A stretch of DNA of 64,000 nucleotides from Macrostomum lignano (lineage: Eukaryota), in the NCBI GenBank assembly GCA_002269645.1, contig NIVC01003265.1, positions 1 through 64,000 on the forward strand, read 5' to 3'. The translations under genes and the position numbers were made by a program. Of this stretch, positions 1 to 64,000 are shown piece by piece; the stretch's first letter is position 1; every line of letters begins with the position of its first letter. Under the pieces are notes generated by a model. The model was not told where the DNA came from. It saw only the letters and a program-made list of their open reading frames with translations, and made no database searches.

Positions 1-56
1 CAATCAATCAATCAATCAATCAATCATCAACCAACCAATCAATCAATCAACCAATC

Positions 57-88
<32 letters not shown>

Positions 89-342
89 CCACGCAACAAC
101 CAATCAATCAATCAATCAATCATCAATCAATCATCAATCAATCAATCATCACTCAATCAATCAATCAATCATCAATCAATCAACCAACCAACCAATCAAT
201 CAATCAATCAATCAACCAACCAACCAACCAACCAACAACCAATCAATCAATCAATCAATCAACACAAACCACAACCAACCAACCAACCAATAATCAATCA
301 ATCAATTAACCAATCAACCAACCACCAATCAATCAACCAACC

Positions 343-418
<76 letters not shown>

Positions 419-454
419 CAATCAATCATCAATCAATCAATCAACAAATCAACA

Positions 455-488
<34 letters not shown>

Positions 489-505
489 CAATCAATAAAT
501 AAATG
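1..505. repeat. (CAAT)n/(CAAC)n microsatellite, runs off the window start
   Basis: Direct reading: continuous caat/caac tetramers with frequent single-base losses. Confidence 0.97.
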
Positions 506-561
506 AACAAATAAATCAATTAGTTTTAATCAATTAATGCCTGTTATATAGTTAGGCTCAC

Positions 562-784
562 CGACACGAGAGCAGTCCTGTTCTTAGCGATCATGGAGAC
601 AGACCCACGAAGCTCGCGATCGCAGTGAAAACGTGAGTGAGCAAGTCGAATATTCTCTCGTTTGAGTTCTCTGTCTGGAACCGGATGTACGAGATGATGC
701 AGAAGGAAATTCCGGCTGAACAAAAATTAGTATGTTGGCCGTCATGAGAAAGATGGCCCAGCACTGCTTTGTGGCCCACCATTT
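562..784 (-). CDS. Tetraspanin-like exon (TM1-TM2) carrying two apparent 1-bp deletions; rest of the gene lies outside the window
   Basis: Acceptor ttttaacag ends at 785 and donor gtgagc starts at 561. Adding one base near 720 and one near 601 gives 75 codons: KWWATKQCWAIFLMTANILIFVSAGISFCIISYIRFQTENSNERIFDLLTHVFTAIASFVGLVSMIAKNRTALVS. This has two hydrophobic helices, an Asn in TM1 and a G-x4-K-N-R-x2-L loop like tetraspanin GAIKENKCLL, ending at a phase-0 donor. Confidence 0.4.
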
Positions 785-1313
785 CTGTTAAAACTATTTA
801 ATCGAATGATCTACGCAACAATATCTTCAAACTAAGCTTTTCGAGTCAGCCAGTCTTTTGTCTATCTGCGACTGCTTTCTTTTGAGAAAATTTAATGCCA
901 GTAGCTGCAGTTTCGGCCATAGACTATTCGGCAGCAATCGGTGGCGAAATTTTCTCGGTAAAATTTCAGTTTGTATGCAAAGCGAGCTACATAGACGCCT
1001 AAATGAGAGTAGCATGATCACATTTAACCAAAAAGTAGTGAGAATGGGTAGCTTTAACACCACCATAGTTTTGTGAGCTCACTGACCTCGAGAGATGAAA
1101 TAAGTGAGACGGTCAACACACTTTGGTGTACAGGGAGCGACATACTTAATGTCATTAGCATTACTTTAGTTCATTTATTCGGCTTCCACTGCGTCATAGG
1201 AGTGCACATAGATAGTAAGAGACCTGTTTACCAGCTCAGTGCCATACAAACGAAAAAGCAATTGCAATAAAATTTGACAGTTGTGATGGCATTTCCCATA
1301 TTGCGGTGAAGAG

Positions 1314-4300
1314 TTACAGGGCACCTTTGCTGGCTTTCTGAGCCATTTCATCGCACGACTTCACCAGCTTCACGAACACCTGGTCCAGCGACATCTGGTA
1401 GAAGGCCCAGTAGCTCACCCCCAGACGGCTCTGGTTGGCCGCCAGCCACCTCAGCGCGTCCGACAGGCTGCGCACTGCCGACTTCGGCACTGAGAACTGC
1501 ATGACCAGGCCCAGGCCGAGGTCCTCCTGCGTCTGCGCTCCTTTGAACTGCTCCAGCACCGCAGTCTTGATCGAATGTCTTCTCTGTTTTATCGCCGACT
1601 CGGTCACCGGCTCCAGCAGCAGGTCCAGCGTGTACGCGTCACCGTGGCTGCAGATGGGAGTAGAAAGTGTCAATGTGCAAAGGGGACAAAGTATTCTGCA
1701 TATTAACACATAAAATGGAATCTATAAAGCAGAGGAACTCTTTGTGTTCAACAGTTAGAAATGGCAACCATTCGGCACATTTGGAAATCAAAAGTCAGCT
1801 CACCGGCTCCTCAGCTGCTGCACGGTGCCCACCGAGATCATCCTGCCCTTGTTCATGATGCCGACCCGACTGCACAGAGCCTCGACCTCCTCCATGCTGT
1901 GAGTCGTGACCATGACAGACCTTTTCTTGTGCACCATGCGGCGGATGGCGCCCCAGATGAAGCGCTTGTTCTCGGGATCTACGCCGGTCGAGGCCTCGTC
2001 GATGACGATGAGCGCCGGGTCGCCCAGCAGAGCGATGGCGAGGCAGAGACGCCGCTTGCTGCCAGCCGACAGCTGGCCGGCCTCCGTGTTCCAGTGCTGT
2101 GCCAGGCCCAGACTCGTAATCAAACTGTTAGTCTGGCGCTCCGCCTCGATCGAGTTGAGACCGCGGATGTCCGCGTAGAAGCGGATGTGCTCGGCCACGG
2201 TGATGCTGTTGAACAGCGGGTTGTGCTGCGGGCAGTAGCCGATGGCGCCGATCTGAGCAGCCTCCCGGCTGAGCATCCACGTGTTCGAGTGCAGACGAAC
2301 CTTACAGACACCTTCAGTGGCGGCCTCCTCGCCGACAATCACCGACATGGAGGTGGACTTTCCGGCTCCGTTCGCGCCCAGCAGACCGAAGATCTCGTCA
2401 GTCATGGCTCCGTATGTGACTCCTCGAACTGCGTGAACTCCGTTTGCATAAGTCTTGCGCAAGTTCCGCACTTCCAGCACATTTCTCTTATTCAAAGGTG
2501 CTACAAGAACTCTTTCCGCTTCATTTCGAGCACCTTCGTCCATTTCGCTATTTGACTCGTACGTTGCATTGTCAAGAGCTCCGGAGCAGCAGACGCCAGT
2601 AAAAGTCACTCTGATTATGGAACTGTTCTCGGCAAGACAGATGATGCCGCTCAGGATCACAATGTGCACTGGCATGGCTAGCAGTGCGTAAAATATGGCC
2701 GGATTTTTGTTAATGCTTTCCATCAGACCGGGCAGTGCGGAGCCACTCGGAGAGTTATAGTATTCCCGTTTGTAAAACAAATAAGCGAGGCAGCTGTAGA
2801 TCAGCCCGAGCGGCGCTGCGGGAGGCACCAGCCAGACTAACAGCTGCAGAGCAATGGAGTTGCTGATATGTGTGATGGCAAGGGGCATAATCACCACGAA
2901 CATGTTGCAGAACACGGAGACGATGGTGCTCCTGGTCCGAGTGACGGCCGCTATGGCATAGATCGTCAGCAGGTTAGATACAATTCCAAAGATGTAAGCC
3001 GGAAGAAAAGCCATCAGGGTGAGATACGCCGATCTGTACGCCTCCGAAATCATTAAAAGAGCAACTGCAGACATGAAGCAGAGCGCATACTGAATCCAGT
3101 GCATGGCAAATGTGTTCATCCAATAGGCGAACAAGCCCATCCCGGTGGACATAAGATGGCTTCTCACTCTGCTGCTCATGTCTTCAATTGGATCGTTCAA
3201 ATAGGAGACGGGGAAAAGGCAGATGGCGTAGAAGAAGGCCTGCATGGAGATTCCAGTGCGTACAGACGCGCCCACGGGTCGAATAAAGGATAAGGCGGTC
3301 GTGTTCTCGACATCAGAAATTCCAAACACCCGAAATACTTTTGCCAGCGCCCTGCGGTATATATGAACAGCGGCACCCTGGGTGTCATCACTAATCAGTA
3401 CTCCAACAGTGACGGAGCGCTGTGTATCGGGTATGCTTTCCAACCATGACGAAGCATAATATAACACACAAGGCGGTAAGGAACCGTCTTTGTTTATCCA
3501 GCCATTGTACTTGAGATGGCGTAAAATTTCCTTCCTTGTAGTATCATTCGACAGAAACTCCTTCAGACTTTGGGCAGCGGGCTTGTAAACAATGATAGGA
3601 ATTTTGCCTTCCTCTGGATCGTGCAAAGCCAGAGATTCGCAAATTTTTATGTGCGACAGGCTGTCTGAGCTCCCATCAACTATGCAGGCGGTAGCCAGCG
3701 AGGCGTCGCCGAAGTCCGACTGCGAATCGCCGAGGCCGTGGTTAGCATGCCCATCTGGATTGTTTCCGCGTCATTCAGACTGCTTATCGATGTGTCCTTA
3801 AAAACAAGCGAGCCAGCGCATATGAGCGCCAACAGTGCCGTGGGCACCAGAAACCTGCTCATTAAACTGGACGTGACGCGTAGCTGCCGCTTGATGTTCA
3901 TGGAAAAAAGTACCAAAAACTGCTTCGTCACCGATGCGTAATGTAAATTTCGTTGGTGGAGCTTTGTGGGCTCTTTGTTTCCAGTGTCTTGAACTGACGC
4001 ACCCAAGTATTCTAAATGGTTCGGTGCCAAAAGAGTGCCCATCTTAAAGGCTTCGATAACTTCGTCGGATTCCATTCCACTAAGCCTCATAAAGATGTCG
4101 CCCAGAGATGCTTGCGACAGGCCAAAAGTCTCGACCTCGGTGCTGGTCTCCAGAACATGAACTGCTTCCGTTAAAATTGACGAATCCAAAGCTGGAACTT
4201 GCAGCCGAAGCTCGGTTTCTTCATGGCTTTTCACATGGACCTGCTTCAGCTTGGCCAGCAGCGACTCCGCGCCTGACTTGGACTTCAGCGACACATTCAG

Positions 4301-6544
4301 CGTGAAGCTGCAGCCGAACGCTCGCTTCAGAAACATCGAAGACCCAGCGCACACGATCTTGCCGCCGCACAGGAAGATCTTGCGGTCTGCCAGGATGTCC
4401 GCCTCGTCCATGAACTGCGTGCACAGGATGATGGAGCGGACGCTCTTCTCCTCCTGCAGCAGCTGCCACAGCTGCCGCCTCGACACCGGGTCCAGTCCGC
4501 TCGTTGGCTCGTCGAGGAACACAACGTCCGGGTCGCCCAGCAGAGCCAGGATCGTGCTCACCTTCCTCTTCTGACCGCCGCTCAGGTCGCAAGACAGCAC
4601 ATCCTCCTTGTCTCCCAGACCGAGTCTCTGCAGCATTCCGCGAGCTCTCTCCAGCTGGCTGGTGTCGCTGGCCGCCCTGCTGACCAGCGTGACTCGGATG
4701 CACTCCATCACGGTGAGCGAGTCGCAGAGGGCGTCAAACTGCGGACACTTGCTGATCCGACCTCTGAGCGACAGACGGAGCAGCGGGCTCGTCACCAGAC
4801 AGCCGCCGATGTGGGCCGTTCCCTCGTCTGGCAGCTCCTCGCCTGTAAGGACCTTGATGAGCGTCGACTTGCCAGCGCCGTTGTGTCCGATGAGAGCCGT
4901 GATCTGGCCTCGGTAAATGGTGCCTACAACACAATTTGGGAGGCATGTTTACAGGTACAGATATTTTCAACTCGTTAATACTGAGCGACCAGCTTTGCTA
5001 CTTACATGATAATTTGTTTAAAACAATCGGAGCTTCGGAGCAGCAAAGGCAGACGTTGCTGTAACTCTTGCTGAGCTCTTCAACAACAACAACAGGGTTG
5101 AGCCGCATCACAGGCTCGATGTGCGGTTCGCTTTCAGTAGCTTTCTTTGTTCCCACACTTTCATCTCGCAGGTTTCGAGGAAACCAGAACTCGGCCGTGA
5201 CTGGGTAGTAGGGCGCCAGGCAGAGTCCGTTGCCAGTCTTCAGAAGAAAGTCTAAGTACACCAGCAGCAGTATTTGAAGCAGAAGAGAAACCAAATTGGC
5301 TGCCAGAATGTTGGAGAAGCGCAAAGCGTCGTCTTCTCCGATGCTCATTTCAGTCCAAAGCTGCTCAACGGCAGAGTTCATTCGCCCAGCAACAAATTCC
5401 TTTGCGAACATTGGCGGGAAGAAATACAGCACGTAGGGCGCCTTTTTTGCCAAATAATCGCTGAATGAGAATGCCAAAACAAGGCCGACGTTAATTTTGA
5501 TCGCCACGATAGACACAAGCAGCATTGACGGCAGCAGCATCTCCAGAAGCAGCAATAGGGCCGACAGGTTAAGGCTGAAAAGAGTTACAAAAAAATACAT
5601 TTGAGCAATGGCTGCGGCTGAATAAAGCCCAGGACACTGCATAGCGTGGGACACCATGAATACTCCGGCGAACACGAGGCACTCGGTGAGCGTGAAGAGC
5701 CAGACAACAAGCCAGTAGGCAGACACGGACAGGCCGCATTGAAACTGCTGCTGCAGGAAGCCCTCAGATTTGAGAATGTGAACGCAGGAAACGGTGGAGA
5801 TGAGCAGGTAAAAAGTCACCCCAAAAGCTGCTAGTGAGACAGTAAAAGGTGTGCCATTTTCAGTGAGCCTGGACAGCTCGCCGCTATTGATCCAGTCGGC
5901 GCAAACCGAGTTCGGTAGGGATAAATTTTTTCTTCTCTCCGAATTCTCGGCTTGTTGAGGCTTCACCGACTGTCCAAAGTTGTGCACTTCAAACAGCTGC
6001 ACGTTTATCGCAGTTTCATTTCGCGGTCTCAAATGTGCTGACTGGACCATGGCCTGGTAGATAAAGGCGCACATGAGATGAGAATTCCCTTCGTTAAGAC
6101 AGTCCAGGACGTGTCGCGACTTCTCCGATTTGCTTGAGTACCGCAGATGCGCAACGACTGAGGCATCGGACTGATGAATGAGCCTCTCTCTGCAGTCGGT
6201 CTCCGCTCGGCAGTCCTCGATCCAGCTGCCGTCGCCGCTGGCCAGGATAAGGCTCGACGTCTTTTCCTCGTCCGAACGATCCAACAGGACTTTCACCTGC
6301 GCTGCCGCGAACTCTCGGGTGCCATAGAACACAATTTGGCGTCCATCTCCTGCGGTACGAGTTCGAGGTCGCATGCTCATTTGCCAGGGCAGCACGTACA
6401 GGTTGGAAATCAGCAGCAGGACCGGAACAACAATGAAGACATTCCGCCATGCCTTCAGCTTCAGTAGGAGCAGAAGCAGAAATCCAAACTGACGGATGCA
6501 GTTTGGAATGCTGGTCGATTGCTTGCACTCGACGCTCGGGTCAT
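1314..6544 (-). CDS. ABC transporter, subfamily A (full transporter, TMD-NBD-TMD-NBD, about 1,650-1,700 aa)
   Basis: Exons ~6544(start uncertain)-5006, 4923-1804 and 1647-1314; introns 5005-4924 (gtaagt..gtag) and 1803-1648 (gtgagc..gcag) are phase-consistent. NBD1: GHNGAGKST, LSGGQKRKV, VVFLDEPT. NBD2: GANGAGKST, LSAGSKRRL, IVIDEASTGVDP. C-terminus LRSRHGDAYTL...SLDQVF is typical of ABCA. One frameshift is needed at ~3766 and probably one at ~6503 if ATG 6544 is the start. Confidence 0.92.
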
Positions 6545-8095
6545 GGACGAGCTGTACTATGTGCTCTGGTGGTTCGCGTTCCAGCTTTGTTTCTCGGTCC
6601 AGGCAATATGTAGTAACACACTGCTACTAATTGTCAGCGAATTTGGTTTGCTTGCCTTTCCTATTTACCCCATCCAAGGACTACTGAACATAACAACTCA
6701 GGATGTTACACTCACGAATGGTGGAAATTCTAGAAAAGGCCGCTTGCTTCAGCTGTCTATGGCAATGAAGTCCCTTTTCAATAAAGCTGCGAACGCTTCA
6801 TATATCGCCACCTAATTACATCCGGCATAAAATTTTTGCCCTCGTGTTTTATAAATATATATTTGTCGCTACTCAGTATAAAACTACGAGTATAAAGCAA
6901 ACGTAGAAGGCTATAAAAAGTCGGAGCACACTCGTACGAGATATGCTGTTAAGTTTTTGTTCGAAAGAAACAGTTTTTTCGTTGAACCGCATTGAGAATC
7001 AAATACATTGATACTACTGACACTCGCAAAAATCTCAGTGACAGTCGCCAGGAACTTGAAATTTACTGTGTTCCTTCACATCCAGACAGGTTTCAGTTTG
7101 TGAAGCCTCGAAGTTTCGGAGTCTCTGCGCGTTTCCTTTAGCCAGCCTCCGAGACACTCGACACAGCTGATCAGGATGCAGCTAAACATCCGAAACATTC
7201 TCGAAGATGTTCTCAAACACAAGCGCGTAACTGTTAACACAGCGCTGCCCAGAGTCAAGAGGATGTGCACCAAGACTCAGTTGAAGACTCAGCTTCCCTC
7301 GAGACACTGGCATGGTGAACTCGCTACAAGCAGTCGAAGTATCCATACCAGGCAAGTTTGTTTCAATCGTTCGGTCGGCAGATTCTCTTTGTGACGCAAT
7401 GCAACCACAAATGTAGTAAAGAGAGGCTTTTTGCGCGATAGAAAGTCCAGCAACGGATGAAGGGTCGTTGGGTCGCGCATGGCTGCTGATTCGTTTTATC
7501 GGATGAGTCAGGAGGGAGCGAGGAGAGCCTGGAGAGATCAGGGCGAGTCAGGATTGAGCAGGGAGCAAGGGGAGTTAGGATGAATGAGTTAAGAGGGAGC
7601 AGTGTGAGAGTCAGAGGGAGCAAGGTAAATAATTTATAAACCTGTTAAGTGCTTTTAGCTCGTAGAACAGGGAAGATGAAGGCTGAAAGTATACTGCCTT
7701 CATTCTGTCACCATTGCGACTCCAGACCGCTACGGTGTCACAAGACAAGTCGTATTCCAAAAATTCATGTAATAGGCATGTAAGTAGTAACTTTAGTAAA
7801 AAATTGCTTGTATTTAGTTAGTTAGGGCTAGAGATTTACTTTGAGAATTCGTATGTGTATGTTAAGTATAAGATATAACCAACTCATCTTACTTTTCAGG
7901 TTTCAGGATCAAGTAAGCTAGTCTATAATAACTTGCTCAGCATGCATTCCAGATGCTATTTTTAGAAACCTACGCCATTACGCTATCGCACTTTACTCTA
8001 TGGTATAGTGTGTCTACTTCAGCAGTCTTGCAGCTTTCATTTGATATTGAATTATTTATTTCATTATCCGACGCTTGCCGTGTGAGTCCGACGGA

Positions 8096-8552
8096 ATGGT
8101 GCAACTGCAGCTTCTCCTGATGTTTCTCATTCTCTCAGACAGTTTTGGTGAGTCCTTGGTTTGATTGAATGATTTGCTAGCTTTTTTACGCTATTCCAAG
8201 AAATTGCCAGTCATTGATGATAGAAATTGCAAAACATGATTGATTAAATGAGGTATACAAGTTGTCACCAGATTCCAACGCGAGTTAAGAGTTTTGTTGC
8301 TGAAGAGGATCATGTGAACTTATGCTCATGCATCATGCTGCAATATGTCAAAAACTAAAGATTAAAGCCAGCTTGCACCTGTGCACCAACTACATTATAG
8401 TTTCGGAGGCCGCCGTCACGGACAAGACCATGTACTGCGCTCCGCTGGGCACTTCGTGCGACGACTTTTACGTTCGCTGCTGCGTGGGCCAGTGCAAATT
8501 CGCTTTTGTGTTTGACAATAAGCCAGTTTACATTTGCTCGAGACAAGACTAA
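8096..8552 (+). CDS. Secreted cystine-knot (ICK/knottin, conotoxin framework VI/VII-like) peptide precursor, 67 aa, 2 exons
   Basis: Exon 1 8096-8147 encodes signal-like MVQLQLLLMFLILSDSF+G, followed by donor gtgagt. Exon 2 8401-8552 follows acceptor cattatag; the phase-1 junction is in frame. Product: MVQLQLLLMFLILSDSFVSEAAVTDKTMYCAPLGTSCDDFYVRCCVGQCKFAFVFDNKPVYICSRQD*. Cys spacing is C-x6-C-x6-CC-x3-C-x13-C. Confidence 0.8.
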
Positions 8553-8576
8553 CCCTAACCCTAACCCTAATCCTAA
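8549..8576. repeat. Short interstitial telomere-like (CCCTAA)n tract
   Basis: ctaaccctaaccctaaccctaatcctaa; its first TAA is the stop codon of the knottin ORF. Confidence 0.75.
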
Positions 8577-8898
8577 TTAGTTTGTTAACCGAACAAAAGT
8601 TACACCATGAAATTATTATTCAATTATAGCATTGAAGTTTCAAGATCAGTGCAACAAGGCGTATCTTTTTGTTTATTTCACGAATCGTTCCAGGCATGTA
8701 GCAGACGGTAGGTAAGCAAAAAGCATGATGATATTTACATAAAAGAACAGCTGGAATCCAGCTGTTCTGTGGCCGACTTTAGCGCCAGAAATCAGTTGCG
8801 TTGGACGACTCGAGCGGAACTCGCAACTTGTACAAATTTAAAATGTCACAGCTGTAGTAGGAAAATGGTACAGTTTGGCGCACGTCGCTGCGAGGGAG

Positions 8899-8938
8899 AG
8901 CCAATCAGCAATGAGGAGGCCCGGAGGCGGGGCGGGGC
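8899..8938 (+). promoter_or_regulatory. CCAAT box plus GC box cluster (target gene unknown)
   Basis: AGCCAATCAG at 8899-8908 and GGGGCGGGGC at 8929-8938 match the NF-Y and Sp1 consensus; no linked start site identified. Confidence 0.25.
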
Positions 8939-9439
8939 AGGCCGGAGGAAGGGGTGGGGCAAGCCTAGAGTGGGGGTCGGGCAAGCCAGAGGTGGGTAGC
9001 AGGCCAGATGAGGGGTCGGGTAGCTGAGTGTCTGGCTGAGTGTCCAAGGGTGAGTATCGAGATGCGAGTGAGTGTCCATTGGTGAGTGTCCTCTACCGTG
9101 TGTGGTGACACGCAAGACAGAGTTTCAGTGTGATCGGTCAACGGGTAGAGGGTCCGATTGCTTGGAATTTCCGAGTAGAGTGGGGAAGAGATTCTATTGG
9201 TCGAGAAAGCATTTGAAGTGAAGTGATTGAAGTAAAGTAGCTCGTACTCATTTTTAGAATAGTGGGTTTGCCTTTTTGCCCAGCAAGCCGATGTCGACTT
9301 ACTTTGGGAATGCTGCACAGGAGCACTTGAAATTGGAATTCATTCATTTGGAATTCAGCAGTGCAGAGAGTGAGATGTTGGGAATATACAAAAACTAAAG
9401 GCCAATTGCATTTTGCATCGGCAGCGAGGTAAGTCTCAA

Positions 9440-10501
9440 CTACCCAGGCACTGTGCCTGCTTCACCGGAGCTCTCCGAAGCCGCAGTCGCCGCGGACCTG
9501 CCGTCTGCTGGCTCGTCGGCATCATAGCGCCGCCGCCTGCGCTGCTCCCTCCAGCCGGCGCAGGTGATGAACTCGCGAAACTTGGGCATGAAGATGAGGT
9601 AGAGCAGCGGATTGACGGCGCTGTTGAGGCTGAGCAGGAATGAGTCCACGCTGTCGAGGGCGCCTCGCCTCTCAATCGGCACTCCAACGGTGAAGAGCAG
9701 GAAGCTGATCGAGTCCGTGGCGAACAGGAGGACAAAGGCGCCGCTGGTGACGCAGGTCATGAGGGTCAGTCGTTTGGTTGGGCCGTCCATTCTGCTGCCG
9801 CGGCTGCACATCTCGGCCTGCGTCTTGCTGGAACGCAGGAACGTTCGCAGGATCACCAAGTACATGCTGATGGACAGGACTGTTGGCAAAATCCAAAACA
9901 GAATCACGTAGCTGATTCCAAAGGCGATCGCCATCTGCTGGTTTTCTCGGCTAAACTCGCAATGCTTCCACACGCCAGGTTCGGCGGTTGTATTCACTGA
10001 TGTGCTGTTGCTAAGCAACGGCGAATCGTCCGGTGTCTTCACCAGTATCATCGCCAGGAAGCAGAAGGGCACCTGCACAAAGAATGGGGCTGCCAGCACG
10101 GCCGCAATGAAGCAGCCCGCAAGCAGGCACTGGTGACTCTTGTACCAGCTGTGCGCGGAGAGACAGCAGCAGCGCTCAACGGCCAGGCATGCGAGGTTGT
10201 AGACACTCATGCACACCAGAGCCCAGTGGAAAATCTCGCTGTAGGCCAGCTTGCAGTAGGCCTCCCAAATCGAGTCGGGAAGAGACTGCGATGGCAGCGG
10301 GAAGAACTCAAAGTACTGAAGGTTAAGAAGATTGAGCAGCATCTGGAGCGAGTCGATGACCGCTTGACTGCGGAGCAGATGCGAGCAAAGCGGCTTGCCA
10401 ATCTTGTGCCGGACGCCGAACACCAGAAATGTGATGTTGAGCACCAGAGCCGGCACCAGCAGGACGCTGAGAACCACTCGGAGAACGGATGTGGCATCCA
10501 T
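9440..10501 (-). CDS. Intronless class A (rhodopsin-like) orphan GPCR, 353 aa from the first ATG
   Basis: Seven hydrophobic segments. TM3 ends LAVERC (DRY variant), TM5 FWILP...Y, TM7 NSAVNPLLY followed by helix 8 PKFREF. The track ORF starts at a TTG; the first ATG (MDATS) is at 10501. Confidence 0.9.
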   Translation of the reverse strand: MDATSVLRVVLSVLLVPALVLNITFLVFGVRHKIGKPLCSHLLRSQAVIDSLQMLLNLLNLQYFEFFPLPSQSLPDSIWEAYCKLAYSEIFHWALVCMSVYNLACLAVERCCCLSAHSWYKSHQCLLAGCFIAAVLAAPFFVQVPFCFLAMILVKTPDDSPLLSNSTSVNTTAEPGVWKHCEFSRENQQMAIAFGISYVILFWILPTVLSISMYLVILRTFLRSSKTQAEMCSRGSRMDGPTKRLTLMTCVTSGAFVLLFATDSISFLLFTVGVPIERRGALDSVDSFLLSLNSAVNPLLYLIFMPKFREFITCAGWREQRRRRRYDADEPADGRSAATAASESSGEAGTVPG

Positions 10502-11339
10502 CTTTAGAGCGCGCGTTCGTCTACTTAGAAAGCGTATAACGAGTGCCAAATATTGATGTTGCCAAATATTTACAGTATTGATGACTAATTCTTGTCGCCA
10601 TGAAGGTAGACAGTTTACCTACTAACTAATTTCAAGAGTGAGGATGCTGTCTTTCGAAAATTGTTTTTCTTAATACTCGATGCACGGTGGTATGTTTTAC
10701 TTTGAGTCCGTCTAGCAAGCAGAGACTAAATATATGCGGTGCAGAAGGGTTTCTAACCGTGCTCATCGCACAGAAGATGCTCAGTGCAGCCTTTCAAGAA
10801 CAATTTACTCAGCTCAAATAAATATTCGCTGCGTGCGTCTTGCCCCGTCCCGTTGAAACACAGAAGCGAAGTTTCTCTTGCCTCGCGTATACGTTGGAGC
10901 ATTGCGGTGCACAATGGCTACTATTGAGCTGGACGAGCTAGCTGGCAGAAGCTACATGCCTGACACTACTAGCAGTAGCATTATTTGTAGCAGACATCAA
11001 ATTTCCACACTACTGTGAGGACCACTAGAAGAAGTGGAACGGGACTTGTCGCTTCTTGGAATCCGTTAAAAGTTTCAAGTTTCCAAAGAAAAATGCAAAC
11101 TAAGAAGAGTTTATTTCTGCTTCAAAGGCTCGTTCTCATCGCCATAAAATTGGCCTTATTAGACGGCGATGTGAACGAGTAAAACTTTGCCTCCACTGAC
11201 AACCCGACAAAGAACACATAACAAGGGACAAGGATCAAGGATCTAGGGACAAGGCTCTAGTATCAAAAACAATAACATGAATCGTTTCTTTGTATTGTCT
11301 CTAATACTGTCACACAGAGATGAACTCTTGTTTATCTAA

Positions 11340-11910
11340 CTCGGGGATCTGCTTCCCGGCGTCCGCAAGGATCTGTGGCGTCGCCGCGGGCTTGCCTGGG
11401 CTGTCTGTCGTTCTTTGGGGGAAGTCCTGCAGTCCAGAGGCCTGTCCTGTACCTGACTGCCAGTGGGCAGCGTTGTTCCAGGTGGTGGTCGAGACCGTCC
11501 TGCTGTACAACGCTGAAACCTAGAGGCTGACGGATGCACTCGAGCAACACTTAGACGGGCCTTGGCGTTCCTGCTGCTCGCTGCCATCAAGATCGGCGAT
11601 GAGGGAGTCACCAAATGCGGCACTGTATCGCCACCCCGGTCTGGTCCGCCCAAGCGACCTGATGTGCCATCGGCGACTCCAGCTGGCAGGCGACATCATC
11701 CGCGCCGCTACAGGCACCCTACTGGCTGGGATGTCGTCGACTTCCTGCTGGCTGACGCCGGCGCCCCGGATTCGGTCGGCGGCGTGGTCATCGTTCGCCA
11801 CCTATCCCAGAGGCGCGCCCTGCGAGGCTGCCTTCTAATGACCCTGACAGTGTATTTTTACTTTCTATTTGGTTGTTGTTACTGTTGTTGTTGTTGTTTT
11901 TGTTGTTGTC
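11340..11910 (+). mobile_element. Degenerate 3' fragment of an RTE-clade non-LTR retrotransposon with (TGT)n tail
   Basis: Translates with stops and frameshifts as AALFQVVVETVLLYNAET*RLTDALEQ...KIGDEGVT..AALYRHPGLVRPSDLMCHRRLQLAGDIIRA...DFLLADAGAPDSVGGV. VETVLLYNAETW is a typical post-RT motif of RTE LINEs. A microsatellite tail follows at ~11870-11910. Confidence 0.8.
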
Positions 11911-12054
11911 TCTAATTGTCTCATTGGCTTGTTGTTCAAGCTTTGTTATTCTTTACGAGTACAAGCGACAGAAGTTTTGCAATGTCAGCTATTCGTTTAC
12001 CTCGTCGGTCTGGTTCCTGACGTTCGCGAGGCTTGCCTATAGTTTTGTGAGGGT

Positions 12055-12150
12055 GGGTCCTGCAGTCCGAGTACCACCAGTCCTTCGAAGGATGATACTG
12101 TAGTGTCCTTGACCCAGTTGGTGGTCGAGGCCGTACTACTTGAACGCTGA
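12055..12150 (+). mobile_element. Second, more decayed copy of the same RTE fragment
   Basis: gtcctgcagtccgag ... gtggtcgaggccgtactacttgaacgctga resembles 11423-11517. Confidence 0.45.
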
Positions 12151-12511
12151 CGAACGAGCTTAGTCCAACGACCTTACTTACGCTTTCGCTGCGATACTTA
12201 CGTTTTTGTGAGTTGTCCTTTTCTCAAAGATGCCCTTAAGATCAGCAACGACGGAATCTTATTGGCCTGACGCCGTATGCACCATACAAAGACCACTAGT
12301 GGTCCTTGACACCCCACCGTCGAGGACTGGCGCACATTCAGCAGGATTTGGTCGGCGACGCTGCCTACGAGTATGTTCGCGTTTGCGCTCAAGCCTGAGG
12401 TGCGGTCTGCACCGCTGCTCTCATTTACCTTAGGACCTGCGTGACAGACAACGTATCTTGTTGCTGTTCATTAATAAAATCAGTTAACCAAGCAGTTAGG
12501 AATACTTCGTA

Positions 12512-13132
12512 GGGAGCACGAGAAATGCCCGCAGACGAATTGCCCGCCGAGATTTGCCCGCAGGAGATTTGCCCGTGGAGATTTGCCCGTGGAGATTTGC
12601 CCGCCGAGCTTTTCCCGCGGAGATTTGCCCGCAGTGCATTTTGCCCGTGAGCGAATTGCCCGTGGAGATTTGCCCGCCGAGAATTGCCCGCCGAGATTTG
12701 CCCGCAGTGCAATTTTCCCGCGAGTGAATTGCCCGCGAGCGAATTGCCCGCCGAGTTTTTTCCCGCCGAGGTTTGCCCGCAATCCTTTTTTTGCAGCGCA
12801 TTTGGCAGCTAGATTCTGTCCATACATTGCTCCCCCAAAATATGCATTTGATATGCAGTTACTATCAAAACGTTTTGATCGTGTAAATCTCTTTATTAAG
12901 ATTAACACGTACTAAGCATTGGGAAGGCAATGCAGACAAAATCTGCCGCGTGGCCAAATGCGCTGCAGGAAAAAGGATTGCGGGCAAATCTCGGCGGGAA
13001 AAAACTCGGCGGGCAATTCGCTCGCGGGCAATTCACTCGCGGGAAAATTGCACTGCGGGCAAATCTCGGCGGGCAATTCTCGGCGGGCAAATCTCGGCGG
13101 GCAATTCGTCTGCGGGCAATTCTCATGGACCC
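12512..13132. mobile_element. Foldback-type non-autonomous element: long inverted arms built of ~13-bp GATTTGCCCGC subrepeats
   Basis: Left arm ~12512-12805 is the reverse complement of right arm ~12952-13132 (for example gcagcgcatttggc vs gccaaatgcgctgc), with a ~150-bp AT-rich spacer. No TSD found. Confidence 0.8.
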
Positions 13133-13551
13133 GGAAGTAACTGTCATCTGCTAGTAGGAAGGACATCAATATCCTTAGTGACGTTTAGTTAGAAAGAATA
13201 CGATAGAAACATTTAAACAACTGAATTAAGAAAAAGGGCAAAATAAAAAGCGACTTTCAAGTGCCACCTGAACAGGAAACCCCATTTATGTGAAGCCTAA
13301 AATTGTTTGGCGAAATTTCCGGAAAACATCGCTCCCATTTAATGGGAAGCATAAAATTTTGAGTGGCTTGAGAATTTTGCAGTATTCCAGTGCAGAGCTC
13401 CCATAAATGGGAAGCATGTAGGGCCGGCGAATCCTGCAGTATTCCTGTGCAGAGCTCCCATAAATGTGAATCCTTTAGGTAATTTTGACTTCACTACAGA
13501 GCCTCGGCCAGGACACAATGCAGCAGAAGAGCTCTTATCTTATGTGAGAGC

Positions 13552-13616
13552 GCGCGCACAAAACGTAGCGTTATCGTGGGGGCCGCCTGGTCTATAAATA
13601 CAACAGGGCTGCGCGC
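13552..13616 (+). promoter_or_regulatory. Metallothionein promoter: TATA box and two metal-response elements
   Basis: TATAAATA at 13593-13600; TGCGCGC (MRE core TGCRCNC) on the - strand at 13552-13558 and on the + strand at 13610-13616. Confidence 0.65.
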
Positions 13617-13704
13617 TGCCTCTGAGCCAAGGACAGCAAACCAGATACTCCTGTTTTCCTCTACTTCCAAGTGATTGCTCTACGCCACCCGACTATCAAT
13701 AGCT

Positions 13705-14022
13705 ATGGAGAAGCCTACCTGCATCAATTGCAAGCGCGATTGCGAGGCCTGCGAGTGCGAGACTTGCATCTGCGAGAAATGCGAGTGCGACACCTGCGAG
13801 TGCGACCATTGCGAGTGCGACAACTGCGAGTGCGAGACCTGCGACTGCACGGACGGTACCTGCAAGTGCGGCCAAAGCAAGTGCAGCAATGCCACCTGCA
13901 AGAATGCCACGTGCAAGATCAACGACCGTAGGACCTGCGTGTGCAAGACCTGTGTGTGCAAGACCTGCGTGTGCAAGACCTGCAAGTGCGAGACCTGCGT
14001 GTGCTGCAAGACATGCAAGTGA
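13705..14022 (+). CDS. Metallothionein-like protein, 105 aa, 34 Cys, intronless
   Basis: MEKPTCINCKRDCEACECETCICEKCECDTCECDHCECDNCECETCDCTDGTCKCGQSKCSNATCKNATCKINDRRTCVCKTCVCKTCVCKTCKCETCVCCKTCK*: no aromatic residues, CxC-xx pentapeptide repeats, and TATA plus MRE upstream. Confidence 0.85.
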   Translation: MEKPTCINCKRDCEACECETCICEKCECDTCECDHCECDNCECETCDCTDGTCKCGQSKCSNATCKNATCKINDRRTCVCKTCVCKTCVCKTCKCETCVCCKTCK

Positions 14023-14732
14023 AGAAACTGGACCGAGAGACCACATGCTACCAGACTTCAGCCTTCCCGTGACTTGAAACGCTAGGGATCCCCAAATTAC
14101 TTTAAATATGTATTCCGAGATTTACCTATATAAAAGGACTACAAAGTTATCATATTGTTTTTTTTATTCGAGCCTGTTAATAACTCGTCAATACTTCAAT
14201 AATTTTGACAGATTAAGAACAAATTGATTAAAGACAACAAATAAACTACCAAAAGTAATTATATTAAAGGGTCTACCTACTGCAAACATACACAGGTCTC
14301 ATCTTATTAGCTTAATTGATATCGTTTGAAGCTTATGCCCATTTACACATTCAACATCGGCTTACATGTACATTATACTCACGTAAATGTGCTCACGATG
14401 ATATCGCTAGAGTAATGAATTGAAGGCGACGAGATCTTCGGCGAGGCGGCACCCAACTAATAGTCGTAGAAGCCGCGGATATTAGAATATATACATTTAG
14501 AAGGTTTGCGAAACACTAAGGACCTTACCTTCGTTCCTTCATTTTTGTTCTGGGAAGATAGAAGTCGGTTAATTTTGGCTTGTTCTGGCTTCTGCTGAAT
14601 AAACGCTCGCTTTTTACTACTTGCGCAGTCAATAGCGACGTTAATTATATATTTTCCTAAATTTCCAATAATCTAAAAAACCAAGTTTTGGGGTTCGTTC
14701 TTTCTTCTATAAAGCTCTGCTGCTTCCTAAAT

Positions 14733-14800
14733 GACTAGCTGAACGACCTTCTGCGCCGTGATCGGTGGTTCGAGACTTCGAGTTGGCAGCGAATTTTCCG
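14733..14800 (+). mobile_element. Possible tRNA-derived SINE head
   Basis: A-box-like TAGCTGAACG at 14736 and B-box-like GGTTCGAGAC at 14767; no cloverleaf or defined body. Confidence 0.25.
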
Positions 14801-16649
14801 CGCTGAGCCATACCACCCACAGCCCGATGTATAACATGCTGTTGCTAATGCTGCAGCTACTCTTCCAACGAGGACAGACAGAGGGTTACACCTGCCTCCC
14901 GGGCTCTGTCTCACTATGACGCATGACGGCGATGTGACCTATAATAGATACTTTCTCATCCAGGCCTGGTGTCATGCCACTCTGATTTTCAGAATAATTG
15001 TTGAGTATCAACTTACTTGGTTTCGATTTTTCACGATTGGATACTCCAAATATCTAATTAACGTCTGACTCATCAATCCTCCCGTTTGACCCATTGGACT
15101 AAATTTTAAAGTTATGCATAGAGAAATTAGGTGGTTGAAGAACTACAGAACGTTCCAATTGACAAAGTTTTTCGTCGAAAAATCGAATTTTCATAATCAA
15201 AATTTTAAACTCAACTAAAGCAAGCATCCAGATCTTCAATGGTGCGAGTTTTAGTCAATTTCAGTTTTCGCGTCTAGTTATAACAAAAACACAATTAGGC
15301 ACGTGTTCAAATTCGCAACCATACAACATTTTTTATAACTTAATGATAAATTCTAATACATCATGCTTATGTTGATTATTATAAAAATGATATTAAAAAA
15401 GCTCACTTACTATCATACCATATCATACCATCGTTTTAGGGGCTGCTCTGGACCTGTATTGTATTTTTTTGTGTTGGTAAATTAGTGTAATATTAAATTA
15501 GTGTAGCCTAACTTTAATCCACTAAATTTTGGACAATTGGTCTATTGGCATCCAACAGTTGTTCTACTAACTGCAAGGGTGTAGGACCAAGACCGCCACA
15601 CACCAAGACCGCCACACTTGGGGGAGCTAGGGGGAGGAATTTGGCTCGCCATGTTATTGGATGGTGCTGGGGGAGGGGTGAGATGGGGACGACAAGGCCG
15701 CGAGAGAGGAACCGGTGAGCGGGCCGGGCGGACCTGAGTGAGCCTTCCTCGTTTTTTCATTCAATTTGAATTGTAAAGGAACTATCAATCCTAAATAAAC
15801 AGCTACTATTAGTAGAAAGCTGTGAAAAAAGGCTCTTGACTTAACTGCATTCTTAATTCGCAGTTTCGAATGTGGTCCTTGAGTTGGTTATCATTGGTAT
15901 AATTTGTTATAATGTGAGTTTTCATGTGTGATTCGAGCATGTCCGATTGCCAATGCAAATTTGCCAATTCGATCGCAGGCAGGCAGGCTAACATGCACTT
16001 GTATTTAGAGGTTACGGGATGGTGAGTCGTGCAGCCATACCGTTTTTATTACGTGTACATGTACAGGCTTCCTATAAAAACGACACTAAAGTAGTCCGTG
16101 ATTTGTACGAGCTGGGCCTCGATCGAGTTGTACGAGGCCTGTTATAAGCAGCTTTCATGCTCACTTTAAATCACTCAATCACTAACTCACTCACTCTCTC
16201 ACCCTCTACATGTATCTTACTCGCTCACTCACTCACTTGCACACTGATCACTCACTCAAAAGTTACTCTAATCGCTCTTAATACAATCAAAATGTATGGC
16301 ACGAAAATGCATGCACATCACATGTACAGTAATCGTTTACTTTGATTTCGGATGTTCTCCCTGTTTAATAAAAAATACGTTCTAAAACTATTTGAACGAA
16401 TATTAGCTACAATTGTACATTTGTACTGTACATCACATTGGCTACCAGTGTATACTCGTGCATGTAACATGCAGTTCTGATCCCTACCATACAACAGACG
16501 GACAGTCATATCGCTACACTTGATTTTAATTTACCATGCAATCAATTGGCAATGATCGACCTGGTACACAGTATGTGCATTGTGTGATAGATACATGTAT
16601 ATCCATGCTCTGTACAGCTAAATTGGATCAGGAAATCATCTCTCGAGGT

Positions 16650-17673
16650 CAGGGGTGGTCGGAACCAGGGGTCACGGGGGGCTGGAGCCCCCCCCCCACT
16701 TTTTAGCATGATCCATCAAGTGCCCTTTTTGAATTTTAAGCAAGTGTCGGCCGGTTTTCGGCTTTGGCTTTTCTGAGTCTTGGAAGCTAAGGGCTGATAT
16801 AATAGTTAATGTTGTTCTCAATCCCATTCACTACAGTTTTATCTAATGTGCCTAAGCCTAGTGCTTTTAGTGCAGGGGTCAGCAAACTTTTTACCTCAAG
16901 GGCCAGATTAAGAACCTAGCGTGGCGCAATGACTGCCCTTCTGGGTCTGCTTCCGTGGGCCCCCTAAGCGAAACGTGCCCAGGAGTCCCTGATGATTGCA
17001 GGCAAGAGAAGGGAGAGGCTAGGGAATAAAGGAGAAGAGAGTAGACGAGAAAAGAGATAAAATAGGAGAGGGGAGATGAATGAGGAGAGTCGAGATATAA
17101 GAGAGAGGAGAGAACGAGGGAAGGGAGAAGAGAATGGAGAGGAAAAGGGAGATGAGAGCTGATACGAGCTAAGAGAGGAGAGGAGATGATAAGAGAGGAG
17201 AGATGAGAGGAGAGAACAGAGAAGAGTGGAGAGGAGAGGAGAGGAGAGGAGATAGGTGAGGAGAGGAGAGGAGAGGAGAGGAGAGGAGAGGAGAGGAGAG
17301 GAGAGGAGATAGGTGAGGAGAGGAGAGGAGAGGAGAGGAGAGGAGAGGAGAGGAGAGGAGAGGAGAGGAGAGGAGAGGAGAGGAGAGGAGATAGGTGAGG
17401 AGAGGAGGGGAGAGGAGAGGAGAGGAGAGGAGATAGGTGAGGAGAGGAGAGGAGAGGAGAGGAGAGGAGAGGAGAGGAGAGGAGAGGAGAGGAGAGGAGA
17501 TAGGTGAGGAGAGGAGAGGAGAGGAGAGGAGAGGAGAGGAGAGGACAATTTCACAAACTGATATAGCTAACATCAGGAGTTTGGGTGCCCTTAGATTAAA
17601 AGAAATTATGTGCAATGTGCCCTCCCAACAATAGCCCCCCCCCCCCACTTTGAAATATTTTCCGACACTGCTG
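16650..17673. mobile_element. hAT-like MITE nested in the MULE
   Basis: CAG...CTG ends (cagggg..tggtcggaa vs ttccgacactgctg) with a perfect 8-bp TSD CTCGAGGT at 16642-16649 and 17674-17681. It contains a further CAGGGGTCAGCAAACT hAT-like end at 16873. Confidence 0.8.
17000..17545. repeat. (GGAGA)n purine microsatellite
   Basis: Direct reading; degenerate 5' part and pure 3' part. Confidence 0.95.
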
Positions 17674-17689
17674 CTCGAGGTCTCTCTTT

Positions 17690-18025
17690 AATTCTCTCAC
17701 ACTCTCTCCACTCTCACCCTCTCTCCACTCTCACCCTCTCTCCACTCTCACCCTCTCTCCACTCTCACCCTCCCTCCACTCTCACCCTCCCTCCACTCTC
17801 ACCCTCTCTCCACTCTCACCCTCTCTCCACTCTCACCCTCTGTCCACTCTCACCATCCCTCTACTCTCACCCTCTCTCCACTTTCAGCCTCTCTTTACTC
17901 TCAGCCTCTACTCTCAGTCTCTTTCAACTCTCACCCTCTCTCCACTTTCAGCCTCTCTTTCAACTCTCACCCTCTCTCTACTCTCACTCTCTCTCCACTC
18001 TCACCCTCTCTCCACTCTCACCCGC
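17690..18025. repeat. 17-bp CCACTCTCACCCTCTCT minisatellite
   Basis: Direct reading. Confidence 0.9.
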
Positions 18026-18176
18026 TCATCAAATAGCAGTTATCCTCCACTGATACGGCCCCGAATTTGAATTTTCTGTTTATCTATAATTGTATTAGAA
18101 TAGCATATCTATACAATAAAAACTGATTATCTGATATCGGAGCTTAAATAGTTTTTGATCAAGAAATATCATTAAA

Positions 18177-20036
18177 ATGGCAGGTGCATACCCATGTGTA
18201 GTGTGTGTACAGCCTGTTGTCAATGGAGAAGAAGCCATTGAGTGCTCGCAGTGTAGCGAATGGCAGCATCGTGCGTGTAACAGTCGCGTTACACCGGAGC
18301 AGTACGCTGCGATGAAACGTGTACGCGAGTTTTTCTGGCTGTGCAACCGATGCCTTAGGCCAACTACAGGTGTGCCTTCATCTGCACCCTCAGCTGCCCC
18401 AGCAGCTACTGTGCCACCAACCTTTCCAGGATCAGGACCAGGTGGTGAGCCTATTGACCTAGAGGAGCCATTGCTTCCAGTCCCTCATGTAGAAGTGGAA
18501 GAGAGGTTTTTATTTCAGTATCCCGATTTCGCTGACGCTGAACCTGTGCTCGAAGAATCAATTCACGAGCCTCCAGCAGAGTTGGCGCCGCCTCGTAGCC
18601 CACCTCCGCAGGCTTTTGAGCATTTTCCAGGTGCTGGATTCAGCCACGGCAAAGACTTGCTGGTGCAGTACGTCAGGCGTGATCTTGGCCGCTTGATGCA
18701 TGTCAAGAGCCGGCGAAACGGCAACACTTACTACCGTTGCAACAAAACTGCACCGAAATGCCTGGGCTCAGCCGTCAAGCGACAAGACGGAACCATTGAA
18801 GCCTTGAAAGAGCACACCTGCGATCCAGTCGATCAGCCAGTTAAAAAACGACGTATTGCAGCTCAGGTAAAAGCGGAAGCAAAGCGAGCGCCATTCAAAT
18901 CTGCTCGCATCATCGCTGAGGAGAAAGTAAGAGAGCTCCCCCAAGAAGTGCAGGCAGTGATTAATATAGATTCCTTAAGTCGCAATGCTAATTATTCTCG
19001 TAAAAAAAGCCGCCCCGCGGAGCCAGCTAACATCCATTTTCAGGTTGATCCCGAGCACGTGCCCCCAGAGTTCCATTTGCAGGACGTTACTGTGCCAGAG
19101 ACAAATGGACGGCACTTTGTCTTCATGTCTGCGACACAACGGGAGATCCTGTCCACACGACGCATTCTGCACTGCGATGGCACATTCGGCATTGTCAAGG
19201 CGCCTTTCATGCAGCTGTACAGCCTTCATGGAGCCATTCGCTGCAACAATCAAGAGCGTCTGGTACCACTGGCATTCTTTCTGATGTCAGGTAAGGCTCA
19301 GGCTGACTACCAAGCCTGCTTCCGGCAGGTATGGGAGTTGACTGGTAATGCACCTGTCCAATTTATCTGCGACTTTGAGTCGGCCGCCTGGCAAGCCATT
19401 CGGCTAGTTTATCCAGCAGCCCAAGTTCGTGGCTGCTTTTTTCATTACTGCCAGGCTGTTTTCAGGCGAGTCCAGTCTCTTGGATTGCAGGTGCAGTATG
19501 CGACTTCCCCTGCGGTAAAGTTATTAGTACGCATGCTGCTTTCGATTCCTTGTCTGCCGGCTCCTTGCATGCTAGATGGCCTTGCAGCCTGCACTGCAAT
19601 GGCAGGAGAGAATCAGCGCCTTCTAGAGCTAACGGAATACGTGCGTGCAACCTGGCTACAGCACCCTGTGTGGGACCGGGATGCCATTTGCGTCTTTGAG
19701 CGGTTCACAAGGACGAACAATGCCGTGGAGGCTTGGCACGCGCAGCTCAACAAGCGTGGAGAGAAAGCGCTTAATTTCTATCTTCTGCTGACCCTGCTTC
19801 AGCGTGATGCAGAGCGGGTGCAACGTCTGCTGCAGCAAGTTCATCAAGGCCAAGCTGTCACGCACCACCAGCAAGTACATGCTAGGTACGCGCGAGTGAA
19901 TGTCTGCTTTGAGACATTCTGCCGACACCTGAGAGAGGGCACTATGTCGATTGCAGCATTTCTCCGGGCCTGCAGCCATATTCATGCGCAACCTGGATGG
20001 CAGCAAGAGGGCGAGAATGATGCGCAGCAGAATTGA
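18177..20036 (+). CDS. MULE transposase with N-terminal PHD finger and FLYWCH/WRKY-like Zn finger, 619 aa
   Basis: PHD C4HC3: CVVC...IECSQCSEWQHRAC...FWLCNRC. Zn-finger-like YYRCNKTAPKC...KEHTC. Catalytic motifs LHCDGTF (D), ICDFE (D), GCFFHYCQA (CxxH) and RTNNAVEAWH (E). Single uninterrupted ORF. Confidence 0.93.
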   Translation: MAGAYPCVVCVQPVVNGEEAIECSQCSEWQHRACNSRVTPEQYAAMKRVREFFWLCNRCLRPTTGVPSSAPSAAPAATVPPTFPGSGPGGEPIDLEEPLLPVPHVEVEERFLFQYPDFADAEPVLEESIHEPPAELAPPRSPPPQAFEHFPGAGFSHGKDLLVQYVRRDLGRLMHVKSRRNGNTYYRCNKTAPKCLGSAVKRQDGTIEALKEHTCDPVDQPVKKRRIAAQVKAEAKRAPFKSARIIAEEKVRELPQEVQAVINIDSLSRNANYSRKKSRPAEPANIHFQVDPEHVPPEFHLQDVTVPETNGRHFVFMSATQREILSTRRILHCDGTFGIVKAPFMQLYSLHGAIRCNNQERLVPLAFFLMSGKAQADYQACFRQVWELTGNAPVQFICDFESAAWQAIRLVYPAAQVRGCFFHYCQAVFRRVQSLGLQVQYATSPAVKLLVRMLLSIPCLPAPCMLDGLAACTAMAGENQRLLELTEYVRATWLQHPVWDRDAICVFERFTRTNNAVEAWHAQLNKRGEKALNFYLLLTLLQRDAERVQRLLQQVHQGQAVTHHQQVHARYARVNVCFETFCRHLREGTMSIAAFLRACSHIHAQPGWQQEGENDAQQN

Positions 20037-20167
20037 TCGCGATCTCTCCGTTTTGCCTGATTCAAGTGGAAACTTTTAATAATTAACCATTTTACTTAAA
20101 TCGAGTTATAAATCTCAATTCATTGCTTGCTTAGCAAATAGCTCCCTCATTATCATTTTTCGCACAC

Positions 20168-20490
20168 CATTATATTCTGCACTTTTATTTCAGTCCATAT
20201 GCGGCGCACAGGTAAAGCTATTAATTATTACCTTCTAAATGCCATCATTTTTCGCATGCCATTACATTCTGCACTTTTATTTCAGTCCATATGCGGTGCA
20301 CAGGTAAAGCTATTAATTATTACCTTCTAAATGCCATCATTTTTCGCATGCCATTACATTCTGCACTTTTATTTCAGTCCATATGCGGCGCACAGGTAAA
20401 GCTATTAATTATTACCTTCTAAATGCCATCATTTTTCGCATGCCATTACATTCTGCACTTTTATTTCAGTCCATATGCGGCCCACAGGTA
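20168..20490. repeat. 92-bp tandem repeat, about 3.5 copies, inside the MULE
   Basis: ctgcacttttatttcagtcc recurs at 20177, 20269, 20361 and 20453. Confidence 0.92.
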
Positions 20491-20728
20491 AAAAAGAAAA
20501 AATCTGCGTATTCGCTAAATTTGCTTGCATCTTATCCACTGCCCCTCCAGTTTTATTTCACTGCACCCCCTGCTGGATTGTGGAGGCGGGGGCACATTTG
20601 GCTTGTGAGCGCGAATAACAAGATCTTAAACTTTTACACCGTGCTTAAAGCGAAATGTGCTGCCAGCTCCATAGGTCATCTCGAGCCCGAACTCCATGTG
20701 GCACTTATTTATACTTAATCTCTAATCC

Positions 20729-21030
20729 ATCCAAATATGCTAAATCTCTAAGGTTTGTTTGCTTGCTTGCTTGCTTGTCCATAAAGCTCTAGAGCTCACT
20801 GTCCTTGACCGATTTTCTTAAAATCCAAATATACTAAATCTCTAATATTTGTATGTTTGTCCATAATCTAAATATACTAAATCTCTAATATTTGTTTGTT
20901 TGTTTGTATGTTTGTCCATAACGCTCTAGAGATTGCAATCTAAATATACTAAATCTCTAAGATTTGTATGTTTGCTTGTCCATAGCGCTCTAGTCTAAAA
21001 ATACTAAATCTCTAATAATATGCTAAAATT
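20729..21030 (+). mobile_element. Stack of truncated Helitron-like 5' ends
   Basis: TC(C/T)AAATATACTAAATCTCTAA followed by (TGTT/TGCT)n and GTCCATA recurs at ~20729, 20823, 20866, 20938 and 20994. The first copy also has gaccgattttc. The TC start plus a short microsatellite is typical of non-autonomous Helitron 5' ends. Confidence 0.45.
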
Positions 21031-21534
21031 ACTATATCTGCATGTACTAATGAGGTAGAACTACTATATTGCATAATCACTGTTTAAACTGCGCACAGAA
21101 TAGCTTGCGCAAAAAAGTTCAAATTTAATTTCAATACACGACCCCATCTCTGTTTGTGATCCCTCTCTACTACATCTTTGTCTCTCCTTCTGATAGTTTA
21201 AATCAAAGCGACTTCTTTTCCAGCTTTGCATAACACTATCATAAATTAGCTACTCCAGCAATAGCATATTGTCAGGCAAGGTAACAAAAATTTATCACTT
21301 TTTTAGAATGAATGCATTGACAGCTGGCTTGGTTAGCCAACTGTCTCAGGGTTCTTATTAAATCAAGACAGGAAGCAAATACTCTCCACCCAGTTACCAC
21401 GAATAGATCGTATAGTAACAAAAACAGCTGTACTTAACTTGTTATCTCTTATAGGTTCTGAAATTCATCGCTTATAGGCTACATGCAACGGCCGTGCATT
21501 TTTAAAATACCAAGCCATAAATCTTAAACGGAAC

Positions 21535-21657
21535 GAGGGGCGCACTCAAAAAATTTTAGGGGGGGGGGGGTATTACGGAGAGAGGTGGCACTGGCAAATG
21601 GGGACAGACCCCGGAATTTTCCTCCCTTGACCCCTCCCCCTCTGGGTGCAACCCCTG
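21535..21657. mobile_element. Small MITE-like remnant
   Basis: Imperfect TIR gaggggcgcactc ... gggtgcaacccctg; no clean TSD. Confidence 0.35.
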
Positions 21658-22801
21658 AACTGCATGGACTCGAGTCGAGCTTAAAAAACTGTTTGTATAT
21701 ATAACTGTGAGTTCCAATTAATGTACTGAGTTCAAAAGGAGGGCACAAAAAAGATTTGGATAGTAACGGATTTTTTACGAGGGGCCGGCGTTAGAGATAT
21801 AGCTATCAAATATTTCAAAATAGCTGCGGGTATTCAATATAGTGTGATCAGATTGAATTCAATTAAATTCTGAGCAACGTACGAGGGTATGTGGGCGTGG
21901 CATCTACATTGCAGTTGGTGTTCCCATGTGTAATAGTGCAACCAAGCGAGGTCCCTGGAGCGAAAACCTGGATCTGCCAAGTACAGCATGAGCATGAGGT
22001 CATGACCTCAGAAGTACATGCAAACTTTGATGGGACTAAAAGAAGTCTATCTAAAATAAAAAATGATTGTGCCATTGGTCCGATCTTATGGTATTTTGCA
22101 TATTTCGCATGTCCGATACTAGCTACAACTGTACTAACAGATGAATGCAAGCATTTTGCAAAAGTATGCAACCATTGTTTTCTAACAATTTGTTCGCAAA
22201 TCTCCCTTCGATCTGCCCTATCCACTGATATCTTCAAGTTTGCATATTTTTCACCTAATTCAAGCATCTCCACCGCATGGACTCCCGAAATATAAACGGA
22301 GCGCATCACACCGCAATACTTATTTGCGAGCGGCAAGGCTCAGACCACAGTTTGCAGTGCTTTAAAAACGGCTTTTTGATTTCGCAAATATTTCCTTTTT
22401 GCATAACGCTGAATGTGATTTCAGCTGCAAAAATTTGACTGCTATTGATAATTCCTGATCGGCTAGAAAAAACGTCACAGATAGATTGGAAAACGTGTAC
22501 ATGTACATGTACCTTGCACTCATATGCACATACGTGCATCTCTGTATTACATTTATTACATTAAATGTATCAAGAAGTTTGGTATATTTTGAAGAGATGT
22601 CAGAATTGTCAAAATCAGTATTTATCGATCAGTACCCTTTGAAAAATGCATGAACATGTAGCTCACACTGTACCTGTGCAAAGTTGCCGCAGTGCGCGAG
22701 AGTAAAGGATATTTGCATTTAAAAATCGGAGGCAAAAGATCAAATGTGTGAAAAATTCTGTAATTTATTATAGTGCCTGAAATTCAGAAATGAATTAAAA
22801 G

Positions 22802-22918
22802 CGAGAGAGTGAGTGAGTGAGTGAGTGAGTGAGTAAGAGAGTGAGAGTGAGAGAGTGTGTCAGTGTGGGAGTGGGTGTGAAATGAGTGAGACAGAGAGAG
22901 TGAGAGTGAGAGAGATTG
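22802..22918. repeat. (GAGT/GA)n microsatellite
   Basis: Direct reading; mirrors the (CTCA)-rich tract at ~16170-16260 in the other arm of the MULE. Confidence 0.85.
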
Positions 22919-24267
22919 AGATCTCTTAACCCCTCTCCATATATTCTCTCATTACATGTGCATGTAAATTTACTCTCATCCCCTCCCTTTGCTTTCTCCG
23001 AAATTCCCGGCTTTGAGTACACAATGAAATACACACAGTGCTCGTGCTCGTACATTTCCAGACATGTAACATATCATAGGCATTGGGCCTAAGATGCGCT
23101 TTTTCTGTTATGTGAGTGAACGATAGTTGTTAACTTGCTTTCGTCAAAATACATGTAAACCTTCGTCAAAATGAATGACACCTCTAAATCCACATACCAT
23201 AGCACATATCAAGACGCTTAGATTTGTTTGTCCGTAATGCACTACGCACCCAGACGCCGAATATACGAATGTGCGAGCTCGTAAAAAACTTTTCAAATTA
23301 CAGCAACCTGCAATTGCATTTTGAGAGGCGCTTTTTTGAAAGTGAAGTTAAATCTAATTACTCAAGCTTTTGCTCTCAAAAGCATTATTCATGCTCATCT
23401 ACTGCTAAAAGTAACAATATGTGGTTTTGTTAAAGATATTGGTAAAATTGCCTGGTTGACTTGCAATCGTTTTGGGCCACTTATTCGTGACCAATCTTGG
23501 GACGCTTCCTCCTCATCTAACTCCACAACCCATCACAACCAATAGCAATGCTGGAAGATTAGTAGCTCCCCCTCAATTCCAGTAGCCAGTAAGAGCTGTG
23601 GCGGTCTTGGTGTGTGGCGGTCTTGGTCATGCGCCACTGCAAGTCCTTGCTCTGTTTAAGGTATTATGATTATATTTTATAGGCCCCTAATTTAGGTTCA
23701 TAGGTATTACATTGTATCAAAGATAGGCTTATCATTACTCCTTAGTTTTAAAAGGCCATCTAATACTAATATACATAATAGGCCTAGTCTATTTATATCT
23801 AAGCTAGGCCTCCTTACCCTTGTAAATAAGATTAGGTCTAAGCTAGCCTATATAAAACATAATTCTAATTTCTAACAAATAGCCAAACATAGTATAATAG
23901 GCTCTTATTAATCAATAATTTAATATTAGGCTATATAGTTAAATTGTGTTTTATATATTTGAATTCATATCATAAACCAATTATAATACAATACCTATTA
24001 TAGTCTATACCTTATGCCTGTGGCTATGCCCATGGTCTATTTATTTGACTATTTTCCATTTGCAATTATCTAATATTAAATAATTCAAGTTTAAACAAGT
24101 TATAATAAATAAAATTAGAATTATTAGAATCTAACAGATTCAAATCATATGTATTGTTTTGTTTCATTAATTCAATAGGCCTATTTGCTTTTCAACTAGG
24201 CTTGGGCCTATGCTAATAAAGTCTATGTTATATACTTAAAGCTATATTATAAATAGGCTTTCTATGT

Positions 24268-24906
24268 GGCTTCTAGTCAATTCGGCGACAAGCCAATTCG
24301 GTGACAACCGATTTGGCGACAAGTCAGTTTGGCAACAGCCAATTCGGCGAATGCTAATTAAGACATTCGGTGAATCATTGCATAAAGCTACTACAAGTGG
24401 TTAAATTTTACATATGTATACGCATAGCCATTCACCCCTGACCATTTATTATAGAAAAATTGTTTTAACTATGTCAAATCGCACATTTTCAAAAAAGTTT
24501 ATAACATTTTATGCCTTCCACAGAGACATTAGGCATGGCATATGCTGGGGGGATACATGGCCATGTATACCATTTTCCCACCTGACCCAACATAATGGGC
24601 TTAAATAGTTTGATGGTTGGTTATTTAGGATTATTATTATATTTTATATTTACTATAATATACTAGGTTGGTTTGCAGCATTTGTCAAGAAAAAATTGCT
24701 ACTAAATTGCTACCAATTGCCAGCGATTTGCTGGCGGCTTTTCAAGAGAGAAATTCTTGTACTTGTATCTCAACATTTGTTTTACTGAAATATGTTTGAC
24801 ATTTAAAACCAGTAAAAAGCCTGTTGCCGAACTGACTGTCGCCAAATTGACTTGTCGCCAAATTGGCTGTCGCCGAGTTAACCTGTCGCTGAATTAACTG
24901 GTTCCC
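24268..24906. mobile_element. Non-autonomous foldback MITE with GG..CC ends and 8-bp TSD, 639 bp
   Basis: Arms consist of repeated CAATTCGGCGACA / TGTCGCCAAATTG units; TSD TTCTATGT at 24260-24267 and 24907-24914. Confidence 0.85.
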
Positions 24907-25830
24907 TTCTATGTTATCTAGATAAATTTATAGAATTTAAAGTTATGCTTTTGTTTTGATATCATATATGATATAAATTAAAAAGCAAATATAAATATGG
25001 ATTTTACTATATGAATAATGAATATTTATATTGTTTTAGCAAAAGGTATTATGACTAGTCTCAAAATAGTAGAATTTTTTGTTTTTTATATATTAATAAT
25101 ATTTAACTAAAGTTTCCTCTTACAAATGATAATTTAAATTAAAAAAAATAAGAAAATAAAACTTATGTTTTTTAATTTAGCTAGACCTATAGCTAATAAG
25201 CCATAAATCAAATCAAATATCATTTAAAAATGTGAAATAGTTTTATCTTGATTAGATCTAGTAGCTAAATAATATATTTAAGTATTTTGTTCTTTATCTT
25301 TTTATATAGACTAGATTATACTAATAAAAAGCAATAAAAAAGCAATTTGTTACTTAATAGAATAAATTAGTATTAAAACCAAAAATTTTATTCCTTTTAC
25401 CATGTGTTGATTTTCTTAGTTTTTTGTTATATTTAGAATATACATATCAATTTTTTAAAAATGTACTAGGCCATCTCATTAGTAACTAATAGGTTGATAT
25501 CAGCATAGATTAATCATATTATGACAGCTCTATAACTAAATAGCAACTTGAATTTGCATTGTCAATAGATTAAAAATGGTTAAATGATTCTAAAACTTAT
25601 ATAATGCATAGTTGTCTTCTTAAACCTAAAGCTTAATGTTCTCAATATCAGTACCACTCTTAACTTTTAGAATATATTTAGTATATTTGGCTGTATGAAC
25701 TAGTTGACCACTTGGGCATGCATATGAGGAAGCATTGGCATCCATTGTGCTTGACTATTGTCACTTTTGGTACCTGAGAATTTTCCCTTTGATACTTCAC
25801 AACACCAATGACCTTCAGGCGGCCCAGTCC

Positions 25831-28800
25831 ATGTTCGTGGTGCTGGTGCACCCCAGCCTGAAGCTGTTCGTCCGCGCCCTCAACTCCCTTGCTCGGCTGG
25901 GCGACGAGCTCTACCTGGAGTTCGACACTACCGGAGTCCTGGCCAAGACCGTCAACTCCGGCCGCTCCGCCTACGCCGAGTTCGCCTTCCAGCCCGAGTT
26001 CTTCCACCGCCACTGCCTGGCTGACGCCTCCGACCGGCCCGAGGAGTCGCTGCGCTGCAAAATTCCCGTCAAAGCCTACAGGCAGACGTTTCGGTCGCTG
26101 GGCCACATCGACCGGTCTGTGGAGCGGTGCCGCATCGAGCTGGACGGACCGGCCAGGCGGCTTACGGTGGGTGCTTCTCGCATGCAGATAACCCGGTGAA
26201 AACGATTCCTAGGCTAAGAAAGCGTCCCAGAGTCACCTGCATCGCCGCAGAGTCGTTGTAGGTAAATTTCCAAGAAGCGACTCTAAAACGACAAGATGTC
26301 ACGGTACAAGTTGCCAAAAGAGTCGCCTGAGAGCCAAGTTGAGAGGTTTGATTGCCTGCGACTCTGAAACGAATTTGGAACGACTCTGGGGCTACTTGAG
26401 CTAGTAAAACGAATTTGGAACGACTCTGGGGCTACTTGAGCTAGTAAAACGAATTTGGAACGACTCTGGGGCTACTTGAGCTAGTAAAACGAATTTGGAA
26501 CGACTCTGGGGCTACTTGAGCTAGTAAAACGAATTTGGAACGACTCTGGGGCTACTTGAGCTAGTAAAACGAATTTGGAACGACTCTGGGGCTACTTGAG
26601 CTAGTAAAACGAATTTGGAACGACTCTGGGGCTACTTGAGCTAGTAAAACGAATTTGGAACGACTCTGGGGCTACTTGAGCTAGTAGAAAGTTAACCGCT
26701 AACACAGTAAACTCTTGGACCATTTTTTATGCGACTCTTACGATTCTTCAACTCGCGTGAGGCGCTCGTGACTCAACTGTTGCCTCTCTGTCGCATTGCA
26801 GTCGTTTGAGTCACACCAGAGTCGCTAGAGTCACCAGTGAGTTGTTTGCTATGAATCTTTAGCTTTAGATTGTTGTGTCACGGTAACGTTTTCAAGGGGT
26901 AATCCGAAATTTACCACTAATCTTGTCCGGTTTTTACCCGCTTGGCTCTTTCATCCGACATTTTGCCCGGTTTCATATCCGGATTTTCGTCCGCCTCGCA
27001 ATGTATTTTTTCCTATTCGAAAAGCGGATGAAAAGTTTACAAAGCGGACGAAAAGTGCAGATTTTGACCCCTTGATCCGCTCTGCTGTTTGCAATTCGTC
27101 CGTTTTCTTCTCCGGATGTTGATCCGCATTCTTGCGGACTAGAGACCGGACCAACATTCGGACGAATTCCGGACGAATGAGACGCACACAATTCCGGACC
27201 ACTAAGCGGACCGAAATCTGGACCACTACATGCTGTGACTTCCAGCGCCCACTTATTCGAACAGCCCATGCGTATGCAGATGCATCAACCGTTTAGCATA
27301 AACTAACAAGTGTTGCAGTGAAAGAATTGAAGACTGACAAGACAGACAATGACGCATTACTTTTGTTCACACAAGAAATGATTATGTCCAGTACGTGCTG
27401 GGAACACTTTATAAAAGATGTTATGAATGCTTACGTACGTCTTTACTTTTAATGCACACTTAGACCAATAAGGCCAACAAGCGACAATGAACACAAACTA
27501 TCGAGACTGGATCGATCGATCCCTTTTGATCATTTGATCTATTCTACAAAAGAGTAGATGATGCTTCTGCTGCTTTGCTGCTAAATCGACTAAAGACAGA
27601 TGACAAATTTGTAATGAAGTTCTAATCACGATCTGGTAATTCCTACTCTGGTTGTGCAGTATCTGCATACACTGTACACGTGGTGCACTCAACAACTTCT
27701 AATTATACCCGGATCTGGTGTACTCTAGTCTGGTGCCGCAATCTCCGTATACACTAGTGTACGTAGGCGGTCCAGTGAAAAGAATGCAGAAATCAGTCTC
27801 ACTGCTGCAAAACACACAGCAGCAAATTATCTTCGAGATGACCTCCCGACTCCAATTCCTGCACTGCCGTCTGAGCCGTCATCTGCGCTGGGTGGGGTGT
27901 GGTCCGGATGGGCGGGCAATGAGCCAGAGGCAGACATAGGTGACCGAGAGCGTGTGCGAATACTATACGAATAAGCAGTCTGTCAGTACAGACAGTACAG
28001 TGGGTACAGCTGAAGACTACATTAAGTAAGACAGCAATATTAACATTTGTCCGATCTACGTCCGGAACTTTGTCCGGCGAAATCCGGCTCAATTGCGGTT
28101 GAACAGGCGGGAGACAAAGCGGATGAAATTTCCGGACAAAATATATTTTCGCCCTACTTTCATCCGGACTTAAGTCCGACTTTTCGTCCGCTCTAAGCCG
28201 GTCAAAAGTTCGGATCAAATTGCGGATGAGATCCGGATCAAAAGTAGCTTGCGAAATCCCCTTGTCCGGATTTGGCCCGGAATTTGTCCCACATTTTGGT
28301 CCGGACGTGAAATCCGGATGAAATGCGGATAAAATCCCTATTTGGTCCGGAAAGGACCCCAAAAGCGGACAAAAGCGGACGAATGGCGGACAAAATCCGG
28401 ACTAAAAAGCCAAGCGGGTATCCCACTAATGATGGCCTTGTACTAACCGCGGCCAGCTCTGCTTAACTTGGAACCCCGGCGCCTATCGCAGGTGCAATTC
28501 CAGTGCCGCATGGGCATCAGCAAGCTGCACCAGCTGTACGTGCTGGAGTGCGAGTGCCTGCAGGCGGTGGTCCCGCTGCCAACCGGCCGCTTCACCCGCC
28601 TGTCCATCCGGCCGAAGCTGCTGGCCGACCTGGTGATGCAGAATTTCCAGACCTCCCAGGAGGAGCTGACGGTGACCTGCCAGCCCCGGGCCTGCGTCAT
28701 CTGCAGCTACTGCGACAACGGCGTGCCGGCTGCCGGCTCCGTGCAGACTTCGCTCAGCCTTCGGCCGGACGAGTTTCACGAATACCGGCCGTCCGGGTCC

Positions 28801-30070
28801 AAGGGTGTCACCTTCTGCCAGCGGGAGCTCCGCTGCCTCCTCATGTTTGGCGACTGGCAGGTGCGACCTTGTCTCGTTTGCAGGATCCGCTGTTAGAACC
28901 CGCCCTCTCTATTAGAATCCGCCCTCTCTTTTAGAATCCGCCCACTCTATTAGAATCCTCCCACTCTATTAGAATCCTCCCACTCTATTAAAATCAGCCC
29001 ACTCTATAAGAATCCACCCTCTCTATAAGAATCCACCCTCTATTAGAATCCGCCTACTCTATTAGAATCCGCCCCTGTTAGTATCCGTCCCCTGTTAGAG
29101 TCCACCCCTATTAAAATCCACCTCTGATCCACCCTTAAAATCCACCCTCTATTAGGATCCGCCTCTGGTAAAATCAACCCTCTATTAGGATCCGCCCCCT
29201 CCTTATTAGAATCAGCCCCCTCCTTATTAAAATGTGCCCCCTACTTTTTAGAATCCGCCCCTCCTTATTAGAATCCGCCCCAGCACGCCGATCTCCAATG
29301 AGCCGTCGCCCCCACCAAACTCCCAGGCGCCGGCCTCGTTCCCCCTGGAGATCGAATTCGAGCGGCCCGGCCGCCCTGTCCAGTTCCACTACCGCTGCCC
29401 GGAGATGGCTTTTGAAGGCCGCTACGTGCTGTCCACCCTGGCCGAGCCTCAGTCGGCCTCCGCGACCGGCCGCAGCGCCGGGCCGATCTCGGACACCGAG
29501 TCCGAGCTGACGGCCGACCCCGGCTCCCAGCTGACCGTCACGACATCGTCCCTGACGGACGGACCTTTTAGCCGGCGGCAGCGCCACCAGCCAGCCAGCC
29601 GGAATCAGAAGCGGCCGGCCGCCGCGCTTCTGTCGCCTTCGCCGACTTCCCGAGCCTCTCAGAGCAGCAGCGGCCCCCGATCCGCGGTGCTGGAGAATCT
29701 GCCGCCACCGGCGCCGCGACAGCCTGCCGCCTTCGCCGAGGAGGAGGAGGAGGAAGATGACGAAGGCGACGAGACCATCGGCCCGGAGGACGTGGCGGCG
29801 GCGGCGGCCTCTGCGTCGTCCCGCGGAGGCCGCAAGCCGCTGCTGTCGATGCTGCAGGCCGATTCGCCAGAGCAGCAGCCGGACAGTCCGGCCAGTGACG
29901 CCCAGCAGCAGCCGCTGTGGTCGCCGCACTCGCCCGTCTTCGGCGGACCTCCGCCTGGCCGATTTGCCGACCGCCGGGCCGCCGGCGGCTGTCGCGAGCG
30001 GCAGAGGCGGCCGCCGGCTCCACTGTCGACCTCTCGAATTCTGGTGCCAGACTCGGACGGCGAGGACTGA
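25831..30070 (+). CDS. RAD9: Cell-cycle checkpoint protein RAD9 (9-1-1 clamp subunit), 482 aa, 3 exons
   Basis: Exons 25831-26166, 28492-28860 and 29327-30070, all phase 0. Motifs LARLGDELYLE, TVNSGRSAYAEF, LRCKIPVK, VTFCQRELR, FERPGRP, YVLSTL and C-terminal VPDSDGED* match human RAD9A (LSRIGDELYLE, TVNSSRSAYACF, FDAPGRP, AEDSEGEG*). Confidence 0.95.
26367..26646. repeat. 40-bp tandem repeat x7 in RAD9 intron 1
   Basis: gaatttggaa recurs every 40 bp from 26371 to 26611. Confidence 0.95.
26937..28418. mobile_element. TA-flanked non-autonomous DNA element with long TCCGGA-rich imperfect inverted arms, in RAD9 intron 1
   Basis: ta|CCCGCTTGGCT ... AGCCAAGCGGG|ta; arms at ~26937-27230 and ~28050-28418 are rich in tccgga/gcgga motifs. 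Confidence 0.7.
28893..29280. repeat. ~19-bp TATTAGAATCCGCCCTCTC minisatellite, RAD9 intron 2
   Basis: Direct reading. Confidence 0.9.
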
Positions 30071-30389
30071 CGCAGAGTTCCCGAGTCAATTTTGTAGCAT
30101 TTGAATCGCTGGCATTTCACCATAGCGGTTTTTTCTTGTCTTTTTTGGCACTTGGGTTTTGTTGGTCACTTTTTTTGTTTGCTCTCAGCTCCCTTATTCC
30201 AGCTTGCCGTCTACTTCCAGTAGTGCAGTTTTTGCGTTCGCATTTTTAAATCTTAAAATATAAAACATGGCTGAAAGTTTAAATTTGATTTTAACTTTTA
30301 CTTTTTTGTTACGCTCGCTTTGGCCTACTGGTTTGAACTGAGCTTGTTGAGGGCATGGGTTTTTAGCCAGATGCGTCACTGGGTATCAC

Positions 30390-31850
30390 GGCACCACCCC
30401 AATCACAGTGCCACCCTCCAATCACAGTGCCACCCCCAATCACAGTGCCACCCCCCAATCACAGTGCCAGCCACCCAATCACAGTGCCACCCTCCAACCA
30501 CAGTGCCACCCTCCAATCACAGTGCCACCCCCAATCACAGTGCCACCCCCCAATCACAGTGCCAGCCCCCCCCCAATCACAGTGCCACCCCCAATCACAG
30601 TGCCACCCCCCAATCACAGTGCCAGCCACCCAATCACAGTGCCACCCTCCAATCACAGTGCCACCCTCCAATCACAGTGCCACTACCCAATCACAGTGCC
30701 AGCCCCCAGTCACAGTGCCACTACCCAATCACAGTGCCACCCCCAATCACAGTGCCACCCCCAATCACAGTGCCGCCCCCAATCACAATGCCAGCCACCC
30801 AATCACAGTGCCACCCCCAATCACAGTGCCAGCCACCCAATCACAGTGCCAGCCACCCAATCACAGTGCCACCCCCAATCACAGTGCCACCCCCAATCAC
30901 AGTGCCACCCCCAATCACAGTGCCACCCCCAATCACAGTGCCACCCCCAATCACAGTGCCACCCCCCAATCACAGTGCCACCCCCCAATCACAATGCCAG
31001 CCACCCAATCACAGTGCCACCCCCAATCACAGTGCCACCCCCAATCACAGTGCCAGCCACCCAATCACAGTGCCAGCCACCCAATCACAGTGCCAGCCAC
31101 CCAATCACAGTGCCAGCCCCAATCACAGTGCTACCCTCCAATCAAAGTGCCACCCCCCCAATCACAGTGCCAGCCACCCAATCACAGTGCTACCCTCCAA
31201 TCACAATGCCACCCCCAATCACAGTGCCACCCCCAATCACAGTGCCACCCCCAATCACAGTGCCACCCCCAATCACAGTGCCACCCCCAATCACAGTGCC
31301 ACCCCCCAATCACAATGCCAGCCACCCAATCACAGTGCCACCCCCAATCACAGTGCCAGCCACCCAATCACAGTGCCAGCCACCCAATCACAGTGCCAGC
31401 CCCAATCACAGTGCTACCCTCCAATCAAAGTGCCACCCCCCCCCCAATCACAGTGCCAGCCACCCAATCACAGTGCTACCCTCCAATCACAATGCCACCC
31501 CCCCAATCACAGTGCCACCACCCAATCACAGTGCCACTACCCAATCACAGTGCCACCCCCAATCACAGTGCCAGCCACCCAATCACAGTGCCAGCCACCC
31601 AATCACAATGCCAGCCCCAATCACAGTGCTACCCTCCAATCAAAGTGCCACCCCCCCAATCACAGTGCCAGCCACCCAATCACAGTGCCACCCCCAATCA
31701 CAGTGCCAGCCACCCAATCACAATGCCAGCCACCCAATCACAGTGCCAGCCACCCAATCACAGTGCCACCACCCAATCACAGTGCCACTACCCAATCACA
31801 GTGCCAGCCCCAATCACAGTGCCAGCCCCAATCACAGTGCCAGCCCCCAA
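30390..31850. repeat. ~18-19-bp CCAATCACAGTGCCACCC minisatellite between RAD9 and RIC8
   Basis: Direct reading; it generates the spurious 480-535 aa ORFs. Confidence 0.97.
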
Positions 31851-31966
31851 TCTCGGTGCCATTCCTGTCGAATAAGCCGCAGATAGTGGCAGCTTCGCCA
31901 GGCGCCACTACTAACAGTAGCATGTAAAAAACTCGCTCTGCTGCATGTTGCAGCCCTATCGACGCC

Positions 31967-34632
31967 ATGACCAGCCAACCGCTGCAGCTGCCCCTGTCGG
32001 ATCCTCCGGCACCGGACGCTGATCCGGCCACCGTGGCCGCCGCCTTCTCGGCCTCTGAGCAGAAGCTGTCCGAATTCTCATTTAAACAGTTTAGCAATTT
32101 CCGGCCAGCCCTGGCCGAGCCGGAAGCGGACATTGGCCGGCTGTTGGCCCACCTGAGCCGGCCGGATCTGCCAACCGGCCTGGCCGTCCTCTGCCTTCGC
32201 TGCCTTCGCCTGCTGTGCCGCCATCGGCCCAACCTGGAAGCCTGCGACCCCGCCAGGTTCCTGGAGGCCGGCCTGGCCTGCCTGCTTGACCGAAGCGGCC
32301 TAGCCGACCTGGCCGATGGCGGCAAAGCTGAGCCGCAGCAGCGACCTGTCGAGGAGGTGACGGAGAGCCTGATGTGCCTGTGCAACCTCGGCATCCAGCT
32401 GGACGGCCTGGTGCAGCGGCTTGTCGACCTTCGCTGTCCAGCGGCGCTGCTCCGCCGGGCCGCCGGCCTCACCGCCGAGAGCCTCGAGCTGGACTGGCCG
32501 GCCTTCGACCTTCGCCTGCTGTTCCTGCTGGCCGCCAAGTGTCCGGCTGCCCGGCAGGACCTCCGGCTGCATCGCCGAGGCGTCGCTCAGCTCACCCAGC
32601 TGCTGCAGCTGGCCAGCGAGCCTCCGCTGCTCTCCGACAAGAGGTGCGACCTGCTTGGCGACCTGGTCAAAGTTCTCTACACACTGGCTGCCGGCACTGC
32701 GGGGCCCGGCGATAAAGACGATTCTTTGGTGAGCCACTCTTGGAGCTTTACTCACAGTCTTTGTCTCAGTCCTTGTTCTCAGTCCTTGTTCTTCGTATTT
32801 GTTCATAATGCTTGTTATTAGTCCTTTTTCTTAGTCTTTGTTCTTAGTCCTTGTTGTTAGTCGTTGTTCTTAGTCTTTATTCTTAGTCTTTGTTCTTAGT
32901 CCTTGTTCTTAGTCCTTGTTCTTAGTCTTTGTCTTAGTCTTTATCTTAATCCTTGTTGTTAGTCCTTGTTGTTAGTATTTGTTGTTAGTCCTTGTTCTTA
33001 GTCCTTGTTCTTAGTCCTTGTTCTTAGTCCTTCTTAGTCCTGCCCCTCCTTGCAATCGCTTCCAGGCCGAGGGCGAGGAGACCGCCTTCCATCAGCTGGC
33101 GGGACTGCTGCGCCGCCTCCTGCTGGCTGACTGCACCAGCCCAGACAGACGGGACCGCCTCACCCAGCACTGCGTCAGCCTGCTGCTCTGCCTGCCGCGG
33201 GACAGCTTCGACCGCCTGCTTAGCGAGGACGTCCCAGCCGCCGCTTCTTCAGCAGCGTCGACAGCGTCCAACTTTGAAGGCAAAGGCGTTGAAGCCATCG
33301 ATGTTGTGCTGAACCTGCTGGACACTCGGCTGGCTCTGTTCTCGGCCTCGTGCACCGCCGACCCGGCCGCCGTCGCTGCCGTCCTGCCGGCGGGGGTCAG
33401 CCTGACTGGCGGCGCCTTGGAGAACCTAGTGCCGGTGCTGTCCGCCCTGTTCGAGGCCTGCCGGTCTTCGCGGACCATTCGGCGATACTGCAAGCACCGG
33501 CTGCTGCCCAGGCGGAGCTCCGATCAGATGGCCCAGCTGCCCGAGGAAGGTCAGCAGGTCTCCTGATTGCTGACCCACCTGTGTGATTGATGACCCATCT
33601 GTGTGATTGCTGACCTACCTGTGTGATTGCTGACCCACCTGTGTGATTGCTGACCCACCTGTGTGATTACTGACCCACCTGTGTGATTACTGACCCACCT
33701 GTGTGATTGCTGACCCACTTTTGCGATTGCTGACCTACCTGTGTGATTACTGACCCACCTGTGTGATTACTGACCCACCTGTGTGATTGCTGATACATAT
33801 CAGATTCTTGACCTACCAGTGCAGTCTATGACCCAGTTGTCCCATCGCTAACCAAGTTCACCTTGCTAACCAATTTGCCTGGTTTATCTCTGCTCAAAAT
33901 TTGCAATAGTGAGTACTGCAGCTCCCACCATTCCCGCGCAGGCGCCTCCATGCGCAGCCGCCTGTGCCGCACGCTGACGCACCCGTGCACCCAGGCTGCC
34001 GACATGGCCGCCTCGCTGGTGCACGCGCTGTGCAAGGCCAGCATCGCCAAGGCTGTCCGCCACACCGGCTACGGCAACTTCGCCGGCTTCCTGGCCCGCC
34101 GCGGCCTTCTGGCTGCCGGTCCGTCGGCTGGGGACTCAACGGTGTACAGCTCCGACTCCTCCGGAGACGGCGAGGACGAGGACGAGGATGATGGAGCGGG
34201 GGCTGCCGATCAACAGGGCGGCGCGGCGGACGGAGACAAGGCAAACGGAGGTAGGCAGACATAGGCAGACAGACTGACAGACAGACAGACAGACATCACG
34301 AAGACAGTACGACACTAAAATGATTTCTCCCCCCGCTTACCACAGCGGCCAGCTGGTCCTACAACCCCGTCACGGGCCGCCGCGAGCCGCCCCGGCCAGA
34401 TCCCACGGCCGGCATGACCGAGGAGCAGAAAGAGTTCGAGGTGCACCGGATCATGCAAGCGATCGACCGGCTGCAGGCCACCGGCGTCATCAGCCCGGCT
34501 GTTATCGGCGAGGACGGCCGACCCTGCCCGGTGAGCCACCCGCTGGAGCTGATGGACCGCCTGGCCGAGCAGTCGGGCGGCAAGCGACGCGAGGGTGGCG
34601 GCGGGGAGGAGAGCAGCGACAGCGATGGGTAG
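31967..34632 (+). CDS. RIC8: Ric-8/synembryn G-alpha GEF/chaperone, 613 aa, 4 exons
   Basis: Exons 31967-32728, 33066-33549, 33942-34250 and 34346-34632 (phases 0, 1, 1 consistent). Motifs ESLMCLCN, FDLRLLFLL, HTGYGNFAGFLARRGL and YNPVTGR...GMTEEQKEFE match human RIC8A YTGYGNAAGLLAARGL and NPVTGR..GMTEEQKEHE. Confidence 0.95.
32820..33035. repeat. 13-bp TTAGTCCTTGTTC minisatellite, RIC8 intron 1
   Basis: Direct reading. Confidence 0.9.
33565..33795. repeat. 20-bp CTGACCCACCTGTGTGATTG minisatellite, RIC8 intron 2
   Basis: Direct reading. Confidence 0.92.
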
Positions 34633-36630
34633 AATTGAACTACTTTGTTAGCGCATGCCCTGTGCATCGAAGCAATTACCATTGGATCAGAACCTTTGAC
34701 AGCCACCATGGGGCAGAGAACCCTTGACAGCCACCGGAGCAGAACATTTGACATGCTTATATATTAGTTCAAATCTTGACTCGTTAGTTACCATTTGTTA
34801 TAATGTCTGTTGTCAGTCTATTACTGATTGATCGACATCTTGCTATCAACACAGCTTTCTCTCATATCTCTCTGCTTCATCGGTTTCAAACGCAATTTTG
34901 CACTGTAAAGAGAAAGTTTTGAGTCATTTGTGAAAATTGCAAAAGCAGTTTCGTGTCTTTCTACACTTCAGTCTGTTCTGATTACTATTATTATCTTGGA
35001 ATGCTTGTATCAAATTTTTTAAACTTTTTTTCATGAAGTTTTTGTCCTTTTTAAAGCTTCTTAGTTGTGTCATTGTTATAAAAACGATATATTAACCACT
35101 TGTTTGTCCTTGCATTACGAGTATATGACAATAAATTATTAATTTTTTTACAACTCGAATATGATTATATTTATTTATATAAATTTGTACCTCTAAAATG
35201 CTTGCATACACTTACGCCGGGTTTAAATACAAAACGATACCCCATTGTTAGCCACACTTGATATTTGTGTCGTTTCTATGATGTGAGCTACAGTTCTTTA
35301 ATTCATTTCAATAAGTTTAACATATTGTGTATGTGGACTAGCCATTGACCCCCCCACTGGGGAACTTAACTTATTGTGTATATGGACTAGCCATTGACCC
35401 CCACTGGGGAGCTTAACTTATTGTGTATATGGAATAGCCATTAAACTAGCTTATTTATTAGTGCCCTATGTGATCTAAAAGCGACATAGTTATTTTGTTT
35501 AACTTAAGAAAAATTTACATTATATTCATACATTTATCGACGACCTATTCACTACATAATTAATGCTTTGACCCTATGAGCACAGACTCAGATGTTTTTT
35601 ATTAGGTCCCTATGACCTACTCTCTACATATAATTATGACTGACTTTATGACCTATTCGCTGACCATGATCCTCCTTTAATGCATGCCGTGTTTCGGCAT
35701 GGAGGCGGCGTCACAGAGAGCGGGGGCGGAAGACGGTGGCCGCGGCAACGGCGGTCCTTGGCGCGGATTCTCCGGCGTCTTTGCCGGGTTTGCCGGTGCC
35801 GATTCGGTCGCCGGAGCCGGTTGGTCCGAAGGCGGCGGCCTGCTGCACCGCCTGCTGGGGACTCAGTGGGTGACCACCGCGGCGGCATCGAAGGCGGCGG
35901 CCGCGGCCTACGGAGGTCCGGGCGGCAACCCGGGGGCCGCAACCGGAAGTGCTCGGCCGTCTATCGCGACCTCAACGCTGTGGCGCCTTCGGGTTTCTGA
36001 TGATTGTGGTTTTTGGGCTGTCATTTCGAACTGCGAACGGGCCTTTGTCGGTTTTGGAATCGCCCTGAGCATCCACTCCTGAATCACCCTGAAGTATCAC
36101 CCTGATTAATCACCCCTGAAGAATCACCCCTTCGAATCGCCCCTGAAGACTCACCCCTGAAAAATCGCCCTTGAATTGCCCCTGCAAGAATCGCCCTGAC
36201 GAAAATTGCCCATAAGAATCGCCCTGATTTCGTCTCTGTACTAGCGAGTTGCTTGCATCTCCAGCAAAGCCTGACTACTCCGAAGTTCGGGAATCGTAGC
36301 TCATTAATTACCTTTTTATGAATTGCGTGTAACTGTACTAGTATATGCTGTTAATTAAGCCAGTTGTTTTCTTAGCGTAAAAATCTATCTTTCGATACAT
36401 ATCGGCCGTTAAGAATTTTAAAATCTCTTTAATTGTAGCATTAAATAAATAATATTGTTCCGCGGTTTCTTTCGCATAATCTCCTACAAAATTTTATTGA
36501 CGGTTACGTATGACGAGAGGTGACTCGTATAACTAATCTAAGCGTTTGGTAATAAGATACAATGCACTGCTTTTTACAGCAGAATCTAATTACTTCCTGG
36601 TTTTCAGCTCAACTTCTTGGGTTAAATTAA

Positions 36631-37315
36631 ACTGACACCAACCATAATCCCTACTGACACCAACCATAATCCCTACTGACACCAACCATAATCCCTACTG
36701 ACACCAACCATAATCCCTACTGACACCAACCATAATCCCTACTGACACCAACCATAATCCCTACTGACACCAACCATAATCCCTACTGACACCAACCAGA
36801 ATCCCTACTGACACCAACCAGAATCCCTACTGACACCAACCAGAATCCCTACTGACACCAAACAGAATCCCTACTGACACCAACCATAATCCCTACTGAC
36901 ACCAACCATAATCCCAACTGACACAAACGGGAATCCCAACTGACACAAACGGAATCCCAACTGACACAAACGGGAAGCCCAACTGACACAAACGGGAATC
37001 CCTACTGACACAAACGGGAATTCCAACTGACACAAACGGGAAGCCCAACTGACACAAACGGGAAGCCCAACTGACACAAACGGGAATCCCAACTGACAAA
37101 AAACGGAATCCCAACTGAGACAAACGGGAATCCCAACTGACACAAACGGGAAGCCCAACTGACACAAACGGGAATCCCAACTGACAAAAAACGGAATCCC
37201 AACTGAGACAAACGGGAATCCCAACTGACACAAACGGGAATCCCAACTGACACAAACGGGAATCCCAACTGACACAAACGGGAATCCCAACTGACTCAAA
37301 CGGGAATCCCGCTGA
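36631..37315. repeat. 22-bp minisatellite with two unit types (CTGACACCAACCATAATCCCTA then CTGACACAAACGGGAATCCCAA)
   Basis: Direct reading; the unit type switches near 36915. Confidence 0.95.
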
Positions 37316-37413
37316 CTCTACTATCTACAACTGCTTGTACTTCATTCACTTTGCTTACTGCTGTCAATATCTTACTAGCCAGTAGTAAATATTGCGCTTG
37401 ATCTTTTTGTTGC

Positions 37414-38643
37414 ATGCCGCGACTCGCCGCCCTGGAGCTGGTCGCTTCAGTCGCCATGGCAGCGGCCTGTTTGTCTGCGCCGGCGGCCGCCTCGGAGCCG
37501 GAGGAGGCCACGGCCAGCGCGAAGCTCCGCCTGCTGTCGCTGCCGCCCGACGATCGGACAGCGGCCGCCGGCCTTGACGCCTGCCTTCGGGCCGAGCCGC
37601 GGCTGAGCTGCGTCTGGACTCTGATGCTGGCCGGCGGAGGCGGGTTGCGCTCCCTCAGGTGCCACAACGACGGGGCGCTGAGTTGCCGGTCCGATGCAGC
37701 GCACTCGGAGCCGACTGGGTGAGTCTTACGGGCTCTACTACAGAATCTGACAGTTTCTACTACAGAATCTGACAGTTTCTACTACAGAATCTGACAGGCT
37801 CTACTACAGAATCTGACAGGCTCTACTACAGAATCTGACAGGTTCTACTACAGAATCTGACAGGTTCTACTACAGAATCTGACAGGCTCTACTACAGAAT
37901 CTGACAGTTTCTACTACAGAATCTGACAGTTTCTACTACAGAATCTGACAGTTTCTACTACAGAATCTGACAGGTTCTACTACAGATTCTGACAGGCTCT
38001 ACTACAGAATTTGACAGGCTCTACTACAGAATCTGACAGGCTCTACTACAGAATTTGACAAGCTCTACTACAGAATCACAGCACCATCGCCCATTGAATT
38101 ACCCGCAGCTCCTCAGCCTCCTGCGGCGGCTGTCCCGACTGCCTGAAACTATTCAGAGACATCAGCGGCGACAGCGGCGCCGACCTGAAAGTCGGCTGTC
38201 TGTGCTCCTGCGCCCCGGCCGAAGCCGATGACCCCCCGGCCAACCGGACCTACCCGTGCGGCGCCGACCCGGCTGGCGCCTGCGGCTCCGGACAGCAGCT
38301 GTCTGAGGAGGAGGCGCCAGCGCAGAGCAGCTACCTGCTTGTGGGCCCCCTGGCCGGCCTGGCCGTCATGGCCGCCATCGGCTTCCTGGTGCTGCGCCGA
38401 AACCACATCTGCCGGAGCACAGACCCGCCCCGCATCACCGGCCAGATTGAGTTCGCCTTTTCCGCTGAGCAACAGCAGCCTCGCCAGTCTGTGGGCTCCG
38501 ATCGGAGCGGCGGCGGCGGCGGCGGCGGGCGGAGGGAGAGCTGCACCAGGTGCGGCGCAGTGCGAGTTGAGGTCACCGGCCCGGACTCCGCTGCCGAGGA
38601 AGCGGCGCAGGAGCTGATGGAGCCGGCTGAGAAGCTGGGATGA
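37414..38643 (+). CDS. Uncharacterised type I membrane protein with Cys-rich ectodomain, 279 aa, 2 exons
   Basis: Exons 37414-37718 (donor gtgagt, phase 2) and 38109-38643 (acceptor cccgcag). Signal-like N-terminus, 12 ectodomain Cys (including SCGGCPDC and GCLCSC), an NRT sequon, TM YLLVGPLAGLAVMAAIGFLVL followed by RR, and a short cytoplasmic tail. Confidence 0.75.
37735..38077. repeat. 22-bp CTACTACAGAATCTGACAGGCT minisatellite filling the intron
   Basis: Direct reading. Confidence 0.95.
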
Positions 38644-38671
38644 ATATTTCCAAGTGTTTGCTTATTATATT

Positions 38672-39235
38672 ACTGGAGTGCCAGCCTCTGTTCTGCATCA
38701 CTCCTTCACTAGGGAACACTGGAGTGCCAGCCTCTGTTCTGCATCACTCCTTCAGTAGGGAACACTGGAGTGCCAGCCTCTGTTTTGCATCACTCCTTCA
38801 CTAGGGAACACTGGAGTGCCAGCCTCTGTTCTGCATCACTCCTTCAGTAGGGAACACTGGAGTGCCAGCCTCTGTTCTGCATCACTCCTTCACTAGGGAA
38901 CACTGGAGTGCCAGCCTCTGTTCTGCATCACTCCTTCACTAGGGAACACTGGAGTGCCAGCCTCTGTTCTGCATCACTCCTTCACTAGGGAACACTGGAG
39001 TGCCAGCCTCTGTTATGCATCACTCCTTCACTAGGGAACACTGGAGTGCCAGCCTCTGTTATGCATCACTCCTTCACTAGGGAACACTGGAGTGCCAGCC
39101 TCTGTTCTGCATCACTCCTTCACTAGGGAACACTGGAGTGCCAGCCTCTGTTCTGCATCACTCCTTCACTAGGGAACACTGGAGTGCCAGCCTCTGTTAT
39201 GCATCACTCCTTCACTAGGGAACACTGGAGTGCCG
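38672..39235. repeat. 46-bp tandem repeat, about 12 copies
   Basis: actggagtgccagcctctgttctgcatcactccttcactagggaac, period 46. Confidence 0.95.
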
Positions 39236-39625
39236 TAGCCCAAGGTCAAGCGCGGCGCTCTGATGTGCCAGCGGCCCAGGCTCGATTCCAAGTGCAGTGA
39301 CATTAATTTGGGGTCAAAATTGGAATCTCGGCTTGGCTCTGCTCGTGCAATTAACACCCTTGAAGGCCAACCCCCAAGGCACAGTGAAGTGTACATGCCT
39401 AACGATAAATAAAGTAGGGCCGCTGTACACTGTATCCTTGCGCTTGCTCAGGGGGGGGCAGTAATGCCTCTCGCCGGTTGTGAGACAATGTCGGTTAGAG
39501 TGCGCCAGGGCGCATCCAGTGTCCCCGCATTTCTCCTCAGTAGTGAGTAGCGCATGCTTTATGCCAGGTGTTGTTCTTGACAGTAAGCCGAGTCCGTATT
39601 ATCGCAGCTATATTTATTATTAATA
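39232..39625 (+). mobile_element. Probable tRNA-derived SINE
   Basis: A-box-like TAGCCCAAGG at 39236 and B-box GGCTCGATTCC at 39279; ends in a tatttattattaat tail and truncates the 46-bp array. Confidence 0.4.
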
Positions 39626-40044
39626 GATGGATAAATTCGATATGCATTTTGCTTGTAATTGATGCCACAGAACTTTAATAATATAAACTGTTTATTCAAA
39701 TCATTCTTAATGAATTTTTATTACCGCTGCTATCATATTAATGTACATACAGAACTCACTGTGCTCACCTCAGCGCGGGCTCTAGTCATACCCGGACCTT
39801 TTTTGTCACCGTTTTATCAATCTGTCCGTTGTACCGCTTCTGTCTTGTTTTATCAATTTGCGATTTTTGTTTTTACTCCCGCGATTCCTGCGCATGCGAG
39901 TCCCGTTTTAATCGAAAATTTATAAAATATATACAAGCAGCGCACACAATAGCAACCATTGCTTCACACAGACAGCTCTTCTCCCCGCATTGGCGGGCTG
40001 CAACCATTCCTATTGTCTCCGCTTACGCATTCATGGGGATTTTG

Positions 40045-41270
40045 ATTTATGAGAATCCTTGTGTGATTTATGAGAATTCTTGTGTGATTTATGAGAATTC
40101 TTGTGAGATTTATGAGAATTCTTGTGAGATTTATGAGAATTCTTGTGAGATTTATGAGAATTCTTGTGAGATTTATGAGATTCTTGTGTGGTTTATGAGA
40201 ATTCTTGTGAGATTTATGAGAATTCTTGTGAGATTTATGAGATGCTTGTGAGATTTAAGAATTCTTTTGAGATTTATGAGATGCTTGGGAGATTTATGAG
40301 AGTTCTTGTGAGATTTATGAGAATTCTTGTGAGATTTATGAGAATTCTTGTGAGATTTATGAGAATTCTTGTGAGAATTAGAAGAAATCTTGTGTGATTT
40401 ATGAGAATCCCTGTGAGAATTATGAGAGTTCTTGTGAGATTTATGAGAATTCTTGTGAGATTTATGGGAATTCTTGTATGATTTATGAGAATTCTTGTGT
40501 GATTTATGAGAATTCTTGTGAGATTTATGAGAATTCTTGTGAGATTTATGAGAATTCTTGTGTGATTTATGAGAATTCTTGTGTGATTTATGAGAATTCT
40601 TGTGAGATTTATGAGAATTATTGTGTTATTTATGAGAATTCTTGTGAGATTTATGAGAATTTTTGTGTGATTTATGAGAATTCTTGTGAGATTTATGAGA
40701 ATTCTTGTGAGATTTATGAGAATTATTGTGTGATTTATGAGAATTCTTGTGAGATTTATGAGATGATTGTGAGATTTATGAGAATTCTTGTGTGATATAT
40801 GAGAATTCTTGTGAGATTTATGAGAATTCTTGTGAGATTTATGAGAATTCTTGTGAGATTTATGAGAATCCTTGAGATTTATGAGAATTCTTGTGAGATT
40901 TATGAGAATTCTTGTGAGATTTATGAGAATTCTTGTGAGATTTATGAGAATTCTTGTGAGATTTATGAGAATCCTTGAGATTTATGAGAATTCTTGTGAG
41001 ATTTATGAGAATTCTTGTGAGATTTATGAGAATCCTTGAGATTTATGAGAATTCCTGTGTGATTTATGAGAATTCTTGTGAGATTTATGAGATGATTGTG
41101 AGATTTATGAGAATTCTTGTGTGATATATGAGAATTCTTGTGAGATTTATGAGAATTCTTGTGAGATTTATGAGAATTCTTGTGAGATTTATGAGAATTC
41201 TTGTGAGATTTATGAGAATTCTTGTGAGATTTATGAGAATCCTTGAGATTTATGAGAATTCTTGTGAGAT
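40045..41270. repeat. 21-bp GATTTATGAGAATTCTTGTGA minisatellite upstream of RPA3
   Basis: Direct reading. Confidence 0.97.
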
Positions 41271-41357
41271 TCGGAGACAGTCAAGTCTGTGGACGGATTC
41301 ACAGCATACCGCTCCTCAGCAGCCGCCCCACCCTCCAGTTGCAGCCCCCATCAGGTC

Positions 41358-42503
41358 ATGAGCGATGAGCTGTACTTCTATGACGACCGGGCAGACTCTG
41401 CGGTCACCGGCCGTCGCTGCCGCGTCAACGGCCGCCTGCTGACTGCGGGCGCCGGAACTTCCGCGGCCGGAGCTCCGGTCGTCCTCCTGGGCCGGGTGGC
41501 CTCCGCCAGCAGCGACTCGCCAACCGGCAGCCGCTGGACGGTGACCGCCTCCGACTCCGTGGAGGTTCGGGTCGCCTTCGCCAGAGGCGCCACGGCGCCT
41601 GAGGTTGCGCCCGGGCAGCTGGTGGAGATCGTGGGGCTGGTGGCGTCCGGCCCGACTGCCAGGTGCGTTCTGGGGAGTGCGGAGACCACCTTGCCTTGCC
41701 GCTCTCCCAGATCTTCGGTTGCTAGGCTACCGCCACCCTCCAGTTCCCTAGTTGCTGGGCCAGCCTCGCAGGTCCCCAGTTGCTGGGCTAGCCTCCCAGA
41801 TCCCCAGTTGCTGGGCCAGCCTCGCAGGTCCCCAGTTGCTGGGCCAGCCTCCCAGATCCCCAGTTGCTGGGCCAGCCTCCCAGATCCCCAGTTGCTGGGC
41901 TAGCCTCCCAGATCCCCAGTTGCTGGGCCAGCCTCCCAGGTCCCCAGTTGCTGGGCCAGCCTCCCAGATCCCCAGTTGCTGGGCCAGCCTCCCAGATCCC
42001 CAGTTGCTGGGCCAGCCTCCCAGATCCCCAGTTGCTGGGCCAGCCTCCCAGGTCCTCAGTTGCTGGGCCAGCCTCCCAGATCCCCAGTTGCTGGGCCAGC
42101 CTCCCAGATCCCCAGTTGCTGGGCCAGCCTCCCAGATCCCCAGTTGCTGGGCCAGCCTCCCAGATCCCCAGTTGCTGGGCCAGCCTCCCAGATCCCCAGT
42201 TGCTGGGCCAGCCTCCCAGATCCCCAGTTGCTGGGCCAGCCTCCCAGATCCCCAGTTGCTGGGCCAGCCTCCCAGATCCCCAGTTGCTGGGCCAGCCTCC
42301 CAGATCCCATAAGCCCATCTATCCTAGCTTAGCCAGTTCATCAGCCCCCGCCCGCCTCTGCCCGCAGTCCGGAGATCCGAGTCACAGAGTCGGCCACGGT
42401 GTTCTCCGACTCGCAGAGCTCCAGCTTCGACATGGACTTGTACAACTCGGCCGTCGAGATCACGGAGAGGCTGCCCCGGTGTTACTATACCCAGCAGACT
42501 TGA
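41358..42503 (+). CDS. RPA3: Replication protein A 14-kDa subunit, 146 aa, 2 exons
   Basis: Exons 41358-41662 (phase 2) and 42368-42503. RCRVNGRLL, PVVLLGRV, LVEIVGLV and FDMDLYNSAVEITERLPRCY match human RPA3 RINAGML, PVCFVGRL, IVEVVGRV and [20 protein letters not shown]. Confidence 0.9.
41745..42307. repeat. 28-bp CCCAGTTGCTGGGCCAGCCTCCCAGATC minisatellite, RPA3 intron
   Basis: Direct reading. Confidence 0.97.
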
Positions 42504-42756
42504 TGAGATTGCACGTGACTGGCTATCGAAAAGAAACCGAACAATCCGTTTACGTCTGTTTTGAAACTAAATACGAGCTAATTGCATTTCTGTAAATGCT
42601 GTCTTCTTATTTTAAACTTTTCAGATCGAATACTTGTTGTTAAGCGAAGTTCCAGATAACTGCAAAATATAGCCGAGTTTTTGAGCCCAGTTTGAATGAA
42701 TGACCTAAATTGTCACTGCTTTTGTGAGTTGTTCTCTAAGATTCTTATTGAAACCG

Positions 42757-43620
42757 AGCTCAGAGACCGGCTCAGTGACATGGGGCACTGATTCCCTGAT
42801 TGGGCACTGAGCTCAGAGACTGGCTCAGTGACTTGGAGCACTGATTCCCTGATTGGGGCACTGATTCTGATTGGGGCACTGATTCCCTGATTGGGGCACT
42901 GATTCTCTGATTGGGGCACTGATTCTCTGATTGGGGCACTGATTCTGATTGGGGCACTGATTCCCTGATTGGGGCACTGATTCTCTGATTGGGGCACTGA
43001 TTCCCTGATTGGGGCACTGATTCTCTGATTGGGGCACTGATTCTCTGATTGGGGCACTGATTCCCTGATTGGGGCACTGATTCCCTAATTGGGGCACTGA
43101 TTCCCTGATTGGGGCACTGATTCTGATTGGGGCACTGATTCCCTGATTGGGGCACTGATTCCCTGATTGGGGCACTGATTCTGATTGGGGCACTGATTCC
43201 CTGATTGGGGCACTGATTCCCTAATTGGGGCACTGATTCCCTGATTGGGTCACTGATTCCCTAATTGGGGCACTGATTCCCTGATTGGGGCACTGATTCC
43301 CTAATTGGGGCACTGATTCCCTGATTGGGGCACTGATTCCCTGATTGGGACACTGATTCCCTGATTGGGTCACTGATTCCCTGACTGGGGCACTGATTCC
43401 CTGATTGGGGCACTGATTCCCTGATTGGGCACTGATTCCCTGATTGGGGCACTGATTCCCTGATTGGGACACTGATTCCCTGATTGGGTCACTGATTCCC
43501 TGACCGGGGCACTGATTCCCTGATTGGGACACTGATTCCCTGATTGGGTCACTGATTCCCTGACTGGGGCACTGATTCCCTGATTGGGGCACTGATTCCC
43601 TGATTGGGGCACTGAGCTCA
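42757..43620. repeat. 20-bp GATTCCCTGATTGGGGCACT satellite, block 1
   Basis: Direct reading; interspersed with a longer GAGCTCAGAGACTGGCTCAGTGACTTGGAGCACT unit. Confidence 0.95.
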
Positions 43621-44119
43621 GCTCAACGCCGCCGAGTCCAGAAGGCCAGACCAAATGGGACAGGTGAACCGCAAGTGCCACGCCCAAAGGGCAGGCACTG
43701 CAGACAGGCAAGAAAAGAAATCCAACCGAAGTTGGCCCGCACTGAGCCCTGAGCGAGGCCGCTCTGCTGATAGCTCGGAGTCACCTAGGGCCAAGCTCAA
43801 GCATCAGCTGACTTCAACGTCGTTCAAAGGGTCGAAAGCGGCACGGCCTGGCACAACAAAGACTTGAAGCGCTGCGGGAGCAACTGCTGGCTACTTAGCT
43901 CGCGCTTGAAGTCTGTGATTAGATAAGCATCTGCACTCTGCTTCTGGGGCGAAGGTTCAAAGATTGCGACATTGTGCTGCTCGTTTATCTTGCTGTTATC
44001 TTTATGATCTGCATGTGACCATGATTCAGCATTATGTGTACAAAGAGTTGAGACAGTTGAGAGAGAGAGGAGCTCGAAGTTAAGTCTGGAGAAAAGTTTA
44101 CTCGGATATACACATGCGT

Positions 44120-44475
44120 ACTTGGGGCACTGATTCCCTGATTGGGGCACTGAGCTCAGAGACTGGCTCAGTGACTTGGAGCACTGATTCCCTGATTGGG
44201 GCACTGATTCCCTGATTGGGGCACTGATTCCCTGATTGGGGCACTGAGCTCAGAGACTGGCTCAGTGACTTGGAGCACTGATTCCCTGATTGGGGCACTG
44301 ATTCCCTGATTGGGACACTGATTCCCTGATTGGGACACTGATTCCCTGATTGGGGCACTGAGCTCAGAGACTGGCTCAGTGACTTGGAGCACTGATTCCC
44401 TGATTGGGGCACTGATTCCCTGATTGGGGCACTGAGCTCAGAGACTGGCTCAGTGACTTGGAGCACTGATTCCCT
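44120..44475. repeat. 20-bp GATTCCCTGATTGGGGCACT satellite, block 2 (higher-order organisation)
   Basis: Same units as 42757-43620. Confidence 0.95.
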
Positions 44476-44498
44476 GACAATGATCCCTGACAGTGATC

Positions 44499-44665
44499 CC
44501 TAGCTGATTCAGACAATGATTCAGTGGTCCCTAGCCAATGATTCAGTGGTCCCTAGCCAATGATTCAGTGGTTCCTAGCTGACTCAGACAATGATTCAGT
44601 GGTCCCTAGCTGACTCGGACAATGATTCAGTGGTCCCTAGCTGACTCAGACAATGATTGAGTGGT
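44499..44665. repeat. 31-bp CCCTAGCTGACTCAGACAATGATTCAGTGGT repeat with truncated variants
   Basis: Direct reading. Confidence 0.85.
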
Positions 44666-45624
44666 TCACTCTGAGCTAGTGCATTTAGATATGTAGAAAC
44701 GAATGCACGCATTGTTAAAGGTATCAAGCAGATTTCTATTTGTTGGTTAACTGCAGTCAGTCATGTTTATGATTGAAAGAATTTATTTGTGAATCCGAAA
44801 CTCCGCATGCAGGTCATTGTCTCACTGGAGCAAGTCCTCATTAATTATTAATTACTAGTACATAGCAAAGCTACACGTGCATACTGACCAGAGAAACAGC
44901 CATAAAGAATTTGGATGCACAGGCAGCATCGGATAGTCCCCCGGCTGTCCTGGCCGCAGTCTCATTGCTCAGCAGGGACTTGAGTTCCCCGCCCTCCCCT
45001 TCTCTCTTCCCCCGCCCAGATCCCCATTAACGGGAATGGCCTGACTTTCGATGAGTTTGGTTTTGCCTTATCTTCCCATATCGGGCCCCGGTTTTGATCT
45101 CGCAGCAGACAGTGCTCACCTGTAGCGAACCGGCCTCACAAAAAGAACATGTGAAGGTTAGGGGGAGGCTGGGTAGCCATCATAACCGGTGGGAGCGGCT
45201 TTGATCCCGCTAATTGCAGGTACTGCGGTGTATGTACTGCACCGCCTCAGACACGCGGCGAGACGGAACCCCATTTTTAATACCTTTGAGACGGAGACTC
45301 TGAGCAGCCAGCCGAGCTGCCCTAATTAATTGATAACGAGGGGCAGCCGCTGCGGCCTCGGGAGGAGCCGGCGGTCCGCGTTTTCCGCTCATAAATAATT
45401 CACCGCCACTCGAGGGCTCGCAAATCTGGGGGAGCTTGAATAATGGCCCCGGCAACTGCGGGGGGGGGCAGCCTCGGCTCCTCCCCTTCTTTCCCCAGCG
45501 GGTCGCTTTAATCCGCGATTGAGGGGAAAATTTCCAGTCCGTGTTAAAGTGTTTTCCGGCAGAATGATAATGCCTAATGAAACTGCATGCTAGGTTTGGG
45601 AGCTTTCCTATGGTTAAAGGCCAG

Positions 45625-47240
45625 ACTAGCAATCCATTCTACACATGCATTCAAGCAGATTAGATCAGCAATCCATTCTATTCCTGCACCCATGATAGGC
45701 TAGATTAGCAATCCATTGTATTCCTGCACCCATGATAGGATAGATTAGCAATCCATTCTATTCCTGCACCCATGATAGGCTAGATTAGCAATCCATTCTA
45801 TTCCTGCACCCATGATAGGCTAGATCAGCAATCCATTCTATTCCTGCACCCATGATAGGCTAGATTAGCAATCCATTCTATTCCTGCACCCATGATAGGC
45901 TAGATTAGCAATCCATTCTATTCCTGCACCCATGATAGGCTAGATTAGCAATCCATTCTGTTCCTGCACACATGATAGGGTAGATTAGCAATCCATTCTA
46001 TTCCTGCACCCATGATAGGCTAGATTAGCAATCCATTCTATTCCTGCACCCATGATAGGCTAGATTAGCAATCCATTCTATTCCTGCACACATGATAGGC
46101 TAGATTAGCAATCCATTCTATTCCTGCACACATGATAGGCTAGATTAGCAATCCATTCTATTCCTGCACCCATGATAGGCTAGATTAGCAATCCATTCTA
46201 TTCCTGCACCCATGATAGGCTAGATTAGCAATCCATTCTATTCCTGTACCCATGATAGGCTAGATCAGCAATCCATTCTATTCCTGCACCCATGATAGGC
46301 TAGATTAGCAATCCATTCTATTCCTGCACCCATGATAGGCTAGATTAGCAATCCATTCTATTCCTGCACCCATGATAGGCTAGATTAGCAATCCATTCTG
46401 TTCCTGCACACATGATAGGGTAGATTAGCAATCCATTCTATTCCTGCACCCATGATAGGCTAGATTAGCAATCCATTCTATTCCTGCACCCATGATAGGC
46501 TAGATTAGCAATCCATTCTATTCCTGCATCCATGATAGGCTAGATTAGCAATCCATTCTATTCCTGCACCCATGATAGGCTAGATTAGCAATCCATTCTA
46601 TTCCTGCACCCATGATAGGCTAGATTAGCAATCCATTCTATTCCTGCACACATGATAGGCTAGATTAGCAATCCATTCTATTCCTGCACACATGATAGGC
46701 TAGATTAGCAATCCATTCTATTCCTGCACCCATGATAGGCTAGATTAGCAATCCATTCTATTCCTGCACCCATGATAGGCTAGATCAGCAATCCATTCTA
46801 TTCCTGCACCCATGATAGGCTAGATTAGCAATCCATTCTATTCCTGCACCCATGATAGGCTAGATTAGCAATCCATTCTATTCCTGCACCCATGATAGGC
46901 TAGATTAGCAATCCATTCTATTCCTGCACCCATGATAGGCTAGATTAGCAATCCATTCTATTCCTGTACCCATGATAGGCTAGATCAGCAATCCATTCTA
47001 TTCCTGCACCCATGATAGGCTAGATTAGCAATCGATTCTATTCTTGCACCCATGATAGGCTAGATTAGCAATCCATTCTATTCCTGCATCCATGATAGGC
47101 TAGATTAGCAATCCATTCCATTCCTGCACCCATGATAGGCTAGATTAGCAATCCATCCTATTCTTACATCTGTGATACGATAGATTAGCAATCCATTCTA
47201 TTCTTACATCCGTACATTCTTACGATAGATTAGCAATCCT
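45625..47240. repeat. 40-bp TAGATTAGCAATCCATTCTATTCCTGCACCCATGATAGGC satellite, about 40 copies
   Basis: Direct reading; the terminal units are diverged. Confidence 0.97.
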
Positions 47241-48121
47241 AATACTGTAATCGCAATGTAAAGTAAGACACATGAATGTAAGAACACATGAATGTGTTTT
47301 TTTACACAAACACATGAATGTAATGCAATGTAAGACACATGAATGGCAAAGCTGACACAGCCTTGCCCGCAATAAATGCAGTTCGACCCGCTGCCGGGAT
47401 GCAGCACCTGCCTCTGTGTTTGCAAACTCACTGCATCTCCGTTCCCCACCCCCTGGATCATCCCAGTCGGCCCTGTCCCCTGTCCCCAGTGCGCATCCCC
47501 AGTCTGGGTCTGCCCATCCCAGCCAGCCGGCCAGGGCCAATGGGATTCGGGCAGCAGCAGCTGCACCCGCCAGCTCCTGGCTCAGCAGTCTAAATACCCC
47601 CCCAGCCTCCCAGCTCCGGCATCTTCCCGGTCTCAACGTCAACAGCCGCTTCTGTTCTCCCAAATTTCCCGACATCGCGCCGAGTGTCCGCCAGGTGAAA
47701 TCCGCGACTCAACCCGGCTTGCGACAGTCTTCAGCCAGTTCTGTGAGCATTTCCTGCTGGCTTCATGTCTTTGCTGCTGTTACTGTTGATGCTGTTAGGA
47801 GCAGCTGGGATCCCCCGTTGATGCTGGACTGAGTGGAGCTGCCAAAAAATTGCCTTCCTCACAGCTCATCCCCCTCTGAGCTGCTCCTCTATCCTCTCCC
47901 TTCTCTCCCCTCCCCCTGCTGGCTGGGGGCATTTCTGCTTCTGGAAGCCTGGAAGCCGGCTTCAGGCCTGCTGGGGGATAATTGCTCCCTAAAAATCCTC
48001 AATTCGGAGCCGCCGCAGCCACCGGGAGTTGCCCCGCCAGGCGTGCACTTTAAGCCGCGGCTCACCTACGAGCAGTTTGAAATCCCCACCGGCCGCCGAG
48101 CTGGCGGAGCCCTTTATTGAC

Positions 48122-48630
48122 TTTCTGCCTGCTGCTTCTGCTTGCTGCTTCTGTCTGCTGCTTCTGCTTTCTGCTTCTGTCTGCTGCTTCTGCTTTCTGC
48201 TTCTGTCTGCTGCTTCTGTCTGCTGCTTCTGCTTGCTGCTTCTGTCTGCTGCTTTTGCTTGCTGCTTCTGCTTGCTGCTTCTGTCTGCTGCTTTTGCTTG
48301 CTACTTCTGCTTGCTGCTTCTCTCTGCTGCTTCTGTCTGCTGCTTCTGTCTGCTGCTTCTGTCTGCTGCTTCTGTCTGCTGCTTCTCTCTGCTGCTTCTG
48401 TCTGCTGCTTCTGCTTTCTGCTTCTGTCTGCTGCTTCTGTCTGCTGCTTCTGCTTGCTGCTTCTGTCTGCTGCTTTTGCTTGCTGCTTCTGCTTGCTGCT
48501 TCTGTCTGCTGCTTCTGCTTGCTGCTTCTGTCTGCTGCTTCTGCTTGCTGCTTCTGTCTGCTGCTTCTGTCTGCTGCTTTTGCTTGCTGCTTCTGCTTGC
48601 TGCTTCTGTCTGCTGCTTTCTCTGCTTTCT
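48122..48630. repeat. CTG/CTT-based compound microsatellite
   Basis: tgctgcttctgtc / tgctgcttctgct units. Confidence 0.95.
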
Positions 48631-49493
48631 GTAGCTCTCTGGGCTGCGCTGGGGCTCCCCGCATCGGCACCTGAGGGGGGGGGGCTGGGCTGAGAAGATC
48701 CCCAGCATCCCCGATCCCTGCCCCCCTTACTGAGATCCCACTGGGAACAGCGGAGTCTCCTAGCCTCCCTATCCTCTTCATCTTATCCTCCCGAGGGATA
48801 AATCGGATTATGGAGGACTTCGTGGTCCGTCTTTTATCACCTTTCCTCTCCCGCATCCCCCTGCCTGGCCTGACCGCAGTCCGAGTTCGAGCTGCTCGGG
48901 CAGAATCTTCAAGCCCGATGAAGGAGGAGTCTGAGAGCTTTGCAGCTTCCTCTGTTCAGTAGAGAAGCGGGATTCTGAAGAGCGCGGGAGAGCGGGGTGG
49001 CCCGAGAGGTGTGGAAGCGACGCGATCCCGGAGTCGAAGTGGGCTGCCTGACTTCTCCCAGACCCAGTCGACCCGCGGCCCCAGCTGCGAGCTTACAAAT
49101 CGCTTGCAGAATGATTAAAATTGCAGAGACTGGCACTGAGCGCTTCCTCCACTTCCCTCATCCCTCTCCACGCCCAGCTCCTCCATCGCTCACTCTTGCA
49201 AAAGGACTCTCTGTTTATAAAAACAGCCTGAATGCTGCGAGCCGGGAGGCTGTTGCTAAATGAGGCTCAGGGACAGGGGGGAGGCAGCTTCCATTGATTC
49301 CCAGGTGGAGCTGGGGGGGGGGCTGCTTTCAAGCAAAGCAGTTGGAACAGAAGAAGTTTGAGATGCTGGCCTCCATAGCCGCGGGGCACGCCGTCCCCAA
49401 ACAGCCGGGAGACATCTGCGGCGGCTTGAAAATCAATAGAATTTTTTTGCAAATTTTTCTACCCTTTATGCAGCGGCGATAGGTATTGTTTCC

Positions 49494-50620
49494 TATCTCA
49501 CAGTCTCATCTAGACTATCTCATCGGTATCTCACAGTCTCATCTAGACTATCTCATCGGTATCTCACAGCCTCATCTAGACTATCTCATCGGTATCTCAC
49601 AGTCTCATCTAGACTATCTCATCGGTATCTCACAGTCTCATCTAGACTATCTCATCGGTATCTCACAGTCTCATCTAGACTATCTCATCGGTATCTCACA
49701 GTCTCATCTAGACTATCTCATCGGTATCTCACAGCCTCATCTAGACTATCTCATCGGTATCTCACAGCCTCATCTAGACTATCTCATCGGTATCTCACAG
49801 CCTCATCTAGACTATCTCATCGGTATCTCACAGCCTCATCTAGACTATCTCATCGGTATCTCACAGCCTCATCTAGACTATCTCATCGGTATCTCACAGC
49901 CTCATCTAGACTATCTCATCGGTATCTCACAGTCTCATCTAGACTATCTCATCGGTATCTCACAGTCTCATCTAGACTATCTCATCGGTATCTCAGCCTC
50001 ATCTAGACTATCTCATCGGTATCTCACAGCCTCATCTAGACTATCTCATCGGTATCTCACAGTCTCATCTAGACTATCTCATCGGTATCTCACAGCCTCA
50101 TCTAGACTATCTCATCGGTATCTCACAGCCTCATCTAGACTATCTCATCGGTATCTCACAGCCTCATCTAGACTATCTCATCGGTATCTCACAGCCTCAT
50201 CTAGACTATCTCATCGGTATCTCACAGTCTCATCTAGACTATCTCATCGGTATCTCACAGCCTCATCTAGACTATCTCATCGGTATCTCACAGTCTCATC
50301 TAGACTATCTCATCGGTATCTCACAGCCTCATCTAGACTATCTCATCGGTATCTCACAGCCTCACTTAGAGTACCTCACCGGTTATCTCACAGTCTCACC
50401 TAGAGTATCTCAGTCTAACCTACAGTATCTCACAAGTTATCTCAGTCTAATCTAGAGTATCTCACCGGTTATCTCAGTCTAGCCTACAGTATCTCAGAAG
50501 TTATCTCAGTCTAATCTAGAGTATCTCACCAATTTTCTCAGTCTAATCTAGAGTATCTCCCGGTTATCTCAGTCTAATCTAGAGTATCTCCCCGGTATCT
50601 CACAGTATCACCCAGAGTAT
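49494..50620. repeat. 33-bp TATCTCACAGTCTCATCTAGACTATCTCATCGG satellite with a degenerate 3' tail
   Basis: Direct reading. Confidence 0.95.
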
Positions 50621-51104
50621 CTCCTACTTTGCCATGCATATGTTGCAACAAGTCTGCTTGCAGTCGTGTCTGATGTTTCCAATTAGCAAAAGTATCCAGC
50701 TGCTGACTCAGTGAAATCTGGCACATCCTGCTTTCAGCTATCAATATCCCCCCCCGCATCTTCGATACTCCTGCCTCATCCTGAGCACCCCGTGCTCTCC
50801 AATCTCGCTAATGAGTTTGTCTCACCTGCCACGTGTGAAATGAGAGAAATTGACTTTTCCAAGAATCGCTACTGCTGCGGGGCCGGGGAATGAGTGGGGA
50901 GCAGAGGGGTAGGGAGGCGGCAGGGGGGGGGGTGCTTTGCCGGGGTTTGTTTGCTTTGTGTGCAAATTAATTTTAGCAGTGGGAAAGTCAAATTAGAGCG
51001 AATGTTGAGACAGGTTGGCGAGCCGAACCGGCACCAGCTCGGAGCCGCTTATCGCCCTTGGATTGTGGCGATTTTTACTGATGAAGTGCTCAGAATGCTG
51101 AGAT

Positions 51105-52600
51105 TTTGATAGGAGATGGGGTGAGATTTTGATAGGAGATGGGGTGAGATTTTGATAGGAGATGGGTGAGATTTTGATAGGAGATGGGGTGAGATTTTGA
51201 TAGGAAATGGGTGAGATTTTGATAGGAGATGGGGTGAGATTTTGATAGGAAATGGGGTGAGATTTGATAGGAGATGGGGTGAGATTTAATAGGAGATGGG
51301 GTGAGATTTGATAGGTGATGGGGTTAGATTTTGATTGGAGATGGGGTTAGATTTTGATAGAAGATGGGGTGAGATTTTGATAGGAGATGGGGTGAGATTT
51401 TGATAGGAGATGGGTGAGATTTTGATAGGAGATGGGGTGAGATTTGATAGGAGATGGGTGAGATTTTGATAGGAGATGGGGTGAGATTTGATAGGAGATG
51501 GGTGAGATTTTGATAGGAGATGGGGTGAGATTTTGATAGGAGATGGGTGAGATTTTGATAGGAGATGGGGTGAGATTTTGATAGGAAATGGGGTGAGATT
51601 TGATAGGAGATGGGGTGAGATTTAATAGGAGATGGGGTGAGATTTGATAGGTGATGGGGTTAGATTTTGATTGGAGATGGGGTTAGATTTTGATAGAAGA
51701 TGGGGTGAGATTTTGATAGGAGATGGGGTGAGATTTTGATTGGAGATGGGGTTAGATTTGATAGGTGATGGGGTTAGATTTTGATTGGAGATGGGGTGAG
51801 ATTTTGATAGGAGATGGGGTAAGATTTTTAGAGGAAATGGGGCGAGACATTGATAGGAGATGGGGTGATATCTTGATACTCGTAGATTATGGGATGAGAT
51901 TTTGATAGAAGTCAGTGTGAGATTTGATAAGATATGGGGTACGATGTTGAAAGGAGATAGGGTGAGATTTTTAGAGCAGATGGGGTGAGATTTGATAGGA
52001 GATGAGGTGAGATTTGATAGGTGATGGGGTTAGATTTTGATTGGAGATGGGGTTAGATTTTGATAGAAGATGGGGTGAGATTTTGATAGGAGATGGGGTT
52101 AGATTTTGATTGGAGATGGGGTTAGATTTTGATAGAAGATGGGGTGAGATTTGATAGGTGATGGGTGAGATTTTGATAGGAGATGGGTGAGATTTTGATA
52201 GCAGATGGGGTGAGATGTTGAAAGGAGATAGGGTGAGATTCGATAGGAGATGGGGTGTGATTTGATAGGTGATGGGTTAGATTTTGATAGGAGATGGGGT
52301 GAGATTTGATAGGTGATGGGTGAGATTTTGATAGGAGATGGGGTGAGATGTTGAAAGGAGATAGGGTGAGATTTGATAGGAGATGGGGTGAGATTTGATA
52401 GGAGATGGGGTGAGATTTCGATAGGAGATGGGGTGAGATTTCGATAGGAGATGGGGTGAGATTTCGATAGGAGATGGGGTGAGATTTCGATAGGAGATGG
52501 GGTGAGATTTCGATAGGAGATGGGGTGAGATTTCGATAGGAGATGGGGTGAGATTTGATAGGAGATGGCTGAGATTTTGATAGGAGATGGGGTGGGATTT
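51105..52600. repeat. 22-23-bp GAGATTTTGATAGGAGATGGGGT satellite
   Basis: Direct reading. Confidence 0.95.
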
Positions 52601-53679
52601 TGAAATAATACAACCAATGAGAAAAAAAAGATTTTGAATAAAGATGGGGGAGATTCGTGAGGTGTTTGCTGATCGCATTGAGCATGCTGTCACTAAAAGC
52701 AGCTTGGCAGAGCCTGGCTCTCACAACTGGAAATCCAGGCGCTCACAGCGGTGATAAAAAACCCCTGCACTCCCCGAGCTCCGCGGCAGCTGGACCACCA
52801 GAGCACAGCGGGTCTGGGCAGGAGAGAGAATTAAACTGCTCGGGAGACGGCCGACTCACAGGCCATCGCTTTATTGTGATGAGGCTGCATGGCCCCAGTG
52901 GGATCTGATCCCGCTGACCCCAGCCTCCCGCTGTCCCGTCTCTCTATCCTGTGCTCAAGTACCTCCGGCAATTAGCTGGCAAAATACGGGGAGCCTCCGA
53001 TTAATGAACGGGCAGGTCCGGTGGCGGGGCAGAGAGGCACTGATGAAGCTGGCACGGCCTCCCAGCCTCCCACGCGCGGCTCAACCACTGGGCCAGGTGA
53101 GAGGGAGAATGCAGTATTGAAGGGATGGCACGGATGATGAATTGCCTCTCCCCCTGACAACAAGCAGACAGCTGCAGCTCGAGCAGAGCCGGTCGCCAGC
53201 AAGAGTGCATCTGGGTGGGGCCGCATCAATCTGCGCTAATCCCCCCAGGCTAATTAAATAATAATCCGTCACTGCGGATGCCATGGGATCCGCGCCAACC
53301 CCGCTGCTCGGTCCGGATGCCTCTCAATTATTGATGAAGCTGCCGTGCCGCAGCCTCCAGCGCATCCGCCAAACCCCCTCAGAGATGCCCTGTCCAGCCC
53401 TGGCACTTGTCACCTTGGAGCTGTCTGCCCCCCCCCCCTGCCCCAGCCTGTCTTCACCTTCCGTGTTTGCCTGCCGAATCGATCGCTTTGCTGCCTCTGG
53501 AAATTCAGGCCAGAAATACTGCAATTTGGCTATTTGTGCGCCTTTGACACTTCCTGTGCGGACAGCCTGCGCCCGCGTGTGCCTGCGGTATTCACTTAAA
53601 CTCTTGCCGATCTCCTGTCTGACACTCAGACTGGACTGAACTTCTCTGAGGTACAGTGGCTTGACTGACTGACTGACTG

Positions 53680-53762
53680 ACTGACTGACTGACTGACTGA
53701 CTGACTGACTGACTGACTGACTGACTGACTGACTGACTGACTGACTGACTGACTGACTGACT
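53680..53762. repeat. (GACT)n microsatellite
   Basis: Direct reading. Confidence 0.97.
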
Positions 53763-53817
53763 CCCCAATCCCACTGCAGCCAGGGCCACAGGCGATGCCA
53801 GTCACTGCAGGGGAGTC

Positions 53818-61186
<7,369 letters not shown>

Positions 61187-61190
<4 letters not shown>

Positions 61191-61730
61191 GTGAGGCACC
61201 GGCGAGTGAGGGGTGAGGCACCGGCGAGTGAGGGGTGAGGCAACGGCGAGTGAGGGGTGAGGGACCGGCGAGTGAGGGGTGAGGGACTGGCGAGTGAGGC
61301 GTGAGGCACCGGGGAGTGAGGGGTGAGGCACTCAGGTGAGAGATTAACCTGAGGGATGAGGCACTCAGGTGAGAGATTAACCTGAGGGATGAGGCACTCA
61401 GGTGAGAGATTAATCTGAGGGATGAGGCACTCAGGTGAGAGATTAATCTGAGGGATGAGGCACTCAGGTGAGAGATTAATCTGAGGGATGAGGCACTCAG
61501 GTGAGAGATTAATCTGAGGGATGAGTCACTCAGGTGAGAGATTCATCTGAGGGATGAGGCACTCAGGTGAGAGATTAATCTGAGGGATGAGGCACTCAGG
61601 TGAGAGATTAATCTGAGGGATGAGGCACTCAGGTGAGAGATTAATCTGAGGGATGAGGCACTCAGGTGAGAGATTAATCTGAGGGATGAGTCACTCAGGT
61701 GAGAGATTAATCTGAGGGATGAGGCACTCA
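61187..61730. repeat. 22-bp GTGAGGGGTGAGGCACCGGCGA array followed by a 33-bp GAGGCACTCAGGTGAGAGATTAATCTGAGGGAT array (12 copies)
   Basis: Direct reading; begins at the exon 8 donor. Confidence 0.95.
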
Positions 61731-62834
61731 ATAATTTTGACAAAGATATGAAAGGTGATTTACTTACTGGATGCAGGATGCACGATATTATCCCAAAGAA
61801 GGATATAAAAAAACCTCTTCTCTGGATATAAAAAAGCTTTTGAGGTCAAATCCCCTCTTTTTAACAGCACAATGCGCCACTCATGTTATTATCATTTTGA
61901 ACTGATGAAGCTTTCCAGCTGAAGTGGCTGTTTGGCTGCACAAAGGTAGAGATGAGGCTGGGCGGCCCAGGGGCAGTCATTGACATCCAGGAGGCGCACT
62001 GACAAAATATTGATTAATGCTGACTGGCGAGACAGCCCCCCCCCACCCACCGCTCCGCCCCGCGCGCAAATTGGCAAAAACTCAGCGGCCACTGGATACT
62101 CAGGGCCGGACAAAAGCTGAGGCTGAGCCGAGATGAAGATGAGTCCGGAGGAGGATGGCGAATCGATGAAGTCCCGGATCGAGAGGATCGAGTGACTCCG
62201 CGTGCAGCCCGCGGGCTTTTGTTTGTCGGAGCCTCTCCCCCTGGCCTGAGTGCGGGAGGCAGCAGCGCCGCCTCCCAGCCTCCAAGTTTTATAATTCACT
62301 TACTGGGCTGTTAGAGCCGGGCTGGGCTGTTAGGTGAAGTTGGTGAAAACTGCGCTCTCTCGGTGGCGGCGTGTTGGGATAAGGAAGGGATCATTGATAT
62401 CCTCGCAGATCCCCACTGCTCAAAGATCTGATCCTGCAGCGGTTGCTCAATAGTTGGCCCCGATCCCCAAGGGGAAAAACTTCCCATTCCGGTGCACTTT
62501 CACGCTGCCTTCTCCCTCCTTGTCCTTCAGCTTCCCCGTCCATCAATTCAGAGACTTGCCCGGGGTGATGAAGATCCCAGCCTGCAGAGCCCTCAGCCTC
62601 GCCGCGGAAGAAAAAGGCCGCTACTTCGCGCCTGATCTGAGCTGGGCGGGAGTTTGCGGAGACATTCTGGCTTCTCTGGATTAGAAATGGATTTTTGAGA
62701 TAAAGAGTTTGGAAAGGGAGGGGCGGCTAGTGATGGTGGAATGGTGGATTGCCGCCATTTTAAGAGTTCGTTGCTCAAGTCTGAGTGTGAGCAACCCAGC
62801 GGTTAATTTCGTATAGCTTCAAATGTAGCATCGA

Positions 62835-63925
62835 AAAACAACGGCAATAAAATCAACAACAACAACAATAAAATCAACAACAACAGCAATAAAACCAACA
62901 ACAACAGCAATAAAATCAATAACAGTAGCGGCAATAAAATCAATAACAACAGCAATAAAATCAATAATAGCAGCAGCAATAAAATCAATAACAACAGCAA
63001 TAAAATCAACAACAACAGCAATAAAATCAACAACACCAACAATAAAATCAACAACAACAGCAATAAAATCAATAATAGCAGCAGCAATAAAATCAATAAC
63101 AACAGCAATAAAATCAACAACAACAGCAATAAAATCAATAACAGCAGCAATAAAATCAATAATAGCAGCAATAAAATCAATAACAACAGCAATAAAATCA
63201 ACAACAACAGCAATAAAGTCAATAATAGCAGCAGCAATAAAATCAATAACAACAGCAATAAAATCAACAACAACAGCAATAAAATCAACAACAACAGCAA
63301 TAAAATCAATAATAGCAGCAATAAAATCAACAACAACAGCAATAAAATCAATAATAGCAGCAATAAAATCAACAACAACAGCAATAAAATCAATAATAGC
63401 AGCAATAAAATCAACAACAACGGCAATAAAATCAATAATAGCAGCAATAAAATCAATAATAGCAGCAATAAAATCAATAACAACAGCAATAAAATCAACA
63501 ACAGCAATAAAATCAATAATAGCAGCAGCAATAAAATCAACAACAACAGCAATAAAATCAACAACAACAGCAATAAAATCAACAACAACAGCAATAAAAT
63601 CAATAATAGCAGCAATAAAATCAACAACAACAGCAATAAAATCAATAATAGCAGCAATAAAATCAACAACAACAGCAATAAAATCAATAATAGCAGCAAT
63701 AAAATCAACAACAACGGCAATAAAATCAATAATAGCAGCAATAAAATCAACAACAACAGCAATAAAATCAATAACAGCAGCAATAAAATCAACAACAACG
63801 GCAATAAAATCAATAATAGCAGCAATAAAATCAATAATAGCAGCAATAAAATCAATAACAGTGACGGCAATAAAATCAATAACAACAGCAATAAAATCAA
63901 TAATAGCAGCAGCAATAAAATCTTT
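62835..63925. repeat. AATAAAATCAA(C/T)AA(C/T)AGC-type 21-27-bp A-rich minisatellite
   Basis: Direct reading; source of the spurious poly-Leu and DFIA ORFs on the - strand. Confidence 0.95.
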
Positions 63926-64000
63926 AAACGACAAAGTAAAAGCAACAAAGGAATCAAAATCAAAAGTGCGGCTGTCAACTTTCGAGAAAGCACTTTTAAA

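Follow-up and report, generated by a model that had tools for sequence, protein, structure and literature searches.

Mlig014969 of the flatworm Macrostomum lignano, a two-exon gene for a small, probably secreted six-cysteine peptide with conotoxin-like spacing

Introduction

Among the described peptides with six cysteines in the order C-C-CC-C-C, those of the conotoxin O-superfamily (framework VI/VII), represented here by δ-conotoxin Am2766, are made by cone snails as small secreted precursors with a conserved leader and a propeptide that carries a dibasic site. The same cysteine order follows a signal peptide in the knottin-like CRP-I peptides of Mytilus, a non-venomous spiralian; their cysteine array lies in exon 4, a KR/RR propeptide site is conserved, and the genes form a large family with presence/absence variation (PMC10138031). 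Flatworms possess small secreted peptides of the Pfam family UPF0506 (PF11703), which share the C-C-CC-C-C core and have a long last loop. A paper on the Schistocephalus secretome describes UPF0506 as having a knottin fold and an undefined function and as being found generally in Schistosoma (PMC8400842).

Here we analyse a gene of the free-living flatworm Macrostomum lignano whose product has the same order of cysteines. It lies in what we call the window, the whole stretch of 64,000 nucleotides that was analysed (contig C3265, bases 1–64000); the genome searched was the 764-Mb assembly in 5,269 contigs. With Am2766 the product has in common the loop lengths 6-6-0-3, the residues G, SCD, F, CCVG and F, a hydrophobic character and a small, putatively secreted precursor. 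It differs by a last loop of 13 residues instead of four, by the absence of the conserved leader and of a propeptide with a dibasic site, and by its host. As judged from the sequences, convergence on a common scaffold, and not conotoxin homology, is the best explanation for the likeness to Am2766. From the CRP-I genes as described it differs in having only two exons and in lacking both a dibasic site and paralogs. With UPF0506 it has in common the flatworm host, the small and putatively secreted product, the cysteine core and the long last loop, and the M. lignano members of UPF0506 or their sub-threshold relatives are likewise two-exon genes with a phase-1 intron; it differs from them in being solitary, at a separate locus between an ABC transporter and a GPCR gene, and in lacking a match to the family model (see below). 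Our literature search returned no paper that pairs Macrostomum with knottin. One Macrostomum paper mentions conotoxin; its subject is chemosensory GPCRs and not peptide toxins.

Results

Gene structure and annotation

The gene lies by itself, on the plus strand, in a 2.8-kb gap between two minus-strand genes (Table 1). The nearest in-frame stop upstream of its start codon is at 8048, and a putative TATA-like element (TATAATAA) is located at 7924–7931. Exon 1 ends in the donor TTTG/GTGAGT, the acceptor is TTATAG/TT at 8400/8401, and the spliced product is a precursor of 67 amino acids, MVQLQLLLMFLILSDSFVSEAAVTDKTMYCAPLGTSCDDFYVRCCVGQCKFAFVFDNKPVYICSRQD. Its six cysteines (residues 30, 37, 44, 45, 49 and 63) are spaced C-x6-C-x6-CC-x3-C-x13-C, and the hydrophobic stretch FAFVF occupies residues 51–55. 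An earlier note on this DNA had proposed a two-exon gene with a phase-1 intron separating the leader from the mature part, and a product of 67 residues with framework VI/VII-type spacing. Both exons and the intron phase were found in the sequence, and length and spacing were re-derived from it with an exact match. The fragment without signal peptide in the list of open reading frames, which the note had mentioned, is the unspliced stop-to-stop frame of 82 amino acids at 8304–8552.

Table 1. Coordinates of the peptide gene, its neighbours and knottin-like exons elsewhere in the genome (positions without contig name are those of the window)
Feature	Position	Strand	Description
Exon 1	8096–8147	+	ATG at 8096; 52 nt = 17 codons + 1 base; encodes MVQLQLLLMFLILSDSF plus base 1 of codon 18
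Intron	8148–8400	+	253 nt, GT..AG, phase 1
Exon 2	8401–8552	+	152 nt; residues 18–67 and TAA (8550–8552); mature peptide
Putative inhibitor-cystine-knot domain	8436–8537	+	six-cysteine core C30–C63, CAPLGTSCDDFYVRCCVGQCKFAFVFDNKPVYIC; matched by motif regular expression and genome pattern search
Telomere-like hexamer repeat	8549–8576	.	CTAACC x4.7 = CCCTAA/TTAGGG; Tandem Repeats Finder
ABC transporter	~1800–6623	-	open frames; two ABC_tran cassettes, ABC-2 membrane domain
Rhodopsin-family 7TM GPCR	9440–10618	-	3' end 0.9 kb from the stop codon of the peptide gene
Gene D	C107:351600–354700 (C107:353107)	-	homeologs on C2381, C740 and C3041; four copies
Knottin-like exon cluster	C2381 ~90 kb and ~99 kb (tandem duplicate); C107 ~333.7 kb; C740 ~217.8 kb		

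By contrast, the statement that the gene is unannotated did not hold. The exact 67-residue product is present in GenBank under four accessions (PAA48689.1, PAA52302.1, PAA54461.1 and PAA86134.1) and in UniRef (A0A267DJH6), where it has no assigned function; its GenBank name is hypothetical protein BOX15_Mlig014969g3/g5. The GenBank annotation of this assembly (Mlig_3_7) was derived solely from RNA-seq transcript assemblies (StringTie/TACO and the TBONE pipeline, followed by TransDecoder; PMC5730564). Because the coding sequence requires position 8147 to be joined to 8401, the splice junction thus has indirect transcript support.

The base composition of the locus shifts at the exon borders, with a GC content of 0.53 in exon 2, 0.37 in the intron and 0.36–0.40 in intron plus flanks. 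GC at third codon positions (GC3) is 0.66 in the coding sequence, compared with 0.61–0.73 in four long open frames of the neighbouring ABC transporter and GPCR genes. The cysteine motif by itself is not rare, as a relaxed regular expression for it matched about 0.15 times per shuffled 64-kb window. However, the joint occurrence of phase-correct consensus splice sites, a hydrophobic leader, gene-like GC3, intact copies and a transcript-derived protein is far beyond chance. A reading of the locus as non-coding RNA was discarded, the region 6600–9500 having no match in Rfam.

Leader and mature peptide

The N-terminus of the precursor is signal-like, as had been claimed in the earlier note. It contains a stretch of ten hydrophobic residues with the core LLLMFLIL (Kyte-Doolittle mean 3.0–3.5), and small residues at positions -3 and -1 mark, by a heuristic test, two candidate cleavage sites, after S16 (SDS/F) or A21 (SEA/A). 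An AF2 model of the precursor places a helix at residues 3–20. The n-region of the leader has no basic residue, a trait found also in the annotated knottin-like protein Mlig024546g1 (MSGWLMLLLLGLSVSS...). A phase-1 intron soon after the signal peptide is common in secreted proteins generally. Neither a dibasic propeptide site nor a C-terminal amidation signal was found in the precursor, in which a single lysine, K26, stands between the leader and the first cysteine. Cleavage at the candidate sites would leave a near-neutral mature peptide of 46–51 residues with a pI of 5–6.2. This charge makes a membrane-lytic role unlikely, and the reading as a classic cationic antimicrobial peptide was set aside for the same reason.

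Copies in the genome

Five near-identical copies of the locus are present in the assembly, on contigs C292, C1863, C2901, C3265 and C4080. Their collinearity extends for 15 kb or more, at 96–99.6% identity, which rules out a dispersed element or transposon cargo. Redundancy of this kind is known for the neopolyploid DV1 line (PMC5730564), and the five copies are homeologs or haplotigs of the neopolyploid and not a gene family. Four of the five encode the identical protein, consistent with the four GenBank accessions, and exon 2 is 100% identical in all of them. The sole exon substitution among the copies, G8101T in C292, is synonymous, whereas the intron tolerates a 1-nt indel at 8349 and, in C292, a deletion of 42 bp, neither of which affects the spliced coding sequence. 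In the copy on C1863 (region of 221365) exon 1 has a frame-breaking 1-nt deletion equivalent to window position 8142; this copy is either a pseudogenised or decaying homeolog or carries a long-read indel error of the assembly.

No paralogs beyond the five copies were detected when all six frames of the genome were searched with the protein encoded by exon 2, and a DNA search of the genome with the 5' UTR, exon 1 and the beginning of the intron matched only these copies. Since searches with the leader exon and with exon 2 both returned these five alone, a superfamily with a common leader, in the manner of conotoxins, is not present, and close paralogs or a family built on a conserved leader exon were dismissed as candidates.

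Neighbourhood

Within the 64-kb window no other knottin-like open reading frame was found. The telomere-like repeat listed in Table 1, an interstitial one, starts within the TAA of the peptide gene and continues as the first part of the 3' UTR in all five copies; G-rich tandem repeats of 22 nt follow just downstream of the gene (8917–8996). At the start of the contig (1–502) there is a long microsatellite-like array of AATC type which translates as NQSINQSI... An open frame of 115 amino acids on the plus strand (13675–14022) is extremely rich in C-x-C (MEKPTCINCKRDCEACECETCICEKCECDTCECDHCECDNCECETCDC...KTCVCKTCVCKTCKCETCVCCKTCK) and looks metallothionein-like, with no match in Pfam; it could be a gene for a metal-binding peptide or a translated tandem repeat. 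In another plus-strand frame (18159–20036; 625 amino acids) a PHD finger is combined with a MULE transposase domain; this Mutator-like transposase is domesticated or belongs to an intact element.

Fold of the six-cysteine core

When the protein was compared by phmmer with the sequences of solved structures in the PDB, the three relevant matches were all inhibitor-cystine-knot (ICK) peptides with loops 6-6-0-3, the best being Am2766 (E=0.0094, 19.7 bits); p28/p21 was also found. The ICK-type likeness put forward in the earlier note is thus borne out by the best matches of known structure. Not only the loop lengths but also the conserved glycine positions of solved ICK peptides recur in the window peptide. 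Seven of 19 non-cysteine positions are identical to Am2766, for which shuffling of loop residues gave a P of about 1e-4; this value applies to one comparison and, because many ICK sequences were compared, is suggestive only. In Pfam neither the precursor nor the mature peptide found a match at E≤10, and a phmmer search of 1.84 billion representative proteins returned the query itself as the sole match.

Structure prediction by AF2 without alignment gave a model of the full precursor (pLDDT 57.8) that was too poor for a fold search, and a mature-only model was therefore used. For the 43-residue mature part the best model reached a pLDDT of 71.4 and the other four of five 55–60. It contains a hairpin between Cys V and Cys VI (CKFAFVF-DN-KPVYIC, pLDDT 78–85) and a bridge at S36, just before Cys II, while the N-terminal half has a pLDDT of 63–64. 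The predicted hairpin, together with the predicted bridge before Cys II, would correspond to the canonical ICK sheet. Since the hairpin includes FAFVF, this segment is predicted to be a strand; of the hydrophobic FAFVF loop described in the earlier note, the residues are present as stated and their designation as a loop is at odds with the model. A Foldseek search of the PDB with the mature model had as its top match the double-ICK toxin φ-Xibalbin3-Xt3a of a remipede (7rz3), which differs from the window peptide in being a tandem double domain; with E=4.7, a probability of 0.08 and a TM of 0.38 this match lacks significance, and the power of such a search is low at about 40 residues. An insulin-like reading suggested by the CC-x3-C motif was rejected, as spacings of 6 and 6 between the cysteines do not agree with those of insulin B-chain and C-peptide.

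Comparison with conotoxins and with UPF0506

The Pfam model Conotoxin (PF02950, cut-off 25.1 bits), which spans signal and pro region, matched neither the precursor nor the mature peptide at E≤10, and the locus was absent from a scan of the whole genome with this model. The single genomic match above the cut-off and those related to it sit in tandem-repeat sequence and were discarded; several sub-threshold matches are knottin-like exons of the type found on contig C107 (see below). As the precursor also has no leader like that of the O-superfamily and no dibasic propeptide site, the gene is not a member of the conotoxin family.

A genome scan with the bare cysteine pattern produced 8,520 matches, in which TGY-rich simple repeats prevailed to such an extent that two conserved glycine positions were added, which made the pattern usable. 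The extended pattern, C-x3-G-x2-C-x6-CC-x-G-x-C, had 93 matches in the genome, nearly all of them simple repeats. Only two matches were both non-repetitive and free of in-frame stops, namely the window gene and a gene on contig C107 that we call gene D (Table 1). The terminal exon of gene D, DSASTCLRDRCKATGTECAQSDSDCCSGICSMVAIRNRKKVFRCA followed by a stop codon, has the loop lengths 6-6-0-3-13 exactly as the window gene. It is preceded by a phase-1 acceptor and, about 680 nt upstream, by a candidate leader exon (MRLLFFLFCLLVII, followed by A/GTAAGT). Gene D is missing from a profile search of the protein collection and may be unannotated.

Further knottin-like exons are located about 20 kb from gene D on the same contigs. 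One cluster exon (..ACPATEPCLVNGVSCWSGKDCCSHYCRVLKAWPNLTFTAECT) passes the Pfam cut-off for UPF0506 with 25.4–27.8 bits, and another (..CSSSKSCSEGGTRCWSGKDCCSGYCRVLEVKKDRTILAECDSCEP) is sub-threshold for that family. On the opposite strand in the cluster lies Mlig024546g1 (BOX15_Mlig024546g1), an annotated gene for a protein of 70 amino acids with a signal exon, a phase-1 intron and a cysteine exon. The order of signal exon, phase-1 intron and terminal cysteine exon is found in two genes of this set, C and D, and the cluster genes have the common core C-x6/8-C-x5/6-CC-x3-C-x13/14-C. The strongest UPF0506 match in the genome is at C12:836573 (31.5 bits, three copies); all passing M. lignano exons score between 25.4 and 31.5 bits, compared with the curated cut-off of 23.2 bits. 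Given these members and the description of UPF0506 as a knottin family, knottin-like secreted peptides of flatworms are already on record. The hidden small-peptide family suggested in the earlier note is only loosely substantiated: apart from the five copies no paralog of the window gene could be detected, and other knottin-like genes of the same architecture, some of them UPF0506, do exist in the genome.

Discussion

Mlig014969 is a real, transcribed two-exon gene for a 67-residue precursor, and with high probability its product is a genuine small, secreted, cysteine-rich peptide. The account that we favour, with moderate confidence as a whole, is that of a secreted and probably knotted orphan peptide which acts extracellularly. 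After a single splice, the leader (residues 1 to about 16–21) would direct import into the ER and be removed after S16 or A21. The remaining residues, about 46–51 in number, would be locked by three disulfides, most likely those of an ICK (C30–C45, C37–C49 and C44–C63), and the long hydrophobic β-hairpin K50–I62, which includes FAFVF, would project from the knot and probably serve as the surface for binding. If the exported peptide acts like other knottins, it may bind an extracellular target such as an ion channel, a receptor, a protease or a membrane, and this target may belong to another organism or to the mating partner.

Two alternatives concern the nature of the product. The locus could be transcribed yet non-coding or non-functional, with a short ORF that TransDecoder called by chance. 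A length of only 67 residues, the lack of homologs, the deletion in exon 1 of one of the five copies and a similarity among the copies too close for selection to be measured would be compatible with such an error. We nevertheless consider it very improbable, since a leader, phase-correct splice sites, the classical six-cysteine spacing and gene-like GC3 coincide in one locus, since indels gather in the intron while the coding sequence is spared in four copies, and since analogous knottin-like genes occur elsewhere in the M. lignano genome; the indel in C1863, moreover, may stem from long-read assembly. If the product is accepted as a secreted peptide with three disulfides, it might still be non-knotted, such as a disulfide-directed hairpin that has an additional bridge or a peptide of other connectivity, and its spacing a mere look-alike. 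The length of the last loop, more than three times that of Am2766 (alignment A2), the ill-defined N-terminal half of the AF2 model and the lack of a significant ICK match in Foldseek speak for such an arrangement. Long last loops, however, are also present in the UPF0506-like genes of M. lignano, the other loops and the glycine positions are those of solved ICK peptides, and both the modelled hairpin and the modelled bridge before Cys II would match the canonical ICK sheet. We thus regard a non-knotted peptide as unlikely and a knotted ICK fold, as far as the models allow, as the more probable arrangement.

The other two alternatives concern the kinship and the role of the peptide. Instead of being an independent orphan, the window gene might be a highly diverged and dispersed member of UPF0506 or of a broader ICK-like family of M. 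lignano which is clustered on contig C107. This is compatible with the M. lignano exons that exceed the Pfam cut-off (31.5, about 27 and 25.4 bits), with the core common to the cluster genes and the identical loop lengths of gene D, and with the exon layout of genes C and D, although phase-1 introns after signal peptides are so widespread that this layout says little about kinship. In hhalign, a profile of four cluster genes aligned with the window protein over the whole core at E=0.0012, yet with a probability of only 19.6%. When loops were shuffled with the two pattern-forced glycines held fixed, the similarity to gene D beyond the cysteines was not significant (P=0.07). Furthermore, PF11703 did not match the window peptide at E≤10 in hmmscan, nor was the locus among the matches of the genome scan. 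On balance, descent from that family appears rather unlikely, and at the level of sequence the gene is probably a lineage-restricted orphan. As to its role, the peptide might be an endogenous signal or a reproductive product of seminal fluid or glands and not a defensive toxin or antimicrobial. Some ICK peptides, agouti among them, are receptor ligands, which lends this idea some plausibility, as does the near-neutral or acidic mature peptide, which is not AMP-like. Secreted reproductive proteins that are small and lineage-specific are numerous in M. lignano (Weber et al. 2018; PMC5977470). The gene for the rhodopsin-type GPCR is only 0.9 kb further downstream, a proximity that we treat for now as a coincidence. 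On the other hand, neither the identifier Mlig014969 nor the sequence occurs in the text-form supplementary files of the seminal-fluid screen, and the M. lignano literature searched gave no expression site or phenotype for the gene, whose identifier occurs neither in the main texts nor in the supplements examined. A signalling or reproductive function in place of a defensive one is judged unlikely.

Returning to the secreted orphan peptide that we favour, it may have a role in defence, feeding, reproduction or signalling. A toxin-like action on an ion channel seems doubtful. M. lignano is not known to be venomous.

Part of what is described here was known before: Mlig014969 has an entry in GenBank as hypothetical protein, and peptides of the knottin type have already been described from flatworms. 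What is added is a hypothesis on the function of a single small gene and not a new kind of system. A bolder view, to which we give little credence, is that M. lignano, free-living and non-venomous, bears a set of conotoxin-like knottins, made up of the orphan, the C107 cluster with its partly unannotated genes and the members of UPF0506. These would be an arsenal, specific to the lineage, of ligands of ion channels or receptors for defence, for control of prey or microbes, or for sexual conflict; owing to a hydrophobic hairpin of unusual length, the window peptide would then represent a new pharmacological subtype. Should the peptide prove to be a true knottin, a scaffold of value to pharmacology would gain a sequence orphan. 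M. lignano is experimentally tractable, with transgenesis established (PMC5730564), and a true knottin in this animal would tie the UPF0506 peptides known from parasitic flatworms to a free-living model that allows tests of what they do.

What the first reader, a model, noticed from the sequence alone, without database searches (positions are those of the whole stretch)
25800..42503. Candidate SL trans-spliced operon: RAD9 - RIC8 - orphan TM gene - RPA3
Seen: four consecutive + strand genes. An unpaired-looking 3' splice acceptor lies just before the start codon of RAD9 (ccttcag, 12 nt), RIC8 (tgttgcag, 13 nt, with a perfect TACTAAC branch site at 31909-31915) and RPA3 (ccatcag, 3 nt). Spacers shrink to a few hundred bp once satellites are removed, for example about 430 bp between RAD9 and RIC8. 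Knowledge: flatworms use SL trans-splicing and some have polycistronic units; RPA-coated ssDNA directs 9-1-1 (RAD9) loading in ATR checkpoint signalling. Inference: a polycistronic unit linking two ssDNA/checkpoint factors, possibly expressed in proliferating stem cells.
Basis: partly seen in the sequence, partly recalled or inferred. Interest (0 to 1): 0.7.

Follow-up and report, generated by a model that had tools for sequence, protein, structure and literature searches.

The report
Known-type flatworm spliced-leader gene cluster
This is a head-to-tail run of five trans-spliced genes in the flatworm Macrostomum lignano, an ordinary example of the spliced-leader operons already catalogued for this species; whether one promoter drives them all is still unproven.

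Summary
The window is bases 1-64000 of Macrostomum lignano scaffold NIVC01003265.1 (assembly Mlig_3_7).

- There are five + strand units, not four: RAD9, RIC8, a GC-rich small-ORF unit, an orphan TM protein and an RPA3-like protein.
- RIC8 and the RPA3-like gene have tandem acceptors.
- The TM gene is trans-spliced too.

Trans-splicing is well supported. The GenBank 5'-partial CDSs begin at these acceptors. At three junctions, some of the three genomic copies carry the last 3-6 nt of the spliced leader (TGCATG) where another copy has, or is inferred to have, CAG. I read this as a footprint of SL-bearing RNA-seq reads, because the assembly was polished with RNA-seq.

The spacers, measured from stop codon to acceptor, shrink to 412-928 nt once satellites are removed. 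That meets the published operon criterion of under 1 kb. Only the small-ORF unit and TM share a published transcriptional unit, so a single five-gene polycistron is plausible but not shown (about 0.35-0.4).

The RAD9-RPA3 functional link is weak. This RPA3-like protein scores only 30 bits against Pfam and 37-39 bits against human RPA3. The published neoblast RPA3 genes score 81-82 and 53-56 bits, so they appear to be a different gene.

Verdict: a known kind of system, low novelty.

The parts
23642..25818 (+). AT-rich (28% GC) sequence upstream of RAD9, shared by all three genomic copies. Candidate promoter plus outron of the first gene.
   Evidence: GC content. No GTRAG donor-like site in 2.2 kb. 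Bounded on the left by a copy-specific MULE insertion. The promoter role is inferred.
25813..25818 (+). RAD9 trans-splice acceptor CTTCAG; junction 25818|25819.
   Evidence: Matches YTNCAG. GenBank CDS Mlig006463.g1-g3 (partial, AAQSMFVV...) starts at the next base in all three copies. The SL AUG would be in frame, giving MAAQS-MFVV.
25831..30070 (+). RAD9 CDS. Exons 25831-26166, 28492-28860 and 29327-30070.
   Evidence: Pfam Rad9 1.6e-49 over the full domain. The exact protein is in GenBank as PAA52304.1. GC3 is 0.86.
30257..30264 (+). AATATAAA, the only poly(A)-signal-like hexamers after the RAD9 stop.
   Evidence: The role as 3' end signal is inferred.
30397..31861 (+). 18-mer satellite (77 copies) that fills the RAD9-RIC8 spacer.
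31909..31915 (+). TACTAAC branch-point-like heptamer, 32-38 nt upstream of the first RIC8 junction. Identical in all three copies.
31942..31953 (+). RIC8 tandem acceptors. TGCATG (31942-31947) replaces the CATCAG seen in copy L005; it is followed by TTGCAG (31948-31953).
   Evidence: L005 reads gccatcag|ttgcag|ccc; the window and L004 read gcTGCATG|ttgcag|ccc. Annotated CDS starts in the three copies imply transcript 5' ends at about 31948, 31954 and 31959-31961. The SL AUG is out of frame at both junctions.
31967..34632 (+). RIC8 (synembryn) CDS. Exons 31967-32728, 33066-33549, 33942-34250 and 34346-34632.
   Evidence: Pfam Ric8 1.2e-68. 100% identical to PAA52305.1, Mlig018804.g2.
35130..35135 (+). 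AATAAA after RIC8.
   Evidence: Inferred 3' end signal.
35681..35686 (+). TGCATG immediately before the annotated 5' end of the small-ORF unit. The inferred original acceptor is CTCCAG.
   Evidence: The window and L004 read aaTGCATG|CCG; L005 reads aactcATG|CCG. A single original, aactCCAG, explains both if its last 6 or 3 nt were overwritten with the SL 3' end.
35684..36082 (+). GC-rich small ORF: 131-132 aa here, 103/104 aa in the other copies. Coding status is doubtful.
   Evidence: Annotated in all three copies. No Pfam hit. No GC3 excess in any frame. The frame differs between copies.
36630..37310 (+). 22-mer satellite between the small ORF and TM.
37410..37416 (+). TTGCATG before TM. The other two copies read TTGCCAG, a real acceptor with no genomic ATG. 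Junction 37416|37417.
   Evidence: GenBank TM CDSs (Mlig006945.g2, Mlig007567.g3, partial) start at CCG = PRLAALEL.
37414..38643 (+). Orphan single-pass TM protein CDS. Exons 37414-37718 and 38109-38643. Not annotated on this scaffold.
   Evidence: GC3 of 0.83 is coding-like. Only self-hits among 1.84e9 representatives.
38672..39234 (+). 46-mer satellite directly after the TM stop.
39408..39413 (+). AATAAA after TM.
   Evidence: Inferred 3' end signal.
40044..41271 (+). 21-mer satellite. Each unit carries a donor-like cttGTGAGA.
   Evidence: The TM-RPA3 spacer that holds it is 2.7 kb here, 3.7 kb in the 61-kb scaffold copy and 8.2 kb in the 910-kb scaffold copy.
41333..41354 (+). Three tandem acceptors before the RPA3-like gene: CTCCAG| (41338), TTGCAG| (41344) and CATCAG| (41354).
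   Evidence: GenBank partial CDSs (CSPHQV...) imply a 5' end at 41339. Only the third junction puts the SL AUG in frame.
41358..42503 (+). RPA3-like CDS. Exons 41358-41662 and 42368-42503.
   Evidence: Pfam Rep_fac-A_3 30 bits. 26-27% identity and 37-39 bits to human RPA3. PAA52307.1, Mlig033759.g1.

Best explanation
This is a head-to-tail cluster of five spliced-leader trans-spliced units of Macrostomum lignano. In order they are RAD9, RIC8, a GC-rich small-ORF unit, an orphan TM protein and an RPA3-like protein.

Each 5' end is made by joining the 35-nt SL (...TTGCATG) to a CAG acceptor a few bases before the ORF.
- For RAD9, the small-ORF unit and TM, the SL's terminal AUG is in frame. For TM it is the only AUG in the two unaltered copies.
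- For RIC8, and for the two upstream RPA3 acceptors, the SL AUG is out of frame.

The cluster meets the published operational definition of an M. lignano SL operon: same strand, nothing on the other strand in between, downstream genes trans-spliced, and repeat-adjusted spacers under 1 kb. The most likely mechanism is transcription from the AT-rich region upstream of RAD9 through at least part of the cluster, with 3' end formation and SL trans-splicing cutting out the individual mRNAs.

Shown: the gene identities, the acceptors, the public 5' boundaries, the SL-like overwriting at three junctions, and one transcriptional-unit prefix shared by the small-ORF unit and TM.
Inferred: the promoter position, the poly(A) sites, and co-transcription of RAD9-RIC8 and of TM-RPA3.

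I put about 0.65 on a trans-spliced cluster that is at least partly polycistronic, and about 0.35-0.4 on one five-gene polycistron.
For: Organism and locus:
- 100% identity to GCA_002269645.1 NIVC01003265.1.

Genes:
-.

Acceptors and chance estimate:
-.

Public 5'-partial CDSs begin at the acceptors:
- RAD9 in all three copies.
- RIC8.
- TM and the small-ORF unit.
- RPA3-like.
- In that annotation, 5' ends of trans-spliced genes were set from SL-read peaks (PMC5730564).

SL footprint:
- At three junctions the copies differ only in the last 3 or 6 nt before the junction, and the variant equals the SL's last 3 or 6 nt.
- The assembly was polished with Pilon using RNA-seq as well as DNA reads (PMC5730564).
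- Difference clusters are otherwise spread over the locus. About 0.2 of the 75 would be expected within 6 nt of a junction; 4 are observed.

Spacers from stop codon to acceptor, minus tandem repeats:
- 412, 928, 653 and 904 nt, against the published 1 kb threshold (PMC8629364).

Absence of cis donors:
- No GTRAG donor upstream of the RAD9, RIC8 or TM acceptors.

Direct hint of polycistrony:
- The small-ORF unit and TM share a transcriptional-unit prefix in two copies: Mlig006945 g1/g2 and Mlig007567 g2/g3.

Conserved arrangement:
- Same gene order and strand in all three copies.
Against: - No RNA reads could be examined here.
- The public transcript assembly splits the cluster into four TU clusters in every copy. 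The authors do note that TUs break in repeats.
- Raw spacers are 1.05-2.7 kb here and up to 8.2 kb in another copy. They contain AT-rich unique sequence that could hold promoters.
- Predicted poly(A)-to-acceptor distances are about 200-680 nt, longer than the roughly 100 nt mode reported for operons.
- About 40 donor-like GTGAGA sites in the satellite upstream of RPA3 would compete with trans-splicing if that satellite is transcribed.
- About 60% of trans-spliced genes in this species are not in operons (PMC8629364).
Confidence: 0.65

Rival explanations
1. Five separately transcribed genes that merely lie head to tail. Each has its own promoter in the spacer, and SL trans-splicing only trims each gene's own outron (monocistronic trans-spliced genes).
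For: - Most trans-spliced M. lignano genes are not in operons (PMC8629364).
- RAD9, RIC8, small-ORF+TM and RPA3 fall in four different TU clusters in all three copies.
- Raw spacers of 1-2.7 kb (8.2 kb in another copy) contain 34-46% GC unique sequence.
- Donor-like sites in the satellite upstream of RPA3 argue against read-through there.
Against: - All four repeat-adjusted spacers are under the 1 kb threshold that separates the two modes of TS-TS distances.
- The small-ORF unit and TM do share one TU.
- Only 67 nt of unique sequence lie between the satellite and the RPA3 acceptors, little room for a conventional promoter.
Confidence: 0.3
2. The acceptors are ordinary cis acceptors that join unannotated 5' UTR exons, for example a donor near 30381, so there is no trans-splicing.
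For: Cannot be excluded from DNA alone. There is one GTGAGC at 35283 and many GTGAGA in the 21-mer satellite.
Against: - The public annotation ends the transcripts at the acceptors and marks the CDSs 5'-partial.
- SL-suffix overwriting at three junctions requires SL-bearing RNA.
- No GTRAG donor lies anywhere in the 2.2 kb before RAD9, the 1.9 kb before RIC8 or the 1.3 kb before TM.
- GTATCA at 30381 does not fit the species' GT[G/A]AG donor motif.
Confidence: 0.03

Closest known systems
Macrostomum lignano SL trans-spliced operons (Wudarski et al. 2017, PMC5730564; Ustyantsev & Berezikov 2021, PMC8629364)
   Same: - Same species and the same single 35-nt SL ending in ATG.
- YTNCAG-type acceptors just upstream of the ORFs.
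- Same-strand neighbours whose spacers are swollen by satellites and fall below 1 kb once repeats are subtracted.
- Conserved genes (RAD9, RIC8) mixed with lineage-specific ones.
   Different: - Five units would be a large operon; 93% of predicted operons have 2-3 genes.
- Predicted intercistronic distances of 200-680 nt are longer than the roughly 100 nt mode.
- The published TUs join only two of the five units.
Caenorhabditis elegans SL2-type operons
   Same: A polycistronic pre-mRNA resolved by 3' end formation coupled to SL trans-splicing. Operon genes are often functionally unrelated.
   Different: - M. lignano has one SL and no SL2-like specialised leader (PMC8629364; PMC12582326).
- Spacers here are 10-25 times longer in raw length and are full of satellites.
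Schistosoma/flatworm SL with a 3'-terminal AUG used as initiator (Cheng, Cohen, Ndegwa & Davis 2006, J Biol Chem 281:733; cited in PMC12582326)
   Same: - The SL ends in ...TTGCATG.
- For TM (two copies), and in frame for RAD9, the SL AUG is the likely initiator.
- The copy of the RPA3-like gene on the 61-kb scaffold (L002/L005) has TTG in place of ATG. It can only be translated in frame from an SL AUG joined at CATCAG|.
   Different: Use of the SL AUG at this locus is inferred from reading frames only and was not measured.

Membership tests
M. lignano SL operon (operational definition of PMC8629364) | Immediately adjacent genes on the same strand, not interrupted by an opposite-strand transcript | tested here: met
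   All annotated genes from 25819 to 42503 are on the + strand, in the same order in three copies.
M. lignano SL operon (operational definition of PMC8629364) | Downstream genes are SL trans-spliced | tested here: met
   This evidence is indirect.
- 5'-partial GenBank CDSs start at AG acceptors.
- An SL-suffix footprint is seen at the RIC8, small-ORF and TM junctions.
- For the RPA3-like gene only the annotated boundary after CTCCAG| supports it.
- No reads were inspected.
M. lignano SL operon (operational definition of PMC8629364) | Repeat-adjusted intergenic distance below 1 kb | tested here: met
   412, 928, 653 and 904 nt from stop codon to acceptor after subtracting TRF arrays only. The distances are shorter if 3' UTRs are excluded.
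SL operon in the strict sense | One promoter and a polycistronic precursor spanning all members | not testable with these tools
   There is only partial support: the small-ORF unit and TM share a TU prefix. The other neighbours lie in separate TU clusters.
C. elegans-type operon | Specialised downstream leader (SL2) and intercistronic spacing of about 100 nt | tested here: not met
   A single SL is known in this species (PMC8629364). Raw spacers here are 1.05-2.7 kb.
RAD9 (9-1-1 clamp subunit) | Full-length Rad9 domain | tested here: met
   PF04139 at 1.6e-49, covering profile positions 1-253 of 253.
RIC8/synembryn | Full-length Ric8 domain | tested here: met
   PF10165 at 1.2e-68, covering profile positions 1-447 of 447.
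RPA3 (RPA 14 kDa subunit) | Rep_fac-A_3 OB fold with C-terminal trimerisation helix, and orthology to RPA3 | tested here: inconclusive
   - PF08661 at 30 bits, above the 23.5 cut-off.
- Alignment to human RPA3 runs end to end, including FD.xLYN.AV, but scores only 37-39 bits.
- Published neoblast RPA3 genes of this species score 81-82 (Pfam) and 53-56 (human) bits, so this is probably a divergent paralogue.
- The AlphaFold model was unusable, with pLDDT 30.

The most novel reading that the evidence does not exclude
The TGCATG sequences at 31942-31947, 35681-35686 and 37410-37416 could be real genomic alleles rather than polishing errors. In that case cDNA of SL-trans-spliced mRNA recombined back into the gene. 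That would erase the acceptor and write the leader's AUG into the genome, turning a trans-spliced gene (TM on this copy) into one that carries its own start codon.
Probability: 0.05. Interest if true: 0.6.

Novelty: already known. Interest (0 to 1): 0.17.

Why it matters
As an operon it adds little. SL trans-splicing, repeat-swollen operons and the SL-donated AUG are all published for this species, and these genes are already in GenBank with their trans-splice boundaries. If the cluster were shown to be one polycistron, it would be a larger-than-usual M. lignano operon and a convenient test case for transcription through kilobases of satellite.

The practical point is the by-product. In Mlig_3_7, RNA-seq polishing seems to have overwritten the last 3-6 nt of some trans-splice acceptors with the leader's 3' end. 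That destroys the AG and creates false genomic ATGs, and it can mislead gene modelling and motif statistics for trans-splice sites.

Tried and rejected
All hits that could be reached come from the NCBI genome or UniRef, with no transcript assemblies.
- Rfam and tRNA scans of the window found nothing, so there is no SL RNA gene here.
- Searches of papers and supplements for the locus tags gave nothing. The one relevant table is cut after a fraction of its rows, so the absence of RAD9 and RIC8 from it says nothing.
- I first mapped the table's three TRANSSPLICED, neoblast-stringent RPA3 rows onto this locus. I then rejected that mapping because their Pfam and human-RPA3 scores do not match this protein. 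Transcript-length comparison between copies did not help.
- I first read the TGCATG before the small ORF and TM as chance, or as a read-parsing artefact of a short SL suffix. Comparing the three copies replaced that reading with overwriting by RNA-seq polishing. Two other TGCATG sites, ending at 44015 and 45589, are identical in all copies and uninformative.
- Reading the gene-number suffix (.g1.g2) as position within a TU was only partly right. Prefixes are clusters of 95%-identical TUs across copies.
- Structure prediction of the RPA3-like protein failed, with pLDDT 30.
- Sequence divergence between copies is too low and too even (about 2%) to reveal constrained spacer elements.


Full report
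**Where the window comes from.**
The RPA3-like and RIC8 proteins match Macrostomum lignano proteins at 99-100%. All unique segments between 24000 and 45617 are 100% identical to locus L003. L003 is bases 21961-44632 of scaffold NIVC01003265.1 in GCA_002269645.1, assembly Mlig_3_7. Window coordinates therefore equal scaffold coordinates. Two further copies of the region exist in the same assembly, on a 910-kb scaffold (loci L001/L004) and a 61-kb scaffold (L002/L005). They are about 98% identical to the window. This fits the partly duplicated genome described for the DV1 line (PMC8629364).

**Checking the observation.**
The four genes are real.
- RAD9 has 3 exons, from 25831 to 30070 (Pfam Rad9 1.6e-49).
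- RIC8 has 4 exons, from 31967 to 34632 (Pfam Ric8 1.2e-68).
- The TM protein has 2 exons, from 37414 to 38643. It has no Pfam hit and no relative among 1.84 billion representative proteins.
- The RPA3-like protein has 2 exons, from 41358 to 42503 (Rep_fac-A_3, 30 bits).

My RAD9, RIC8 and RPA3 models reproduce the GenBank proteins exactly, apart from their 5' extensions. RAD9, RIC8, TM and RPA3 all show the strong third-position GC excess of coding sequence, 0.83-0.86.

The species' published trans-acceptor motif YTNCAG occurs at 0.25% of positions in this window. Having one within 20 nt of all three conserved start codons has p of about 1e-4.

First, the public annotation has a fifth + strand unit between RIC8 and TM, a GC-rich ORF at 35684-36082. 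It has no codon-position signal, and its reading frame differs between copies: 131 aa against 103/104 aa. I doubt that it codes for a protein.

Second, RIC8 and RPA3 have tandem acceptors.
- RIC8: (CATCAG|)TTGCAG|.
- RPA3: CTCCAG|TTGCAG|CCCCCATCAG|.

The annotated 5' ends favour the upstream ones.

Third, the 21-mer satellite just before RPA3 carries about 40 donor-like cttGTGAGA sites. That acceptor is therefore not strictly unpaired-looking. These sites do lack the G at position -1 that all seven real donors of the locus have.

**Evidence for trans-splicing.**
The literature supplies the framework.
- M. lignano has one 35-nt SL, CGGTCTCTTACTGCGAAGACTCAATTTATTGCATG.
- 30% of its genes are trans-spliced and 15% are assigned to operons.
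- Spacers are inflated by repeats, and a repeat-adjusted distance below 1 kb is the working operon criterion (PMC8629364).
- In the Mlig_3_7 annotation, 5' ends of trans-spliced genes were set from peaks of SL-containing reads (PMC5730564).

Against that background, the GenBank RAD9 CDS (Mlig006463.g1-g3, all marked partial) begins at 25819. That is the base after CTTCAG, and it holds in all three copies. The RIC8 CDSs (Mlig018804.g1-g3, partial) begin within a few bases of the tandem acceptors. TM (partial) begins at CCG, directly after the junction. The RPA3-like CDS (two copies partial, CSPHQV...) begins one base after CTCCAG|.

**A second, unplanned line of evidence.**
At three junctions the copies differ only in the last 3 or 6 nt before the junction. 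In each case the variant equals the last 3 or 6 nt of the SL.

| Junction | Copy or copies with an acceptor | Copy or copies with the SL suffix |
|---|---|---|
| RIC8 | L005: gcCATCAG\|TTGCAG | window, L004: gcTGCATG\|TTGCAG |
| TM | L004, L005: ttgcCAG\|CCG | window: ttgcATG\|CCG |
| small ORF | none observed | L005: aactcATG\|CCG; window, L004: aaTGCATG\|CCG |

For the small ORF, both observed variants follow from one original, aactCCAG|CCG. That inferred acceptor also fits YTNCAG.

The assembly was polished with Pilon using Illumina DNA and RNA-seq reads mapped by STAR (PMC5730564). The simplest explanation is that reads carrying a few SL bases at their 5' end were aligned across the junction and outvoted the DNA reads. 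Clustered differences between copies are otherwise scattered: 75 clusters in 22.5 kb of alignment. About 0.2 would be expected within 6 nt of a junction, and 4 are seen.

Whatever produced them, these footprints require SL-bearing RNA joined at 31948, 35687 and 37417.

**Reading frames relative to the SL AUG.**
- The SL AUG is in frame for RAD9 (MAAQS-MFVV), for the small ORF and for TM. In the two unaltered copies it is TM's only AUG.
- It is out of frame at both RIC8 junctions and at the first two RPA3 junctions.

The 61-kb copy of the RPA3-like gene has TTG instead of ATG. That copy can be translated in frame only from an SL AUG joined at this third acceptor; otherwise it is a dead copy. 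Use of the flatworm SL AUG as initiator is established for Schistosoma (Cheng et al. 2006, cited in PMC12582326). It is also noted as likely for Macrostomum (PMC10468722). At this locus it is inference.

**Is it one operon?**
Arguments in favour:
- All annotated genes from 25.8 to 42.5 kb are on the + strand, in the same order in three copies.
- Stop-to-acceptor spacers minus tandem repeats are 412, 928, 653 and 904 nt. With the only plausible poly(A) signals (30257, 35130, 36444, 39408), the intercistronic distances are about 200, 400, 270 and 680 nt.
- No GT[G/A]AG donor lies in the 2.2 kb before RAD9, the 1.9 kb before RIC8 or the 1.3 kb before TM.
- The small-ORF unit and TM carry the same transcriptional-unit prefix in two copies. 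That means RNA-seq assembly joined them across a 680-nt satellite.

Arguments against:
- RAD9 (Mlig006463), RIC8 (Mlig018804), small-ORF/TM (Mlig006945, Mlig007567) and RPA3-like (Mlig013693, Mlig033759) are separate TU clusters in every copy. The authors warn that TUs break in repeats.
- Raw spacers are 1.05-2.7 kb here, and the TM-RPA3 spacer is 8.2 kb on the 910-kb scaffold.
- The spacers contain AT-rich unique sequence.
- The donor-like satellite upstream of RPA3 should interfere with trans-splicing if it is transcribed.

By the published operational rule the five units would be called one operon. True co-transcription is shown for none of the pairs here, and hinted at for one. I put about 0.65 on a trans-spliced cluster that is at least partly polycistronic, about 0.35-0.4 on one five-gene precursor, and about 0.3 on five independent promoters.

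**The functional story.**
RAD9 and RIC8 are clear orthologues. The last gene is only RPA3-like. It aligns to human RPA3 over the whole fold, including the C-terminal helix, but at 26-27% identity and 37-39 bits. Its Pfam score is 30 bits.

The published neoblast table lists three trans-spliced, neoblast-stringent RPA3 genes: Mlig033707.g1/.g3 and Mlig014066.g1. Their Pfam scores are 81-82 bits and their human-RPA3 scores are 53.5-55.8 bits. None of the three copies of this locus reproduces those numbers. The canonical RPA3 of the species is therefore probably elsewhere, and its stem-cell expression cannot be transferred to this gene. The table is truncated, so it says nothing about RAD9 or RIC8.

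The idea of an operon that couples RPA to 9-1-1 loading therefore rests on a weak identification and on no expression data. Operons in this species, as in nematodes, commonly mix unrelated conserved genes.

**Surroundings.**
Upstream lie minus-strand exons of an ABC transporter (1800-6395) and a rhodopsin-type receptor (9440-10549). A + strand Cys-rich 105-aa gene sits near 13.7-14.0 kb. An 8.07-kb MULE transposon (15572-23641) is absent from the 61-kb copy. RAD9 is thus the first conserved + strand gene after a 2.2-kb AT-rich stretch shared by all copies. That stretch is the natural candidate for the promoter and outron (inferred).

**Verdict.**
It is an instance of a system already described and catalogued for this species, and the genes and their trans-splice boundaries are already public. 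Interest is low. The most useful by-product is the evidence that RNA-seq polishing has rewritten some trans-splice acceptors in the reference assembly.

Noticed in passing
window 31942-31947, 35681-35686, 37414-37415 (compare L004 and L005): In Mlig_3_7 the 3-6 nt before some trans-splice junctions read as the SL 3' end (TGCATG or ATG), while another genomic copy has, or is inferred to have, CAG. The assembly was Pilon-polished with RNA-seq, so these are probably reference errors that erase acceptors and create false ATGs.
   Followed up: yes
window 41358-42503 versus the published Mlig033707/Mlig014066: This species seems to have a second, more canonical RPA3 (Pfam 81-82 bits, 53-56 bits to human) that is neoblast-enriched. 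The gene in this window is a divergent RPA3-like paralogue (30 and 37-39 bits).
   Followed up: partly
L002:10019-10021 / L005 about 20596 (equivalent to window 41358-41360): The 61-kb copy of the RPA3-like gene has TTG in place of the start ATG, with the ORF otherwise intact. The same allele appears in a UniProt model from the older ML2 assembly.
   Followed up: partly
window 15572-23641: An 8.07-kb MULE DNA transposon with 45-nt terminal inverted repeats and a 619-aa transposase ORF with a PHD finger (18177-20036). The 61-kb copy shows the empty site.
   Followed up: yes
window 26935-28420 (RAD9 intron 1): A 1.5-kb element bounded by 23-nt inverted repeats (TACCCGCTTGGCT...), rich in CCGGA/TCCGG motifs. 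Probably a non-autonomous DNA transposon.
   Followed up: no
window 40044-41271: Each unit of the 21-mer satellite carries a donor-like GTGAGA. The TM-RPA3 spacer that holds this array is 2.7 kb, 3.7 kb and 8.2 kb in the three copies.
   Followed up: partly
window 35684-36082: This annotated small ORF is GC-rich but has no third-position GC excess in any frame. Its frame is shifted between copies by a 1-nt indel in a G run. It may be a non-coding trans-spliced exon.
   Followed up: partly
window about 13.7-14.0 kb (L005:875-1192): A + strand gene for a 105-aa Cys-rich repeat protein (CxC/CKC motifs, metallothionein-like). It lies 3.7 kb upstream of RAD9 in the transposon-free copy.
   Followed up: no
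window 1800-6395 (-) and 9440-10549 (-): Minus-strand exons of an ABC transporter (ABC_tran, ABC2_membrane_3) and a rhodopsin-family receptor.
   Followed up: no
L001:17205 (window about 47629): The next annotated + strand gene (678 aa) begins with CGGTCTC, the first 7 nt of the SL. This may be chance or a boundary artefact.
   Followed up: no
window 1-64000: About 30 distinct satellite arrays (periods 4-114 nt, up to 1.6 kb) fill introns and spacers. Nearly every intron of the five genes contains one.
   Followed up: no
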